A stretch of DNA of 64,000 nucleotides from Bacteroidales bacterium (GTDB lineage Bacteria; Bacteroidota; Bacteroidia; Bacteroidales; P3). Below are positions 1 through 64,000 of this stretch, piece after piece. The stretch spans positions 1,847 through 65,846 of the forward strand of contig CAAGNU010000113.1 of assembly GCA_900771365.1 (NCBI GenBank). Direction: 5' to 3'. Positions within the stretch are counted from its first letter, which is position 1, and every line of letters starts with the position of its first letter. Under the pieces are notes generated by a model. The model worked only from the letters and a program-made list of their open reading frames with translations. It ran no database searches and was not told the DNA's origin. The translations under genes were made by a program, and so were the position numbers.

Positions 1-2150
1 TGAAGAGTTTTGCCCAAGCCCATATCGTCGGCTATGATGCTACCGAAGCCCAGCTTCATGTTGCGGTACATCCACGAGTAGCCCCGCACCTGATAGGGAC
101 GGAGCTGTGCCTGCAAATCGTGCGGCAGGGGCACCTGAATATCGGTCGAATACTGGCGAATCTTCTCACGCAGTTCCTCGGACAGCTCGACAGGAACGCC
201 CATATAGTCGCCACAAAAGGCCGCTTGCAGAAGGTCGGACGCCTTCAGTCGCGGCGGGGTGTCTAAGGCATGGCGAAGCTTTTGAAGAGAGGCCTCGTCG
301 AGGTAGATATAGCGTTCCTTGAAACGCAGCAGTCCCGAAGCCCTGCCCAACATCTTTTCGAACTCCTCGGGGGTGAGGAACGTATCGCCCACAGCCACAC
401 GCCAGTCGAAGTCCAGCATCTGGTTCAACGAGAGGTGCGCCACTCCGTCCTGCGATTTCGTGCGCAGGGAGACGGTCACATTGGGACGGATGAGCGACTG
501 CAACGAACGGGGCATCACAATATTGACGCCCAAGAGACGCACGGCAGGCACCACATTCATCAGGAAGGGGACGAAGGTGTGCCGATTATACAGGATGCTC
601 TGGGTGCCCTTGCTGTTGATATATTCGGACAGGCCGTCGATAATATCGCACAGGACAGCGAGCTGCTGAAGCACCGCGAAGGCGTCCTCGGCAGCATCCT
701 CGGAGCTCATGATTTCGGACAGGGGACGGTTATCGACCCACACATCCACAGCGAATTGCGGTGTGTTGGCGGGACTCTTTAATTGAGAACTGCGTGGAAT
801 CCGTCCTTTTTGTCTTCCCTTCTTCGCATCTTCTAATCCTTCTTCGAGTTCGCATTCCGCAATCTTGAAGGTCAGGGCATATTTGTTCTGGATATAATAT
901 CGGTCGAGCCATGAGCGGATGCCTCCGGGGACGTTTGTCTCGCCAATCTCGTCAAAAGCATACGACAACGAAGAGAAGAAGAGATTCTCGTACAAGGTGC
1001 CGCTCTTCAGGCGGTAGAGCAGCGCTATCAGCCTGGTGATGAACCTATTCAACAGCTGCACAGGCTGGCCGAGACGGGAGACCACGGCGGCTGTGGCTTC
1101 GTCAAGCATGGCAGGCTGCCAGACGATGCGATACAGGAGGTGCGTCGTCACCTTCTTGCGGACGACATTCTGTTCCTCCTTGGAATAAATCTGCGGAACG
1201 ATGCAGCCGCGGGCCACAAGCTGCAAGGCACACAGCAACATGCTGCGCCAAGCCAAGGTGAGAGAATTGCCGTTGCGCACCTCGTTCGGCTCTATGTCTA
1301 ACAAGCTCTGAAGGGAATCCCCATCCAAGGCAGGGCCGCACGGGTCGTCCTCCTCCCCATCAGAGGTTGTGGGGACTTCGTCCAGCCGTAGCTTACCATC
1401 CAGGACGTTCTTGGCACGCTTGACGATAGTGTTCAAGTCCTTCTTGTACGTCTCCTTGAAATCGCCCTGAAGGCAGAAGGCGGGAGAGGCTGGCAAAAGG
1501 TCGGAGAGAGCGGACGAGAGCTCGGGCAAAGAGGAATAGTCCGGCATGGCTCCACCCTGGACATTCACCTTGAGCTGGCTGTTGCCGAACACAGACTCGA
1601 TAGGTTCTACCTCCATCATCTGCTGCGAAACGGCGGCAATACCGCGACGCTCTAACTCTTGCAGCAAATCGACCCCATGAAGCGAAAAGACCAAGAAGGG
1701 ATTGTTGTCTATCTCTTTGCTCAGCTGGTATATCACAGCAGCAAGATGCTTGCAAGGGACAGCCCAGTCGGGACATGAGCAATTCATATCCCAGTCGCTC
1801 CAACGCTTGGGGAACAGTTGCAGCCCGGCCTTCTCGGCCATATCTACCAAAGAACGGTCCAACTGGCGATTGAGCAGCTTGCTGAGCACTACGGGCTGGC
1901 GCACTATGAGGCTAACCAGCTTGTCGACATCTTTTTCGGAAAATTTGGGGAGCACTATCCGCTCCGAGTATGGAGTGCGGCGAGAGCCCTGCACCTTGGC
2001 CTTGATTTCATTCCCCTTATAGGAGATGGACAGGACAGCACCTTGGCGGGCGTAGGTGGCACCTCGGGGAAGGCGATTGCTGTAATCAATATCATTCAGA
2101 GACTGGAGCCACTGTTCGCCCCACCATGTTTTGCCGAAAGTTGATGCCAT
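1..2150 (-). CDS. SWIM zinc-finger / SNF2-family helicase (N-terminal part; gene runs off the left edge of the window)
   Basis: Manual reverse-strand translation from the ATG at 2150-2148 gives an uninterrupted frame. It contains a canonical SWIM finger (CSCPDWAVPCKHLAAVIYQL) and, near position 1, SNF2 motif I (LRPYQVRGYSWM...IIADDMGLGKTL). It is absent from the ORF track only because no stop codon lies inside the window. Confidence 0.7.
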   Translation of the reverse strand, partial: MASTFGKTWWGEQWLQSLNDIDYSNRLPRGATYARQGAVLSISYKGNEIKAKVQGSRRTPYSERIVLPKFSEKDVDKLVSLIVRQPVVLSKLLNRQLDRSLVDMAEKAGLQLFPKRWSDWDMNCSCPDWAVPCKHLAAVIYQLSKEIDNNPFLVFSLHGVDLLQELERRGIAAVSQQMMEVEPIESVFGNSQLKVNVQGGAMPDYSSLPELSSALSDLLPASPAFCLQGDFKETYKKDLNTIVKRAKNVLDGKLRLDEVPTTSDGEEDDPCGPALDGDSLQSLLDIEPNEVRNGNSLTLAWRSMLLCALQLVARGCIVPQIYSKEEQNVVRKKVTTHLLYRIVWQPAMLDEATAAVVSRLGQPVQLLNRFITRLIALLYRLKSGTLYENLFFSSLSYAFDEIGETNVPGGIRSWLDRYYIQNKYALTFKIAECELEEGLEDAKKGRQKGRIPRSSQLKSPANTPQFAVDVWVDNRPLSEIMSSEDAAEDAFAVLQQLAVLCDIIDGLSEYINSKGTQSILYNRHTFVPFLMNVVPAVRLLGVNIVMPRSLQSLIRPNVTVSLRTKSQDGVAHLSLNQMLDFDWRVAVGDTFLTPEEFEKMLGRASGLLRFKERYIYLDEASLQKLRHALDTPPRLKASDLLQAAFCGDYMGVPVELSEELREKIRQYSTDIQVPLPHDLQAQLRPYQVRGYSWMYRNMKLGFGSIIADDMGLGKTL

Positions 2151-2268
2151 TAGTTTCTAACAGATTGGAAGATTGGTATGTTTAAAAATATCGATGCAAG
2201 CTTACGGATTTGGGAATCTGAAAGCTTGCACCCTGAATTACTTTTTGATTTATAGAAGTTCTATGAGA

Positions 2269-2952
2269 TTACATGCACTGCCACTTGCGGATGAGGTAGC
2301 TGGTGAGGACGGAGGAGACGAGGAGCTTGGTGTTGGTGTCCAAGGAGGGTTCAACCCAAACCTTGCCGTCGTCCTTGGTGTCGACTTTGCCAATCACCTT
2401 GTCTCCCTGGCGGACCTCATAGTAGCTGTGGTGGCGGTAGAGCATGACATCCTGGGGGAGGGAATAGTTGTTGCCATAGATGGAAAAGGCTATCTGGCCG
2501 TCGGGGCCAACAATAGCGCCACAGGTGAACTCTCGCTCACGACGTGAGACATCGCTGGCAAAGGTCCATTCGGTCTGGTCGGGAAGGGTGATCTTGGCCA
2601 CGAAGGAGACATCGTTGCCAAGGTGCATGTTGAAGACGTTGTTCAGCTCGTTCATGCCCTCGGGAAGGCCGTTTTCGGTGAGCACAACCTTAGCCTCAGC
2701 ATCGCCACATATCTGATTGAATTTGTAGCGATACTGGTTTTTGAAATCGACCAGCACGCCCAGCACCGTTGTGTTGGACTTGGTGCTTTTCACCTTGATA
2801 CGGGAGGTTTGGAACTCGCCGTAGGCAATCTTGTGTTTGAAACCCATGTTTTTTGCACCTGTTACAGAGTACCAATTAGCAGTCTCTTGTGCGGAGAGGA
2901 ACTGCATAGCAGCAAATAGGAGTGCTGCAAAAAGGATTAATTTTCTCTTCAT
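2269..2952 (-). CDS. hypothetical secreted protein (N-terminal signal peptide)
   Basis: 227-aa ORF. The N-terminus MKRKLILFAALLFAAMQFLSAQ is a typical signal peptide. No recognisable catalytic motif. Confidence 0.55.
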   Translation of the reverse strand: MKRKLILFAALLFAAMQFLSAQETANWYSVTGAKNMGFKHKIAYGEFQTSRIKVKSTKSNTTVLGVLVDFKNQYRYKFNQICGDAEAKVVLTENGLPEGMNELNNVFNMHLGNDVSFVAKITLPDQTEWTFASDVSRREREFTCGAIVGPDGQIAFSIYGNNYSLPQDVMLYRHHSYYEVRQGDKVIGKVDTKDDGKVWVEPSLDTNTKLLVSSVLTSYLIRKWQCM

Positions 2953-3357
2953 TTTTATCTTAATCTAATTAATAATTTACAACATAAAACATGATAATTG
3001 AACAACTCGGAACAACTTTTACATAGCAGAGAAGCTACATATATCATTGATATTAAAGCATATATTCAAATTACCATGAACATTTATTAGATGCAAAGAT
3101 ACGAATATATTTTGAATAAAATATGCGTATCTAACTAATTAACTATATTTTATGATATTTTGACATCTATAAACGAGAAGACTGAGAACAAAAAAGGTCG
3201 ATTTTTGCAAAAAACGGCTTAATTGGGGACCATTTTTCAGTCCTTTCTCGCGTCTATGATAAAAAAAGTTTGATTTTTTCATAATTAATATACAGCATAT
3301 TACATAAAAAATAATAGAAAAATGTAAAATAAATTTTGCCATATCGAAAAAAAGTCG

Positions 3358-3365
3358 TACTTTTG
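3358..3365 (+). promoter_or_regulatory. Bacteroidota sigma-A -7 box (TACTTTTG) upstream of tRNA-Glu
   Basis: Matches the TAnnTTTG consensus about 38 nt upstream of the tRNA 5' end. An A-rich tract precedes it. Confidence 0.4.
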
Positions 3366-3402
3366 CACCCGATTTCGAGAGAGAAATCACCACAAACAAA
3401 AT

Positions 3403-3476
3403 GCCGCATTCGTCTAGTGGTCCAGGACAACTGCCTCTCACGCAGTAGATCATCAGTTCGACTCTGATATGCGGTA
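3403..3476 (+). tRNA. tRNA-Glu (anticodon CTC)
   Basis: Cloverleaf folded by eye. The acceptor stem GCCGCAT/ATGCGGT has a G1-U72 wobble. The anticodon stem ACTGC/GCAGT carries loop CTCTCAC, giving anticodon CUC. The T-arm ATCAG-TTCGACT-CTGAT and the discriminator A are present. The sequence reads GCCGCATTCGTCTAGTGGTCCAGGAC... Confidence 0.8.
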
Positions 3477-3480
3477 CAAA

Positions 3481-3510
3481 AGACAACCTAAATGGTTGTC
3501 TTTCTTTATC
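3481..3510 (+). terminator. rho-independent terminator after tRNA-Glu
   Basis: Hairpin AGACAACC-TAAAT-GGTTGTCT followed by TTCTTTATC. Confidence 0.55.
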
Positions 3511-3984
3511 TACAGCAATCCACTCCAAAACGATCACCCTTACTGTTTTTGCGGCGTTACCTTGCCTGCGATTCGCCACGAGCCCAGCTCATGGGAGGAA
3601 CGCCACATCCGCAGCAGGCCAGCCACCACGAAGGCGAAAATGGGATGGACGCCAAGCACGCCCACAGAATCCAGTTCTACACATTACACGGCATTATACA
3701 ATACACAAAGAACCAAAGCACAACATATATTATCTTATAGGTTACCCATCATTATACCATAACACTTTGATGGGATTGTATAATGTATGGCCCTTTTTTC
3801 GGATCACTCTTGGTCTCGAAAATAAATTCTCGGACTCCTCATTCAAAAAAATCCTGCTCGCCTGCGAGATTCAAAAAAAGTAATTCCAAAATTCTAAATA
3901 TTCTTGATTTTGAGTTAAAAAAAACACCATTATACATTTGTACATGGAACACACAGACGCTTCCTATTTGCAGACATACACAAC

Positions 3985-4030
3985 AAAGAAGCGGATTTCC
4001 CACGTTTATCAGCACGTGAGAAATCCGCCT
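3985..4030 (-). terminator. putative terminator downstream of the OMP gene (minus strand)
   Basis: Inverted repeat GCGGATTT...AAATCCGC with a nested CACGT/ACGTG. On the minus strand it is followed by a T-rich stretch. Confidence 0.4.
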
Positions 4031-4075
4031 GGGCAAGGCTTTATGCTTCGCTATCGAAGGCCTATAGGACGTTCT

Positions 4076-4792
4076 TTAACGAACAGGGAACTGGTAGCCT
4101 ACGGTGAGAAGCAAAGCACAGTTGTTGCCAAGGGTGACAACATTATTAGCGACACCACTCTCGGAATTGTTGTTCAGGGCATCGGGGACATCCAGCACAG
4201 AGAGGAAGCCATAGTCGAGCTGCAGCATAACGGAGAGGTCTTTGTACTCATAGCCGAGACCGAGAAGCCAGTTGACATCAAGCGGCTTGAGCGTGTTGAA
4301 CACGGGCTCAATCTTGTGATAGTTCCAAGTCTCTTGAGGAAGGCTGGGCGTGACCTTGCGGTCGTCCATCGTGCCGAAGAGACCGTAGCTGACTGCAGGG
4401 CCGAGGGAGAGGAGCACATGATGGCCGGGCTGGCGGATGGGCAGCTCATAGCGGAACATGGCCAGAAGGGGGAGCTGGACATACCAAGCATCGTAATAGC
4501 CGTCACGAATAGAACGGGTGGCTTCGAGAACCTCCACGAACTTGGTGCCACGACGGATGAGGTTGAGACCCGTCTGGAGATAGACATTCTCGGCCAAAAG
4601 GGACTCCGAGCCGCCGAAGCCGAAGGTGGCGAAACCGCCGATATTGGCAGCCATGATGGGGGATGTCTGCGCCAAAACATCTACATGAGTAGCAATACCT
4701 GCACCTACACGAACACCGAAGTTTACAAACTGAGCCCGCGAGGTGACGGACATGGTGACAAGCACCGTCAGGACTATTAGAATCTTTTTCAT
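4076..4792 (-). CDS. outer membrane beta-barrel protein (porin-like, OMP_b-brl family)
   Basis: 238 aa. It has a signal peptide (MKKILIVLTVLVTMSVTSRAQ), alternating amphipathic beta strands rich in G/Y/F, and a C-terminal aromatic residue (…GYQFPVR). Confidence 0.6.
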   Translation of the reverse strand: MKKILIVLTVLVTMSVTSRAQFVNFGVRVGAGIATHVDVLAQTSPIMAANIGGFATFGFGGSESLLAENVYLQTGLNLIRRGTKFVEVLEATRSIRDGYYDAWYVQLPLLAMFRYELPIRQPGHHVLLSLGPAVSYGLFGTMDDRKVTPSLPQETWNYHKIEPVFNTLKPLDVNWLLGLGYEYKDLSVMLQLDYGFLSVLDVPDALNNNSESGVANNVVTLGNNCALLLTVGYQFPVR

Positions 4793-4858
4793 ATTAGTGT
4801 GTAATAAAAACGTGCAAAAATACGATTTTTTTTTGAATTATCGTGTTTTTTTTATCAT

Positions 4859-7033
4859 TTATAATTTGCGGTAGATGAAATCGGTCATCAACTGATAGAG
4901 GTTGAGACGAGTGTTGCCGCCGTAAATGCTATGATTCTTATTAGGATAGATGCGGAACTCAAACTGTTTGCCTGCTGCTTCAAGAGCGCTGACCATGTCT
5001 GCCGAATTTTGAAAATGGACGTTATCATCGCCCGTTCCATGAACGAGAAGATAGTTGCCCGAGAGCAGATTTGCAAAATTGAGGGGCGAATTGTCGTCAT
5101 ATCCGCGGGCATTATCCTGAGGACGCTGAAGGAAGCGCTCGGTGTAGATGTTGTCGTAGTAACGCCATGTGATGACAGGCGCAACAGCGATTGCGGACTT
5201 GAACACATCGTGGCCCTTGAGGATGGAGAGGGTGGAGAGATAGCCGCCAAAGCTCCAGCCAAAGATGCCGATACGAGTTTCGTCAATCCAACTCTTCTTG
5301 CCAAACCAGCGAGCGGCCTCGCAAGCATCCTCGCATTCCATGTGGCCGAGGTTCTTGTAGGTCATCTTCTTGAAATGAGCGCCACGACCGCCTGTTCCAC
5401 GTCCGTCAAAGCAAGCCACGACGTAGCCGTGCTGGGCGAGCATGTGGAACCAATAATAGTCGCTATAGCCATAGCTGTTGGTAACCTGCTGGTTGCCGGG
5501 ACCGCCATAAACGTAGAAGAATAAGGGGTATTTCTTGGTGCTGTCGAAGTCGGGAGGCAGGATGACGTAGTAGTTCAGTTCTGTGCCGAGAGAGGTGGTG
5601 AGGGTGCCAAAAGTCTTATGTCCTGCGCCATACTCTTTCATACGCTGCTGCAAGTCAGCATTGTCCTGAAGGGTCTTCAGGAGTTTGCCGTTACTCGTAT
5701 GAAGCGTGTAGATGGGTGCTGTGTTAGCATCGGTAAAGGTGCTGATATAGTAATGGCAGTTTGCGCTGAAATCGGCATCGTACCAGCCAGGCTTGGTGCT
5801 CAGCTTGGTCTTCTTCTTTCCCTTGAAATCAATAGAATAGAGTTCTTTGTTGATTGGTGAGGACTCGTGAGAGAGGTAATAGATAATGCCTGCCTTCTCA
5901 TCAATAGCGCAGACGGAGACGACATCGTAGTCGCCCTTGGTAATCTGGTTGACGAGCTTGCCGTCCATATCATACATGTAGACATGGTTGTAGCCGTCAC
6001 GCTCGCTGGTGAGGATCATGTGCTTGCCATCCTTGAGGAACACCCATGTCTCGGGAACCTCGACGTAAGCCTCGTCCTCTTCAGTATAAAGATTGCGGAT
6101 AGCGCCTGTGTTGGCATCAGCCAAAAGGAGTTCCATCTTATCCTGAAGGCGGTTCATGCGCATCAACGCCAGCGTGTTGGGGGTGTTTGTCCACTGAATG
6201 CGAGGCATGTACTGGTCGTTCTGACTGCCCACATCGAGCTTGATGGTGTTCTGAGAATCCACATCATAAATCAGCACATCGACCACAGAATTGTCCTCGC
6301 CGGCCTTGGGATATTTATACGTGTAGTTTTCGGGATACAGCTCGCCCCACATCTGCATGGTGTACTCTTTCACCTGGCTTTCATCAAAGCGATAGAAGGC
6401 GATTTTTTTGCTATCGGGAGACCAATAGAAACCCTGCGTGATGGCGAACTCCTCTTCATAGACCCAGTCCGTAGTGCCGTTGATGATTTCATTCATCTTG
6501 CCATCCGTGGTAACCTGAGTCTCTTTGAGGGTGCTGAGCGACATCGTGTAAAGGTTGTTGTCTCTCACGAAAGCAACCATCTTACCGTTGGGCGACAACG
6601 TGGTGAGACGCTGCTTGCCATCCATCGTGAGGCAGACCATGCTGCCGTCCTCAACATCATAAAGGTAGTAGGAACTTACACCACTATGGCGATAAATGGG
6701 CTCAAATTCTGCGCTGAGGAGAATCTTTTGCTCGTCCTGAGAGAAGGCATAGCTTTCAATAGGAGGCATCGGGCGGGCCTTCTTGCGCATAGGGTCGTTG
6801 AAAGCACACACCACACCTACCCTCTCACCTGTCTTGTAGCTGTATTTTTCAATCCCAGAACGTGTAAGCACACAATAATGCTCACCGTCTTTCATGGAGT
6901 GGATTTCGGCGATGCGATTGGGGCGGAAAGTACTTTTGGCCCAAATATCCTCCAGGGTTATCTGTTTCGTTTGGGCATTAGCCAAGCACGACATAGCCAA
7001 AAGCGCCATCATAGCAAGTATAATTTTCTTCAT
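4859..7033 (-). CDS. S9B-family serine peptidase (dipeptidyl-peptidase IV / prolyl tripeptidyl peptidase-like)
   Basis: 724 aa. It has a signal peptide and an N-terminal DPP-IV beta-propeller-like region. The C-terminal alpha/beta hydrolase carries a GWSFGG nucleophile elbow. The size matches DPP4/PtpA (about 720-730 aa). Confidence 0.85.
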   Translation of the reverse strand: MKKIILAMMALLAMSCLANAQTKQITLEDIWAKSTFRPNRIAEIHSMKDGEHYCVLTRSGIEKYSYKTGERVGVVCAFNDPMRKKARPMPPIESYAFSQDEQKILLSAEFEPIYRHSGVSSYYLYDVEDGSMVCLTMDGKQRLTTLSPNGKMVAFVRDNNLYTMSLSTLKETQVTTDGKMNEIINGTTDWVYEEEFAITQGFYWSPDSKKIAFYRFDESQVKEYTMQMWGELYPENYTYKYPKAGEDNSVVDVLIYDVDSQNTIKLDVGSQNDQYMPRIQWTNTPNTLALMRMNRLQDKMELLLADANTGAIRNLYTEEDEAYVEVPETWVFLKDGKHMILTSERDGYNHVYMYDMDGKLVNQITKGDYDVVSVCAIDEKAGIIYYLSHESSPINKELYSIDFKGKKKTKLSTKPGWYDADFSANCHYYISTFTDANTAPIYTLHTSNGKLLKTLQDNADLQQRMKEYGAGHKTFGTLTTSLGTELNYYVILPPDFDSTKKYPLFFYVYGGPGNQQVTNSYGYSDYYWFHMLAQHGYVVACFDGRGTGGRGAHFKKMTYKNLGHMECEDACEAARWFGKKSWIDETRIGIFGWSFGGYLSTLSILKGHDVFKSAIAVAPVITWRYYDNIYTERFLQRPQDNARGYDDNSPLNFANLLSGNYLLVHGTGDDNVHFQNSADMVSALEAAGKQFEFRIYPNKNHSIYGGNTRLNLYQLMTDFIYRKL

Positions 7034-7160
7034 AATATTATATTTAAGTTTGCCAACTGTATCGAAAACTCATAAAACTGAAAGAAATCTCCAGAGCGGG
7101 ACATCATCCTTATTCTGGCTATTTCTTTCAGTTTTCATCCTTTAGAATCAGCCTAACGGA

Positions 7161-8828
7161 TTATAATTTGGGACCGGCTGCGACAAGAGCCTTGCCAGCC
7201 TCGTTGTAAGTGAATTTCTCAAAGTTTTTGATGAAACGTGCAGAGAGGTCCTTAGCCTTGGACTCCCACTCACAAGGACAGCCGTAGGTGTCGCGAGGAT
7301 CGAGAATCTTGGGATCCACACCGGGGAGAGCCGTGGGCACCTCGAAGTCGAAATACGGAATCTTCTTGGTGGGAGCCGTCTCAATGGAGCCGTCAAGTAT
7401 GGCATCGATAATTCCGCGGGTATCCTTGATGGAAATACGCTTGCCCGTACCGTTCCAACCCGTATTGACCAGATAGGCCTTGGCGCCACTCATCTCCATA
7501 CGTTTCACGAGCTCCTCGGCATACTTGGTGGGATGCAGTTCGAGGAAAGCCTGACCGAAGCAAGCGCTGAAGGTCGGCGTAGGCTCGGTGATACCGCGCT
7601 CTGTGCCTGCCAACTTAGCGGTAAATCCGCTGAGGAAGTAGTACTTGCACTGATCGGGGGTGAGGATGCTCACGGGAGGCAGCACGCCAAAAGCATCTGC
7701 ACTGAGGAAGATGACATTCTTAGCCGAAGGTGCAGCGGAGACAGGACGGACTATCTTCTCAATATGGTCGATAGGATAGCTCACGCGGGTGTTCTCGGTA
7801 ACGCTCTTATCGGCGAAATCAATCTTGCCGTTTGCGTCCACGGTGACGTTCTCAAGCAGCGCATTGCGACGGATGGCGTTGTAGATGTCGGGCTCGCTAT
7901 CCTTGTCAAGATTGATGACCTTAGCATAGCAGCCGCCTTCGAAGTTGAAAATGCCTTCGTCGTCCCAGCCATGCTCATCATCACCGATGAGGAGACGCTT
8001 GGGGTCGGTGCTGAGGGTGGTCTTGCCCGTGCCGCTCAAGCCGAAGAAGATAGCCGTGTTCTGACCCTGCATATCGGTGTTGGCGGAGCAGTGCATAGCA
8101 GCAATTCCCTTGAGGGGGAGATAGTAGTTCATCATGCTGAACATGCCCTTCTTCATCTCGCCGCCGTACCAGGTGTTGAGGATGACCTGCTCGTGGCTGG
8201 TGATGTTGAAGACAACAGCAGTATCGCTGTTGAGACCCAGTTCCTGATAGTTCTCAACCTTGGCCTTGCTGGCAGCATATACGGTAAAGGTGGGGGTGAA
8301 ATCCTTCAGTTCCTCCTCGGTGGGCTTGATAAACATATTGCGGACGAAATGTGCCTGCCAAGCGACCTCCATGATAAAGCGGACAGCCATGCGGGTGTCT
8401 TTGTTAGCGCCACAGAATGCGTCAACCACAAAGAGTTCCTTGTTGCAGAGCTCCTTGGTGGCAATTTCCTTCACAGCCTTCCATGTAGCCTCGCTGGCGG
8501 GATGGTTGTCGTTCTTGTACTCGGGAGTAGTCCACCACACAGTGTTCTTAGAGTTCTCATCCATAACGATGAACTTATCTTTAGGAGAACGACCTGTGTA
8601 GATACCCGTCATTACATTGATAGCATCGAGCTCAGTGAGCTGGCCTTTGTCGTAACCCGTCAGAGAAGGATCCATCTCCATCTTGAAGAGCTCTTCGTAT
8701 GACGGGTTATAGTGAACTGTCTTTACTCCGGTGATACCGTAGTTTTCTAATGCTTTTATAATATCATTGTTCATAAATACATTATTTTGTGACAGATGCC
8801 GCAGATACTGTATTGCTACAGTATCCAC
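7161..8828 (-). CDS. pckA: phosphoenolpyruvate carboxykinase (ATP)
   Basis: 555 aa. Carries the kinase-1a loop [11 protein letters not shown] and conserved ATP-PEPCK blocks ([17 protein letters not shown]; [10 protein letters not shown]). Confidence 0.95.
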
Positions 8829-8852
8829 AGCATCTATTGTGAGTTGTCATTT

Positions 8853-11567
8853 TTATTTTCTGCTTTCTTTGATTGCGGCCTGAGCAGCAGCAAGGCGTGC
8901 TAAGGGGACGCGGAAAGGAGAGCAGCTAACGTAGTTGAGGCCTGCATGATAGAAGAACTCCACAGATGCGGGGTCGCCACCATGCTCACCGCAAACACCG
9001 CACTTCAGATTCTCGCGGGTGCTGCGGCCACGCTGCACACCGTATTCCACCAACTGACCGACACCTTCCTGATCGAGGGTGTTGAAGGGGTCTGCGGGGA
9101 TGATCTTCTCATCGACATAGGTTTTAACGATAGCGTTCACATCATCGCGGCTGAAGCCGAGAGTCATCTGAGTGAGGTCGTTGGTACCGAAGCTGAAGAA
9201 CTCGGCAACCTCGGCAATCTTATCGGCGACGAGGGTGGCACGAGGAATCTCAATCATGGTGCCGTACTTGTAGTCGATGGCAACGCCATACTGAGCCTCG
9301 ACCTCGGCCTTAACGCGGTTGGCGATATCCTTCTGATGTTTGAGTTCCTTGATAGTAATGGTAAGAGGAACCATGATTTCGAGGATGGGATTGCAGCCTT
9401 CCTTCATCAGTTCGGCGGTAGCGCTGAAGAGGGCGCGGAACTGCGTCTCGGTGATTTCGGGATAGATGATGCCCAAACGGACGCCACGGAGACCCATCAT
9501 GGGGTTGACCTCATGAAGAGCGTCAATGCGGCGTTTGACCTCCTCAAAGCTCAATCCATGCTTTTCTGCAGCGATGCGCTGTTTCTCTTCGGTCTGAGGA
9601 ACGAACTCGTGCAGAGGAGGATCCATAAGACGGAAGGTGACAGGCTTGCCATCCAGTACCTTGAGGGTGCCCTTGGCACTCTCCTTGATGTAAGGTTCGA
9701 GCTCCTTCAGAGCGACGATGCGCTCCTCAGTGGTGTCGCTCAGAATCATATTGCGGAGCTTCTCAAGAGGCTTCTCGCTATTCTTGCCATAGAACATGTG
9801 CTCGATGCGGAAAAGTCCGATACCTTCGGCGCCAAAGCTGACAGCACGGAGAGCATCATCGGGGTTGTCTGCGTTAGTGCGGACTCCCATGGTACGATTC
9901 TTGTCGACCAGCTTCATGAAATCCTGGAAGAGGGGGTTCTCGGTAGCGTTAATCATCTTAACCTCCTCAGGGTAGACATAGCCCTTAGAGCCGTTCAGAG
10001 CCAGGGTGTCGCCCTCCTTGAACTGATGTCCATCGATGGTCACAATGCCATTCTCTAAATCAATCTTCACAGCATCACAGCCCACGATGCAGCATTTGCC
10101 CCAGCCACGAGCCACAAGAGCAGCGTGGGAGGTCATGCCGCCACGAGCGGTAAGGATACCGTCTGCGGCACGCATACCCTCGACATCCTCGGGATTAGTC
10201 TCTTCGCGAACCAAGATGTTCTGTATCTCAGCAGCAGTATACTCCTTAGCCTTCTCGCTGGTGAGAGCGATAACGCCTACAGCGCCGCCAGGGCCTGCGG
10301 GCAGACCCTTCGCGATAACATCATGCTTCTTCTCGTCATTGCTGTCGAGAATGGGGTGCAGAAGCTCGTCGAGCTGGGCGGGAGATATTCTCATCACCAC
10401 CTCCTGCTCATCAATGAGGCCTTCCTTCAGCATATCAGTTGCCATGGTGAGGGCAGCAACACCAGTACGTTTACCCACGCGGCACTGAAGCATATAGAGC
10501 TTGCGGTCCTGAATGGTGAACTCGATGTCGAGCATATCGTGGAAATTGTTCTCCAAGATAGCGCGGATGTCGCAAAGTTCCTTATAAATATTGGGCATAA
10601 GCTCCTGCAGGGACTGCATGTGCTTGTTCTGTTCATTCTTAGTATCATCGTTCAAAGGATTGGGTGTGCGGATACCGGCCACGACGTCCTCACCTTGAGC
10701 ATTGATGAGCCATTCTCCGTAGAACTGGTTGTCGCCAGTAGCGGGGTTGCGGGTGAAAGCCACACCGGTAGCGCTATTGTCGCCCATATTGCCGAAAACC
10801 ATAGCCTGGACGTTCACAGCAGTGCCCCAATCATCGGGAATGCCCTCAATCTTACGATAGCTGACAGCCTTCTTGCCGTTCCAAGACTTGAACACAGCCT
10901 TGATGCCGCCTTCCATCTGAGCCTTGGCATCATCGGGGAAATCGGCACCGAGCACCTCTTTCACCTTAGCCTTGAAATCCTCAGCCAGCTTCTTAAGGTC
11001 CTCTGCCGTGAGGTCTGTATCGCTCTTATAGCCGTGAGAGGCCTTGTACTCATCGAGCATATCATCCAACTGCTTGCGGATGCCCTTGCCGTCTGCGGGC
11101 TCAATGCCCTCGCTCTTCTCCATGACCACGTCGGCGTACATCATGATGAGGCGGCGATAGGAATCCCAAACAAAACGAGGATTATTCGTCTTCTTCAGCA
11201 TACCAGGGATAGTCTTGCTGGAAAGACCGATATTCAACACCGTGTCCATCATACCCGGCATAGAGCTACGAGCGCCCGAACGGCAGCTGACCAACAGAGG
11301 ATTCTCTGCATCATCGTACTTCATACCCATAATATCCTCGACATTCTTCATAGCCTTCCACACGTCATCCATCAAACCAGCAGGAAGCTGGCAGTTGTTC
11401 TCGTAATAAGCGGTGCAGCACTCAGTCGTAATAGTCAAACCTGCAGGCACGGGGAGGCCCAGCAAGCACATCTCTGCCAAATTGGCGCCTTTACCACCGA
11501 GCAGATTTTTCATGTCTGCTTTTCCCTCAGCAGTCTTATTTCCGAAGGTGTAAACGAATTTGCTCAT
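8853..11567 (-). CDS. ppdK: pyruvate, phosphate dikinase
   Basis: 904 aa. The N-terminus MSKFVYTFGNK...GGKGANLAEM, the central phospho-His domain (GGMTSHAALVARGWGKCCIVGC) and the C-terminal PEP-utilising TIM barrel are all characteristic. Confidence 0.95.
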   Translation of the reverse strand: MSKFVYTFGNKTAEGKADMKNLLGGKGANLAEMCLLGLPVPAGLTITTECCTAYYENNCQLPAGLMDDVWKAMKNVEDIMGMKYDDAENPLLVSCRSGARSSMPGMMDTVLNIGLSSKTIPGMLKKTNNPRFVWDSYRRLIMMYADVVMEKSEGIEPADGKGIRKQLDDMLDEYKASHGYKSDTDLTAEDLKKLAEDFKAKVKEVLGADFPDDAKAQMEGGIKAVFKSWNGKKAVSYRKIEGIPDDWGTAVNVQAMVFGNMGDNSATGVAFTRNPATGDNQFYGEWLINAQGEDVVAGIRTPNPLNDDTKNEQNKHMQSLQELMPNIYKELCDIRAILENNFHDMLDIEFTIQDRKLYMLQCRVGKRTGVAALTMATDMLKEGLIDEQEVVMRISPAQLDELLHPILDSNDEKKHDVIAKGLPAGPGGAVGVIALTSEKAKEYTAAEIQNILVREETNPEDVEGMRAADGILTARGGMTSHAALVARGWGKCCIVGCDAVKIDLENGIVTIDGHQFKEGDTLALNGSKGYVYPEEVKMINATENPLFQDFMKLVDKNRTMGVRTNADNPDDALRAVSFGAEGIGLFRIEHMFYGKNSEKPLEKLRNMILSDTTEERIVALKELEPYIKESAKGTLKVLDGKPVTFRLMDPPLHEFVPQTEEKQRIAAEKHGLSFEEVKRRIDALHEVNPMMGLRGVRLGIIYPEITETQFRALFSATAELMKEGCNPILEIMVPLTITIKELKHQKDIANRVKAEVEAQYGVAIDYKYGTMIEIPRATLVADKIAEVAEFFSFGTNDLTQMTLGFSRDDVNAIVKTYVDEKIIPADPFNTLDQEGVGQLVEYGVQRGRSTRENLKCGVCGEHGGDPASVEFFYHAGLNYVSCSPFRVPLARLAAAQAAIKESRK

Positions 11568-11625
11568 AGTTAAATTTTTAATTATTAATAATATATTTTA
11601 TTTTTATTTTCCGATAATGAAATTG

Positions 11626-11633
11626 CAAAGATA
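11626..11633 (-). promoter_or_regulatory. -7 box (TATCTTTG on minus strand) upstream of ppdK
   Basis: Reverse complement of CAAAGATA, about 59 nt upstream of the ppdK ATG. A long A-tract precedes it. Confidence 0.4.
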
Positions 11634-12426
11634 CAAAAAAAAATCGACATAAAAACAATTATTATGCAAAAACACAAAAAAAACTCATACAACACACTCT
11701 TTCAACACATTACTAAAACACCTAAAGACAACTCAACATAAATCCGCCAATGAGCCGCACCCCTAATCAGTGGACTAACTTTTCCAAACATTGGTTTCGC
11801 ATCACTCTTCGCCACCTTTACCTCCCCTCCTATACCTTCTATCCAACCCTGCGTTCACCAATCACAGATTATGAAAAAGGGAGAAAACTCTACGCGCCTT
11901 CTCCTACTTCAGCAAGAACATTTTGGCTCATTCTTCTCACACTTCAAAATGCGTTAGTTCTGATATTGGAAATCCTGATTTCCATTCATATACATACTAT
12001 TTTCCACATGTCATTCCAAATCCGATTACACAGAAAACTTTCTTAGTGCTCTCTACCAGAAATCGCATAATTTTCACACACCTTTTACCCCCTTCCGCCC
12101 AAGTCATACTTACATAACTATTTTCGAGATTTCAAACATAAAGCGTATGCCGACATTCCCGCTGCCCCCCGTCCCACATTCAACCATCCTTGCATAACTA
12201 TTATGGATATAATATATATTTATACGGCTGTAGGCATCTTCCATGGGCTGTGAAGTCTAACATGAAATACGGATTTGCTCAATTATAGTTCATCTCCTTC
12301 CATCATAACGGACAGATTTCCGAAACGACAGCTTTGCTACGACAAGAGAGCTTACCTTCAGCACAACAAAAACGGCTCGAAAGACAACCTCCCCGACATT
12401 CTCTGCGCCTCGGCATAGCCAAAGTT

Positions 12427-12548
12427 GAAATGTTAAAATCAAGGTGCACGGGAAGCGAAAAAGGGCTCATAGAAGCTCCGCTGTAGCTTCGCCCCACCTT
12501 CGCTCTGCCTCCGCTCGCAGGGTGGAGCATGAGAAATGTTAAAATGGA
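12427..12548 (-). repeat. About 120-bp intergenic repeat element, copy 1 (inverted relative to the copy at 26788-26910)
   Basis: Terminal 12-mer GAAATGTTAAAA at both ends. Internal GC hairpin CGCTCGCAGGGTGGAGC paired with GCTCCACC..GGTGGAGC. About 75-80% identity to copy 2 when reverse-complemented. Confidence 0.5.
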
Positions 12549-12840
12549 ACTTTGGCAAAGATGCAGCAACCCATCGAAGAATGATGGTCGGATGATGCTC
12601 GACAAACCTTCTCTCTTTGGGGTGAACGGCCTCGGTGAGGCAAAGCCCTGTAGCTAGTCGCAGAGCAATACAGCGCCTTTGCCGCAAGCCTCCTTTTAGT
12701 CTTATATTCACCCATAGTGCATATCCGCCAAGAACCAATTATACGATTTTGAATTTTGCCTTTTAGCAGACACTCACTATATATATGAAAAAAGGGCTCC
12801 GAGAGGAGCCCCTATATACATTGATTCTGGGTTTTCAAAA

Positions 12841-14280
12841 TCAAGGATTCTCCTTGGCTCCGACAGAGGTGATGATGATCTGTATCTTCACAAACTCCTC
12901 GTCTTTCTGTTTCTTGGTATCGAAAGCGGCTGTTGCAGCACGTTTGATGTCCGTGGGAGTCATGCCTGAGGTTTTGATATTGTCTGCAGGGATGCCGTTC
13001 TTGACAAAGAACTCCTTGACAGACTTTGCACGTTCAAGAGAGACAAGCTGGTCGTGCTCGGCCTCAACGCCATAGGTCTGCACAAAGCCCTTAATGGTGA
13101 AGCAGACATCGGGATGGTTCTTGAACATCTGCACATAGTTCATCAGCGTAGTATCGGAGGCGTGGAGCAACTTGTACTCATCCTCGAAATAGACATCGGT
13201 GATGGGGTAGATGGTACCGCGTTCGGCACGGTTCATCTTGATGCGCATCATGGTGTCCTCTTTGAAACGGTCGGCGTTGAAATCCAAATAGACGGAGAAA
13301 TAGCCTTCACGCTTTGCGTAAAGCGTATAATTGAAGCCGGGGACGAACTTCACATGGCCGCTTCTGAAGTGCTCGTTCTGCACAACGACACGGTTGTTGG
13401 TGTTTTTCTCAAGAATGGTGAGGTTGACATCAACGTTCTTCTTGGCCTTAGGATCGTAGAAAGAGAGAGGAACATCGAAAGCGTCAACATGGATGGTAAC
13501 CTTGATGCTGTGACCTGCGCCCTTGGCTGTCAAGTTGTCGAGCATGATATAATAGACCTCGTTCTTGCGGACATCGATAGAGCGGATGTGGCGGCCCTTG
13601 GATGCCTTGGTGAGCATAATATCGGTAGCCTCGTGGTACATACCAATAGTGCCCATTTCAGCAGCCTTCTCTCTTTCAAGACGTGCCTGAGTGGCGGCAG
13701 CCTGCTTGGCCTTCAAGTCGGCTTTAGCATCACCTGTGGGTTCGGGAGGAGTAGGCTTAGCGGGCTTCTTCGCAACAGCGGAATCCACAGAGGCAAGGTT
13801 GACGGCCACAGGGAGGACCTTGTTGCTCTGGATGTGGTTGGAGAAATAGACATCCGTGTATCTATAAACCAACATGTCGTAGTCGTCTAATAAATTCTGC
13901 TGGGTGACGGCGATGTCGAGTTTTCCGTTATAGGGAACGGTGAATTTGTACCAAACGACATTGTGTTCAAATTCGGGGAGGTTGGGATGGCGATGGTCAG
14001 CCATAACTTCCATGATTCGGCCTGCGCCCTGAGGTGCTGTAGTGGGGCCATAAGTGACATCGCAACTGATGGGGACAGCAAAAATGCAATCGTTGCTGTT
14101 GTAGGGCAGCTGTGTGAGCTGGATGGTGGGTTCTTCTTTACCCTTTTTACCCTTCTTGTTCTTCTTTGACTTGCTATTTTTCGAAGATTTGGAACTACTT
14201 GAACTCTTGCTCTGAGCTTGGACATCGCAATAGCCAAATATCAAAGTACAAGCGAGTAAGGCAATCAAAAAGCGTTTCAT
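12841..14280 (-). CDS. OmpA-family protein (C-terminal OmpA/MotB peptidoglycan-binding domain, Lys-rich N-terminal region)
   Basis: 479 aa. It has a signal peptide and a low-complexity SKSSSSSKSSKNSKSKKNKKGKKGK tract. The C-terminal block …NYVQMFKNHPDVCFTIKGFVQTYG…LSLERAKSVKEFFVKNGIPADNI matches the OmpA-like domain. Confidence 0.8.
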   Translation of the reverse strand: MKRFLIALLACTLIFGYCDVQAQSKSSSSSKSSKNSKSKKNKKGKKGKEEPTIQLTQLPYNSNDCIFAVPISCDVTYGPTTAPQGAGRIMEVMADHRHPNLPEFEHNVVWYKFTVPYNGKLDIAVTQQNLLDDYDMLVYRYTDVYFSNHIQSNKVLPVAVNLASVDSAVAKKPAKPTPPEPTGDAKADLKAKQAAATQARLEREKAAEMGTIGMYHEATDIMLTKASKGRHIRSIDVRKNEVYYIMLDNLTAKGAGHSIKVTIHVDAFDVPLSFYDPKAKKNVDVNLTILEKNTNNRVVVQNEHFRSGHVKFVPGFNYTLYAKREGYFSVYLDFNADRFKEDTMMRIKMNRAERGTIYPITDVYFEDEYKLLHASDTTLMNYVQMFKNHPDVCFTIKGFVQTYGVEAEHDQLVSLERAKSVKEFFVKNGIPADNIKTSGMTPTDIKRAATAAFDTKKQKDEEFVKIQIIITSVGAKENP

Positions 14281-14496
14281 AAGTATCTATCTATATTAAA
14301 TTTCTAACATTTTTTGGATTGGCAAAAATACGACTTTTTTTTGAATAAAAGAACTTTTTTCATCAAAAAGTTAAAAAAAATATTCACACAGCCCTTTTTT
14401 AAGAACTCAAAAAGGCTCCATTTCGAGGCGAAAAGGAACCTTTTTGAGACTTGCATTCAACTCGAGAAGGAGGGGTCTCGGAAGTTGAAAAGGCGG

Positions 14497-16590
14497 TTAT
14501 TTCTTCAGATACGTATCAAACCAGTCGATAAAGTTGCGATGCCAAAGAATGCTGTTCTGGGGATGGAGGACCCAGTGGGTCTCATCAGGGAAATAGAGAT
14601 AGCGAGCATCCAGGCCACGGAGCTTGGCAGCATTATAGGCAGCCATGCCCTGAGAAGCAACGATACGGAAGTCGAACTCACTATGGACTACGCAGATAGG
14701 CGTATTCCATTTATCAACAAAAAGGTGGGGAGAGTTGGCGTATGAATGGGCCGTCTTGGCATTCTTTTCCCAGTATGGGCCGCCAAGGTCCCAATTAGTG
14801 AACCAGTACTCCTCAGTCTCAAGGCATTGTTGCTGGAAGTTGAACATGCCGTTGTGGGCGAGGAAGGCCTTGAAGCGATGATTCTCGTTATGGCCGGCAA
14901 GCCAATAGATGCTGTAGGCACCGAAAGAGGCTCCGCAAGCGCCGATACGTTCTGCGTCAATCTGCGGCATATTCTGAGCGAAATAATCGGTAGCACTCAT
15001 ATAATCCTTCATGCAGAGTCCGCCGTAATCACCGCTGATTTCCTCGCACCATTCCGTGCCGAAGCCAGGACATCCACGACGGTTGGGGGCGATAACGAAA
15101 TAGCCTGCGCCACTCATGACTTCAAAGTTCCAGCGTGTGCTCCAGAACTGGCTGACCATGCTCTGCGGGCCGCCTTCACAGAAGAGAAGTGCGGGATAGG
15201 TCTTGGTACTGTCATAATCGTATGGATAAATCAGCCATACGAGCATATCCTTGCCGTCCACAGTCTTAATCCAATGTTCTTCAGTCTTGCCCATGCGGAC
15301 TTTGGAGAGAACCTCTTTGTTAATCTCGGTCACCTGGGTACCCTTCTGCATGGTGTCGTTCATAGCATAATGGAAGACCTCGGAGGGATGCTGGATGCTG
15401 ACCTCGTTGGCGTAGATATCATTACCGTTCAGGCAGAAGCCGTTGATGTCGTGGTAGTCTTTCGTGACCTGGCGGATGGCCTTGGTTTCCACATCAAAGG
15501 AGAAGATTTCATTCATGCCGCGATACATCACAACAGCAAGCAGCTGTTTGTCATCGTTACTCCAGTTAATGCCACTCACACCATAGTCGAAATCGGCAGT
15601 ATAGTCGGTCTTCTCGCCCGTCTCGAAATCATAGACCATCAGGCGCAGTTTGTCGCTCTCATAGCCGTCGCGTTCCATGCTTTCCCAGGCGATCTTCTTG
15701 CCATCATGGCTGAATACGGGGTTCTGGTCGTAACCCATGATGCCTTCGCTAATATTGACGGTCTGGCCGCTAACGATCGTGTACACATAGATGTCGCTGT
15801 TGGTGCTGAGGGCATATTCTTTCCCGACCTTTTTGCGGCAAGTGTAAGCAATACGGGTGCCATCTTGGGAGAAGTTGTACTGCTCCACGCCGCCCCAAGG
15901 ACGCATCGGGCACTCAAATGGCTCTCTTCCGATGATGTCTACAGCATTTTCAACATCAACCAAACCTTTTTGGAAAGAAGCGAGATAGATATGAGGATAC
16001 TCATCTACCCACTGATCCCAATGGCGATACATCAAGTCTTCATTGATGCGGCCCGTGGTCTTATCAAGGCCTGCGTAAAGTTTGTTCAAGTTATCGGGAC
16101 GCTGCACAGGGAGATCGCTGATGTAGACAATCTGGCTGCCATCTGGCGAGACCTTGAAGCCTTCGAGACCAGCCTCTATAGTGGCCACAACAGTCTCTGC
16201 CTGATTCTTCAAGCTCAGCGAGACAATCTCGTTCCCACGCGCAAAAAGGATGGTTTCCTCATTAAGCCACACGGGGTTGAACTCGCTCTGTGCCGTGTTG
16301 GTGAGACGCATGGCGGGGAGGTTCGAGCCAAGTTCCTGCAAATAGAGCTCTGCATTGCCCTTGTTCTGGGCAATATCATAATAAGTGTTGGCATAAAGAA
16401 GCTGCTTGCCGCTCGGGCTGACAGCAAACTCCCCCATTTTGCCAAGTTTCCACATAACTTCGGGCGTGAAGCGGCCGTTCTCGACCACGACATCGGGCTT
16501 CCCGATTAATTCTTCTTCCACAGGCTGGCTCTTTTTACAACCAACCACTAAGAGCATGGCCGAAGCCAAAAGGATTAATGTTTTTTTCAT
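14497..16590 (-). CDS. S9-family serine peptidase (prolyl oligopeptidase / acylaminoacyl-peptidase type, N-terminal beta-propeller)
   Basis: 697 aa. It has a lipoprotein-type signal (LLVVGCKK), WD40/TolB-like propeller repeats, and a C-terminal hydrolase with a GASFGAY nucleophile motif. Confidence 0.85.
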   Translation of the reverse strand: MKKTLILLASAMLLVVGCKKSQPVEEELIGKPDVVVENGRFTPEVMWKLGKMGEFAVSPSGKQLLYANTYYDIAQNKGNAELYLQELGSNLPAMRLTNTAQSEFNPVWLNEETILFARGNEIVSLSLKNQAETVVATIEAGLEGFKVSPDGSQIVYISDLPVQRPDNLNKLYAGLDKTTGRINEDLMYRHWDQWVDEYPHIYLASFQKGLVDVENAVDIIGREPFECPMRPWGGVEQYNFSQDGTRIAYTCRKKVGKEYALSTNSDIYVYTIVSGQTVNISEGIMGYDQNPVFSHDGKKIAWESMERDGYESDKLRLMVYDFETGEKTDYTADFDYGVSGINWSNDDKQLLAVVMYRGMNEIFSFDVETKAIRQVTKDYHDINGFCLNGNDIYANEVSIQHPSEVFHYAMNDTMQKGTQVTEINKEVLSKVRMGKTEEHWIKTVDGKDMLVWLIYPYDYDSTKTYPALLFCEGGPQSMVSQFWSTRWNFEVMSGAGYFVIAPNRRGCPGFGTEWCEEISGDYGGLCMKDYMSATDYFAQNMPQIDAERIGACGASFGAYSIYWLAGHNENHRFKAFLAHNGMFNFQQQCLETEEYWFTNWDLGGPYWEKNAKTAHSYANSPHLFVDKWNTPICVVHSEFDFRIVASQGMAAYNAAKLRGLDARYLYFPDETHWVLHPQNSILWHRNFIDWFDTYLKK

Positions 16591-16704
16591 ATATTACACA
16601 TTTTCATATTGTACGATGATATCTAAAACAAGTTTCTATTTTGCAAAATTACAACTTTTTTCGATATCGACAAAAAAAACTTATACTAATCCACAAAAAA
16701 ATAG

Positions 16705-16712
16705 TATTTTTG
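16705..16712 (+). promoter_or_regulatory. -7 box (TATTTTTG) upstream of nrnA
   Basis: TAnnTTTG match about 33 nt upstream of the ATG at 16745. Confidence 0.4.
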
Positions 16713-16744
16713 CATTTTGAAAAGAAGCGAAAATTTGTCAGAAA

Positions 16745-17800
16745 ATGGACGCGAAAGTATTTAATAATCAACATATAGAGACATTCCGCAGGTGGGTTGA
16801 AGAAGCCCATCATATTGTATTACTTTCGCACATGAATGCTGACGGAGACGCTTGTGGAAGCGTTTTGGGCCTGGCCAAACAGCTCGATTTCGCCGCCCCG
16901 GCAGCAAAAAACATCACCCCGATACTCCCTAACGGATGCCCACGCACATTCACTTGGCTGCCTGGTAGTGAACGCATCCTCTCTGGTGAAACACAGCTCG
17001 AACTCTGCCTCCAAAAGATTGCCGAAGCCGACCTACTCATCTGCATGGACCTGAACACAGCTTCGCGTACCGACTTCTTGCAAGACGCCATCCTTGAGGC
17101 CAAATGCCACAAAGTCCTCATCGACCATCACAAGAATCCAGCCACGGACCAGTTCGACATTATCTTTTCCGACGATATCTCCAGCACCTGCGAGCTGACC
17201 TTATGGGTCTCGCAAGCACTATGGGGCAAAAAATACTTCAATACCGACATGGCACGCTGCCTCTATACGGGACTACGTACCGATACGGGCGGATTCGCCT
17301 TCAGCTGCGACCAACCCAGCTGCTTCGAGGCCGCCGCAATACTTGTCTCCTACGACATCAATCCAGCCGATATACACAACCACATTGTCAACACCTTCAG
17401 TTTTGACCGTATGCGTTTCTACGGATTCGCCCTCAGCCAGCGCCTGCGAATCTACAGCGAAGCTAGGACGGCGATACTCTACTTCTCCCTCGACGACCAA
17501 AAACGCTTCGGCGTAGGTGGCGAGGACATGGAGGGGTTGGTCAACTACACCCTTATGATGACTGATATCGAGGTGGGCGTACTGCTACGAGAAGAGAGCA
17601 ACCGCACCAAAGTCTCCTTCCGCTCAAAATATAATGTGGACGTGAACCTTCTGGCTCAAAAACTTGGAGGAGGCGGACACACCAAGGCCGCAGGCGCCAC
17701 ATGCGTGATGTCTTTCGACGAGGCTCTCGCTCAAACCGAGAAACTCCTCGGCATCCACGGTCTCGACCCCCTTAAATTTAATGAAACCCATGAGAAGTAA
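16745..17800 (+). CDS. nrnA: DHH/DHHA1 phosphoesterase (bifunctional oligoribonuclease / pAp phosphatase NrnA-like)
   Basis: 351 aa. Carries the DHH motif (SHMNADGDACGS…LIDHHKNP) and the DHHA1 GGGH motif (KLGGGGHTKAAGA). Confidence 0.8.
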   Translation: MDAKVFNNQHIETFRRWVEEAHHIVLLSHMNADGDACGSVLGLAKQLDFAAPAAKNITPILPNGCPRTFTWLPGSERILSGETQLELCLQKIAEADLLICMDLNTASRTDFLQDAILEAKCHKVLIDHHKNPATDQFDIIFSDDISSTCELTLWVSQALWGKKYFNTDMARCLYTGLRTDTGGFAFSCDQPSCFEAAAILVSYDINPADIHNHIVNTFSFDRMRFYGFALSQRLRIYSEARTAILYFSLDDQKRFGVGGEDMEGLVNYTLMMTDIEVGVLLREESNRTKVSFRSKYNVDVNLLAQKLGGGGHTKAAGATCVMSFDEALAQTEKLLGIHGLDPLKFNETHEK

Positions 17801-18323
17801 TCACCATATAGCAACCATCCTTGCCGCAAGCATGCTGCTCCTCTTTGCCTCTTGCCGGGACAGGACGCCCATTGTGGACATCCAGCCCGAGAACAGCACC
17901 CTTGTGAAAGAGAACATGATTAATGCCAATCATGTTGTCATTCAATCGGAGAGCACACAGATTGACGGATACGTACAGCGTCGCGGATGGAACGTCACCC
18001 CGCTTTCCTCGGGCGCCCGCTACTGGGAATATACTTCAGGGGAAGGTGATGCTATCAACCCCGACGACAGAGTGGTGGTCACATATCGACTAGAAACGTT
18101 AGATGGCTCCCCCATCTATACACACCAAGTTGACACACTTGATGTTGGGCGCCAGCAGGCAACTGTGGCTTTAGACGACCTCCTCCTGCATCTCCACTAC
18201 GGAAGCCAAGCATGGCTTATCGCCCCCTCCAACAGTGCATACGGCGTGGTTGGAGACGGAGATCGAGTGCCCTCCAGAACTGTGATAATATATAATGTAA
18301 CAAATATTAAAAAGTTAAAGTAA
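17781..18323 (+). CDS. lipoprotein with FKBP-like domain (putative)
   Basis: 180 aa with a lipobox-like N-terminus (LLLFASC). The weak FKBP-like signature DDRVVVTYRLETLDGSPI…AYG supports the call. It overlaps the nrnA end by 20 nt. Confidence 0.45.
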   Translation: MKPMRSNHHIATILAASMLLLFASCRDRTPIVDIQPENSTLVKENMINANHVVIQSESTQIDGYVQRRGWNVTPLSSGARYWEYTSGEGDAINPDDRVVVTYRLETLDGSPIYTHQVDTLDVGRQQATVALDDLLLHLHYGSQAWLIAPSNSAYGVVGDGDRVPSRTVIIYNVTNIKKLK

Positions 18324-18354
18324 AGAATAATAAAATAACAATTAAAAAAAAATC

Positions 18355-19263
18355 ATGAAAAAAATCGTATTAATTGCCGCTGTGGCTATGATTACATTGG
18401 CCATGTCCGCATGTAGCAACAACTTCAAAAAAGCCGAAAATGGTTTGTTGTACCGCTTTGAGACCGTCAATCCTGATGGTGCTCAGCCCGTCCCTGGCGA
18501 CATCATCGTTGGCGAACTTGTTCTCCGCCTTGAGGATGACACGCTTTTCACAAATGTCGGAAACCCTGACAAAATCTTCAAGGTTGCTGAGAACTGCATG
18601 TTCAAAGGCGACTTCCAAGAAGGTCTCCTGATGATGCACGAAGGCGACAAGGCTATCTTCAAAGTTCCTGCCGACTCTGTTGCAAAACTGATGGATCCCA
18701 GCCAGATGCCTCCTTCATACAAATTGGGTGAAGGCCAGTTCTTCTACTATGAGATCAACCTCACCGATATCGTGACTGCTGAAGACCTCGCTCAGGAACA
18801 GGCCAACTTCATGAAAGAGATGGAGCAGCGCAAGGCAGAAGAGCCCGAATCTTTGGCTAAATACATCGCTGATAACAACATCACCGCAAAGCCCACTAAG
18901 TCTGGCCTTTACATCATCGTCAACAAGAAAGGTGATGGTGCTAAGGTTGCTAACGGCAAGCAGGTTTCCGTCAACTACACTGGCCGACTCCTTGATGGCA
19001 CCCTTTTCGACACCAGCCGCGAAGCTGATGCAAAAGCTGCCAACAAAGTTCAGCCGGGTCGCACTTACGAGCCCATGACCTACACCGTGGGCGCTCAGCC
19101 CATGATCAAGGGTTGGGACGAAGGCATTATGGGTCAGACCGCAGGTAGCGAGATTACCCTTGTCATGCCCTCCGAACTTGCTTATGGCGATCGTGGTGCC
19201 GGCAAAGACATCCTCCCCTACTCACCCCTCGTTTTCAACATCACTATCGAATCTGTTGAATAA
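18355..19263 (+). CDS. fkpA: FKBP-type peptidyl-prolyl cis-trans isomerase (FkpA-like)
   Basis: 302 aa. It has a signal peptide and a C-terminal FKBP domain (KQVSVNYTGRLLDGTLFDTS…GWDEGIMGQTAGSEITLVMPSELAYGDRGAG…SPLVFNITIESV). Confidence 0.85.
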   Translation: MKKIVLIAAVAMITLAMSACSNNFKKAENGLLYRFETVNPDGAQPVPGDIIVGELVLRLEDDTLFTNVGNPDKIFKVAENCMFKGDFQEGLLMMHEGDKAIFKVPADSVAKLMDPSQMPPSYKLGEGQFFYYEINLTDIVTAEDLAQEQANFMKEMEQRKAEEPESLAKYIADNNITAKPTKSGLYIIVNKKGDGAKVANGKQVSVNYTGRLLDGTLFDTSREADAKAANKVQPGRTYEPMTYTVGAQPMIKGWDEGIMGQTAGSEITLVMPSELAYGDRGAGKDILPYSPLVFNITIESVE

Positions 19264-19357
19264 CAAATAATCCACAGACATCAGACGGTTCTTGCACCTA
19301 TACAGCAACCCGCCTGATGTCTTTTTCTAAATACTACTGATATACTATTGATTTACT

Positions 19358-19921
19358 ATGAAGAACATTGTTATTTTCGGTGCTCCCGGAGCCGGAAAAG
19401 GCACTCAGAGCGATTTTATCGTTGAAAAATTCGGTCTTACCCACATCTCTACCGGCGATCTCCTCCGCAAAGAAATTGCAGACCAAACCGAACTCGGCAA
19501 ACGTATCAAAGGCATCATGGACGCTGGCCAACTCGTTAGCGACGACATCGTTATCGAAATGATTGACAACGCTATCGCACGCGACAGCAAGGGCATCCTT
19601 TTCGACGGATTCCCCCGCAATGTTGCCCAAGCCGAGGTACTTGACAAACTCTTAGCCAAGCACGGCCGCACACTTACTTGCATGGTACGCCTCGATGTTC
19701 CTCGCGAAGAACTCATCCATCGTATGCTTGAGCGTGCTAAAGTTAGCGGCCGCAGCGATGATAACGAAGAAACCATCAAAAACCGTCTCGTCGAATACGA
19801 AAACAAGACCCTCCCCGTGGCTGAATACTACGGCAATCAGGGCAAAGAGGTGAAAATTAACGGTCTCGGAGACATCAAACGCATCTCCGAGGATATCGCC
19901 AAAGCGATTGAAGCCTTATAA
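19358..19921 (+). CDS. adk: adenylate kinase
   Basis: 187 aa. It carries the P-loop IFGAPGAGKGTQ, an NMP-binding region and a short LID. Confidence 0.95.
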   Translation: MKNIVIFGAPGAGKGTQSDFIVEKFGLTHISTGDLLRKEIADQTELGKRIKGIMDAGQLVSDDIVIEMIDNAIARDSKGILFDGFPRNVAQAEVLDKLLAKHGRTLTCMVRLDVPREELIHRMLERAKVSGRSDDNEETIKNRLVEYENKTLPVAEYYGNQGKEVKINGLGDIKRISEDIAKAIEAL

Positions 19922-20016
19922 TAGCCTTTATATAAAAGAAAGTTCTAGTACATCTGCCTAAACTGGATGTCTAGAACTTTCTATTACACTAAAACGAACA
20001 AAAAAAACGCATAGAA

Positions 20017-21021
20017 ATGACCTCCAATTTTGTAGACTACGTCAAAATCTTTGTCCGTTCGGGCAAGGGCGGAGCAGGTTCTGCCCACCTCCTTCGAGTA
20101 AAATATAACGCAAAGGCTGGCCCTGATGGCGGAGACGGAGGTCGTGGCGGACATGTCATTTTGAGAGGCAACAGCCAACGTTGGACGCTGCTCCACCTCA
20201 AATATACCAAGCATGTCTTTGCTGAAGACGGTCAACACGGAGGTGAGAACCTGTGTACTGGACGCACGGGAGCCGACCAGATTCTCGATGTCCCGCTGGG
20301 CTGCATCTGCCGAGATGCCGAGACTGGCGAAATCCTCGGAGAAGTGACAGAAGACCAGCAGCAGGTCATTATTGCAAAAGGCGGTCGCGGAGGCCTCGGA
20401 AACGACCATTTCAAATCACCCACCAATCAAACACCCCGCTATGCTCAGCCAGGCGAGCCTGCCGAGGAACGATGGATTATCATAGAGCTAAAAGTACTCG
20501 CCGACGTGGGGCTTGTAGGATTCCCTAATGCAGGAAAGTCCACATTCCTCAGCGTAGTATCGGCAGCAAAGCCCGAGATTGCCAATTATCCTTTCACCAC
20601 CCTTGTGCCCAACCTGGGCATAGTGAAATACCGTGACGACCAATCGTACTGTATCGCAGACATACCTGGCATCATCGAAGGTGCTAGCGAGGGCAAAGGC
20701 CTCGGCCTCAGATTTCTACGCCATATCGAACGCAACTCCATCCTTTTATTCATGGTCAGCTGCGAACAACTCGACATTGCCCATGAATACAGCATCTTAT
20801 TAGAAGAACTGCGGAAATACAACCCCGAGCTACTCGACAAAGAGCGCATCCTCGCTATCACAAAATGTGACATCCTCGATGATGTGATGATGGAACAGCT
20901 CAAACAGCATCTGCCTCAGAATGTCGAAACCATCTTCATCTCTGCTGTCTCGGGACTGCATATCACGGAATTGAAAGACCTCATCTTCTCCAAACTCAAC
21001 AAACCCGCAATAGCCGAATAG
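20017..21021 (+). CDS. obg: GTPase Obg/CgtA
   Basis: 334 aa. The Obg-fold Gly-rich N-terminus ([23 protein letters not shown]…[12 protein letters not shown]) and the GTPase motifs GFPNAGKST and DIPG are present. Confidence 0.9.
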
Positions 21022-21022
21022 C

Positions 21023-21652
21023 ATGGAACAAATCGACACTCAGCTCTTCTACTGGATAAACCAGCACCACTGTAGCCTAACAGATTGGATGCTGTGGGGC
21101 TTCAGTCAAAGCTGGTCTTGGGCGATTGTTCTCATCTTGGCGTTCTGCTTTACCACCCTCAGACGGGAGCCTAGTAATTGGTGGCTTGTATTGCTGGGTA
21201 TCGTGCTGTGCTTCCTGCTATCCGATAGGATATCCGTTCTCTGCTTCAAAGATGTATTCTGCCGATTACGGCCTTGCCATGCCTTAGAGCATGTGAGGAT
21301 GTTCAACACAAGTTGCGGAGGCCAGTACGGTTTTGTTTCATCCCATGCCGCAAACGCTTTCTCGTTAGCCCTATTCCTCAGCTTGAGAAATCGCAAAGCC
21401 CTGCGGAAAAGCCGCTTCACCTTTCAGGGTTCCAGCAGTCAAAACCAGAAGACCATCTTCCCCCTGCTCATCTTCCTTTGGGCTCTGATTGTCGGATACT
21501 CTCGCCCCTACCTCGGCAAACATTACCCTGGCGACGTTATCTGCGGCGCTTTGCTGGGAGTCATTATCGGCCTCTTCGTTTTTTATTTCACGAAACTCGT
21601 TGAAAATGTACGCAATAATAGAAATCATAAAAAAATATTTTCAAAAAGATGA
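21023..21652 (+). CDS. PAP2-family phosphatase (membrane)
   Basis: 209 aa, multi-TM. It carries PAP2 motifs (SFVSSHAANAF; SRPYLGKHYPGDVICGA). Confidence 0.8.
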   Translation: MEQIDTQLFYWINQHHCSLTDWMLWGFSQSWSWAIVLILAFCFTTLRREPSNWWLVLLGIVLCFLLSDRISVLCFKDVFCRLRPCHALEHVRMFNTSCGGQYGFVSSHAANAFSLALFLSLRNRKALRKSRFTFQGSSSQNQKTIFPLLIFLWALIVGYSRPYLGKHYPGDVICGALLGVIIGLFVFYFTKLVENVRNNRNHKKIFSKR

Positions 21653-21779
21653 AACAAAATTTCAATAATTGCGTATATATGAATGTGCTTACTTATTTCA
21701 AAGATGTATTTGACGGGACGTCTCCTTATGGGGACGTTCTCGTTTATTATTACCCCTATTAGCAACCTAAATTATAGTT

Positions 21780-22295
21780 ATGAACTTATTAGACATCATT
21801 TTGGCCATTCCCCTTTGCGTGTTCATCTTCAAAGGATGGAAAAGAGGCATTATCTTTGAGCTGGCAGCCTTAGCATGCATCCTCGTAGGAGCCTGGGCCG
21901 CAGGCCATTTCTCAACAGCAGTAGCCGAAGCACTTAACTTAGAAGGTGATGGGGCTGTCCTTATCGCCTTCTTCATCACGTTTTTGGCCGTGATAGTCGG
22001 AACATACTTCCTCGCTAAAGCTGTCGAAGGCGTTATCAAGATTGTCAAGATTAACTTCGTGAACAAACTCCTGGGTGCGGTTCTGGGTATGCTGAAATGT
22101 CTCTGCGTGCTCAGCATCTTCCTAAATTTCATAATTCTTATCGACCGCCAGCAAGTCATCATCACCCCTGAGGCTCAAGCGGAGAGCATCCTTTACAAGC
22201 CCACGCACAAGATTGGCAACAAACTCACCGAGACCCTCGTCAACTATGTTCACGAGAAACGTGTTGAGATAGTCCACGAAAGAGAAAGCAAATAA
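21780..22295 (+). CDS. cvpA: CvpA-family membrane protein
   Basis: 171 aa. The N-terminus MNLLDIILAIPLCVFIFKGWKRGIIFEL matches CvpA. It has four predicted TM segments. Confidence 0.8.
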   Translation: MNLLDIILAIPLCVFIFKGWKRGIIFELAALACILVGAWAAGHFSTAVAEALNLEGDGAVLIAFFITFLAVIVGTYFLAKAVEGVIKIVKINFVNKLLGAVLGMLKCLCVLSIFLNFIILIDRQQVIITPEAQAESILYKPTHKIGNKLTETLVNYVHEKRVEIVHERESK

Positions 22296-22307
22296 AAAGG
22301 AACAAAG

Positions 22308-23270
22308 ATGCTGATACTGGCTCCGATGCAAGGCCTCACAGAACTGATGTTCCGGAAAGTATACGAACAATGCTTCCCCGGGGCATTAGACCTCGCCATA
22401 TCGCCATTCCTCTCCCTAACTCACGGCAATCTGGCTGATGCGTGGAAGAAGATTGACGATGTGATACCCGAGGACAACATCGGATCCATCCCCGTAATCC
22501 CGCAAATCCTCGGAAAAGAACCTGTAGAATTTGTCGACCTAGCCAACAGGCTATACGATGTCGGATACCATGAAATCAATTGGAACATAGGCTGTCCCAT
22601 GAGGCGCGTGGCCGCCAAACATCGAGGAAGCGGCATTCTCCCCTACCCCGATGAGGTGCGCGAGATTCTTGAATATGTAGTGCCTCGGATAAAAGCCTCT
22701 TTAAGCGTTAAAATGAGACTCGGGTACCACAGTTCCGAAGAAATCTTCTCGCTCATCCCCATCCTCAACGACTACCCGCTTGCCAATATCACCATCCACC
22801 CAAGGACTGGAAAGCAGCAATATGGCGGACAAGTCGACTTGGACACGTTTGAACAAGCAGCATCCCTAATAAAGCACAAAGTCAATTATAACGGCGATAT
22901 ATGCACTCTTTCGGATTATGAGCGGATTCATCTTCGCTTCCCTGATATAGAGGACTTTATGATTGGTCGTGGCGTGCTTTTCGACCCACTTCTACCTTTG
23001 CGGATCAAAGGAACAGCTTTCGATAGAAAGAGCAGTTTGGAGGCAGCACGGCTCTTTATCACCGCCCTTCTCGCAGCCATCAACAAGCGCCCCGTTCCCG
23101 AAGTGAGCAAGATGCGGAAAACCAAGGAATACTGGTGCCTCCTCCGTCGAAGCCTTCCCATCACAGAACTGCAATCCTTGGTCGTACTTCATGCCGAGAC
23201 CCCGCAAAGCACCCAAGAGAAGATTCTGCGGCTGCTTGAAGATGCGGAAAAAGCAAACGCAGAAGACTAG
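22308..23270 (+). CDS. dus: tRNA-dihydrouridine synthase (Dus family)
   Basis: 320 aa. It has a TIM-barrel FMN enzyme signature (LAPMQGLTE…EINWNIGCPMRRVAAKHRGSGIL). Confidence 0.85.
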   Translation: MLILAPMQGLTELMFRKVYEQCFPGALDLAISPFLSLTHGNLADAWKKIDDVIPEDNIGSIPVIPQILGKEPVEFVDLANRLYDVGYHEINWNIGCPMRRVAAKHRGSGILPYPDEVREILEYVVPRIKASLSVKMRLGYHSSEEIFSLIPILNDYPLANITIHPRTGKQQYGGQVDLDTFEQAASLIKHKVNYNGDICTLSDYERIHLRFPDIEDFMIGRGVLFDPLLPLRIKGTAFDRKSSLEAARLFITALLAAINKRPVPEVSKMRKTKEYWCLLRRSLPITELQSLVVLHAETPQSTQEKILRLLEDAEKANAED

Positions 23271-23480
23271 TTGACAACTGAAATGGCTTCGAAGCAGCTT
23301 CGCTCTTCCTTCGCCCAACCTTCGCCCAGAAAGAGGTTATACGGCACACGAAAACGGCATCACATCAAAAACACAAAGAAGGAAGGAAACGACAAAGCCT
23401 CCAACATGGAACAGATGAATAGAAACATAAAAAAAATTTAATAAATATATAATAAAAAAACAAATTTCTCGTTACTAAAA

Positions 23481-24482
23481 GTGATGAAACATTATAAAGT
23501 ACTATTTATCATTCTCCTATCTGCACTGTTTGCGTTCCCGGGATGCAAACATAATACTGATGTAGACAAAATGTCTCCTGAAGAGATTCTTAATGTCCTC
23601 GATATCAAAATCCATAAGAATCCCAAGAACGACCAATTGTACTACGACCGTGCAAAAGTCTACCTCGAACTCAATCGCGTGAACGACGCCATCGCCGACC
23701 TCTCCCGTGCTATTGCCTTGAATAAGAACGAAAAGGACTACCAGATGCTCCTTGGCGACGCCTATTTCAAAAATCATAATATGGAAGGCAGCTCTAAGGC
23801 CTTCAGAAAGGTTCTCGACATGGACCCCGACAACCAAGAGGCCTATCTGAAACTCGGCGAAATCTCATACTACAGCCACGACTATGACCGCGCCATGGAG
23901 ACGCTGAGCAAGGTTACCGAGAAAGACCCCATGAACCGTACCGCCTTGTTCATGAAGAGCTTTATCTACAAGGAGACAGGCGACACAGCAAACGCCATCA
24001 TCCTGCTCCGCAAAGTCTGCGACTACTATCCCGAATTTGCCGATGCTTTTGAAGAGCTCGGCACGCTGTATGTCAACCACCACGACCCTCTGGGAATTGA
24101 TTACCTCAACACCGTAATCCGCCTCAAACCCAAGAGTACCAACGCTCGCTACAACATCGCCATGTTCTACCAAGAGACGGGCGACATCAAGAAGGCCGAG
24201 GAATACTACAAGCAGATTCTCGACATTGATAGCGGACACAAATATGCCTGGCACAATCGCGGCTATATCCAGATGTTCGCCTATAGCAACTTTGCCGAAG
24301 CAGCCGAATATTTCACCAAGGCCATCCAATGCGACAGCAACTTCATAGAGGCCTGGACCAACCGCGGCTATGCCTACGAGCTCAACGGCGAAAAAGCCAA
24401 AGCCCACCAAGACTACACCACGGCTGTGAACCTCGACGGCACATACTCCCAAGCCCTCGAAGGATTTGAAAGAACTAGATAA
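23481..24482 (+). CDS. tetratricopeptide-repeat lipoprotein
   Basis: 333 aa. It has a lipobox (AFPGC) followed by multiple 34-aa TPR-like repeats (…AYLKLGEISYYSHDYDRAME…). Confidence 0.75.
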   Translation: MMKHYKVLFIILLSALFAFPGCKHNTDVDKMSPEEILNVLDIKIHKNPKNDQLYYDRAKVYLELNRVNDAIADLSRAIALNKNEKDYQMLLGDAYFKNHNMEGSSKAFRKVLDMDPDNQEAYLKLGEISYYSHDYDRAMETLSKVTEKDPMNRTALFMKSFIYKETGDTANAIILLRKVCDYYPEFADAFEELGTLYVNHHDPLGIDYLNTVIRLKPKSTNARYNIAMFYQETGDIKKAEEYYKQILDIDSGHKYAWHNRGYIQMFAYSNFAEAAEYFTKAIQCDSNFIEAWTNRGYAYELNGEKAKAHQDYTTAVNLDGTYSQALEGFERTR

Positions 24483-24512
24483 TACATAGTAACAAATTAA
24501 AAATCTATATAT

Positions 24513-25430
24513 ATGAGCACACTTAAAGGACGCAATCTTATCTCCATCACCGACTTCTCCAAGGAGGAGTATATTGAGGTGCTGGACATTGCTGAAGGTT
24601 TTGAAAAGAACCCTAAGCAGTGCATTCTCAGCGACAAAGTTGTCGCAACCCTTTTCTTCGAACCCTCAACACGTACACGACTGAGCTTCGAAAGTGCAGC
24701 CAACCAGCTTGGCGCCCGCATTATTGGCTTTAGCGACCCCGGCGGAACTAGCGTCCAGAAAGGCGAGTCCCTGCACGACACCATCGTGATGGTCTCAAGC
24801 TATGCCGACCTTATCGTTATGCGTAACCCTAAAGAAGGCTCATCCCGCTATGCATCCGAAGTCGCCACCGTGCCCGTCATCAATGCCGGAGATGGTGCCA
24901 ACCAGCACCCCACACAGTGTATGCTCGACCTGTACTCTATCCGCAAGACTCAAGGCACTCTGGAAAACTTGAACATCGCTATGGTGGGCGACCTCAAATA
25001 CGGCCGCACAGTCCATTCCCTCGTCCAGGCCATGTGCAACTTCAACGCCACCTTCCACCTCGTCTCTCCCGAAGAGCTCAAACTGCCCTCGTCCGTGAAG
25101 ATGAGCATCAAGGATGCCGGCTTGAAATATTATCAGTACACCGATATCAACAGCGTCATCCCCACAGCAGACATCATATACATGACCCGCGTACAGCGCG
25201 AGCGCTTCCCTGATCCTCTGGAATACGAGCGCGTGAAAGACAGCTGCATCCTCACTGCTTCCATGCTCCAAGGCTGCAAGCCCAACATGCGCATCCTCCA
25301 CCCCCTGCCCCGCGTAAACGAAATCACGATGGATGTCGACAATACGCCCTACGCCTACTATTTCCGCCAGGCCCAGAACGGCGTCTATGTCCGCCAGGCA
25401 CTCATGGCCGCCATCCTCGGTGCTAAATAA
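24513..25430 (+). CDS. pyrB: aspartate carbamoyltransferase catalytic subunit
   Basis: 305 aa. It carries the STRTR carbamoyl-phosphate binding motif ([13 protein letters not shown]) and the HPLP motif. Confidence 0.95.
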
Positions 25431-25455
25431 TATATAAATTAATAATTTCATCATC

Positions 25456-25917
25456 ATGGAAAACAAGAAAGAACTCGTTGTCTCTGCCATCGAAAACGGC
25501 ACAGTCATAGATCATATCCCCACAGAGGCCGTCTATCAGGTCATCCATATCCTCAACCTCGAAGACTATAAGGACGAGGTTCTCATCGGCAACTACCTCG
25601 AAAGCGGCAAACTGGGCCGCAAAGGCATCATTAAAATCAAGAACAAGCACTTTACTAAGGAAGAGGTGAGCAAAGTGGCCCTCGTGGCTCCTTTCGTAAC
25701 CATCATCACCATCCAGGACTACAAGGTTATTGAGAAGTTCGCCACCGAGATTCCCGACCATATCGAGAATTTTGTGAAATGTGCCAACCCCAAGTGCATC
25801 ACTAACGCCGAAGCAGTCCCCACCAAGTTCGACGTTGTTGATAAGGAGAACCTCAAACTTCGCTGCCACTACTGCGAAAAGTTCACCACCAAGGAGACCA
25901 TCCATTTCAACAAATAA
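25456..25917 (+). CDS. pyrI: aspartate carbamoyltransferase regulatory subunit
   Basis: 153 aa. The C-terminal zinc domain is CANPKCI…CHYCE. The gene lies immediately downstream of pyrB. Confidence 0.9.
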   Translation: MENKKELVVSAIENGTVIDHIPTEAVYQVIHILNLEDYKDEVLIGNYLESGKLGRKGIIKIKNKHFTKEEVSKVALVAPFVTIITIQDYKVIEKFATEIPDHIENFVKCANPKCITNAEAVPTKFDVVDKENLKLRCHYCEKFTTKETIHFNK

Positions 25918-26040
25918 AAGGCTGCGGAAGGCCGCCAAAACAGCCTTTCAGGCCAACATTAACAAGGAGAGCTGCAAAAGCCCTCCTTGTTAATTAAAAA
26001 AAAGAGCGGCTCCCGCCCCAATTCTCAATTCTCAATTATT

Positions 26041-26415
26041 ATGAAACGTTATTACATCGCACTCATAGCACTCACAGCCGTGCTGATATTGGCAAGTTTC
26101 TGCACCCTTTGGTTCGGAGGAGACGCCTTCCAAACCGTACTGCCATTCCTGCCCCTGTACTTTGGTATTATTACAGGACTCCAGCACTACGCCATTAATA
26201 AGAGCTTCTACAAAGACCCCCGAACCTTCGTCAAGAACTTCCTCGGCCTGACTGTCGGCTCTTTGTTCCTCCACCTCATCGTCCTGTTTATCTGGGCCTT
26301 CACCCACGCCGCTACAGCCAAGATATTCATCCTCGCCTTCGGCATCTGCTACGTCGCCTACCTTGTGTTTGAGACCATCGCCCTTATTCTCTTAGTCAAG
26401 AGCAAGCAGAAATAA
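26041..26415 (+). CDS. hypothetical small membrane protein
   Basis: About 124 aa from the internal Met (MKRYYIALIAL…). It has four hydrophobic segments. The upstream 18 codons of the track ORF are unlikely to be translated. Confidence 0.45.
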   Translation: MKRYYIALIALTAVLILASFCTLWFGGDAFQTVLPFLPLYFGIITGLQHYAINKSFYKDPRTFVKNFLGLTVGSLFLHLIVLFIWAFTHAATAKIFILAFGICYVAYLVFETIALILLVKSKQK

Positions 26416-26468
26416 CCCTCGAAACACCCTATTCGATTCATTCGACTGCATACAGATTATTCCCCAAG

Positions 26469-26504
26469 AACGCTCCTAAGCATAGAAACTTAGGAGCGTT
26501 TTGC
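26469..26504 (+). terminator. putative terminator hairpin
   Basis: Perfect 12-bp inverted repeat AACGCTCCTAAG / CTTAGGAGCGTT with an 8-nt loop. Only a short T tract follows. Confidence 0.4.
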
Positions 26505-26787
26505 AATCTATCGTTGTTGCAGATTTACAAATTCGAGGCAACTTTTACTTCAACTTGAGACTACTCGCTCTCCATGACTTCAAATTCACCCAGCCTTACC
26601 TAAGCAATTTTGTGATGACCCCCAAATGAGCGGAGGCTGGGTGGAATTTCCTCGAAGTTGTTTTGAGAATCGAATGAATCGAACGAGTCGAACGAGGGCA
26701 ACCTCAGAATTACAAGAAAAGAAGCATGTCAGCCGGCCATCATTTATCGAGAGATTGCAGCAACTTCGGCGAGGCTCCTCGGAACCC

Positions 26788-26910
26788 TCGTTTTAACATT
26801 TCCCATGCTCCACCCTGCGAGCGAAGGTGGAGCGAAGGTACAGCGAAGGTACAGCGGAACTTCACTGGACCATTTTACCCTCCTAAAACACTCCGATTTT
26901 AACATTTCAA
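26788..26910 (+). repeat. About 120-bp intergenic repeat element, copy 2
   Basis: The terminal 12-mer TTTTAACATTTC occurs at 26790 and 26897. It contains the hairpin GCTCCACCCTGCGAGCGAAGGTGGAGC and a tandem CGAAGGTACAG x2. It is homologous to the reverse complement of 12427-12548. Confidence 0.5.
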
Positions 26911-27036
26911 AAAGCGAGAGCAGCGTCAAAGAAAAATCCCCTTGGCCAGAGCCTTGGGGATTTTTTATGTGTATTATGAAGCGTGAATTGTGGGATATGA
27001 CAACCTATTCACTTCTCATATTTCTCAGTTGGGAAA

Positions 27037-28497
27037 CTATTCGCTGCAGAGCTTACGGTAGACGGGACCTTGCGGGGTCTGTAGCTCTACGAAATAGAGG
27101 CCGGAGGTGGGAAGCACGAGGCGATGCTGGCTTCCACTAATGGGGCAATCCTGCAGCAAGCGGCCTTCGACAGAGTAGAGACGGAGGTGGGAAACGGGAA
27201 CATCGGCGAAATCGATAGTGCAGATGCCGTGCGAAGGATTGGGATAGAGGCGGATTTGGTCTGCATAGGCCGACTGGACGCCTTCGGGGTCGTCGGGGTG
27301 GACAGGGATGGTATCGGTTGTAAAGGTTGCGTAGACCCACGAGCCTTCAGATTCCGCACAGATGGAGCGGACATAGCAGTCGTAGGCCGTGCCGGGGTCG
27401 AGGTTGATGAGCCAGGCGGAGCTGTCCGAGACGGTGGTCAGCGTGCCCCTGCCTTGGGTGAATCCGCTCTCGCCGTATTCTATTTCCCAGCTGCTGGGCA
27501 CAGCGGTGTTGTTCCAAGTGAGGTGTGCCATAGAGGTTGTGACCTCAGGGACGGCGAGGTTGTAGACGCGCCCGCAGGTGTCGATTTCATGGAACAGCAC
27601 AAGGCTGTCGATATAGAGGCGGGAGCCTCTTGCGCGGTACTTGTCGCTTGCGGAAGAGACGATGAAGATGACCAAAGAGTCGGCTTCGGCGTAAGGATAA
27701 TCGGCAGGAAAGAAATCGGTTATCTCGGAATAGTTGAACTCAAAAAGCTCGTAATTGACCGTGTCAGAGAGTTGATGAAGCCTCTTAGAGCCCGCACCTA
27801 CAAGCATACGGCGATGCAAGAGGGTGTCGTAGCGGGTGCCGAGGGCTACGAGCTCGCCGTGGTCGAGCTGGTTGGGTGTGATATACTTGTAATAGCCTCT
27901 GATAAGGGTTGGGGCGAAGCCGTTGAGGGGGATGCCACCCGAGACAAGGTCGTTAATATCGACCGAGTCGACAAGCGGGAGCAGCCAGTCATAGTTCTCG
28001 GTGTCCTGCATGAGTTGCTCAATCATAGGGAGGACGTTGTTGAGGTTGATGGAGCCCGTGGATACGATAGAGGGGAGCACGATGCCTGTGAGCGAGGTGT
28101 CGAGCATCGAGGCTGCGATAGAGTATACCATGGGGTTGAGCACGTCGGAGAAGAGGAACGACTCTGCCACGACGGCCTTGGAGCCCTGAGGTGCATTCAC
28201 GGTGTCTTCCCAAACCTTGGCGAGGGGGATATTTGCATTGATTGGAACATTGAGACCCATATAGGAGAGGGTGTCATCAAAGGTGTATACGGGCACGTTC
28301 CATCCTTGAGGGATAGACATTCCAGAGTTGATGGGGAGGGGGAAAACCATGATGGTCATGGTATCGCCCGGGAGGTACTGCCACTCTTCGAAATTGCCCA
28401 TGGGGACAGGCATCGTGTCATACAACTGTGCTGACGCAGCGGGCATATTGGCCACCATGGCAGTCAGCAAGAACAATGCGGATAGAATCTTTTTCAT
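27037..28497 (-). CDS. T9SS C-terminal-sorting-domain protein with fibronectin-III-like domain
   Basis: Signal peptide MKKILSALFLLTAMVANMPAASA. The internal Fn3-like block is …LTWNNTAVPSSWEIEYGESGF…DCYVRSICAE. The C-terminal about 70 aa (LYPNPSHGICTIDF…LYFVELQTPQGPVYRKL) has the features of a T9SS type-A CTD. The track start at 28557 would read through an upstream repeat, so the start is uncertain. Confidence 0.8.
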   Translation of the reverse strand: MKKILSALFLLTAMVANMPAASAQLYDTMPVPMGNFEEWQYLPGDTMTIMVFPLPINSGMSIPQGWNVPVYTFDDTLSYMGLNVPINANIPLAKVWEDTVNAPQGSKAVVAESFLFSDVLNPMVYSIAASMLDTSLTGIVLPSIVSTGSINLNNVLPMIEQLMQDTENYDWLLPLVDSVDINDLVSGGIPLNGFAPTLIRGYYKYITPNQLDHGELVALGTRYDTLLHRRMLVGAGSKRLHQLSDTVNYELFEFNYSEITDFFPADYPYAEADSLVIFIVSSASDKYRARGSRLYIDSLVLFHEIDTCGRVYNLAVPEVTTSMAHLTWNNTAVPSSWEIEYGESGFTQGRGTLTTVSDSSAWLINLDPGTAYDCYVRSICAESEGSWVYATFTTDTIPVHPDDPEGVQSAYADQIRLYPNPSHGICTIDFADVPVSHLRLYSVEGRLLQDCPISGSQHRLVLPTSGLYFVELQTPQGPVYRKLCSE

Positions 28498-28850
28498 AAT
28501 TAGTAATTTTAGTTTGAGTTGTGAGGAGTTGATTGTGAAATGTGACTGTCTATTCACTTCTCACCACTCACTTCTCACTATTTTTTATGTTAATCAAAAT
28601 GCAAAATTACAACTTTTATTTGATTCACGCAAATAAAAATGACATAGAAAGCCTCGGAGGGTCACACATAAAGGCCTATGCAATGTATATATCTTACACG
28701 ATAACAGCATGTTGAAACAAAATATAGCTGCATGTTCGAGGACATGCAGCCATATCATTATTTTGTGTGAATTGCGAAGAGCAGATTGTGAAATGCGACT
28801 GTCATTCACTTCTCACATGTTTTTTAGTGGTCATCTAAAGCCTTAAGCAG

Positions 28851-30053
28851 CTATTGCAGCGTGGCCCAGACTTTGTCGTTTTGGCGATAAATGGTGTAAA
28901 TCTTCGTACCTGCAATCTGGGCGAGACGCACCTGTGCGGCCTGTTCGGGGAAGAGGCGGATGAGCTCTACCCTATCGTAGCGCTCGGCCACAACAGCAGC
29001 GATGTAGAAATCCTTGGTCATGGGGTTGCTGTACTCCAAGAGGAACTCGCCGTCCATCTCTGTGATAGCGGGCTTGTCGGAAAGCTCAGCATTCTTCACG
29101 GGGACGGGTTCAAGAGGCTGCTTGCAGCATTCCACTTTGACATTGTTGTACGAGAGGCTAACACCTCCGCAAAGGGGGCAGCAAAATATTTTCAGACGGT
29201 TCATATTGATAGTTTTTATGGGATTCCTTTGCTCAACAGGCACCTGAACAATGGTGAGCCACTTCTCGGGGTCGCTCTGGTTCCAGATTCCGTCAACATA
29301 GCAGGCTCGGGGTGCACCAATCATCTTGTAACCTTCCTTCTCCATATAGGCGAAGAGGTCGAGATAGCTCTGATAGAGGCGGCTGTAGGGGCCGTAGACC
29401 TTCATGCAGAGGGCCATGGGGACCTCGGGGATGTGCTTGAACTTAATGACGTCGCTATCCGCCTTGGCCTCGGCCACCCGTTCACAGTATTCGATATCGA
29501 TATCATGGTCTCTGTACTCTTTATTGTGCTCGAAAGTGTAGCAATAGCCCGGCTCAGGACATTCGCATCCGAGACGAGCCATCTCAGGGCCTATCACGTT
29601 GCAGCACAGGGCACCAAGGTCGTCATAGCTCTTGATTGTCCCACGATATGAGGCCACAGTCATGGCCGGGATGCTTTGGATTGAAAATTTTTCCATGTTC
29701 ATGTTCATTATTTGTGCGTTCAGCATGGCCTGTAGACGGTCGCGACGCATCACCATCTCACGCAGCATTGCTTCGGTCTGGCGGATTTTGGCCTCTATCT
29801 GCTCCATGGTGGGAATTTGCGACTCGCTGGACATCATGTCGCATATCTCTTCAAGCGAGAATCCTGACTCCTTCAGGCTTCGGATGGCCTCCATCTGCTG
29901 AAGCTGGCTGACGTGGTAGTAGCGGTAGCCTGTCCACTTGTCCACCTCTGCGGGTTTGAGCAATCCTATCGTTTCATAGTGTCTGAGCGTCCGAATCGTC
30001 ACATGGCAAAGTTTGCCGAACTCACCGATTTTTAATTTGTTAATATACTCCAT
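28851..30053 (-). CDS. MerR-family transcriptional regulator with GyrI-like effector-binding domain and Cys-containing C-terminal extension
   Basis: 400 aa. It has an N-terminal MerR HTH (IGEFGKLCHVTIRTLRHYETIGLL), a coiled-coil linker and a GyrI-like domain (KFSIQSIPAMTVASYRG…). An extra C-terminal region carries CCPLCGG…ECC. Confidence 0.8.
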   Translation of the reverse strand: MEYINKLKIGEFGKLCHVTIRTLRHYETIGLLKPAEVDKWTGYRYYHVSQLQQMEAIRSLKESGFSLEEICDMMSSESQIPTMEQIEAKIRQTEAMLREMVMRRDRLQAMLNAQIMNMNMEKFSIQSIPAMTVASYRGTIKSYDDLGALCCNVIGPEMARLGCECPEPGYCYTFEHNKEYRDHDIDIEYCERVAEAKADSDVIKFKHIPEVPMALCMKVYGPYSRLYQSYLDLFAYMEKEGYKMIGAPRACYVDGIWNQSDPEKWLTIVQVPVEQRNPIKTINMNRLKIFCCPLCGGVSLSYNNVKVECCKQPLEPVPVKNAELSDKPAITEMDGEFLLEYSNPMTKDFYIAAVVAERYDRVELIRLFPEQAAQVRLAQIAGTKIYTIYRQNDKVWATLQ

Positions 30054-30083
30054 AACAATTGTGCACGTTTGTTATTCAGTTTG

Positions 30084-30091
30084 CAAAATTA
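30084..30091 (-). promoter_or_regulatory. -7 box (TAATTTTG on minus strand) upstream of the MerR gene
   Basis: Reverse complement of CAAAATTA, about 31 nt upstream of the ATG at 30053. Confidence 0.4.
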
Positions 30092-30245
30092 CGGCGTGAC
30101 GTAACGAACGAGTCAAACACTTTAACTTTTTTTAATAATTTTCTCATGCCGAATGGGGGGACGGAAAGCGCGCTGTAGGCTATCGAGCCACAAAAATAGC
30201 TGTAGTAGATACTATAGATACCATAGCGGACTTCCGCCTTGATAT

Positions 30246-31190
30246 TTAGTTCACAAAGAGTGAGATCCAAGAGAGCAGCTTCTCGTTGAAAAAGTCGCAC
30301 GCCTCCCAATGAATGAAATGTCCGCAGGTTTTCAGCTCTATGTAGTAGAGGTTGCTGTAGAGAGCCGACATCAGCTCTTTGTTGTTGGGTTCGAGTCCGC
30401 TGTTCTGGGTGCAGACAACAAAGACAGGCACATCAATCACGCTGCCATCCCAGTAACGGTGGTCGATGAGGTTGCTCATGGTGCTGCAAGCCACATACTG
30501 CGGCGTTTCGGGCATCACGCGCATGGCGTAATCGGTGATATCCTGCGGGGTGTAGGGACCAGCCAGCGAGGCGACAAACTGCGAGATATTCTCTTTGACA
30601 CCCTCGCCACAGAAGCTCGATGCGAAGGCCTGCACAGCACCTTCGTATGCGGCCAAGGCTTGCGGCTCTTGGGGATAGAGACAGTAGACGCCGTCCACAT
30701 CGCAGAGTCCTGCAACCCGCTCAGGATAGGTGAGCGCGAACTGGCGGCATACCGGAGTGCCTAAGCTGTGTCCTATCAAGACCACGCGGCTCGTATCTCC
30801 CAAAGCCTTATCCACCACAGTTTTCAAAGCCGTGGCAAAGAGGTCCAAGGTGTAATCGACTTGAGGCTTGTCGCTTTGTCCGTAGCCTGGCAGGTCCACG
30901 AAGAGCATTCTGAGGGTGGTGTCGTCCCTAAAAGCCTCATACTGATACTCCCAAGCGTTTATATCGCAGCCAAATCCGTGGACAAACACGAGGGTGCGAC
31001 TCCCCTCGCCTACCATCTTATAATGAACCTTCACGCCATCCATCTCAACAAACTGAGAGGGGACTTTTGAAAGCCTCTGCCGCTTGGGTTGCGAAGGATG
31101 TAGGACAGCGATTAGAACCGCGGCCACTACGGCAACAGCCAACAGGGTGAACACTATTTTTTTACATCTTGAAGAGTTTTGCTTATTCAT
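30246..31190 (-). CDS. alpha/beta-fold hydrolase (secreted/anchored)
   Basis: 314 aa. It has an N-terminal hydrophobic anchor and a GHSLG nucleophile elbow (VLIGHSLGTPV). Confidence 0.8.
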   Translation of the reverse strand: MNKQNSSRCKKIVFTLLAVAVVAAVLIAVLHPSQPKRQRLSKVPSQFVEMDGVKVHYKMVGEGSRTLVFVHGFGCDINAWEYQYEAFRDDTTLRMLFVDLPGYGQSDKPQVDYTLDLFATALKTVVDKALGDTSRVVLIGHSLGTPVCRQFALTYPERVAGLCDVDGVYCLYPQEPQALAAYEGAVQAFASSFCGEGVKENISQFVASLAGPYTPQDITDYAMRVMPETPQYVACSTMSNLIDHRYWDGSVIDVPVFVVCTQNSGLEPNNKELMSALYSNLYYIELKTCGHFIHWEACDFFNEKLLSWISLFVN

Positions 31191-31292
31191 GTTGTTTGTG
31201 ATTTAGTAGATATGATTTAACAAAATGGCTTACGCCTTAAATTGAAAATAGCGAATTGAGCAGGAGTAAACCTACCGATTCGATATTCCACA

Positions 31293-31817
31293 TCAATAAT
31301 TAATTAGTTTGAGGACTCTCACGGGCTTTTCGGAGCCTACCTGGAGGTTGGGGCACCGAGTCTCGAACTGGCAGTCTTGGAAGCCGAGGTGGAGCATGAC
31401 CTTTGCTGAGGCGGGGTTGTCGAGGAAGCAGTCGCCCCAAAGGGCGGCGAAGTGCTTTTCTTCAAAGCAATAGCGGACAACCTCGCGAAGGGCCTCGGTA
31501 CAGATGCCTCGGTTCCAAAAGGGGCGTGCCACCCAGTAGCCCACCTCGACCTCGTCTGGGGATATGTCGAGATTGCAGGCCTCGGCAGGGAGATAGCCCA
31601 CACAGCCTATAGGCTCATCGCTTTCACAAAGCGTAATAGCCCACATATACTCGTTGCTGAAAACGGATTCTATGATGGCGCGGCTCTCCTCAACATTCTT
31701 GTGAGGAGGCCAGCCAGCACGTGGTCCCACTTCGGGGTCGGAAGCGTATTTGTAGAGGTTTTCTGCATCATCCGCACGCCAAGAGCGGAGAATAAGTCGT
31801 GGTGTTTGTAGTATCAT
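31293..31817 (-). CDS. GNAT-family N-acetyltransferase
   Basis: 174 aa. The RimJ/RimL-like N-terminus reads MILQTPRLILRSWRADDAENLYKYASDPEV. An acetyl-CoA binding core is present (…WNRGICTEALREVVRYCF…). Confidence 0.8.
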   Translation of the reverse strand: MILQTPRLILRSWRADDAENLYKYASDPEVGPRAGWPPHKNVEESRAIIESVFSNEYMWAITLCESDEPIGCVGYLPAEACNLDISPDEVEVGYWVARPFWNRGICTEALREVVRYCFEEKHFAALWGDCFLDNPASAKVMLHLGFQDCQFETRCPNLQVGSEKPVRVLKLINY

Positions 31818-31845
31818 TCTTTTTTAAGTGAATTGTAAGTTTGGC

Positions 31846-32604
31846 TCAGTCAGGCATGGCCGCGGAAATCAATAGACTGGCCACCTTGTCAGGATGGTCG
31901 ATAATAAGTTGTGCATGTTGCATCTTGGGGAAGACAGTAACGAGGGCGTCGGGTCTGACTTCCAAGACATGGTCAGCACAACGCTTCATAACCCAGGCCT
32001 CTTTGCTGCCATACCAAAAGGCGACCTTGGTGGCCGAGGGAAGGTGCTGAAGGCGATAGGCGAAAAGCGTGCGATAGACGTTGATGGGAGTCCTCGTGCC
32101 GCCCGAGGGGAAGGTCTTGGCCACCTCATCAATAGTAAAACGGAAATAATGAGAGGGGAAGATTTTTTTATAAAGCCCTCGGAAATGATAGGTGCACCAG
32201 CAGTTAGCCGACTGATAATAGGCACAAAGTAGGGTAAAAAGTTTTCCGTATGGCAAAACTGGGCCAGCATCTATGATAAGGTTATGGACGGGGACGAGCT
32301 CCAACTCTATGAAACGGGCTGCAATACCTCCGCCTAAGGAGATACCATAGAGGGTGTGAACCTCTGAGCAGCCAATCGAACGGAGATAAGTGCCAATCTC
32401 TCGTGCAGCTGCATCTATCGTGGTGAAGCACGACTTTTCAGTTTTCCCGTCTTCGTAGATATGTCCGTCAAGCATGGGGACAACGATATGGTAGCCGCCT
32501 TGCAGCCGAGAGACAAGCGGATTGAACAGCTCCCACGAGACAAAGAGCCCGTGGATGAGCAGGAGGGTCGGGGATTCTCTATCGCCAAATTCTTTAAATC
32601 GCAT
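31846..32604 (-). CDS. alpha/beta-fold hydrolase
   Basis: 252 aa. It carries an HGLF oxyanion region (TLLLIHGLFVSWELF) and a GISLGG nucleophile elbow. Confidence 0.75.
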   Translation of the reverse strand: MRFKEFGDRESPTLLLIHGLFVSWELFNPLVSRLQGGYHIVVPMLDGHIYEDGKTEKSCFTTIDAAAREIGTYLRSIGCSEVHTLYGISLGGGIAARFIELELVPVHNLIIDAGPVLPYGKLFTLLCAYYQSANCWCTYHFRGLYKKIFPSHYFRFTIDEVAKTFPSGGTRTPINVYRTLFAYRLQHLPSATKVAFWYGSKEAWVMKRCADHVLEVRPDALVTVFPKMQHAQLIIDHPDKVASLLISAAMPD

Positions 32605-33217
32605 AGCTTGAAATCTCTTTTTGAAGGTTGTCTAAGAACTTTGCACCCTGCATCCCGTCCATCTGAACATGATGAAACTGGAAGGAGACGGGAAGGCTGT
32701 ATCGGAAGCATTTTCTGCGATACTTTGCCCACATCACCATGGGGTTGAGGAACTTATCGGTATATTGATTTACGATGGTGTCTATCTCTGTGGAGATGAG
32801 GGCCGAGGTGCCGATGATCATACTTTCGGGCAGGAAAGAGCTTATAGAAGTCTCTGAAGCCTTGCGGGTTAGCTGCTGATATTGCTTACCGAAATCCTTC
32901 ACATCTTCCAAGAAAGGAATATCGCATGAATTGATGCCCCCGTCCTTATTGGGAACGATAACATTCACGGCCAGGCTGCTGTAGCGATACATGATTCCTT
33001 TCTCGGGGAGCACGAAGAACTCGGGAATGGTGCTGGCAGCCTTGCAGATTGCGTGGCAGAGCAACATATTGAGTGAAAGTTTGTTCCGTTTTGAGAGACG
33101 GACTACATGGGTAATATCCATAGTCTTGGTAAGCGTCACCATAGGCATGGGAGAAGACATCCACAGAGAAAATGCTGCGGCACGAGAGGTGGTTTGAGGA
33201 TCGATAGGCTCTTTCAT
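32594..33217 (-). CDS. chloramphenicol O-acetyltransferase-family (CAT type A-like) acetyltransferase
   Basis: 207 aa. The C-terminal block …LPVSFQFHHVQMDGMQGAKFLDNLQ aligns with the CAT active-site region …[25 protein letters not shown]. The N-terminal block (DITHVVRLSK…) is also CAT-like. It overlaps the upstream hydrolase gene by 11 nt. Confidence 0.7.
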   Translation of the reverse strand: MKEPIDPQTTSRAAAFSLWMSSPMPMVTLTKTMDITHVVRLSKRNKLSLNMLLCHAICKAASTIPEFFVLPEKGIMYRYSSLAVNVIVPNKDGGINSCDIPFLEDVKDFGKQYQQLTRKASETSISSFLPESMIIGTSALISTEIDTIVNQYTDKFLNPMVMWAKYRRKCFRYSLPVSFQFHHVQMDGMQGAKFLDNLQKEISSYAI

Positions 33218-33258
33218 TAGGTGGGATAATTAGGAGATTTGAAGGACTGCTCCTGCCC

Positions 33259-33618
33259 TTATTCACAATTCAATACACGGTCTTTCTTGGGCAGTTTCTT
33301 GTTTACCTCCTCCCAGGCATGGCGGGCGAGCTGGCGGATGAGATCTTCTGGGACATCGCGGTCGAGGTATACCTGGTTCCAGTATTTCTTGTTGCAATGA
33401 TAGGCAGGCTCCACACCGCCATACTGCTCACGAAGCTCTATGGCTCGCTCGGCCTCGCATTTCATCACGACAATCTGCGGCTTGTCGAGAAAGATGCATG
33501 CAAATATCTTACCTTTCAGACGAAACGCCACCACGGTATCATCATAGGGCATATCCTCTGTTACAAAGGGCAGAGAGAGGCAGCACTCTCGGAAATCTTC
33601 TATGTTCATGTTGTGCAA
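33259..33618 (-). CDS. MmcQ/YjbR-family protein
   Basis: 119 aa. It has a YjbR-like fold signature (MNIEDFRECCLSLPFVTEDMPYDDTVVAFRLKGKIFACIFLD…). Confidence 0.55.
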   Translation of the reverse strand: MHNMNIEDFRECCLSLPFVTEDMPYDDTVVAFRLKGKIFACIFLDKPQIVVMKCEAERAIELREQYGGVEPAYHCNKKYWNQVYLDRDVPEDLIRQLARHAWEEVNKKLPKKDRVLNCE

Positions 33619-33729
33619 TAGTTTTGAAGGCTTGAAGATTTGAAGATTAGAAGATTTGAAGGCTCGAAAACCTACAAATCCTCTAATCTTTAAACCTTTT
33701 TACGATTTACCTTTCACAATTCACTTTGC

Positions 33730-36249
33730 CTATATATTGGCTCCTGCGGAGACTTGTCCAATACGGCCGGCTTCGTCGAAGTTGCCGACATTACGGTGTT
33801 TGAGCGGCTTCTGTGCTGCGCCGAAGTTCCACTGAAGGCCTACTTTTACGCGCTGCATGAGGTACTGCTGCTCGTAGGAGCTCTCCACGCCTTGGGCGGC
33901 AAGGATGGTGAAATCGTTGCTCATAGTGCGGAAGATATCGTTAAAGCTGGCGTTGAAGATAAGACGGCCGTCGAGGGCGGTCTTCTTCACGCTGATGCCG
34001 CTAACAAAGTTGCTGGAGACATGGATGTAGCCCGCAGAGACAGGTGTGGAGGCCTGGACATCAAGCTGCAGCTTCCAGTCCGCGGGGAGGTTCCATGTGA
34101 GACAGCCATAGAGGGTGCCGAGGAATGAGAGGCTTTCGTAGGGCTCGTCCTGGCTGGACACGCCCACCACGAGACTGGGAGTAGAGGGGGCGGAGTTGCG
34201 GACACCGTATGCCCCGCCACTGAGGAGGATTGAGAAGGCTTTGCCCAAGGGCAGCTCAGCGAGGGAGAATCCGCCACCGATATACTCCATGCGGCCGAAG
34301 TTGTCGGTCTTGAGGATTTGCTCGCCCGTGGTGATGTCAATCTGCGGGGTGGCAGAAAGGACATCTTTATTGCTGATATAGTTGGCATAGAGGGTGAGGT
34401 ACTGGCCGAATCCGGCTGTGAGTGCGAAGTTGTTGCTGAAACAGGGCTTCAGGTCGGGGTTGCCCTCGTTGGCGGTATGGGCGTCGATATAGTTGCGGAA
34501 GGGGTTAAGCTGCGAGTAGTTCGGACGCTGGATGCGGCGCGTGTAGCTGAGGTTGATACGCTTCTTCATATCCGTAGAGGTGTAGCCTACAAAGACCGTG
34601 GGGAAGAGATTGAAATAGTCCTGTCTCACCGAGTTCTCGGTATTGTAAGCGTAGGTATACTCCCCACGGAGACCGACTTTCGCGGCCCATTGCTTAATCT
34701 GTGTGGCGAGGGTGGCATAGCCTGCGCCGATATGCTCATGGTAGTCGAATGGCGTGACGGTGTGTGTGCCATCCACGCTCCCGTCTGCGAAAGTGCTGCC
34801 AAAGACTCTGTCGAGGGTGTTGTCGGTCATGGAGAATGCCCACTTGGCGCCTGCCTCCATCATGAACATGCCGAAAACGAGGCTCTGATAATCGACCTTG
34901 GCACTGTAGATATCGACAACATTGTCGGAATGGAGCGTCATATTGTCACGCAGCAAAAGTGGGGCGACCTCAGCAGGGACGGAGAAGAACCGATAGTAGT
35001 TTGCCAAAACATTGTCGGAAAGCTGCACATTGTGCATATAGTCGAGGTTGGCGGTCATTTCAGACATCTTCTGCGGGTCGAAAGTGTGGGTGTAGTTGAT
35101 GTTGCCCATGTACTGCCTGTTGTCGAACTCTGTGCTGGCATACGAATTGACACGCTGCGTGGTAAAGCCGTCTATCTGCTGGAAACTGCGGTTGCAATCC
35201 GTATCGGCCGACTGGAACATGCCGGTCATGGGCATGGTGAAGATGAAGCCGAGCGTGTTCTTATCGTCAATAAACCAATCGTTTCCGAGTTTGAGAGAGC
35301 GGCTCGAAATATGTGCGTCATAGTACGACTGCGAGACCTGAGAGAAATGCTCGCTCGTGGTGGTGGCGTTCACATCCACGCCCATAGGCATGGTGGATTC
35401 GGAGAGTTGGAGGAAAGTGTTAGTCTTCTCGGTACGGTAGTTGAGGTTGAGGTTGACATCCTGCGTGAAATAGAAACTCTTTTGGGGATTGAGCAGTTCC
35501 AAGTTGCGGCTGAAGCCCATGCCGCCGGCGTTTGCCGAGAGCGTTCCGTTGAAGCCTTGTGCGAAAGTGCGCTTGCTCTTGATGTTGATAATACCGCCCT
35601 GTCCCTGAGCGTCGTACTTAGCCGAGGGGTTAGCGATAATCTCAATCTTATCGATGCTCGTTCCCTCCGTGCCGCGGAGGAGTGCCTCAAGACTCTTGCC
35701 ATCGAGGTGCGAGGGGCGGCCGTCAATCCAGACCTCCACGGCCTGGCCGTTCAGTTGCACGTTGCCGTCCTTGTCGATAGAGACGCCCGGAGCCTTGCGC
35801 AACAGGTCGAGGGCGTTGTTGCCCTGGGCGAAAGCGCTCTGGCTCACGTTCATCACCAGCTTGTCCATCTTCTGCTCAATGAGCGGGGCCTTGGCCGTAA
35901 TCTCCACAGCGGCAAGCATCACAGCTTCGTCCTGCTCCATGTAGAGGGTGCCAAGCTCAATCGGGCTTTCGCCGACAGCTATATGCTGAGAATAAGTGAC
36001 ATAACCCATAAATCCTATATTGAGGAGATATTTGCCCTGCTGCTCGGCATTCAGGACAAATTCGCCTCCGGCATCGGTGATAGAGCCCGCCACAATGGCG
36101 CTGTCGGCTCCGAGAAGCCTTACAGTGGCATATGGGACGGGACCATTGTTCGCCTTGTCGAGCACCTTGCCCGAGATACTTGTTTGTGCCTGAAGCGGCA
36201 GGATGGCAAAACAGATTGCCAATGTAAATATATATCTTCTAAGTTTCAT
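33730..36249 (-). CDS. outer-membrane beta-barrel protein with N-terminal carboxypeptidase-regulatory-like domain (TonB-dependent-receptor-like)
   Basis: 839 aa. It has a signal peptide, a CarbopepD_reg-like start (ISGKVLDKANNGPVPYATVRLLGADS) and a plug-like region. A long beta-barrel ends in an aromatic-rich C-terminus. Confidence 0.8.
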   Translation of the reverse strand: MKLRRYIFTLAICFAILPLQAQTSISGKVLDKANNGPVPYATVRLLGADSAIVAGSITDAGGEFVLNAEQQGKYLLNIGFMGYVTYSQHIAVGESPIELGTLYMEQDEAVMLAAVEITAKAPLIEQKMDKLVMNVSQSAFAQGNNALDLLRKAPGVSIDKDGNVQLNGQAVEVWIDGRPSHLDGKSLEALLRGTEGTSIDKIEIIANPSAKYDAQGQGGIINIKSKRTFAQGFNGTLSANAGGMGFSRNLELLNPQKSFYFTQDVNLNLNYRTEKTNTFLQLSESTMPMGVDVNATTTSEHFSQVSQSYYDAHISSRSLKLGNDWFIDDKNTLGFIFTMPMTGMFQSADTDCNRSFQQIDGFTTQRVNSYASTEFDNRQYMGNINYTHTFDPQKMSEMTANLDYMHNVQLSDNVLANYYRFFSVPAEVAPLLLRDNMTLHSDNVVDIYSAKVDYQSLVFGMFMMEAGAKWAFSMTDNTLDRVFGSTFADGSVDGTHTVTPFDYHEHIGAGYATLATQIKQWAAKVGLRGEYTYAYNTENSVRQDYFNLFPTVFVGYTSTDMKKRINLSYTRRIQRPNYSQLNPFRNYIDAHTANEGNPDLKPCFSNNFALTAGFGQYLTLYANYISNKDVLSATPQIDITTGEQILKTDNFGRMEYIGGGFSLAELPLGKAFSILLSGGAYGVRNSAPSTPSLVVGVSSQDEPYESLSFLGTLYGCLTWNLPADWKLQLDVQASTPVSAGYIHVSSNFVSGISVKKTALDGRLIFNASFNDIFRTMSNDFTILAAQGVESSYEQQYLMQRVKVGLQWNFGAAQKPLKHRNVGNFDEAGRIGQVSAGANI

Positions 36250-36335
36250 ATTCTAATTGTGATATGTGAATTGTGATGTGAATTGTGATATGTGAATTGA
36301 AAGGGTAAAAACGACTCACCCTATTCACTATTTTA

Positions 36336-36911
36336 TTACTTTTCGATGCTGTCGATTATCTCGTCGACACGCTTCAACGTGTTGCGTTCCAGTTTGATGC
36401 CGATAAAGCCGCCGATAAGGAGACCCACTACGAGGCCTACTATCATGGCACGAGCCATATTCGCGTCCTCAAAGCGAACCGACACCTCGTAGATGAACCA
36501 CACAGTCCACACAGCCAGCATGGGGTAGCCGATATAGTGCCAGCCGCGATAGTCCTTCTTCAGCTTGCGCATACGCTTGGCAGCCGTGAGCAGGTCGCCG
36601 TTCATGATATCAGGCGTGAAGCCACGATGGTCAATCCAAGTGAAAAGCATACACACCAGCATCATCACCACCGTGTAGGCAAGCAGCCAGTTGCTGAAGC
36701 CGTAATATGGGAACACAAACGCAACCAGCACTATCGCCAAGACTGCCGAGAGACTGTTGGTCCACGCCTTATGGTTGATAAGCTCTATCTTCTGCTTCAT
36801 CGTCTCACGCATCACCCTGTCGTTCACAATCTCCTCATGCTCCAGCTTGCTCTTCAGCAAAGCCATCTGGGCACGCATCTCTTCTAATTCATTATGACTG
36901 ATATTATCCAT
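36336..36911 (-). CDS. hypothetical membrane protein (possible anti-sigma factor partner of the adjacent ECF sigma)
   Basis: 191 aa. It has an N-terminal cytoplasmic coiled-coil (…EEMRAQMALLKSKLEHEEIV…) and 3-4 TM segments. It lies immediately downstream of the ECF sigma gene. Confidence 0.45.
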   Translation of the reverse strand: MDNISHNELEEMRAQMALLKSKLEHEEIVNDRVMRETMKQKIELINHKAWTNSLSAVLAIVLVAFVFPYYGFSNWLLAYTVVMMLVCMLFTWIDHRGFTPDIMNGDLLTAAKRMRKLKKDYRGWHYIGYPMLAVWTVWFIYEVSVRFEDANMARAMIVGLVVGLLIGGFIGIKLERNTLKRVDEIIDSIEK

Positions 36912-36985
36912 ATTAAATTTTCAATAAAGAATGGTTAGTAATAAATTGTAAAATGCTCTGCAACCATCTGTCGCAACCCGCGAGC

Positions 36986-37480
36986 CTATCTGTCGGAGCG
37001 GCACGCCTCTATGAGCTGCTGCTTGATGCGTACCAGCTTGACCGACACATTCTGGGGCGTGATGCCCATAATAGCCCCGATATCCTCGTAGCTCATATTC
37101 TCCAGCCACAGCAGGATGAGCGCCCTATCCATCACGCCGAGCTTGTTGATGCGGGCGTAGAGCTGGCGGATCTGCTTGCTGTCCTCGTCCGTGTCGGCAA
37201 AGAGGTCGCCCGCCATCGAGAGGGGCACACGCTCACCCCTTCGCCGCTTCTTGCGCTCTGTGGAGAGGCAAGTGTTCAGCGTCACGCGCCACACCCAGGT
37301 GTCCGCCTTCGCCTCTCCGCGAAAACTGTCAAAGCCCAGCCAAAGATTGATGAGCGCATCCTGGAAAAGGTCCTGCACCTCGTCATGGTCCCTGGAGAAC
37401 ATATAGCACACCGTGTATATCGTGCCCTTATGCTCGCGGACTATCTTTTCAAATTCTCTTTCCTTGTCTTCCATCTTCAA
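36986..37480 (-). CDS. RNA polymerase ECF-type sigma-70 factor
   Basis: 164 aa. Region 2 (FEKIVREHKGTIYTVCYMF…DLFQDALINLW) and the region 4 HTH (LENMSYEDIGAIMGITPQNVSVKLVRIKQQL) are present. Confidence 0.85.
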   Translation of the reverse strand: MKMEDKEREFEKIVREHKGTIYTVCYMFSRDHDEVQDLFQDALINLWLGFDSFRGEAKADTWVWRVTLNTCLSTERKKRRRGERVPLSMAGDLFADTDEDSKQIRQLYARINKLGVMDRALILLWLENMSYEDIGAIMGITPQNVSVKLVRIKQQLIEACRSDR

Positions 37481-37482
37481 AA

Positions 37483-37557
37483 ATAGTTAGGCCTCGAAAA
37501 TAGCCATTAAAAAGCTGAAAACTGTTGCCAAAGCTCCGAATAAAAGAATTGCGTTCA
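37483..37557 (-). CDS. possible 24-aa hydrophobic micro-protein (MNAILLFGALATVFSFLMAIFEA)
   Basis: A short ORF ends 3 nt upstream of the sigma gene start. It is entirely hydrophobic and TM-like. No further support. Confidence 0.2.
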
Positions 37558-38043
37558 TGATATTGTCCTTTCTTTTTTAATTGTTTGTTGTGTTACAAAT
37601 TTTGTTCCTGCCAGTTCCGAACTGGTTTTGCATATTAGACGCAATTCTTGCCAAAAAACTACAAAAAAAAATCAATTTTTTACTTAGTCGCTCATTCTCA
37701 ATACATTATTTACATGAATTGTGAATATTTGTGAATTGTGAAAAGTGAATTGAAAGACAACGGCTCCTGCCCAATTATCAATCCTCAATCCTCAATTCAA
37801 AACAGCCTATACCTATAAAAATGAATACATTGCTTTGTAATATTACAAAGATTAATTTTTGCAAAGATACGCATAATTCCCGACATACGCAAACAGAAAA
37901 ATCAACGATTGGCATCTATAAAAAAACAAAGATGTTTGAAACGAAACGTCCGGGAAATCATTCTCGAAACAGGATTGTGGAACTACAGCTTTTAAATCTC
38001 ACAAAAAGCGAGAAGAATGAGTGCCCCAACCTCCCCTTCGCCC

Positions 38044-38150
38044 CGCCCTGCCTTCGCCGTAGCTCCGAGGTAAGTCCGACGTAGGTCCGAGGCTTCTTCG
38101 CCCTTTTGTCGGACCTACCTCGGAGCTACCTCGGAGCTACGGCGAAGCTA
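38044..38150. repeat. About 100-bp imperfect palindrome / hairpin-forming repeat in an 800-bp noncoding interval
   Basis: The left arm CCTTCGCCGTAGCTCCGAGGTAAGTCCGAC…GTAGGTCCGAGG is mirrored by GTCGGACCTACCTCGGAGCTACCTCGGAGCTACGGCGAAG. It is built from 10-12-bp CGAGG/CCTCG-type units. Confidence 0.45.
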
Positions 38151-38321
38151 CCCCGAATCTTCAGCAATCGCAAATCCATGGAATATTACGCAATATGTTT
38201 GTGGCAAATCCGTGTTTATCGAACACTTTTTTATGCTCGAAATCAACCATTACGGGGAAGCGTGCTTTTTGCTAAAAAAAATAGTGTCCACTAAAAATAT
38301 CTCTATATCAAATTAAAATAG

Positions 38322-38329
38322 TATCTTTG
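38322..38329 (+). promoter_or_regulatory. -7 box (TATCTTTG)
   Basis: About 40 nt upstream of the ATG at 38369. Confidence 0.4.
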
Positions 38330-38368
38330 CATTTTGCAGAACATATCCCACCAACAAGTAAAATTGTC

Positions 38369-39163
38369 ATGAAACGTATAAATATCATCATCTTACTCAC
38401 AGCGGCAGTACTCTTCACAGCCTGCGGAAATAATCAAAAAGAACAAACATCAAACCCCGAAGCCATGGAAAACGAAGAATGCCTTATCTGCGGAGCCCCG
38501 CTTGAATACCTCGACCAAGACACTATGATGGAATGCGTGCTCTGCCACAAAGTAGAGCCCAGCAAAACACGCTGCGTGAAAGGCCATTACGTCTGCAACG
38601 AGTGCCACACGAGCGGCCTAGACTCGGTGGTCGTCCTCTGCCTTGCCGAGACCTCCAAGAGCCCCATAGAGATTCTTGAACACCTGATGTCGCGGTCCTT
38701 CTGCCACATGCACGGCCCCGAGCATCACGTCCTGGTAGGGGCGGCCCTCCTCACAGCCTACAAGAACGCAGGAGGCGAGGTGGACCTTCCTGCCGCCCTT
38801 CCCGAGATGGTGAGCCGCGGCAAGCAGGTGCCCGGGGGAGCCTGCGGATACTGGGGAGCCTGCGGAGCCGCCCTCAGCACGGGCATGTTCGTAGCCATAG
38901 TCACCCAGAACACGCCTCTTTCTACCGATACCTGGCACCTCTCCAACCTCATGACCGCCAAGGCACTCGAACAGGTGGCCAACAACGGAGGCCCACGTTG
39001 CTGCAAACGCGACTCCTACCTCTCCGTCCTGACGGCTATCGATTTTGCAGAAGAGCACCTCGGCGTCAAGATGGAGAAGCCCAAAGTGGTCTGCTCCCGC
39101 AGCCAAAACAACAACCAATGTATCGGCAAGAAATGCCCCTTCTCCCCTATCGGTAGTTTGTAA
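38369..39163 (+). CDS. hypothetical Cys-rich lipoprotein
   Basis: About 264 aa from MKRINIIILLTAAVLFTAC (lipobox). It has multiple CxxC pairs (CLICG…CVLCH…CVKGHYVCNECH), suggesting metal binding. The family is unknown. Confidence 0.55.
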   Translation: MKRINIIILLTAAVLFTACGNNQKEQTSNPEAMENEECLICGAPLEYLDQDTMMECVLCHKVEPSKTRCVKGHYVCNECHTSGLDSVVVLCLAETSKSPIEILEHLMSRSFCHMHGPEHHVLVGAALLTAYKNAGGEVDLPAALPEMVSRGKQVPGGACGYWGACGAALSTGMFVAIVTQNTPLSTDTWHLSNLMTAKALEQVANNGGPRCCKRDSYLSVLTAIDFAEEHLGVKMEKPKVVCSRSQNNNQCIGKKCPFSPIGSL

Positions 39164-39211
39164 AATGTGAGCAATTCTTTAAATCTTTTTTTGTATTTTA
39201 AAAAAAAGTTG

Positions 39212-39219
39212 TATCTTTG
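39212..39219 (+). promoter_or_regulatory. -7 box (TATCTTTG) upstream of tRNA-Ser
   Basis: About 48 nt upstream of the tRNA 5' end, preceded by an A-tract. Confidence 0.4.
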
Positions 39220-39266
39220 CAAAACCATTTCGGAACGAGCAATTGACGTTACTCACTGAAAATCAA

Positions 39267-39353
39267 GGAGAGATGCCGGAGTGGTCGATCGGGGCGGTCT
39301 CGAAAACCGTTGACCCCTTCGGGGGTCCCAGGGTTCGAATCCCTGTCTCTCCG
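39267..39353 (+). tRNA. tRNA-Ser (anticodon CGA)
   Basis: 87 nt. The acceptor stem GGAGAGA/TCTCTCC and anticodon arm GCGGT-CTCGAAA-ACCGT are present. The long variable arm TGACCCCTTCGGGGGTCCC and T-arm CAGGG-TTCGAAT-CCCTG complete the fold. The discriminator is G. Confidence 0.85.
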
Positions 39354-39642
39354 CAAAGAAAAGATTGTTTTTAGATTTCATGAATGTTATGGGAAAAGAC
39401 GTATGCAGGAAGCGGCATACGCCTTTTTCATTGACCCTTCTTTCTTTGGTGTTGGACTCTATAGAGGCTGGATAGTTTAGCGAGACTGTCCAGCCCATGG
39501 AGGTTTGGCTTCGGGCAAAATGCTCAAAAACGCACTGAGTTTTCTCGTATCGAATGCTCTCTGGCTGTTCTCATATCAACAGGCTGTTGATATTTTTTCA
39601 CGGTTTGCACAAAAAAAAGTTGTCCATATATAATAAAATTTG

Positions 39643-39650
39643 TATTTTTG
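39643..39650 (+). promoter_or_regulatory. -7 box (TATTTTTG) upstream of the giant T9SS gene
   Basis: TAnnTTTG match about 150 nt upstream of the ATG at 39800. Confidence 0.3.
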
Positions 39651-39799
39651 AAACTTCGATTGTTAATAACTTTTTTACACAAATTAGACAATAATAGCAA
39701 CTTAAACAAATTAGAAGCACCCTGAAAACTAAAAAAACACTTATAAATACAGATAAAATAAACGCAATTAACTATATTATTAATCACAAATTCAAACTC

Positions 39800-42700
39800 A
39801 TGAAAGCATTTTTACGTTGCTTGATGCTCATCGCGGCTATCGCCGTGCCATGGGCAATGTCGGCTCAAATACCGACTGAGACGTTGATTGGATCTGAGTC
39901 GTCAACCACGACAGACAAATATCCAGTCAACGACTATTACAACTATTCGCTCTCGGAGACCATCATCGATGCCTCGGAAATCGTTGATGGAGCACAGACG
40001 ATTAACTCAATCAGTCTGTACTACAATTATGCTTCTCCTATGACGAGCAAGACAAACTGCACCATCTACTTGCAGCACACCACGAAGAGCACTTTCTCCA
40101 GTAGCTCTGACATCGAGGCTCTCAGTCCTGATGCTGTGATGGTCTATACCGGTTCCTTGAACTGCGCTCAAGGCTGGAACCAGTTTGACTTCTCCAACAA
40201 CTTCTCCTATGACGGCACTTCCAACCTGATGGTCATCATTGACGACAACTCGGGCGACTATGACGGCAGTACCTACGTCTTCAAAACCTCTTCTTGTTCC
40301 GGCTACAAGACCTTATTTTGGTATAACGACAACGTCAACCCCGACCTTTCAAACACTTCGGAGTTCTCCAGTACCCAAAATTATTACCAAGCCCGCTGCG
40401 TGATGAAGCTTAACGGCTTCCAGGGCACTGTTTCATGTCCTCGCGTTGCCTGCATCTCCGCCAGCAACGTCAGCGCCTACACCGCAACTGTCAGCTTCAC
40501 TCCTGGCGGCAATGAGACCGCTTGGATCGGCACTATCAATCCTCCCCTCTTCGGCCAGTCCTCAATCGTTCTTAACGACACGATTGTCAACCTCATGGCT
40601 CTCACCCCCACTACCGACTACACTGTGAGCGTTAGCGCCATCTGCGGCGCTGGCGATACCAGCATGCCTCGCTCTATCGATTTCAGAACCACTTGCGCAC
40701 CTTACAGCATTCCTTTCACTGAGAATTTCGACGCCATGGCCAGCAACACCACTCCTGAGTGCTGGACCAAGGTCGGCCCCGGCACCGCTGCTATTAACAG
40801 CAGCACCACATATTCCCACAGCGGCTCCATGACGCTCAAATTCAGCGGAGCCTCCACTCCTGATGCAAACATTATCGCTCTGCCTCAGTTCTCCGCTCCC
40901 ATTAATACACTGGAGCTCACCTTGTGGACCCGTCCTGAGAGCTTTACCAACAGCTCTTGCGGCCAGTTCGACGTAGGCTATATGACCGACCTGACTGATG
41001 CCAGCACTTTCGTTGCCTTGGACACCTACAACTATGATGAGTTCTCCTCCGTGGAAGAGAGAAATGTCAACTTCAGCAATGCTCCCGCTACTGCCATTAT
41101 GGCTCTGCGCCATCGTGCCAACTCCAACTCCTGGTATTGGTTTGTTGACGATATCGATGTCCACACAATCCCCTCTTGTCCGAAACCCGCTACCGTAAGT
41201 GCCAGCACTATCGACGCTCATAGCGGCCTCGTGCAGTGGACTCCTGCCTCGTCCGACCAGACCAACTTTGTTGTGGCTTACGGCATCGGTACCGACCCCA
41301 CCACGATGGCCACCGTCAACGCTACCGGCACGAGCACCATCATCTCTGGCCTCACCGCTCTGACCAACTATAACGTCTTCGTCAAGGCCGTCTGCGGAGC
41401 CGATGATGAAAGCCTCTGGAGCCGCATGGCTTCTTTCTCCACCGCTCTCGACTGCGGCACAGGTTATGAACTGAGAGACTTCACTATTGGTGAGGGTACC
41501 TCCAGCAGCGCCTCCTACACCTTCTACGCCAGCAGCACCTATCCTTTCGCATACAATGCTGCTATCTTCACCGCAGAAGAGATTGGTGCTAACAACCTTT
41601 TTGAGAACAACACCATCAATGCCCTCCGCCTCCATGTCGGCGCTACAGGCGGCACAATCAACAATGCCCACATCTATATGGCCAACGTTGACCTCGACAC
41701 CTACACTGGCGCATCCGACACCACTCTCTTCGCTGAGATGGAAGAGGTCTACTCCGGCAACTTGGAGTGCGGTGCAAATCAGTGGGTCACCATCCCCCTG
41801 ACCACGCCTTTCACATTCGATGCCAACAGAAACCTCATGGTGAGATTCACCCACACCAGCACCTCTACTGCCGGCGTGTCCTTCTTCTACACCAACTTGG
41901 TCTCCGACTACCGTAATATCTATGGCTACCGTTCCAGCACGGGATCAACAGCTTCTGCCACCAAATCATACAACCGTCCCAATATCGAGTTCATGGCCTG
42001 CACCGAAGTGCCCAGCTGCTTCCCCGTCCAGAACGTGACCGCCAACAATGTGGCCATTTCAAGTGCAGACATTTCCTGGACGCTCAACGATACGACCCAG
42101 AACAACTTCACCATTGCTTACGGCACCACCAACGATGTCGCTACGATGGCTACCGCTACCGTCACTAACGACCACGTCACCCTATACAACCTTACCCCCA
42201 ACACAACCTATTACGTTACCGTCCGCGCAAACTGCGGTAGTGAGGAGGCAAGCATCTGGCATCGCCTCATCAGCTTCCACACTCTTTGCGACATTGCTGA
42301 TTCCGCAATCTTCTTCGAAGACTTCGACAGCTACACCGACAACACCATTCCCGACTGTTGGGATATGGGCTGGTTCTACCAGAACCCTTCAAGCGGCGTT
42401 AAGACTCAGCCTTACCTCACCAGCACTACCCAGAAGTACGGCGATGCTGGCCGCTCCATGTCTCTGCAAGACCAGGGCGACGGCACCCTCTCATACATCA
42501 GCACACAGTGCCTGCCTATCGACCGCGCCAACAAGTACGCTGTCTCTCTGCAGGTCTATCGCGGCAACTACAGCACCATGAAACCCAACGAGGGTATCAA
42601 AATCTGGGCTTCCCCCAGTGCTGACGACACCACTGGTGCCACTCTCTTAGGCTACATCCACAGACAATATACTCTCGAACCCGCTGTGGAGGCTATTGGC

Positions 42701-45700
42701 TGGTATCAGTATGAATTCGTCATTCCTCAGTCTGGCAACCAGTACATCTTCATCGAAGGTATCTCTGAATATGGCGCAGCCACCTATTTCGACAACCTCG
42801 AAGTCAAGGAAGTCCCCTGCATCAAGAATGTTCCTTACTACAACGACTTCCAGAATGCTGAAGTGAACATGGTGCCCCTCTGCTGGGATAACAGCGCTTC
42901 CACTTCTTCTTCCTTGAGCAGCAGTCCTCAGTACATCTGGGGCGTTTACAACTATAATGGTAATAATATGATTCGCATGTACAATTATTTTGTAGAGTCT
43001 GGATATGCTACCATCAACACCAACCCCCTCATCCTTCCCAGTGATGACACTTGCGAACTCAAGTTCGACATCTCTCACCGCGCAAGCTGCAATCCTGCAG
43101 AGATCCTCATCTCCAACGATAATGGCGCAACCTACACCATGCTTGATGCTATTGGCCAGACAACGTCTTCCATCAATAAGGACAACCCCGGCACCTTCGT
43201 TCCTAAGACCTACAACTTGGCCAACTATGCTGGCGACACCATCATCATTCGTTTCAACGCAAATGCCAACTATGGTAGCGGTGCTATCTTCATTGATAAT
43301 CTCGCAGTCCGTCCTACCAACAATTGCGCAGATCCCACCTCCGTGACCGCAACCACAACAAGCGCCAATAGCGTATTGGTCTCCTGGACCGCAGGCGATC
43401 CTGCCCAGAACAACTTTGTTGTAGCATACGGCACAGGCAACAACCCCGACGACATGGAAACCGTTACAGTTTCGGGCACCTCCGCAGTCATTTCCGGCCT
43501 CACTTTCGAGCAGACCTACAACTTCTTTGTTAAGGCTGTCTGCGACGAGTCTCACGAAAGCTATTGGAGCCACTCCGCTTCCGCACATATTGGCTACTGC
43601 ACTCCCACACCCTCCTCTGTTGACGGCCAGGGTATCACCCATGTTGCTTTCGGTAACGGCGATGAGACTGTAGATAACAGCCAGCGTCCTACCAGTGCTC
43701 CCTTCTATGGCAATTATTCCTCTCAGATTGGCGCAGTCAACGCATCTGACTATGCCAATATCGACATCACCTACTCTACTGGTTACACATACAGTACCAT
43801 CATTTGGGTTGACTGGGACAACAGCCTGACCTTCGATGGCGACGAGGTCGTCTATTTCGGCGAATCCTATTCTTCCAACCCCACTACGCTTAACGCCAGC
43901 TTCCTCGTTCCGGGAACCCAGGATACGGGATACTTCCGTATGCGTATCGCCGGCTCCGATAGTTATTACGACAACTACATCGGCAGCCTTGCTAGCGCAG
44001 CTACCGCCGACCCCTGTCCCTCAAGCAGCTACACCATCGTTCACGACTACACCCTCCACATCCTTCCCGAACCCACCTGCAAGAAACCCAACAACGTTGT
44101 TGCATCTAATGTCACAAACATCAGTGCTGACATCACTTGGTCGACACTCGATCCCACTGAGAACAACTTTGTTGTAGCCTACGGCACAGGTACGAACCCC
44201 GATGAGATGACCACAACTACAGCCACGACTAACAGTGCTACGATTACTGGTCTCAACAACGGTACCACCTACAACGTCTTCGTGAAAGCTGTCTGCAGCA
44301 GCGACGATGAAAGCGAATGGAGTGCCATGTGCACCTTTACAACCGACCTTTGCAGCGAAGAGAATCAGTGTTCCATCACTATCAGCATGGCTGATGAATA
44401 TGGTGATGGCTGGAACGGCGGCTCCCTCGTCGTGATGGATGCTGTATCCAACACCGCAATAGCCACCTTCGAACTCTCCGATGGTAATGAAGAAACCGAC
44501 TCCGTGACCATCTGCAAAGGCAGATTCTACAGCCTCGTATGGCAGGAAGGCGACTATGACAATGAAGTCAGCTTTGTCGTTTCCGATGCTAATGGCCAGG
44601 CCATATATTCCGTCATAGAACCCAGCGCAGGCCTTCTCACTACCTTCACCGGCTCCTGCCCCATTACCGACTCCAACGTCTATGTTGTGTATGCTGTGAA
44701 CAACGCATGGATGGGTACCACCACTCCTGTTCCCGGACAGCACACCTATCAGGTTGGCGACATGCTCAACGCTACCGCTACCGCAAATGCTGGCTACAGC
44801 TTCGTCAACTGGACCATCAGCGCTGATGGCGTCGAAGACATCACCATCTCCGACAACCCCATCAATACTATGATTCCCGACTATATGGCTGGCATGGACA
44901 TCACTTGCATGGCCAACTTCGAGGTTGAGACCTTCGATGTCACAGTCCTCACCAACGATGCCAATATGGGTACCGTCTCTGGCTCTGGCTCTTACAACAG
45001 CGGTGCTACCGCAACCATCGTTGCAACTCCCGCTGCTAACTGCCGCTTCGTTCAGTGGAGCGATGGCGACACCAACGCTACCCGCAACATCGTCGTTACT
45101 AGCGACACCACCCTCACCGCCACCTTCGACTACCAGCCTGTTTTGGTGACCTATGCCATCAACAACGCATGGATGGGCTCTACTACTCCCGCTATCGGCC
45201 AGTACACCTACCATGTGGGCGACACCGTTTCTGCTACCGCTACTGCTAATGCTGGCTTCCGCTTCGTCAACTGGACCATCAGCAACGGCATTATCTCTAA
45301 CACCAACGCAACCAACCCCGCTGAGATTGTCATTCCCGCAGCCTTTGCTGGCATGAACATCACCATTACCGCTATCTTCGACAACGACCAGTTCACCATC
45401 ACCGCTCTCTCCAACAACGACCTGCTGGGTACTGTCACGGGCTCTGGCGCTTACAACAATGGCGCTACCGCAACCCTCGTTGCTACGCCTGCCGCTAACT
45501 GCCACTTCGTCCAATGGAACGATGGCGACACCAACGCTACCCGTACCGTCGTCGTTACTAGCGACAGTACCTTCACCGCCACCTTCGACTACAATCCCAT
45601 CAATGTCGTCCTCGCCATCAACAATGCTTGGATGGGTACCACCACTCCTGCTCCTGGCGCATACACATTCCATGTGGGCGACACCGTCAGCGCTATGGCT

Positions 45701-47467
45701 GTGGCTAACCCCAACTACCACTTCGTCAACTGGAACATCAGCTACGGCACTTTGGCTGACACAACATCCATCAACCCCGCAGTCTTCCCTGTTCCCGCAT
45801 TCATGGCTGGCATGAACTTCAGCGTTACCGCCAACTTCGCTCCCGACCAGTTCAACATCGTTGCCGAAGCTAACAACGATGCCATGGGTACCGTCCTCGG
45901 CTCCGGTCTCTACGACTATGGCACCACTGCTACCATCTCTGCTGTTGCAAACCGCAACACCCACTTCGTTCAGTGGAGCGATGGCGACACCAATGCTATC
46001 CGCAACATCCTTGTCACCAGCGATAGCACCTTCACCGCCATCTTCGACTACGACCCCATCACAATCACCCTTGCTACCAACAATAGCGCTATGGGTACCA
46101 CCGCTCCCGTTCCTGGCGTTTACACCTATCTCGTAGACGACACCCTGAGAGCTTCCGCTATTGCCAGCACAGGCCACCTCTTCCAGTTCTGGACCATCAA
46201 CTATGGCACCGGTATCGACATCGACACCCTCGTGTCCAATCCTATGGAGATGGTTCTCCGCAACCACTTAGCCGGCGAGAACATCCTTGTCACCGCTTGC
46301 TTCGTTGCCGAACAGCACACCATCACCGCTGTTCCTAACGATGCCAACATGGGTACCGTTACTGGTGGCGGTGTCTATGGCTACGGTTCTTCCGTAACCC
46401 TGACCGCTACGCCTGCTGACAACGCATACTTCACCAACTGGAGTGACGGAGACACCAACGCTATCCGCAACATCATCGTCACCAATGATGCCGCCTACGT
46501 TGCTATCTTCCATTACAATCCTGTCAACGTTACCCTCGCTGTCAACGATGCCGCTATGGGTACCACCACTCCCGCTCCCGGCATCTATGCCCAGCAGGTC
46601 GGCAACGTTATCAACGCTACCGCTACCGCCAACACTGGCTACCGCTTCACCAGCTGGACCATCACTGGCATGGGCGATACCACCATCAGCAACGTCAATC
46701 CTCTTGACGTGACCATCCTCCCCATAGCTGCTGGCAACGATGTCACCATCACCGCCAACTTCGAGGTTCATCCTCAGCACACCGTCACCCTCACCATCCC
46801 CGAAATCGGTGGCACAGCCACGGGCTCTGGCACCTACTATGAGGGCGAAATGGTCACCATCAACGCTATTGCCGACGACAACTTCATCTTCACAGGTTGG
46901 ACCGACAATAATGGCGCTATCGTCTACACCAACAGCACCAACACCTTCGTTATGGGCACCAGCGATGTTGAGCTCACCGCTAACTTCGAATATCGTGAAG
47001 CAACACTCGACATCACCATCAATAATCCTGCTATGGGTTACATCCTCATCAATGGCGAGGCCACCACTCACTACGAAGGCCATATCAACGACCAAGTCGA
47101 AATCGTTGCTGTTGCTAACGACGGCTACCGCTTCGTAATGTGGAACCTCTCTGCTGACAGCAACAGCACCGAAGGCACCATCACCTACACCCTCGGTCAC
47201 GCCGTTTGCGGTATCAACGCTCTCTTTGCTAAGAACCTCGACATCAACGACGCCAATGTTGACAACACTGTCATCTTCAGTGAAAACAACAACATCATTG
47301 TCCGTGGTGCCGAACAGCAGACCATCCGCGTCTTCGACGTTGTTGGCCGCCTCGTCGAACAGCGCAACAATGCCAACGCTGAAGAGACCATCCCGATGTC
47401 CAACACCGGTATCTACCTCGTCAAAGTTGGTGATGCTGCCGCTCGCCGCGTTGTGGTTCGCCGCTAA
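39800..47467 (+). CDS. giant (2555-aa) T9SS cargo surface protein with multiple Fn3-like and Listeria-Bacteroides (InlB B-type) repeat domains
   Basis: Signal peptide MKAFLRCLMLIAAIAVPWAMSAQ. There are at least six Fn3-like units ending …YNVFVKAVCG. A C-terminal array of alternating about 80-aa modules follows (…NAWMGTTTPxPG…VNWTIS… and …NDAxMGTVxGSGxY…ATPAANCxFVQWSDGDTNATRNIVVTSD…FDY). The terminal about 70 aa (…IRVFDVVGRLVEQRN…GIYLVKVGD…RRVVVRR) has the features of a T9SS type-A CTD. Confidence 0.85.
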   Translation: MKAFLRCLMLIAAIAVPWAMSAQIPTETLIGSESSTTTDKYPVNDYYNYSLSETIIDASEIVDGAQTINSISLYYNYASPMTSKTNCTIYLQHTTKSTFSSSSDIEALSPDAVMVYTGSLNCAQGWNQFDFSNNFSYDGTSNLMVIIDDNSGDYDGSTYVFKTSSCSGYKTLFWYNDNVNPDLSNTSEFSSTQNYYQARCVMKLNGFQGTVSCPRVACISASNVSAYTATVSFTPGGNETAWIGTINPPLFGQSSIVLNDTIVNLMALTPTTDYTVSVSAICGAGDTSMPRSIDFRTTCAPYSIPFTENFDAMASNTTPECWTKVGPGTAAINSSTTYSHSGSMTLKFSGASTPDANIIALPQFSAPINTLELTLWTRPESFTNSSCGQFDVGYMTDLTDASTFVALDTYNYDEFSSVEERNVNFSNAPATAIMALRHRANSNSWYWFVDDIDVHTIPSCPKPATVSASTIDAHSGLVQWTPASSDQTNFVVAYGIGTDPTTMATVNATGTSTIISGLTALTNYNVFVKAVCGADDESLWSRMASFSTALDCGTGYELRDFTIGEGTSSSASYTFYASSTYPFAYNAAIFTAEEIGANNLFENNTINALRLHVGATGGTINNAHIYMANVDLDTYTGASDTTLFAEMEEVYSGNLECGANQWVTIPLTTPFTFDANRNLMVRFTHTSTSTAGVSFFYTNLVSDYRNIYGYRSSTGSTASATKSYNRPNIEFMACTEVPSCFPVQNVTANNVAISSADISWTLNDTTQNNFTIAYGTTNDVATMATATVTNDHVTLYNLTPNTTYYVTVRANCGSEEASIWHRLISFHTLCDIADSAIFFEDFDSYTDNTIPDCWDMGWFYQNPSSGVKTQPYLTSTTQKYGDAGRSMSLQDQGDGTLSYISTQCLPIDRANKYAVSLQVYRGNYSTMKPNEGIKIWASPSADDTTGATLLGYIHRQYTLEPAVEAIGWYQYEFVIPQSGNQYIFIEGISEYGAATYFDNLEVKEVPCIKNVPYYNDFQNAEVNMVPLCWDNSASTSSSLSSSPQYIWGVYNYNGNNMIRMYNYFVESGYATINTNPLILPSDDTCELKFDISHRASCNPAEILISNDNGATYTMLDAIGQTTSSINKDNPGTFVPKTYNLANYAGDTIIIRFNANANYGSGAIFIDNLAVRPTNNCADPTSVTATTTSANSVLVSWTAGDPAQNNFVVAYGTGNNPDDMETVTVSGTSAVISGLTFEQTYNFFVKAVCDESHESYWSHSASAHIGYCTPTPSSVDGQGITHVAFGNGDETVDNSQRPTSAPFYGNYSSQIGAVNASDYANIDITYSTGYTYSTIIWVDWDNSLTFDGDEVVYFGESYSSNPTTLNASFLVPGTQDTGYFRMRIAGSDSYYDNYIGSLASAATADPCPSSSYTIVHDYTLHILPEPTCKKPNNVVASNVTNISADITWSTLDPTENNFVVAYGTGTNPDEMTTTTATTNSATITGLNNGTTYNVFVKAVCSSDDESEWSAMCTFTTDLCSEENQCSITISMADEYGDGWNGGSLVVMDAVSNTAIATFELSDGNEETDSVTICKGRFYSLVWQEGDYDNEVSFVVSDANGQAIYSVIEPSAGLLTTFTGSCPITDSNVYVVYAVNNAWMGTTTPVPGQHTYQVGDMLNATATANAGYSFVNWTISADGVEDITISDNPINTMIPDYMAGMDITCMANFEVETFDVTVLTNDANMGTVSGSGSYNSGATATIVATPAANCRFVQWSDGDTNATRNIVVTSDTTLTATFDYQPVLVTYAINNAWMGSTTPAIGQYTYHVGDTVSATATANAGFRFVNWTISNGIISNTNATNPAEIVIPAAFAGMNITITAIFDNDQFTITALSNNDLLGTVTGSGAYNNGATATLVATPAANCHFVQWNDGDTNATRTVVVTSDSTFTATFDYNPINVVLAINNAWMGTTTPAPGAYTFHVGDTVSAMAVANPNYHFVNWNISYGTLADTTSINPAVFPVPAFMAGMNFSVTANFAPDQFNIVAEANNDAMGTVLGSGLYDYGTTATISAVANRNTHFVQWSDGDTNAIRNILVTSDSTFTAIFDYDPITITLATNNSAMGTTAPVPGVYTYLVDDTLRASAIASTGHLFQFWTINYGTGIDIDTLVSNPMEMVLRNHLAGENILVTACFVAEQHTITAVPNDANMGTVTGGGVYGYGSSVTLTATPADNAYFTNWSDGDTNAIRNIIVTNDAAYVAIFHYNPVNVTLAVNDAAMGTTTPAPGIYAQQVGNVINATATANTGYRFTSWTITGMGDTTISNVNPLDVTILPIAAGNDVTITANFEVHPQHTVTLTIPEIGGTATGSGTYYEGEMVTINAIADDNFIFTGWTDNNGAIVYTNSTNTFVMGTSDVELTANFEYREATLDITINNPAMGYILINGEATTHYEGHINDQVEIVAVANDGYRFVMWNLSADSNSTEGTITYTLGHAVCGINALFAKNLDINDANVDNTVIFSENNNIIVRGAEQQTIRVFDVVGRLVEQRNNANAEETIPMSNTGIYLVKVGDAAARRVVVRR
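44650..46990 (+). repeat. tandem intragenic duplication of about 480-bp two-domain modules (5-6 copies) inside the giant gene
   Basis: Repeated DNA blocks are visible by eye. GGTACCGTCTCTGGCTCTGGC…CAGTGGAGCGATGGCGACACCAACGCTA(T/C)CCGCAACATC… recurs near 44950, 45430, 45890, 46350 and 46810. Confidence 0.6.
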
Positions 47468-47572
47468 TCCTCCAAGCGTCTAACGCTACACTATCATCAT
47501 ACGAAGTGCTCCTTCCCACGAAGGGGCACTTCTTTTTTATGGCACTACTGCTCATGTGTCAAAAAAAAATCG

Positions 47573-47580
47573 TATCTTTG
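47573..47580 (+). promoter_or_regulatory. -7 box (TATCTTTG)
   Basis: It lies between the track ORF start (47556) and the internal ATG (47604), which supports 47604 as the true start. Confidence 0.45.
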
Positions 47581-47603
47581 CAAAATATTTTATACATCAT
47601 AAT

Positions 47604-49103
47604 ATGCGCCGTTTCGCTATTTTCCTCGTCCTCTTCACCCTAATTGGTGGGACTTTCCGCTGTACAGCCCAGCCGGAGACTTCCCCACAGCCTCTTGCCG
47701 CCATGCTTAAAAACGCACCTGACGACACCTCGCGTTTCTGGATTCTCCATCAAGCCCATACGCAGGCCCTTGCCACCCATGAGACCCTCTCCTACCAAGG
47801 TATCGACACCATCCGTCTCGCCATCCCGCAAAACGCCCCATCCATCCCCATCGGTGACAACAACGATTTCCACCACGTCGTCATCCTTGTCACCAACAAC
47901 GCCCACGGCATGTTCCTCTTCAGCCATATCTGCCCTTTGGAAGAAATCCCCGTCCCTGACATTCAGACTCTCAACCGCGCCATAGACTCTGGCAACTATG
48001 CCCATACCCCTCTTGCCGACGATTCGTGGCTTATCGAAATCACAGACTCCACCCCCTGGATAGGCCAGCGTGCCGGCCATGCCTACGGCCATTTCCGCAA
48101 AGAGCTCTTCCTCCTGCATGATGGCCGCAGCGTCCAGCGTCCAGCCATGCCTTTCAGCGGCAGCACCTCCGTCCCACATCTGCGTGGCCGCCGTCTAAAT
48201 GGCGACACCTCCTTTGTCTTTCAAAACATCACCCTCGTCCGAGACAGCTCCTCCACCTGCCGTACCTATCTGCTCGATGCCGAAAATATATGCCATGCCA
48301 TCCTCCGCGATATCTCCGTCCTAACTCCGCCCAACAACTTCGTCGAAGACTGCGCCATCAAAGTCTATAACTGCGCAGACCTGCTCTTAGACTCCCTCTC
48401 CATCCTCGGATCATACTCACGTCACGACCATTCCGGCTACGGCATCCTCCTCGATAATATCCATCTTACCCATGTCCGCCGACTCTATGCCCGCACCCCC
48501 TGGGGGGTCTTCGGCACCAACAACCTCCACACCACCCTTATCGAGGACAGCGATTTCGACCGTTTCGACATCCACTGCTATGGTCGCGACGTCACCTTCC
48601 TACGCTGCCGCCAGCAAGACAGCTACAACCAGTTCTCATCCCTCCACGGCACCCTTTTCTTCGACAGCTGCACGTTTTCAAACTTCACACCCGTGCTGAT
48701 AGAAGACTCCTACAACGCCTACCCCCATTTCCAAATCCTCATGCGCAACTGCACCTGGTCGCTCACCCCAGAGCGCCACGTCTTCCTCTCTGCTGGCCAG
48801 TTGAACAATCTCCCCGCCATCCGTCCCGAACTCTCCGAAAAATGCCTCCCCGACATCCGTCTCATCAATCTTACAATCCTTTCGCCCAGCGGTTTGCGTC
48901 CCATCCTCATCCATTATGGCGGACGCCCGAACCGTCAGCCCATACACGGTCTCTCCGAGATTTTCATCAGCCATACCGCCTCCCCCGCCAACCTCTCATT
49001 CAGCCTTTCCGACCAGCACCTACAGCTCCTCAGCCCTGCCAATATCGTCATCCTAAACCACTCATCAAACACCCTTTTAGAAAAGAAAATCTCACATTTC
49101 TAA
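47604..49103 (+). CDS. hypothetical secreted protein
   Basis: About 499 aa from MRRFAIFLVLFTLIGGTFRCTAQ (signal peptide). No recognisable motif. It lies immediately downstream of the giant T9SS cargo gene. Confidence 0.5.
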   Translation: MRRFAIFLVLFTLIGGTFRCTAQPETSPQPLAAMLKNAPDDTSRFWILHQAHTQALATHETLSYQGIDTIRLAIPQNAPSIPIGDNNDFHHVVILVTNNAHGMFLFSHICPLEEIPVPDIQTLNRAIDSGNYAHTPLADDSWLIEITDSTPWIGQRAGHAYGHFRKELFLLHDGRSVQRPAMPFSGSTSVPHLRGRRLNGDTSFVFQNITLVRDSSSTCRTYLLDAENICHAILRDISVLTPPNNFVEDCAIKVYNCADLLLDSLSILGSYSRHDHSGYGILLDNIHLTHVRRLYARTPWGVFGTNNLHTTLIEDSDFDRFDIHCYGRDVTFLRCRQQDSYNQFSSLHGTLFFDSCTFSNFTPVLIEDSYNAYPHFQILMRNCTWSLTPERHVFLSAGQLNNLPAIRPELSEKCLPDIRLINLTILSPSGLRPILIHYGGRPNRQPIHGLSEIFISHTASPANLSFSLSDQHLQLLSPANIVILNHSSNTLLEKKISHF

Positions 49104-49134
49104 CACTTTTTCCTACTATTTCCAAAAAAAATCG

Positions 49135-49142
49135 TAACTTTG
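49135..49142 (+). promoter_or_regulatory. -7 box (TAACTTTG)
   Basis: About 55 nt upstream of the ATG at 49204. Confidence 0.4.
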
Positions 49143-49203
49143 CAAAATAATTTCAATATATTGCATACAAAATAACAAATAACAAATAAACACCTTAAGT
49201 ACC

Positions 49204-50538
49204 ATGAAAAAGATTGTTTTAATGCTGGCACTTCTTGTAGCAACGCTGACTGTTTCAGCCGAGAACATCCTTTATTTCACCTACAGCCAGGCTTCCCGCA
49301 CCGTCCCGTTCCTCAACAATCAGAACGAGCTGATGATCTATTGCGGCTATGCCGACGAGCTCCCCACCTACGTCCTCGTCAACGAGGTCTGGGCCGAGCA
49401 AATCTCCTCTTCTTTCTATGAAATATGGCTCTATGGCTTCGATGCCTACACTGGCGAAGAGGTCTATATGCCCATCGACCTTGGCTGCATCTGGCTCATG
49501 AACCGTGGCAATATCTATAGTGCCGCCCAAGCCCTCCGTTTCCGTAGCACCCATGCCCGTCCCACATTCGTCTGGGCCATGCCTCCCTACAACCCCTTTG
49601 TGCGCTACGTCCGCCCAACCACCTACTACTACACCTACCACTACGACGTGCACCGTCCCGGCTGGCGCTACGACCTCTACCCCACCATGCACTACCACCC
49701 CTACTACCTCCGCCGCCCGGCCATGCCTGCCCCCATGCCGCCTAGGCCCTACACCCCTGGCCGCGAATATCCTGGCTACCATGTCAATAACAACGGCACC
49801 TACACCTACACCAGCCAGCCCCTCTTAGGCAACATCACGGCTTGCCGGTCTCAGGTCACCGTCCAGAACAACCCCACCAACCGTAGCGGCAACACCATCA
49901 CCTCCAACCGTGGCAACAACACCATCACCACCACCGATCGCTCCACGGGCCGCTCCACTACCACAACCGCTCCTACCCGCAACTCTGGCAACAGCCGTGT
50001 CGTATCCGACAACGACAACAGCCGCAACTCTGGCAACAGCCGTGTCGTATCCGACGACAACAGCCGCAACTCCGGCAACAGCCGTGTCGTATCCGACGAC
50101 AACAGCCGCAACTCCGGCAACAGCCGTGTCGTATCCAGCGACAACAACAACTCCGGCAACAGCCGTGTCGTATCCGGCGACAACAGCCGCAACTCCGGCA
50201 ACAGCCGTGTCGTATCCGGCGACAACAGCCGCACACCCAGCAGCAACCGTAGCGACGTAAGCAGCACAAGTTCAAACCGCAACTCTGGCGTCTCCACCAG
50301 CAGCAGCGACAACAACAGTACCTCCACCAAGCGCAGCAGCACTTCCACCAAGCGCAGCTCCGACACCAAAAGCAGCACCACCAGCACTTCCAACAAACGC
50401 AGCAGTGCCTCCACCTCCCGTAGCGGCGGCTCCGACAACTCTGGCAGCAGACTCGAAAGCTCCTCCGACAACAGCTCCCGCAGCGCCACCTCCCGCACAA
50501 GCAGCACCACCTCTCGTAGTGGCAGCACCCGTCAGTAA
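49204..50538 (+). CDS. hypothetical secreted protein with Tyr/Pro-rich region and Ser/Asn-rich tandem-repeat C-terminal half
   Basis: 444 aa. Signal peptide MKKIVLMLALLVATLTVSA. The middle is Y/P/H-rich (…YYYTYHYDVHRPGWRYDLYPTMHYHPYYLRRP…). The C-terminal half is NSGNSRVVSDDNSR x6-7 followed by an S/T-rich tail. Confidence 0.6.
   Translation: MKKIVLMLALLVATLTVSAENILYFTYSQASRTVPFLNNQNELMIYCGYADELPTYVLVNEVWAEQISSSFYEIWLYGFDAYTGEEVYMPIDLGCIWLMNRGNIYSAAQALRFRSTHARPTFVWAMPPYNPFVRYVRPTTYYYTYHYDVHRPGWRYDLYPTMHYHPYYLRRPAMPAPMPPRPYTPGREYPGYHVNNNGTYTYTSQPLLGNITACRSQVTVQNNPTNRSGNTITSNRGNNTITTTDRSTGRSTTTTAPTRNSGNSRVVSDNDNSRNSGNSRVVSDDNSRNSGNSRVVSDDNSRNSGNSRVVSSDNNNSGNSRVVSGDNSRNSGNSRVVSGDNSRTPSSNRSDVSSTSSNRNSGVSTSSSDNNSTSTKRSSTSTKRSSDTKSSTTSTSNKRSSASTSRSGGSDNSGSRLESSSDNSSRSATSRTSSTTSRSGSTRQ
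49978..50235 (+). repeat. 42-bp in-frame tandem repeat (VNTR), about 6 copies
   Basis: The unit CGCAACTC(T/C)GGCAACAGCCGTGTCGTATCCGACGACAACAGC recurs head-to-tail with few substitutions. It encodes NSGNSRVVSDDNSR. Confidence 0.7.
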
Positions 50539-50566
50539 TCTATCACCCTGCAATTAATTAGATAAT

Positions 50567-51439
50567 ATGTCTATAAAATCAAGCGAATTGGTATTGGCTC
50601 CCGATGGGAGCCTTTACCATATCCACCTCACTGGTGAGAATCTTGCCGACAACATCCTCCTCGTCGGCGACCCCGATCGTGTCAACATGTTCAAAGACAT
50701 CTTCGACACCATAGAGCACGAGTCGCAGAATCGCGAGCTCCATGCCCTCACAGGCCGCTACCACGGCACCCGCTTCACAGCCCTCTCCACTGGCATGGGC
50801 TGCGACAATATCGACATCGTGGCCACCGAACTCGATGCCGCCGTCAACTTCGACCTTGCCACCCGCGAGCCCCTTGCCCGTCACCGTGCCCTCCGCATGG
50901 TCCGTATCGGCACCAGCGGCTCCCTGCAGGCCGACATCGACTGCGGCAGCCTCGTAGCCTCCCGCTACGCCATCGGCCTCGACGGCCTCCTCAACTACTA
51001 TCAGCACGCCCCCCAAGGCTTCGACCCCGACATGGAGCAGGCCTTCGCCCGCCACATGCAGCTCTCCCCGCGCCTTGCCGCCCCCTACTGCGTCCATGGC
51101 AGCCAGAAACTCTTAGCCCAAGTCGCCGACGGCATGACCCACGGCATCACCGTCACAGTCCCAGGCTTCTACGGCCCACAAGGCCGCGACATTCGCCTCG
51201 CCCCGAGCATCGACAGCCTTAACGAGAAACTCGCCGCCTTCTCCTGGAACGGCACCCCCGTCACCAACCTCGAAATGGAGACCTCCGCCATCTACGGCTT
51301 CGCCAACGCCCTCGGCCACGAGGCCCTCACCGTCTGCCTCATCATCGCCAACCGCCCCTGCGGCACCTTCCTCAACGACTACCACCCCCAGATGCGCCAA
51401 ACCATCGGCACCGTCATGGAACGCCTGGCAGCCATATAA
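50567..51439 (+). CDS. nucleoside phosphorylase (PNP/UDP family 1; uridine-phosphorylase-like)
   Basis: 290 aa. It carries LLVGDPDRV (compare the E. coli Udp motif VPGDPDRV), STGMGCDNIDIVATEL, VRIGTSGSL and NLEMETSAIYGFANALG…IIANR (compare NYEMESATL…IVNR). Confidence 0.7.
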   Translation: MSIKSSELVLAPDGSLYHIHLTGENLADNILLVGDPDRVNMFKDIFDTIEHESQNRELHALTGRYHGTRFTALSTGMGCDNIDIVATELDAAVNFDLATREPLARHRALRMVRIGTSGSLQADIDCGSLVASRYAIGLDGLLNYYQHAPQGFDPDMEQAFARHMQLSPRLAAPYCVHGSQKLLAQVADGMTHGITVTVPGFYGPQGRDIRLAPSIDSLNEKLAAFSWNGTPVTNLEMETSAIYGFANALGHEALTVCLIIANRPCGTFLNDYHPQMRQTIGTVMERLAAI

Positions 51440-51514
51440 TCAAGAATCGCCTACCCATCTAAAAACCATTCAATCCATAAAAAAAACTATTAACCCGACA
51501 AAACATCTCATCCA

Positions 51515-51973
51515 ATGAAAAAACTATCCATCCTCCTCCTCTTTGCCCTCGCAGCCCTCGGAGCATCCGCACAAGTCCAGCCCGACTACATCCCCGAGCA
51601 GCTCGGCCGCGACAGCCACCACATCATCCAGGCCATCGGCGCCTTCGTCGGCAACGAACGGGCTGAAAGCCAGTCATTCGACATCACCTACATGCCTGCT
51701 GGCAATGGGGTCGAGGGCGTCATGATTATCAACACCGCCGACTATCGCTGCACCTTCAAGCTCGACAAAGACTACGACCTCTGCTATGAGCTCACCATCG
51801 ACATCCGTTCCAAGGACTTCCTCGAAACCTTCTACACACTCTTCGCCACCTACCGCACCGAGAACCTCGACGACCACCGCCTCATGCACTTCGGCAACGA
51901 GAAACTCATCGTCACCGAGAATCCCTCCACCACCTCCAAGTACCGCTCCTTCCGCTTCACCATCGACGAATAA
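51515..51973 (+). CDS. hypothetical secreted protein
   Basis: 152 aa. Signal peptide MKKLSILLLFALAALGASAQ. No family recognised. Confidence 0.5.
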   Translation: MKKLSILLLFALAALGASAQVQPDYIPEQLGRDSHHIIQAIGAFVGNERAESQSFDITYMPAGNGVEGVMIINTADYRCTFKLDKDYDLCYELTIDIRSKDFLETFYTLFATYRTENLDDHRLMHFGNEKLIVTENPSTTSKYRSFRFTIDE

Positions 51974-52132
51974 AGTCGCACTCCCATACCAGTCCGCCCC
52001 TCCCCATGCGAGAGAGGCGGACTGATTTTTTCCCCCACCGAAAGAGCCACCCTCTGCCCCCTCCCGACACACAAAAAGCAGCCATTCCAGCACCTTTTTT
52101 AACAAAAAACACAATATATCAAAAAAAAATCG

Positions 52133-52140
52133 TATCTTTG
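52133..52140 (+). promoter_or_regulatory. -7 box (TATCTTTG) upstream of typA
   Basis: About 28 nt upstream of the ATG at 52168, preceded by A9. Confidence 0.45.
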
Positions 52141-52167
52141 CACATTTAAATTATACACATATTCACA

Positions 52168-54006
<1,839 letters not shown>

Positions 54007-54104
54007 CCCCCCGACACAACATCCAACGGGAGAACGCGACTGTTCAAAAAAAAAACACGACAACGCCTCGCTAAAAAATATACATCAAAAAAAAAAGAAA
54101 AAAA

Positions 54105-54139
54105 GGCTGAGAGTCACCGCTCTCAGCCTTTTTCTTTCC
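54105..54139 (+). terminator. rho-independent terminator of typA
   Basis: Hairpin GGCTGAGAG-TCACCG-CTCTCAGCC followed by TTTTTCTTTCC. Confidence 0.7.
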
Positions 54140-54280
54140 CCGCAAACACACACCCTGCCGTCCCTCCCCCACCGACAATAACAAAAAAATCCGCAAAATC
54201 CATTTTATGCAAAAAAATCGTATAAACATTGCATTCCACCGACCAAATCGGTCACTAACAACAACTTAGTGCAAAAAATA

Positions 54281-54313
54281 TAAAAAGGGCGCTGACCACT
54301 CAGCACCCTTTTT
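54281..54313. terminator. bidirectional terminator-like hairpin between typA and the convergent minus-strand module
   Basis: AAAAA-GGGCGCTGA-CCAC-TCAGCACCC-TTTTT. The stem is 9 bp with one mismatch. It is flanked by A5 and T5. Confidence 0.5.
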
Positions 54314-54331
54314 ATATCTGAAACTATCCCA

Positions 54332-54355
54332 TGTACAATTGTACAATTGTACAAT
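54332..54355. repeat. (TGTACAAT)x3 perfect tandem repeat abutting the 3' end of the VirE-like gene
   Basis: tgtacaattgtacaattgtacaat lies directly next to the stop of the minus-strand gene at 54356. Confidence 0.5.
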
Positions 54356-56632
54356 TCAAGCGGCAGGCTGTATCTTCCGATAATGGGACGAGCCATACTT
54401 CTGGTTTCTCTCTATGACTCCAAGCTCCACCCACTTATATATAACACGATGTGTAGGAGAGGTCAGATGGTTGTCTATCAATGCCCTCTGCAACTCCTCG
54501 CGGTCGAACTCATCAGGCAGATCGTTATAGGCCGCCGAGCCGAAGAAGTTGACCAAGGATGCCCGTGGCGCGAGCGTCACCCTGCGCAGCAAACCCGCCA
54601 GAGCCATGCTCGCCACCCAGCACCCAAAGGCCTTGACATTCTTGCGGACTGTGCGTGTGTCTTTTTCATCATACAGCACCCATGCCAGCATGGCCGCCCT
54701 CAGGCCATAGGCGGCAGCACGCCTCCTGAATGTGTCACGCGTGATATCGTTGGTCTTCTTGGCATAGAGGCGCTGCGCCTCGTTCCACTTGTCAATCTCA
54801 CTCCCCAGCCAGGCAAGGTCCATGACATACTCGCCCTTCACATCATCGCCGTCCATCGTGTAGCTGTTCAGGTGTTCCAAGGCCGCGTCAATCTCCGCCT
54901 CCTGTGCCGCAGTAAAAGGCTTGAAGGTCTGCAACGGCTTGAAGCTCTGGTCGGGCAAGGTGATGAAGATGGTACGGCTTGTCGTGCCGTCCTCTACCTT
55001 GCCGTCAGTGAAGAAGTTGGCCACGCTGTTAGGCGTTCCGCTCCAGAGAGTGTTGAAAAAAGCATCCACAGAGCCCGAAAACGAGGTGTCGCTGGCATAG
55101 CTTTGACCGTACTTCTCGCCATCGAAAGAGACCTTCAGCAGATTCGAGATGTTGGAGAACGAGCGTTTGAACGAGTCCACGAGGATAGAAATCTCGGGCG
55201 AGTATTGGAACAGGTGCGCCCCTTGGGCATTGTCCAACAACATGAGCAGCTTGGTGATGGAGATGATGGCGGGCGTGATGCGGATGGGGTCGTTGGGCCT
55301 GTTGGCCAAGAGCTCCTTCAGCTCCTGGCGTTCAGCCTTCGTCTTGCCGCCGCCTGCCAGCTTGGTGGCCTTCAGTTCCTCGTCAAAAACCTTCTGCCGC
55401 TGGATGTTCTTCTCGTCCTGCTCAATCACGGGCTTCAGGCACCGCTTCACCAAGTCGGCCAGGAACGACTTCCCCGCGCCTTGGGGAGCCTCCAGCACAC
55501 ACTGAAACGAGGGATGCTCCATCCTTCCGTGGTACGGGGTGCGAATCTTCGAAGCCAGCGTCCCCATGATAGGCAGGAGAGCGAGGACTGTGGCATTCCT
55601 AAAATCCTCCGGCGCTGCCGCGTAAAAATGCGAGAACACCGGCGGCAGCGGAAAATTCACCTCAAAGTTCATCAACTCCACCTCTTCAGCCTCCTGCTGG
55701 GCGGCACAGAGGTCGATGGCATCTTGCAGACGCTCAGAGATGACAGGCTTCGACCTGTAGCGACAAGCGCTACTGCAAACAGCCATCAGCTCGCTGTCCG
55801 ACAAAGTGCAGCCCTCCTTCAAAACATTGAAGATGGCCAGAGGGTTGTAGTCCGTGATGTTGCGGATTTCGGAGGCGATAGCGAAATAGCGGTTGTTTCT
55901 GTCTCCTTCCGAAGGCAGGCCGCCGAAATAGTCCATCATCACCCCCACAATATCGCGCAAAGGGATGCCGTGATAGGCTGTCTGTGTCGATTCCGGCACG
56001 TTTATGGGCGTTGTGGAAGCTGCCGTGGTCGTGTTCGCACAGGGTGCCTGTACCTTTCCGTACCCCTCGCGGATGGGGACAAACCATGCTGGCACCGCCT
56101 CCTCGGGGTCGAAGATGTCGTCCAACTTATAGAAATAGCTGTGCGGCACAAGAAAAGACAGCCGTGCCGGGTCAACGCAATGACTGTCCCAGTACCGCCC
56201 CATGCCGATCTGCTCCACCAGAAAGCGCTGGTTCTGCTCTATCGTGGCCAGCCCCTCGCGCCAGTCCATGACGAGGCGGAGTCCATGCGTGGAGATAGTC
56301 TTGTAAGCCATCCTGATGCCCAAAGCCTCGGCTCGCGGGGCTATGCCTCCCCATACCGCGTCCACCTCCTCATCCAGGTGGTCAAGGTCCACCATGACCA
56401 GAGGATTCAAGATAGCGTTCTCGTTCTTGCGCACACCATCCTTAAAGCTGGCCTGCACCACCATGGCGGGCAGCGACTCCTTGACCCGCTTGCGAGCCTC
56501 CTCGTCCAGCCTCCCTGAGGCGATAGCTGCCGCCTTCTCGGCAATATCTTTCGAGTCGATAAGGGCAAGGAAGCCAGCCTGCAACACAGGCTGACACTTC
56601 CCTCCCATCCTCTTTTGGATGGAAATCTTCAT
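54356..56632 (-). CDS. VirE-N/BT4734-like + DUF3987 P-loop NTPase protein (mobile-element primase-helicase-like)
   Basis: 758 aa. The N-terminal region (MKISIQKRMGGKCQPV…LVMVDLDHLDEE…) resembles the Bacteroides BT4734/VirE N-domain. The central region has a Walker A (LEAPQGAGKSFLADLV) and Walker-B-like acidic residues. The alternative plus-strand ORF (54347-56518) is Arg-rich nonsense. Confidence 0.6.
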   Translation of the reverse strand: MKISIQKRMGGKCQPVLQAGFLALIDSKDIAEKAAAIASGRLDEEARKRVKESLPAMVVQASFKDGVRKNENAILNPLVMVDLDHLDEEVDAVWGGIAPRAEALGIRMAYKTISTHGLRLVMDWREGLATIEQNQRFLVEQIGMGRYWDSHCVDPARLSFLVPHSYFYKLDDIFDPEEAVPAWFVPIREGYGKVQAPCANTTTAASTTPINVPESTQTAYHGIPLRDIVGVMMDYFGGLPSEGDRNNRYFAIASEIRNITDYNPLAIFNVLKEGCTLSDSELMAVCSSACRYRSKPVISERLQDAIDLCAAQQEAEEVELMNFEVNFPLPPVFSHFYAAAPEDFRNATVLALLPIMGTLASKIRTPYHGRMEHPSFQCVLEAPQGAGKSFLADLVKRCLKPVIEQDEKNIQRQKVFDEELKATKLAGGGKTKAERQELKELLANRPNDPIRITPAIISITKLLMLLDNAQGAHLFQYSPEISILVDSFKRSFSNISNLLKVSFDGEKYGQSYASDTSFSGSVDAFFNTLWSGTPNSVANFFTDGKVEDGTTSRTIFITLPDQSFKPLQTFKPFTAAQEAEIDAALEHLNSYTMDGDDVKGEYVMDLAWLGSEIDKWNEAQRLYAKKTNDITRDTFRRRAAAYGLRAAMLAWVLYDEKDTRTVRKNVKAFGCWVASMALAGLLRRVTLAPRASLVNFFGSAAYNDLPDEFDREELQRALIDNHLTSPTHRVIYKWVELGVIERNQKYGSSHYRKIQPAA

Positions 56633-57063
56633 TCTGCCACCTCCTCCTCTTCTTTCTTCGACTTGTCGTAGGCAAAGGTACAGTCCAAGGCCGACTTGAA
56701 CGTCTCCCGCAACATCTTCACACGCTTCTGGTCAACCTCGGGGTCGATAACGAGGGTGAGGACGTAGCGGCCCGACTTGCGGGTGTGCACCTTCATGTCG
56801 CCCACGCAGAAGATACGGTCGTTCTGAGCCCACGGCCTCGGTGGCAGCGGGGTGATGACAAAGGCCGGCTGGCTGCCGCCCAGCAGCTCCGTGACCGAGC
56901 AGGGCGCGTACTCCATCCTGCCCATCACCGGCTTGGGGGCGTGCACCTTCACCTTGGCATTCTCAACGATATGACTCATGCTGTTCTTGCCGCACTTCTC
57001 GCAGCGGTTCTCGACATTATTTTTCTTGGTGTTCATATTATAAAGATTTTTATTATTATACAT
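56629..57063 (-). CDS. hypothetical protein (mobile-element module)
   Basis: 144 aa. The stop overlaps the downstream start (ATGA). It has a CxxC pair near the N-terminus (CEKCGK) and an acidic C-terminus. Confidence 0.45.
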   Translation of the reverse strand: MYNNKNLYNMNTKKNNVENRCEKCGKNSMSHIVENAKVKVHAPKPVMGRMEYAPCSVTELLGGSQPAFVITPLPPRPWAQNDRIFCVGDMKVHTRKSGRYVLTLVIDPEVDQKRVKMLRETFKSALDCTFAYDKSKKEEEEVAE

Positions 57064-57124
57064 TTTTTTATTCTTAGGAATCCCCCTCAGGCCTTACAGC
57101 CCGAGGGGAACTGTCCATGTAGCG

Positions 57125-57457
57125 TTAGCACCTGCCCTTCCCCTTCTCAAAACTCAGATTCGGAGAAATGGCTTCGCTGGGGCGGTAAGTCTCAGGAAGG
57201 GTGAAGAGCGGAGCCTCATAGCCCTCATACATATCCTCCCCCGTGAGGAAGTCATAGATGATAGAAAGCACCACATTCTGGGGCTCGTTAACCTCGCCAT
57301 TGACAATGAAGTCGACAAGGCTCTGGCACAAGATAGCCTGGGCGCAGCCCTTCAGCGGCCAAAGGTTCTTCGCCACGACAGCCTTCTGCTGGTCGTTCAG
57401 CAGCGAAAACAACTGCTGCTGGATGCTGGGCGTTCCGTTCAAATGATAATAAGCCAT
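57125..57457 (-). CDS. hypothetical protein (mobile-element module)
   Basis: 110-aa ORF, co-oriented and tightly spaced with its neighbours. Confidence 0.45.
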   Translation of the reverse strand: MAYYHLNGTPSIQQQLFSLLNDQQKAVVAKNLWPLKGCAQAILCQSLVDFIVNGEVNEPQNVVLSIIYDFLTGEDMYEGYEAPLFTLPETYRPSEAISPNLSFEKGKGRC

Positions 57458-57469
57458 AATACTTTTCTT

Positions 57470-57808
57470 TTAAAGATTAGCGGTTGTAGTGCTCAGCGGC
57501 TCAATATCCACGAGTCGGATGCGGCCATAACGGCGCACCTCGCCACCGTTGTTCGTGGTATTATAGTTGTGCTTGATAGAAAACACACACTCCGTCACCA
57601 CCCCGTTGCGTTCATCACGGGCAAGGCCGTTCACCACAGCGCCCACCCTGTCGACATCATCGCCCGAAGCCCTCACCACAAACCACTCACCCTCGTTGGC
57701 ACCCGTGCCCCTGATCACCATCTCCTGATAACGCCAAGAATTCCCCTCAGCGGTCTCGCCATGCAAAGGCTGACAAATCAGCCACAATCTACCTTGAATC
57801 TTAGTCAT
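57470..57808 (-). CDS. DUF3127-like protein (small OB-fold-like protein typical of Bacteroidota mobile elements)
   Basis: From the internal Met, MTKIQGRLWLICQPLHGETAEGNSWRYQEMVIRGTGANEGEWFVV follows the DUF3127 pattern (K-I-x-G-x…G-x-W-K/R-x-Q-E-x-V-I). Confidence 0.45.
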   Translation of the reverse strand: MTKIQGRLWLICQPLHGETAEGNSWRYQEMVIRGTGANEGEWFVVRASGDDVDRVGAVVNGLARDERNGVVTECVFSIKHNYNTTNNGGEVRRYGRIRLVDIEPLSTTTANL

Positions 57809-57990
57809 TTTACTATTCTCCTTTCTTAAAAAATAATACAATATTATTTAATTTCTTTTTCGACAATCCGACAACTTTATAGGGTCGTCATGCCTCTGTC
57901 CCCGTCCGAATCAGCCTGCGTTTTGGCGCCTTCCCGCAAACTTTCATCCTCCGAAAGACAATGCAAAAGTACACAGAAAATAACAAAAAA

Positions 57991-58016
57991 AGGTCAACGG
58001 TAATCAACGTTGACCT
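57991..58016 (-). terminator. rho-independent terminator downstream of the DUF3883 gene (minus strand)
   Basis: Perfect inverted repeat GGTCAACG-GTAATCAA-CGTTGACC. On the minus strand it is followed by TTTTTTTGTTATTTTC. Confidence 0.6.
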
Positions 58017-58053
58017 CAACCAAAGGAGTTGTATTCTATTTCAAATCAGCAAA

Positions 58054-59523
58054 TCACGAATTTCGAATCAAATCGTCAATTCGCTGCTTCTTTTCTTTGT
58101 CCAAAGTACTCGACTCATTACGTAATTTGGTTTTTGCCTCACAATTAGGCCACAAAGCATCAAACTGCCCCCATTTGACCTTCTGGCCCGGACTGCGCTT
58201 CTCCCAAATCTGCTGAGCCATATACTTCGCCTCGGCCCTTGTCACCCCCTCGGCCAAATGATATTCCGCGTCAAGCAGCCCCGCCTTTCTCAAACTCTCC
58301 CACACCCGCATCCTTGCAGGCCTCTCCCTATCCTCAGGAAAAGCATCCTCAAAAGAAGATAGATTATCCATTTCATTAGTTTTGCATGGTAAGTTTTCCC
58401 TATTTTCATTGGGGAGTACATTAACATTATCTGCACGAATAGTGAGACCTATCTGTGGTGGGGGGTATTGCCTTAACTTTACATCCCAATCGGGATTAAT
58501 TACATTAGCGAATAATGGAACTTTATCCCTTAATGCACAATCATCAATTGGCTCAACAAAATATGAATCGGGGGTTTTGGCCCAGTCTGAAGATTTCGCA
58601 ATTGTCTCTATGGGGTTCTTTATTATTTGAACAACATCATCATAGTCATCACAGTTCAATAAATCAGCATCAACAAGATAAATGAAGTATTTGTCGCCCA
58701 TTACACTTGCCTTCGCTATTTCATTATGAGACCAATGAAAATGAGGTTTCCCCTTATACGTCTTAACCTCAATAAAACGATCGAAATTTTTAGAATCGTT
58801 ATTCTCAAATGAAACAATATCGTAACCAGCCCCAACATCTATTACAGATATACGCTTAATTCTCTTATTGAGAGATGGTTTTGTGATTCTTCTTTTCTCA
58901 TATTCAAGAGCCCAAGTCTCTCCGTCATTACCTAACTCCTTCTTCTTTTGCAGTTGAGCGTATAGTTGTTTTTCCGTTAGTTTCTTTATCTGCTCAGGAT
59001 GAGAAATGTATGAATCTAATTTTTGAAGAATGGTATATCGAGAATCCGTTCGTCTCGCAATCACACCAAATTCGATTAGTATATTGCGAAATCCTGAATT
59101 CTTTGGGGATATACATGTGGGAGACAATAGAAATGTATCTGTGACGAAATCAAAAGTGATGGCATCAACGTTGATAATTTCATTGTCCATGATGAACTCG
59201 ATGAGCCTATCCGTGAACCAATCCAAAAAATCATTGTCATTAAGATGATTTTCTAACAAAATCTTCTCACAAGAAATAACGTCATTACTAATGGATACAA
59301 GTTTCAGTAATTCAAACAAAGACAGGATATACTCTATTTCCCTCTTATTCCTGGATAAGTCATTAGAGACTAATGTGCATATCGTCTGAACATCTTTTGT
59401 CCCATTTATCAATAAATTAGCGACATTGGCAACTCCACGTGGGTCACCTATTCTGCATGACTTGCCAAGCAGAACAATCTTGTCAGAAGATTGCTGACTT
59501 TGACTTTCTCTTGACATAATCAA
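58054..59523 (-). CDS. DUF3883 (NO VEIN-C / restriction-endonuclease-fold) domain protein
   Basis: 489 aa. The central block …GETWALEYEKRRI…ISVIDVGAGYDIVSFENNDSKNFDRFIEVKTYKGKPHFHWSHNEIAKASVMGDKYFIYLV has the DUF3883 / PD-(D/E)xK-like signature (E…D…EVK). The start overlaps the SNF2 gene by 41 nt. Confidence 0.65.
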   Translation of the reverse strand: MIMSRESQSQQSSDKIVLLGKSCRIGDPRGVANVANLLINGTKDVQTICTLVSNDLSRNKREIEYILSLFELLKLVSISNDVISCEKILLENHLNDNDFLDWFTDRLIEFIMDNEIINVDAITFDFVTDTFLLSPTCISPKNSGFRNILIEFGVIARRTDSRYTILQKLDSYISHPEQIKKLTEKQLYAQLQKKKELGNDGETWALEYEKRRITKPSLNKRIKRISVIDVGAGYDIVSFENNDSKNFDRFIEVKTYKGKPHFHWSHNEIAKASVMGDKYFIYLVDADLLNCDDYDDVVQIIKNPIETIAKSSDWAKTPDSYFVEPIDDCALRDKVPLFANVINPDWDVKLRQYPPPQIGLTIRADNVNVLPNENRENLPCKTNEMDNLSSFEDAFPEDRERPARMRVWESLRKAGLLDAEYHLAEGVTRAEAKYMAQQIWEKRSPGQKVKWGQFDALWPNCEAKTKLRNESSTLDKEKKQRIDDLIRNS

Positions 59524-61459
59524 TTAGAATTGCTTTTATATCGTTATCATCACCATTCTCAATAAACGCATTATTGAACAAAGGAATGGGGACATTATCG
59601 ATAATATCTAACATCCTTCGCTCTTTATCACGCAAACGAGTGTCAATTGTTTCATCAACAGAATCTTTCGCGAGAATGTAATAATAATTAGTTGTTATAT
59701 CTTGACCCAATCCATATCGATGAATACGGTCTTTTGATTGAATGAAATGAGCACAGTTAAACGAACGCTCTAAATATATTGCATTATGGCAAGCCTTGTG
59801 TAAAGAAATGGATTCAGCAACAGCAAATGGATTTGCTACAATAACTTTATAAGGACAATCTGGCTCATGAAACTCTTTTACTATGGCTTCCCTCGTCTCG
59901 GAGTACTCCTCTGGTGTCATCTTATCTGAGGCCACAGGTGTGCCGCCATATAAAGGCCGACTATCAATCCCCTGTTGCTGGAAATAGTTGACAAGGCGCT
60001 TGATATTCTCTATAAATATAGCCCAAACAATGACTTTTTCCCCTTTGGCGATTATCTCTTTTACAAGGCGGCAGCATTCCTCATATTTTGCAGGAACATT
60101 TTCATCATAAAAATGCATAATATCATTCATGATATTCGCATCTTCTGTTTCTACTGATGACAGATCCGCGCCAAACTGCTCAGAGAACTGTGATAGGGGG
60201 ACTTTCAATAATGCGGGGTTTGTAGCGACTTGCTGCAAACGAATCATCTTTGCTTTGAGCAATTCTGAACGAAATAAACTTGTAGAGTTCTCTCGTCTAA
60301 CTTCTTCAACGAACCTATCTTCGATGTAATCATATATGCGTCTTTGACTATCTTTCATGTCCACCATGATGGGTAGGTTGTCTATGACTGGAGGAAGATG
60401 AAGGTCCTTCTTGCGGATTCTTATAAAATACGGACTCACATTGTTTATCATCTTCTCAATACGACTGTCCCCTAAGGTTCTTGTCATATCTTTCAGTTGG
60501 CCGACATTATACTTTATGACATCATGTTGAGGCCAGATAAACCGAAAAAGATTGTAAATATCCTCGTACCCATTGGGTGCGGGAGTACCCGTTAGAACAA
60601 CACGAGAGCGACAATATTTCGCCAGTTCCATGATAGCAGTTGCCTGCACCCCGCCATTGACATTCTTAATCTTATGGGCTTCATCCAAAATGACCATAAC
60701 GTGGTTGTTGCGCAAAAAGTACGCCAACTCGTCTTTGATGTTCGCTAAGGTCTGATAACTCATCAGATTCAGTTCAGCCGTATCTTCCTGATAAAAATAC
60801 GATTCTCTTTCATTTGGAGCCATGCCAGCTCCAATACGGCGACTTACAGCTTTTCTACCAAAGCATTCTTCGTACTCATTTTCCCATGGCGCAAATGAAC
60901 TGAGAGGTCCCACTATCAGCAATTTATCAACATGTCGTTTATCAGATACATCTCTGCTTTTTAAATAGGTATATGCCCCATATACAATACTTGTCTTGCC
61001 TGCACCTGGAACAGAGAAATTACAAGCATTTTGAGAGAATGCTAAATGATAGGCCGATAGCAACTGTAAAGCATAAAGTCGGCGTTTGGGCATACCTTCA
61101 ATAAGTGTATTTGAGAAGGACTCGAAATCTTTTGCATCACAGTGATCGTTCTTAATGTCTAACGCTTTGACTGAAAATTCTGCAAAGCGTTCTTCTTCAT
61201 CCTTAAATTGGGCAATCTCAGCACTGGCCTTTGCGTCATATTCAACCTCTGCATCTATATATCCAGCTACTACTTTCAGAATACGTGCAATATTCTCAAT
61301 GGTTTTATCGGATTCTATTTCTATTGTGTCACCCTTAACCGTAAAAGGCAATTGATTTCTCATCATCAATTGCGCTCTCTTGTTCTTCAAAAGAGCTTGA
61401 ACACAACCGCCAATAATATACCTGTTTTCATCAGATGATGAAATCGTAAGAGTTTCCAT
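59483..61459 (-). CDS. SNF2/RAD54-family helicase
   Basis: 658 aa. Motif I is FSVPGAGKTSIVYGA, motif II is ILDEAHKIKN (DEAH) and motif III is LTGTPAPNGYEDIYNLFRFI. The helicase-C motifs are HFIQSKDRIHRYGLGQD. Confidence 0.85.
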   Translation of the reverse strand: METLTISSSDENRYIIGGCVQALLKNKRAQLMMRNQLPFTVKGDTIEIESDKTIENIARILKVVAGYIDAEVEYDAKASAEIAQFKDEEERFAEFSVKALDIKNDHCDAKDFESFSNTLIEGMPKRRLYALQLLSAYHLAFSQNACNFSVPGAGKTSIVYGAYTYLKSRDVSDKRHVDKLLIVGPLSSFAPWENEYEECFGRKAVSRRIGAGMAPNERESYFYQEDTAELNLMSYQTLANIKDELAYFLRNNHVMVILDEAHKIKNVNGGVQATAIMELAKYCRSRVVLTGTPAPNGYEDIYNLFRFIWPQHDVIKYNVGQLKDMTRTLGDSRIEKMINNVSPYFIRIRKKDLHLPPVIDNLPIMVDMKDSQRRIYDYIEDRFVEEVRRENSTSLFRSELLKAKMIRLQQVATNPALLKVPLSQFSEQFGADLSSVETEDANIMNDIMHFYDENVPAKYEECCRLVKEIIAKGEKVIVWAIFIENIKRLVNYFQQQGIDSRPLYGGTPVASDKMTPEEYSETREAIVKEFHEPDCPYKVIVANPFAVAESISLHKACHNAIYLERSFNCAHFIQSKDRIHRYGLGQDITTNYYYILAKDSVDETIDTRLRDKERRMLDIIDNVPIPLFNNAFIENGDDNDIKAILIDYVKRKSKSAIF

Positions 61460-61464
61460 CTTGA

Positions 61465-62769
61465 TTATTCGCTAATGTGCGTTTCAATCTTTTTTAATAT
61501 ATTTTTGATGTCATTCAAATAACCCTTTACTTCGGCTAAATTCGGTATCGAAGAAAGAGTGCATATATCAACCTCTTTTAAGGCATTTGCCGCTTTTTTT
61601 ATCAACATACCTGGCTTATCTCTTTCTTTCTTATTTTCCAACACGTTTGAGGCATTGGAGAAAGCTTCTTTCATTTTCTCTTTCACCGCACCACGCCACT
61701 TATTATCGCGAGCATCCAAAAGTCGTTTTGAGTCAGTCTGATTGTGTGACTTTGAAAGCACTTCGTCAATAGTTTCTTCTTCAATACCGTTTGTTGCGTT
61801 CCCCCAGTCTTCAATAAACTGTTTCCATATAGATTCGTTCAAAAGGAAATTATTGCTGGACGTTGATGCTATCGCACGGAAATCAAAATCATCATCGCCC
61901 TTCATGTTCAAACGGATATAGTCAAAACATACACTCTTTAAATCGTTCAGAACGGCCTCTTGGCAACCTTCTTGAATCCATCCGATATCCCCTTTGTATA
62001 TTTTTTTACATGCAGTGTTTAGTTTCAACAAATCATCCTCAACACCTCTCTGTAGTCTTGTGTAAATTCCTTCACAATCACACCACCCCAAATAATCATC
62101 AATCAGCCCCATCACTTCTAACATGATATCAACTTCACTGGGTTTCCCACATCCCATGTATTCTGCTATTTCATGGACGGAAAAACCTCGATCCTTCATA
62201 TCCCTTGCATGAAGATACTTCTCTATAGGATTGTATCCGACCTTCTCATCTGCCCCCATTTGAAATGATGTCTCAAGACGTAAGATTTCTTTTTCGTCAG
62301 CATCTTCTGGCAAAACAACTGCACGAAAATATTCACACCTGGCTTTTTCGTCAGGGGATGATTTATCATCATGAGAAATAGCCCACATCAAAGAAAATCG
62401 ACGGTTACCATCAACCAAGATACCATCACTTGTAATAATTCCTGGCTCTAATTGCCCATTCTTTGCTATATTATCTTTTGTATAATCATTTGCCTTATCA
62501 TGTGCCTCATAGAGAAACTGAGACAATATTTTCGCATCGCCAGGATTTTCTGGATGCAATGGCCCATGTTCTTTTTCATATGACTTAACCAAACTTGCGA
62601 CTCGTCCATTTTCTACATTCAAGACAAGATAATCCATGGGGATATTATAGACCTTAAATTCCTCTGTCTTGCCACGATATAAAAGAAGTTTCCCTGTTCC
62701 TTGCTGTGAAACAAAAGATTCTCCCTTTGTAATCTGAAAAATAGCCTGTTTTCTTTCGTCCTTAGTCAT
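61465..62769 (-). CDS. ParB/Srx-superfamily (ParB-nuclease / DndB- or DUF262-like) protein
   Basis: 434 aa. The N-terminal region …VYNIPMDYLVLNVENGR…QLEPGIITSDGILVDGNRRFSLMWAI matches the ParB N-domain pattern (…pld.l.pnp.n.R…G..l..G.RR..A). The C-terminal 250 aa are of unknown family. Confidence 0.55.
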   Translation of the reverse strand: MTKDERKQAIFQITKGESFVSQQGTGKLLLYRGKTEEFKVYNIPMDYLVLNVENGRVASLVKSYEKEHGPLHPENPGDAKILSQFLYEAHDKANDYTKDNIAKNGQLEPGIITSDGILVDGNRRFSLMWAISHDDKSSPDEKARCEYFRAVVLPEDADEKEILRLETSFQMGADEKVGYNPIEKYLHARDMKDRGFSVHEIAEYMGCGKPSEVDIMLEVMGLIDDYLGWCDCEGIYTRLQRGVEDDLLKLNTACKKIYKGDIGWIQEGCQEAVLNDLKSVCFDYIRLNMKGDDDFDFRAIASTSSNNFLLNESIWKQFIEDWGNATNGIEEETIDEVLSKSHNQTDSKRLLDARDNKWRGAVKEKMKEAFSNASNVLENKKERDKPGMLIKKAANALKEVDICTLSSIPNLAEVKGYLNDIKNILKKIETHISE

Positions 62770-62773
62770 AGCA

Positions 62774-63664
62774 TCATATATTTAAAAAGTCTTTTACTAC
62801 TTGTTCTACTATGTCAACATTTTGCAAATTTGCAAAATAGTGACAATCATTATATATTTTTTTATAGTCAGTAGATCTTGCAACCCAACCTGCACCATCA
62901 AGCATATTGATTAATACAATATCTTCTCGTTCCCGTATGTTTCTATATATACCGCTGATTTTTTTTGCAATTTTTGTTTGCCCCGGGCCCGTAGTCAATA
63001 AATAACTATTCTGGATAACAATGTACTTAGTACCATCCGTAATATAGCACGAGTCTTCATTTATGCCGTTGACACGTCCTTCTTCTACTGAAAAACCCAA
63101 TGGGGCAATTCTGGCTTCTATATCTCTTTTCAGCCTATTTTGGTAGGCTGTGGCGTATGGGGCTGTGTATGAGGTTTCTTGCTTCTTCTTGAAAAGTTTT
63201 GTCAAAGTGTCATTATTGGTAATTCGGTCTATCGTGCTATTATCAATGCAAAAATCATCAAGAATATATTGCGGTATTTGGCGTTTGTATAAATCTGAGT
63301 TCTTACCATTAAAAAACAAATCGCAGAACTCATCCATAAGTGCATTATTTTCGGTAAGTTTTTTTTGGAGTTTTTTCTCATTCCATTCCGTATCGAAAAT
63401 GAAACCTTTTCTTACGCGAATCATGGTGGTGATTCTTTTCATTTTCTCGCCACTAATGCCTAAAACTGTTTCGAGCATCTCTATAGAATCATTGTTGCTT
63501 TTAATGAAAGACTGCAAGCCTTCCAGTGTACCAATGCCCACCATGGCTTGTTGATACCTTAAAACCTCCTTTGCGATTAAATCGTTAAAATCTTTTTCGA
63601 TGGTCTCGTCAATCAAAAACATCGTTGTGCTTTTTATAGCATCTTTTTGACTTATTTTAATCAT
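62774..63664 (-). CDS. hypothetical protein; possible restriction-endonuclease partner of the adjacent C5-methyltransferase
   Basis: About 296 aa from ATG 63664 (the track uses GTG 63670). The start is embedded in the MTase stop (ATGATTAA overlap). No family motif was recognised by eye. Confidence 0.4.
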   Translation of the reverse strand: MIKISQKDAIKSTTMFLIDETIEKDFNDLIAKEVLRYQQAMVGIGTLEGLQSFIKSNNDSIEMLETVLGISGEKMKRITTMIRVRKGFIFDTEWNEKKLQKKLTENNALMDEFCDLFFNGKNSDLYKRQIPQYILDDFCIDNSTIDRITNNDTLTKLFKKKQETSYTAPYATAYQNRLKRDIEARIAPLGFSVEEGRVNGINEDSCYITDGTKYIVIQNSYLLTTGPGQTKIAKKISGIYRNIREREDIVLINMLDGAGWVARSTDYKKIYNDCHYFANLQNVDIVEQVVKDFLNI

Positions 63665-64000
63665 TCGCACCTCCTTTCGGGTAAATACAATCTAACAATC
63701 TGCTGGCAATGGCCTTAATAACAGGAACGCAAACAGAGTTCCCAATCAAGTCATAGCCTTCTTTTATTTTCTTGGGTGACTCAAAATCTTCTAATGAATA
63801 GTCCTCTGGGTAGCCGAAGAACCTTAGTCCCTCACGCAAAGTCAAATGGCGGATTCCGTTTCCGTCAACTACGCCATTTGTACTCATATCCATAGCCACA
63901 AGCGTATTGCATGGAACTTCGGGATTTAGAATCTTGCTTATTTCAAATGATAGTTTTCCTGTGACAATATTGTATCCTTTCGGTTTTGTTTCGTCAGGGA
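63657..64000 (-). CDS. DNA (cytosine-5)-methyltransferase, C-terminal part (gene continues beyond the right edge)
   Basis: The frame is open to 64000. The end …RHLTLREGLRFFGYPEDY…IGNSVCVPVIKAIASRL matches C5-MTase motifs IX-X (RxLTpRExaRLqGFPDd…GNaV.vpv). The track ORF begins at an internal GTG only because the true start lies outside the window. Confidence 0.75.
   Translation of the reverse strand, partial: PDETKPKGYNIVTGKLSFEISKILNPEVPCNTLVAMDMSTNGVVDGNGIRHLTLREGLRFFGYPEDYSLEDFESPKKIKEGYDLIGNSVCVPVIKAIASRLLDCIYPKGGAND

What the first reader, a model, noticed from the sequence alone, without database searches (positions are those of the whole stretch)
58054..64000. Low-GC five-gene operon (C5-MTase, small partner, ParB/Srx-like, SNF2 helicase, DUF3883 nuclease-fold): candidate uncharacterised defence system
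Five co-oriented minus-strand genes are packed tightly. The MTase stop and next start share ATGATTAA, gaps of 4 and 5 nt follow, and the SNF2 and DUF3883 genes overlap by 41 nt. A strong terminator hairpin at 57991-58016 closes the unit. Each product has a defence-type domain. These are a C5 cytosine methyltransferase (motifs IX-X visible), a ParB/Srx-fold protein (DGNRR motif), an SNF2 helicase with a complete DEAH core, and a DUF3883 PD-(D/E)xK-like protein. GC is about 37% in a sampled 60-nt stretch, against about 55-57% in typA and pckA, which points to horizontal acquisition. I cannot match this gene order and content to a named system from memory. DISARM, Dnd/Dpd, Ssp, BREX and type I-III R-M share single components but not the combination. 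A methylation-gated helicase-nuclease restriction system with a ParB-like sensor or regulator is a plausible reading.
Basis: partly seen in the sequence, partly recalled or inferred. Interest (0 to 1): 0.85.

Follow-up and report, generated by a model that had tools for sequence, protein, structure and literature searches.

The report
ParB–helicase–nuclease restriction-modification cassette
This is a real five-gene operon, conserved in the same order across several bacterial phyla on mobile elements, that joins a cytosine methylase and a restriction-enzyme-like protein to an uncharacterised ParB-like protein, an SNF2 motor and a nuclease; it looks like an unnamed restriction-type defence system, but nobody has tested what it does.

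Summary
Five co-oriented minus-strand genes at 58054-64000 form one low-GC operon (35-41% against 51% elsewhere) and end in a strong terminator. The "ParB/Srx-like" gene is confirmed by structure as a ParB N-domain plus HTH. It belongs to a large family (1,636 clusters at 50% identity) with no Pfam, PADLOC or NCBIfam model.

The cassette order MTase, REase-like, ParB-like, SNF2, NOV_C recurs in 27 of 32 species-representative genomes and in about 62 of 80 metagenome loci, including 12 with the MTase moved downstream. Hosts are mainly Bacteroidota and Bacillota, with single MAG loci from other phyla. The identities of the five proteins co-vary (r 0.86-0.97).

Distant variants keep ParB-like plus SNF2 plus a nuclease, usually with a C5 methylase. 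The REase family changes (Sau3AI/MutH, BglII) or is absent, and NOV_C is replaced by a fused PLD nuclease.

No named system matched. Best reading: a methylation-gated, motor-driven restriction system with a ParB-like NTP switch. The function is untested. I rate it a new variant of a known kind, interest about 0.66.

The parts
63657..64000 (-). 3' end (last 114 codons) of a 455-aa C5 cytosine DNA methyltransferase. The gene continues beyond the window to about 65024.
   Evidence: PF00145 E 4.7e-11 and TIGR00675. The full gene is L001:251-1618 on the identical contig. GFPCQ, ENV, QxRxR and GN motifs are at least 97% conserved in 88 orthologues. The N-terminal half resembles M.HhaI, E 8e-37.
62774..63664 (-). 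g4: 296-aa Type II restriction-endonuclease-fold protein, a distant member of the DpnII/BanI clan. Its start codon overlaps the MTase stop (ATGATTAA).
61465..62769 (-). g3: 434-aa ParB/Srx-fold protein (N-terminal NTP-binding-type domain, HTH, helical C-terminal domain). It belongs to a large family without a profile model.
59483..61459 (-). g2: 658-aa SNF2-family ATPase/translocase.
   Evidence: PF00176 E 4e-24 and PF00271. PDB hits are Snf2, Sth1, ISWI and Rad54. PGAGKT (151-156), DEAH (259-262) and QSKDRIHRYG (574-583) are at least 97% conserved in 97 orthologues. Only partial matches to ZorD, DpdE and DrmD.
58054..59523 (-). g1: 489-aa NOV_C/DUF3883 PD-(D/E)xK nuclease-domain protein. It overlaps g2 by 41 nt and has a C-terminal extension absent from the roughly 311-aa Bacillota orthologues.
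   Evidence: PF13020 E 1.1e-13 at residues 202-284. D235 and E252-V-K254 are at least 97% conserved in 94 orthologues. It is fused to the SNF2 gene in L067 (914 aa).
57990..58017 (-). Intrinsic-terminator-like hairpin that closes the operon.
   Evidence: 10-bp stem, 5 GC pairs, 8-nt loop, then TTTTTTTGTTAT.

Best explanation
The five genes form one methylation-gated, NTP-driven restriction system carried as cargo by mobile elements.

PROPOSED MECHANISM.
- The C5 methyltransferase marks a fixed host sequence as self.
- On unmethylated incoming DNA, the Type II REase-fold protein (g4) recognises that site and probably cuts or nicks it.
- The ParB-like protein (g3) is an NTP-gated DNA-binding switch or clamp with an HTH. 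It engages the DNA and licenses the SNF2 translocase (g2).
- The SNF2 motor works with the DUF3883/NOV_C nuclease (g1) as a split helicase-nuclease that cleaves or degrades the invader away from the recognition site.

SHOWN HERE: operon structure, folds and families, conserved catalytic motifs, strict co-inheritance, and modular variants.

INFERRED:
- the defence function itself;
- which protein reads methylation;
- that g4 is catalytically active;
- NTP binding by g3;
- physical coupling of g3, g2 and g1.

In an equally admissible sub-version, g3 works on the modification side as a loader or regulator of the methylase, as DpdB and DndB are proposed to do in their systems.
For: 1. ONE OPERON. 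Overlapping or 4-5 nt junctions, a single terminator, and a Bacteroidetes-type TAnnTTTG box upstream of the MTase on the same contig.

2. FIXED GENE ORDER.
- 27 of 32 species-representative genome loci have the order MT-REl-ParBl-SNF2-NOVC. They span Bacteroidales, Flavobacteriia and Clostridia, with single MAG loci labelled Opitutia and Alphaproteobacteria.
- 49 of 80 metagenome loci have the same order.
- A further 12 keep the four downstream genes but have the MTase moved to the far end on the opposite strand. This form also occurs in Streptococcus equi.
- Most of the remainder are cut by contig ends.

3. CO-INHERITANCE. Identities of the five proteins to the window copies co-vary across 75 loci, r = 0.86-0.97.

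4. MODULAR VARIANTS KEEP THE LOGIC.
- Four-gene forms lack the REase: Planococcus and Fictibacillus (L042, L043), L133, and marine L135/L136.
- A BglII-family REase fills the same slot in L134.
- Sau3AI/MutH-family REases accompany a PLD nuclease fused to the SNF2 gene on Priestia and Lactiplantibacillus plasmids.
- SNF2 and NOV_C are fused in L067.
- One protein (P0229) joins an MTase C-terminus to ParBl.

5. ACTIVE SITES CONSERVED in the MTase, SNF2 and NOV_C proteins.

6. ParB MOTIFS. The g3 fold is ParB-N plus HTH. The motifs NxxNGR, DGNRR and LETxxQ are invariant and sit where ParB boxes I-III lie. The box assignment is my own reading.

7. LITERATURE SUPPORT FOR THE PARTS.
- The ParB-CTPase fold binds CTP, ATP or GTP in diverse proteins (PMC12704722).
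- DUF3883 is a proven endonuclease domain in YenY4I (PMC6765204) and HmaA (PMC11232893).

8. MOBILE AND DEFENCE-ISLAND CONTEXT.
- DUF3987 primase island next to typA in the window.
- Integrase islands in L002-L006.
- A Tn916-like ICE in L011.
- Plasmids, and 22 IMG/VR contigs.
- Neighbouring AspBHI-like/McrB-like genes, NERD, and a PIN-helicase.

Against: - There is no functional data of any kind.
- g4 lacks a recognisable D..ExK triad. Its conserved residues are E73, E93, T224-T225, Q229, GAGW257-260, R263 and D266. It may therefore recognise DNA without cutting.
- A common Bacteroidales lineage (L002-L005, L017 and others) has an in-frame stop just upstream of MTase motif I and no canonical start codon after it. 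The downstream genes stay intact. This is awkward for a strict 'methylase protects against lethal restriction' model unless a non-canonical start is used.
- Enterococcus faecalis plasmids (52 records) and an Exiguobacterium plasmid carry ParBl-SNF2 with no methylase nearby. The ParBl-SNF2 pair can therefore exist outside an R-M frame.
- The MTase, including its target-recognition region, is the most conserved of the five proteins. Classical R-M families diversify their specificity, so this is unusual.
Confidence: 0.55

Rival explanations
1. Two independent systems happen to travel together. One is an ordinary Type II R-M pair (C5 MTase plus DpnII/BanI-like REase). The other is a separate three-gene ParB-like/SNF2/NOV_C system with its own methylation-independent trigger, for example abortive infection or sensing of replication intermediates.
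For: - g4 relatives exist as plain MTase-REase pairs (L014).
- ParBl-SNF2 occurs without any methylase on E. faecalis and Exiguobacterium plasmids.
- Defence systems commonly cluster.
- Solitary SNF2-DUF3883 (HmaA) can defend by itself (PMC11232893).
Against: - Separate systems would be expected to shuffle. Here the five proteins co-vary at r 0.86-0.97 over 75 loci, and no locus in this clade shows a foreign R-M pair.
- When the REase is lost, the methylase stays glued to ParBl-SNF2-NOVC (L042, L043, L133, L135). An orphan methylase is pointless next to a methylation-blind system.
- When the methylase moves, it stays within the cassette (12 loci).
- Three unrelated REase families occupy the same slot beside ParBl.
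- One protein (P0229) joins an MTase C-terminus to ParBl.
Confidence: 0.17
2. The cassette serves the mobile element rather than the host. It may act as an addiction or stabilisation module, or as an establishment or anti-restriction function. In that reading the ParB-like HTH protein acts as a KorB-like silencer or partition factor, and the methylase pre-protects the transferred DNA.
For: - It always sits on mobile elements: IMEs, a Tn916-like ICE, conjugative or mobilisable plasmids, and prophage-like contigs.
- g3 resembles KorB and ParB in structure, including the HTH.
- PGAP names some relatives 'ParB/RepB/Spo0J family partition protein'.
- ParB, methylase and SNF2 domains are known to be combined in polyvalent proteins of plasmids and phages (PMC5512222 appeared in search; I did not read it in detail).
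Against: - No ParA partner is adjacent in the cassette loci.
- Conserved active nuclease motifs and a REase-fold gene are hard to explain for partition or silencing.
- In L007-L010 an integrase was not seen within the fetched flanks, and the flanks include housekeeping genes.
- R-M systems are themselves addiction modules, so this rival partly collapses into the best explanation.
Confidence: 0.12
3. The ParB-like/SNF2/NOV_C module is a modification-dependent (Type IV-like) nuclease that attacks foreign modified DNA. The resident m5C methylase would then be unrelated to self-protection.
For: - DUF3883 is the catalytic domain of the modified-cytosine-dependent enzyme YenY4I. DUF3427-DUF3883 genes sit next to C5 methylases and Sau3AI/MutH-like genes (PMC6765204).
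- ParB-like DUF262 domains drive Type IV enzymes such as GmrSD (PMC12839542).
- In L043 a Type IV pair lies directly downstream.
Against: - No modification-reading domain (SRA, PUA, DUF3427, SBD) was detected in any of the five proteins.
- A Type IV enzyme permanently welded to an m5C methylase would risk self-attack.
- The near-universal linkage to a C5 methylase argues for protection, not coincidence.
Confidence: 0.05

Closest known systems
Classical Type II restriction-modification (C5 MTase plus a Type IIP PD-(D/E)xK-fold REase such as BsoBI or BstEII; Pfam DpnII / RE_BanI clan)
   Same: The first two genes form an MTase/REase-fold pair with overlapping stop and start codons. A Vsr gene lies next to some copies (L007-L010, L131). 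A relative of g4 occurs as a plain two-gene pair (L014).
   Different: The pair is never found alone in this clade. It is always followed by ParB-like, SNF2 and nuclease genes. The REase can be absent while the methylase stays. No catalytic triad is evident in g4. The methylase target-recognition region is unusually conserved.
Hma / Type-1 BREX-related system (HmaA is an SNF2 helicase fused to a DUF3883 nuclease; PMC11232893, PMC12839542, PMC3710099)
   Same: An SNF2 motor is combined with a DUF3883/NOV_C PD-(D/E)xK nuclease in a methylase-linked operon. Here the two are split, with a 41-nt overlap, and they are actually fused in L067.
   Different: Hma uses a DUF1156 N6-adenine methylase and a DUF499 ATPase. 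Neither is present here. Hma has no ParB-like protein and no Type II REase. No HmaA model appeared among the hits listed for g2; 25 of 28 were shown.
MANTIS (Gao_RL) MtsD and PbeA of PbeABCD / CxC-ABC systems (PLD nuclease fused to an SF2 helicase; bioRxiv 10.64898/2026.09.23.753747, PMC6459918, PMC10853773)
   Same: Same concept: a methylation or modification mark plus a recognition module that triggers a motor-nuclease effector. The distant plasmid variants of this family carry a PLD-SNF2 fusion whose PLD part matches PbeA models at E 5e-67.
   Different: The window copy has NOV_C, not PLD. There is no AAA+ MtsA, MtsB or N6 MTase, and no CxC ABC ATPase or DndE partner. The ParB-like protein is unique to this family.
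GmrSD / BrxU / SspE (DUF262 ParB-like NTPase coupled to a DUF1524 HNH nuclease), and DndB and DpdB (ParB-fold proteins of the Dnd and Dpd modification systems)
   Same: A ParB/Srx-fold domain with a DGxxR-type motif is used in a DNA-targeting immune system as an NTP-dependent switch or as a regulator of modification.
   Different: g3 is not detected by any existing ParB, DUF262, DndB or DpdB profile. It carries an HTH and a long helical tail instead of a fused nuclease. Its partners are SNF2 plus a PD-(D/E)xK nuclease. The mark is m5C, not phosphorothioate or 7-deazaguanine.
ParB / KorB / Noc CTP-dependent DNA clamps
   Different: There is no ParA partner and no known parS. The C-terminal domain differs. 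The genomic context is restriction genes rather than segregation genes.
CglI / NgoAVII ATP-dependent Type II systems (C5 MTase, R protein, SF2 'N' protein). Recalled from memory, not tested here.
   Same: A C5 methylase with a sequence-recognising nuclease subunit that needs a separate SF2 ATPase for cleavage. This is the nearest mechanistic precedent for 'Type II recognition plus motor'.
   Different: The R protein there is a PLD plus B3-like domain protein. There is no ParB-like or DUF3883 component. That system has three genes, not five.

Membership tests
Type II R-M | C5 DNA methyltransferase with catalytic motifs I, IV (PCQ), VI (ENV), VIII and X | tested here: met
   PF00145 and TIGR00675 hits. 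The full gene on L001 starts MPKKTDEVRFVDLFAGLGG. GFPCQ, ENV, QxRxR and GN are at least 97% conserved.
Type II R-M | Cognate restriction endonuclease (fold and family) | tested here: met
Type II R-M | Identifiable nuclease catalytic residues, and site-specific cleavage blocked by the cognate methylation | tested here: inconclusive
   No D..ExK triad sits in the beta-sheet core. The conserved residues are E73, E93, TT224-225, Q229, GAGW, R263 and D266. Cleavage itself cannot be tested in silico.
Type II R-M | Two-gene autonomy (MTase plus REase suffice and occur alone) | tested here: not met
   Every locus of this clade with enough flanking sequence carries ParBl-SNF2-NOVC after the pair, apart from two decayed or chimeric loci.
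Hma / Type-1 BREX-related | SNF2 helicase with a DUF3883 nuclease | tested here: met
   Adjacent overlapping genes g2 and g1. They are fused in L067.
Hma / Type-1 BREX-related | DUF1156 N6-adenine methylase (HmaB) and DUF499 ATPase (HmaC) | tested here: not met
   No such domains in the operon or in its relatives. The methylase is C5.
DISARM | DrmA (helicase) plus DrmB (DUF1998) core, with DrmC (PLD) or DrmD | tested here: not met
   Only partial DrmD and DrmMII profile matches, far below the NCBIfam cut-offs (42.8 bits against 610). There is no DUF1998 gene.
Dpd (7-deazaguanine) system | DpdA (TGT) with DpdB and DpdC, plus the DpdD-K restriction genes | tested here: not met
   g3 does not hit DpdB models. 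g2 hits DpdE only partially (18 bits against a 500-bit cut-off). No TGT-like gene is present.
PbeABCD / CxC-ABC systems | PLD-SF2 PbeA together with the CxC ABC ATPase PbeC and the DndE-like PbeD | tested here: not met
   The window g2 has no PLD domain. Only the distant plasmid variants match the PbeA N-terminus. No ABC ATPase lies in any locus examined.
GmrSD / BrxU / SspE | DUF262 (DGQQR) NTPase fused to a DUF1524 HNH nuclease | tested here: not met
   No DUF262 or DUF1524 hits for g3. The fold is ParB-like but the architecture is ParB-N, HTH and a helical domain.
ParABS partition | ParB N-domain plus HTH fold | tested here: met
ParABS partition | Adjacent ParA ATPase and a segregation context | tested here: not met
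   No ParA gene flanks the cassette in L001-L013.
ParB-CTPase switches | NTP binding and hydrolysis, and clamp closure | not testable with these tools
   The only evidence is motif conservation at box I-III-like positions.
MANTIS / Gao_RL | MtsA AAA+ ATPase, MtsB, MtsC N6 MTase, and MtsD PLD-SF2 | tested here: not met
   No Gao_RL models appear among the PADLOC hits listed (best 25 per protein) for any of the five proteins.

The most novel reading that the evidence does not exclude
This would be a new class of epigenetic immune system. A ParB-fold, NTP-gated DNA clamp reads the methylation state of a fixed DNA motif, or of a break made there by an exchangeable Type II endonuclease. The clamp then loads a chromatin-remodeller-type SNF2 motor with a dedicated nuclease onto foreign DNA. 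It would be the first case of a ParB/KorB-like sliding switch acting as the licensing step of restriction. It would also define a family of about 1,600 protein clusters that currently has no profile model.
Probability: 0.3. Interest if true: 0.85.

Novelty: new variant of a known kind. Interest (0 to 1): 0.66.

Why it matters
If it is functional, this is a widespread and so far unnamed barrier to phage and plasmid entry in gut Bacteroidales, Lachnospiraceae, streptococci and lactobacilli, and it is carried by the mobile elements that move between them.

It would add a third kind of NTPase, a ParB-fold switch, to the methylation-based defences that couple recognition to a motor-nuclease (Type I/III, DISARM, BREX-related, MANTIS).

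It would also give a function to a large orphan ParB-like family.

The natural variants (REase swapped or absent, nuclease swapped or fused, methylase relocated) already amount to a genetic dissection. They make the question 'which component reads methylation?' directly testable.

On the practical side, the system could explain poor transformability of some gut strains, and it would define one more m5C motif in methylome data.

Tried and rejected

A REase HIDDEN IN THE LONG BACILLALES METHYLASES. I tested whether the C-terminal extension of these 534-557 aa proteins is a fused g4. hhalign against the g4 profile gave probabilities below 1%, so I rejected this.

PROFILE SEARCH OF g4 AGAINST PDB SEQUENCES. 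It returned only chance hits such as PUM-HD.

g1 AGAINST PDB SEQUENCES. No hits.

afdb50 FOLD LIBRARY. It was unavailable.

NAMED SYSTEMS CONSIDERED AND REJECTED (see the membership table): DISARM, Dpd, Hma/BR, MANTIS/Gao_RL, PbeABCD, ARMADA II (read in PMC13463889), GmrSD-type, Zorya ZorD, Tiamat, PD-T4-1 and PDC-S36. For the last three, only the nuclease domain matches.

LITERATURE. Searches on DUF3883, SNF2, ParB, methyltransferase and defence terms found no description of this gene set. Neither the PNAS 2025 survey of the ParB-CTPase fold nor the 2025 EcoSal R-M review mentions it.

SIMPLE FRAMESHIFT OR HOMOPOLYMER PHASE VARIATION. I considered this as the explanation for the short MTase calls in L002-L005. 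The DNA alignment shows no indel, only a stop codon upstream of motif I. The point remains unexplained.

SOURCE NAMES. Exact-cluster look-up returned no names except 'hypothetical protein'.

Full report
OBSERVATION.

The region contains five co-oriented minus-strand ORFs:
- g1 58054-59523 (489 aa)
- g2 59483-61459 (658 aa)
- g3 61465-62769 (434 aa)
- g4 62774-63664 (296 aa)
- g5 from 63657 to beyond the window end

ATGATTAA contains the g4 start codon and the methylase TAA stop. The next two gaps are 4 nt and 5 nt. g2 and g1 overlap by 41 nt.

A hairpin with a 10-bp stem followed by a T-run lies at 58017-57990.

GC content is 0.35-0.41 for the five genes, against 0.51 for the rest of the window and 0.55-0.59 around typA.

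The same sequence is on a 67-kb metagenome contig (L001). That contig supplies the full 455-aa methylase. It also shows a Bacteroidetes-type TAnnTTTG box about 70 nt upstream of the methylase ATG. The contig ends only 250 bp upstream of the methylase.

The host is a Bacteroidota member. The evidence is a T9SS sorting domain, a BT4734-like/DUF3987 primase gene and that promoter motif. The cassette sits next to a DUF3987 primase-type island inserted beside typA.

WHAT EACH GENE IS.

g5 is a C5 cytosine methyltransferase (PF00145, TIGR00675). Its N-terminal half is closest to M.HhaI among solved structures.

g2 is a bona fide SNF2-family ATPase (PF00176 at E 4e-24; Snf2, Sth1, ISWI and Rad54 in the PDB). 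Its matches to ZorD, DpdE and DrmD are only partial and lie far below the curated cut-offs.

g1 carries a NOV_C/DUF3883 PD-(D/E)xK domain at residues 202-284.

- 22 of 25 homologues hit the Pfam DpnII model and 15 hit RE_BanI, with weak E-values (best 7e-6).
- Foldseek is weaker but also puts BsoBI first.
- A 29%-identical relative is paired with an N6/N4 methylase and is followed directly by an unrelated gene on the opposite strand, like a classical two-gene R-M pair (L014). That contig is only 3.8 kb.
- I could not find a canonical D..ExK triad. The residues conserved in 95 orthologues are E73, R77, R83, E93, W94, T224, T225, Q229, G257-A-G-W260, R263 and D266. Whether g4 cuts, nicks or only recognises DNA stays open.

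g3 has no hit in Pfam, PADLOC or NCBIfam:
- The architecture is therefore ParB/Srx N-domain, HTH and a helical C-terminal region.
- Across relatives only 23-39% identical, the invariant residues are N51, N54, R56, N94, Q106, N122-R123-R124, E166, Q170, Y185 and Y226.
- I read NxxNGR, DGNRR and LETxxQ as the counterparts of ParB boxes I, II (GERR) and III (ENLQR), which form the nucleotide pocket. That assignment is my own inference.
- The family is large: 1,636 clusters at 50% identity with E<1e-3, of which 197 have E<1e-30.

IS THE FIVE-GENE UNIT REAL?

Yes. I called ORFs in all fetched loci and classified them with phmmer and HMMs built from the window proteins.

Species-representative genomes (32 loci):
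- 27 have MT-REl-ParBl-SNF2-NOVC in that order.
- They include Bacteroidales, Segatella bryantii, Flavobacterium, Leeuwenhoekiella, Lachnospiraceae, Agathobacter and other Clostridia. Single MAG loci are labelled Opitutia and Alphaproteobacteria.
- Two have a four-gene form.
- Three are cut by contig ends or decayed.

Metagenome loci (80):
- 49 have the canonical order.
- 12 keep REl-ParBl-SNF2-NOVC but carry the methylase convergently at the far end. Streptococcus equi 'phage Javan191' has this same form.
- Nearly all the rest are truncated by contig ends.
- Two loci (L096, L031) lack the distal genes and look decayed or chimeric.

Across 75 complete loci, the identities of the five proteins to the window copies co-vary with r = 0.86-0.97. 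Mean identities are MTase 58%, SNF2 55%, ParBl 46%, REl 35% and NOVC 36%. The genes are therefore inherited as a block.

Catalytic motifs conserved in at least 97% of orthologues:
- SNF2: PGAGKT, DEAH, QSKDRIHRYG
- NOV_C: D235, E252-x-K254
- MTase: GFPCQ, ENV, QxRxR, GN

VARIANTS THAT DISSECT THE SYSTEM.

More distant members of the g3 family keep a core and swap the periphery.

No REase:
- Planococcus and Fictibacillus: C5 MTase-ParBl-SNF2-NOVC. The extra C-terminal 200 aa of that methylase is not a hidden g4.
- L133: MTase-ParBl-SNF2-NOVC.
- Marine L135/L136: a divergent MTase next to ParBl-SNF2-NOVC.

A different REase family in the same slot:
- L134: MTase, BglII-family endonuclease, ParBl, SNF2.

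A different nuclease:
- Priestia megaterium and Lactiplantibacillus plantarum plasmids: divergent dcm, then ParBl, then a PLD-SNF2 fusion of 851-862 aa, then a Sau3AI/MutH-family endonuclease. The Lactiplantibacillus copy also has Vsr.
- The PLD part matches PADLOC PbeA models at E 5e-67.

Fusions:
- L067 fuses SNF2 and NOV_C into one 914-aa protein.
- One metagenomic protein (P0229) joins a methylase C-terminus to ParBl.

No methylase seen:
- Enterococcus faecalis plasmids (52 records) carry an 864-aa sigma-HTH protein, ParBl and a 620-aa SNF2, followed by IS elements.
- An Exiguobacterium plasmid has ParBl and PLD-SNF2.

The invariant pair is therefore ParB-like plus SNF2. A nuclease (NOV_C or PLD) and a C5 methylase accompany it in most forms. 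A Type II REase from any of three unrelated families is an optional, exchangeable module.

HOW IT MOST LIKELY WORKS.

The best-supported reading is a single methylation-gated restriction system:
- The methylase marks self.
- The REase-fold protein recognises the unmethylated site and probably cuts or nicks it.
- The ParB-like protein acts as an NTP-gated DNA-binding switch or clamp.
- The SNF2 motor with the DUF3883 nuclease is a split helicase-nuclease effector that destroys the DNA.

The strongest argument that the core itself senses methylation comes from the REase-less forms. In them the methylase stays welded to ParBl-SNF2-NOVC. An orphan methylase would serve no purpose beside a methylation-blind module.

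The parts have precedents:
- DUF3883 is a proven endonuclease in YenY4I and HmaA (PMC6765204, PMC11232893).
- ParB-CTPase folds bind CTP, ATP or GTP in many contexts (PMC12704722).
- ParB-like domains drive or regulate GmrSD/BrxU, DndB and DpdB (PMC12839542, PMC10853773).
- Recognition-triggered motor-nucleases are now documented for MANTIS (bioRxiv 10.64898/2026.09.23.753747).

An equally allowed sub-model puts g3 on the modification side, as a loader or regulator of the methylase, by analogy with DpdB, DndB and MtsA/B. The adjacency of MTase and ParBl and their fusion fit that reading.

Everything beyond folds, motifs and linkage is inference.

POINTS AGAINST, AND OPEN PROBLEMS.

- No phenotype exists.
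- The catalytic residues of g4 are unclear.
- A widespread Bacteroidales lineage (L002-L005, L017, L027 and others) has an in-frame TGA eight codons before methylase motif I, with no canonical start codon after it. The downstream genes are intact, and no indel explains the stop. Either an unusual start codon is used or the simple 'lethal without methylase' logic is wrong.
- Some ParBl-SNF2 pairs have no methylase nearby.
- The methylase, including the region between motifs VIII and IX, is the most conserved protein. This suggests one fixed target sequence rather than the diversification typical of R-M families.

COMPARISON WITH KNOWN SYSTEMS.

It works like an R-M system with a motor-nuclease. 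It is not a member of any named family that I could test.

- Type II R-M: the methylase and REase fold are met, but two-gene autonomy is not met and catalysis is unresolved.
- Hma / Type-1 BREX-related: SNF2 plus DUF3883 is met, but the DUF1156 methylase and DUF499 ATPase are absent.
- DISARM, Dpd, PbeABCD, MANTIS/Gao_RL, ARMADA II, GmrSD-type and Zorya: defining components are absent.
- CglI/NgoAVII (from memory) is the nearest mechanistic precedent for 'C5 methylase plus site-recognising nuclease plus separate SF2 ATPase', but its proteins are different.

Six full-text searches and two recent surveys gave no description of this gene set.

The libraries I could use are incomplete. PADLOC-DB dates from 2023, there was no DefenseFinder or REBASE, and subscription papers are missing. 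A prior computational mention therefore cannot be excluded.

VERDICT.

The finding is a conserved, widely distributed and apparently unnamed R-M-like cassette built around a new ParB-fold family. I rate it a new variant of a known kind, with interest 0.66.

The most novel reading has a ParB-like clamp as the methylation-reading licensing step for an SNF2-nuclease. I give it about 0.3 probability, and it would deserve about 0.85 interest if true.

Noticed in passing
L002:7600-8300, also L003-L005, L017, L027, L053, L061 (related loci): In a common Bacteroidales lineage of the cassette, an in-frame TGA lies 8 codons upstream of methylase motif I (DLFSGLGG). No ATG, GTG or TTG follows before the motif. 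A mini-ORF ATGAAATAG sits there in another frame. L006 has CGT AGA in place of the stop. No indel is involved. Either a non-canonical start is used or the methylase is inactive beside intact restriction genes.
   Followed up: partly
L001:174-181 (about window coordinate 65094-65101, outside the window): TATCTTTG matches the Bacteroidetes -7 promoter consensus TAnnTTTG, about 70 nt upstream of the methylase ATG. The 67-kb contig ends only 250 bp upstream of the methylase, so the far boundary of the island is unknown.
   Followed up: partly
window 54356-57841 (- strand): A DUF3987/BT4734-like primase-type gene (758 aa) and three small ORFs without Pfam hits lie between typA and the cassette. Their GC is 54-59%, against 37% for the cassette. 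The defence genes therefore have a different origin from the element that carries them. The long antisense ORF 54347-56518(+) is a GC-rich artefact.
   Followed up: partly
window 58054-58600 (3' third of g1): The C-terminal 170 aa or so of the NOV_C protein has higher GC (0.45 against 0.35) and no counterpart in the 307-325-aa Bacillota and Flavobacteriia orthologues. Bacteroidales copies vary from 399 to 493 aa. The tail is variable and of unknown function.
   Followed up: no
window 39800-47467 (+): A 2,555-aa predicted T9SS-secreted surface protein. It has 10 divergent InlB B-repeats, fn3 domains, a GEVED domain and a Por_Secre_tail/DUF6383 C-terminus. It lies in a stretch with strongly negative GC skew (-0.2 to -0.39).
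   Followed up: no
L128 (E. faecalis plasmid NZ_CP098027.1, 5372-11047 of the locus); 52 plasmid records: A distant relative of the ParB-like/SNF2 pair is preceded by an 864-aa protein with a sigma-70 region-4 HTH. No methylase or nuclease was detected, and IS elements follow. It may be a different system built on the same pair, or a truncated one.
   Followed up: partly
L043:13564-17938 (Fictibacillus enclensis): Directly downstream of the four-gene variant lie an AspBHI-like SRA-Mrr protein and a 1,005-aa AAA_5 (McrB-like) protein. That is a modification-dependent restriction pair sitting next to an m5C-writing system.
   Followed up: no
L002-L005:16000-21299: Downstream of the cassette in the integrase/DUF3987 island lie a resolvase, a NERD-Zn-ribbon protein, a 788-aa AAA_11/AAA_12 helicase with a PIN domain, and a gene of more than 2,100 aa. 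This looks like a defence island on an integrative element inserted next to mnmE.
   Followed up: no
L137-L158 (IMG/VR viral contigs): 22 viral-labelled contigs carry the cassette. In most it lies within 1-3 kb of a contig end, which suggests prophage-end cargo or mis-set prophage borders. One example is Streptococcus 'phage Javan191', positions 1-6607.
   Followed up: partly
L096:3039-8860 and L031:1701-10665: These are the two exceptions to the conserved order. In L096, MT-REl-ParBl is followed by unrelated genes. In L031, ParBl is cut at residue 245 and followed by GC-rich DNA full of overlapping ORFs. They are decayed copies or chimeric assemblies.
   Followed up: partly
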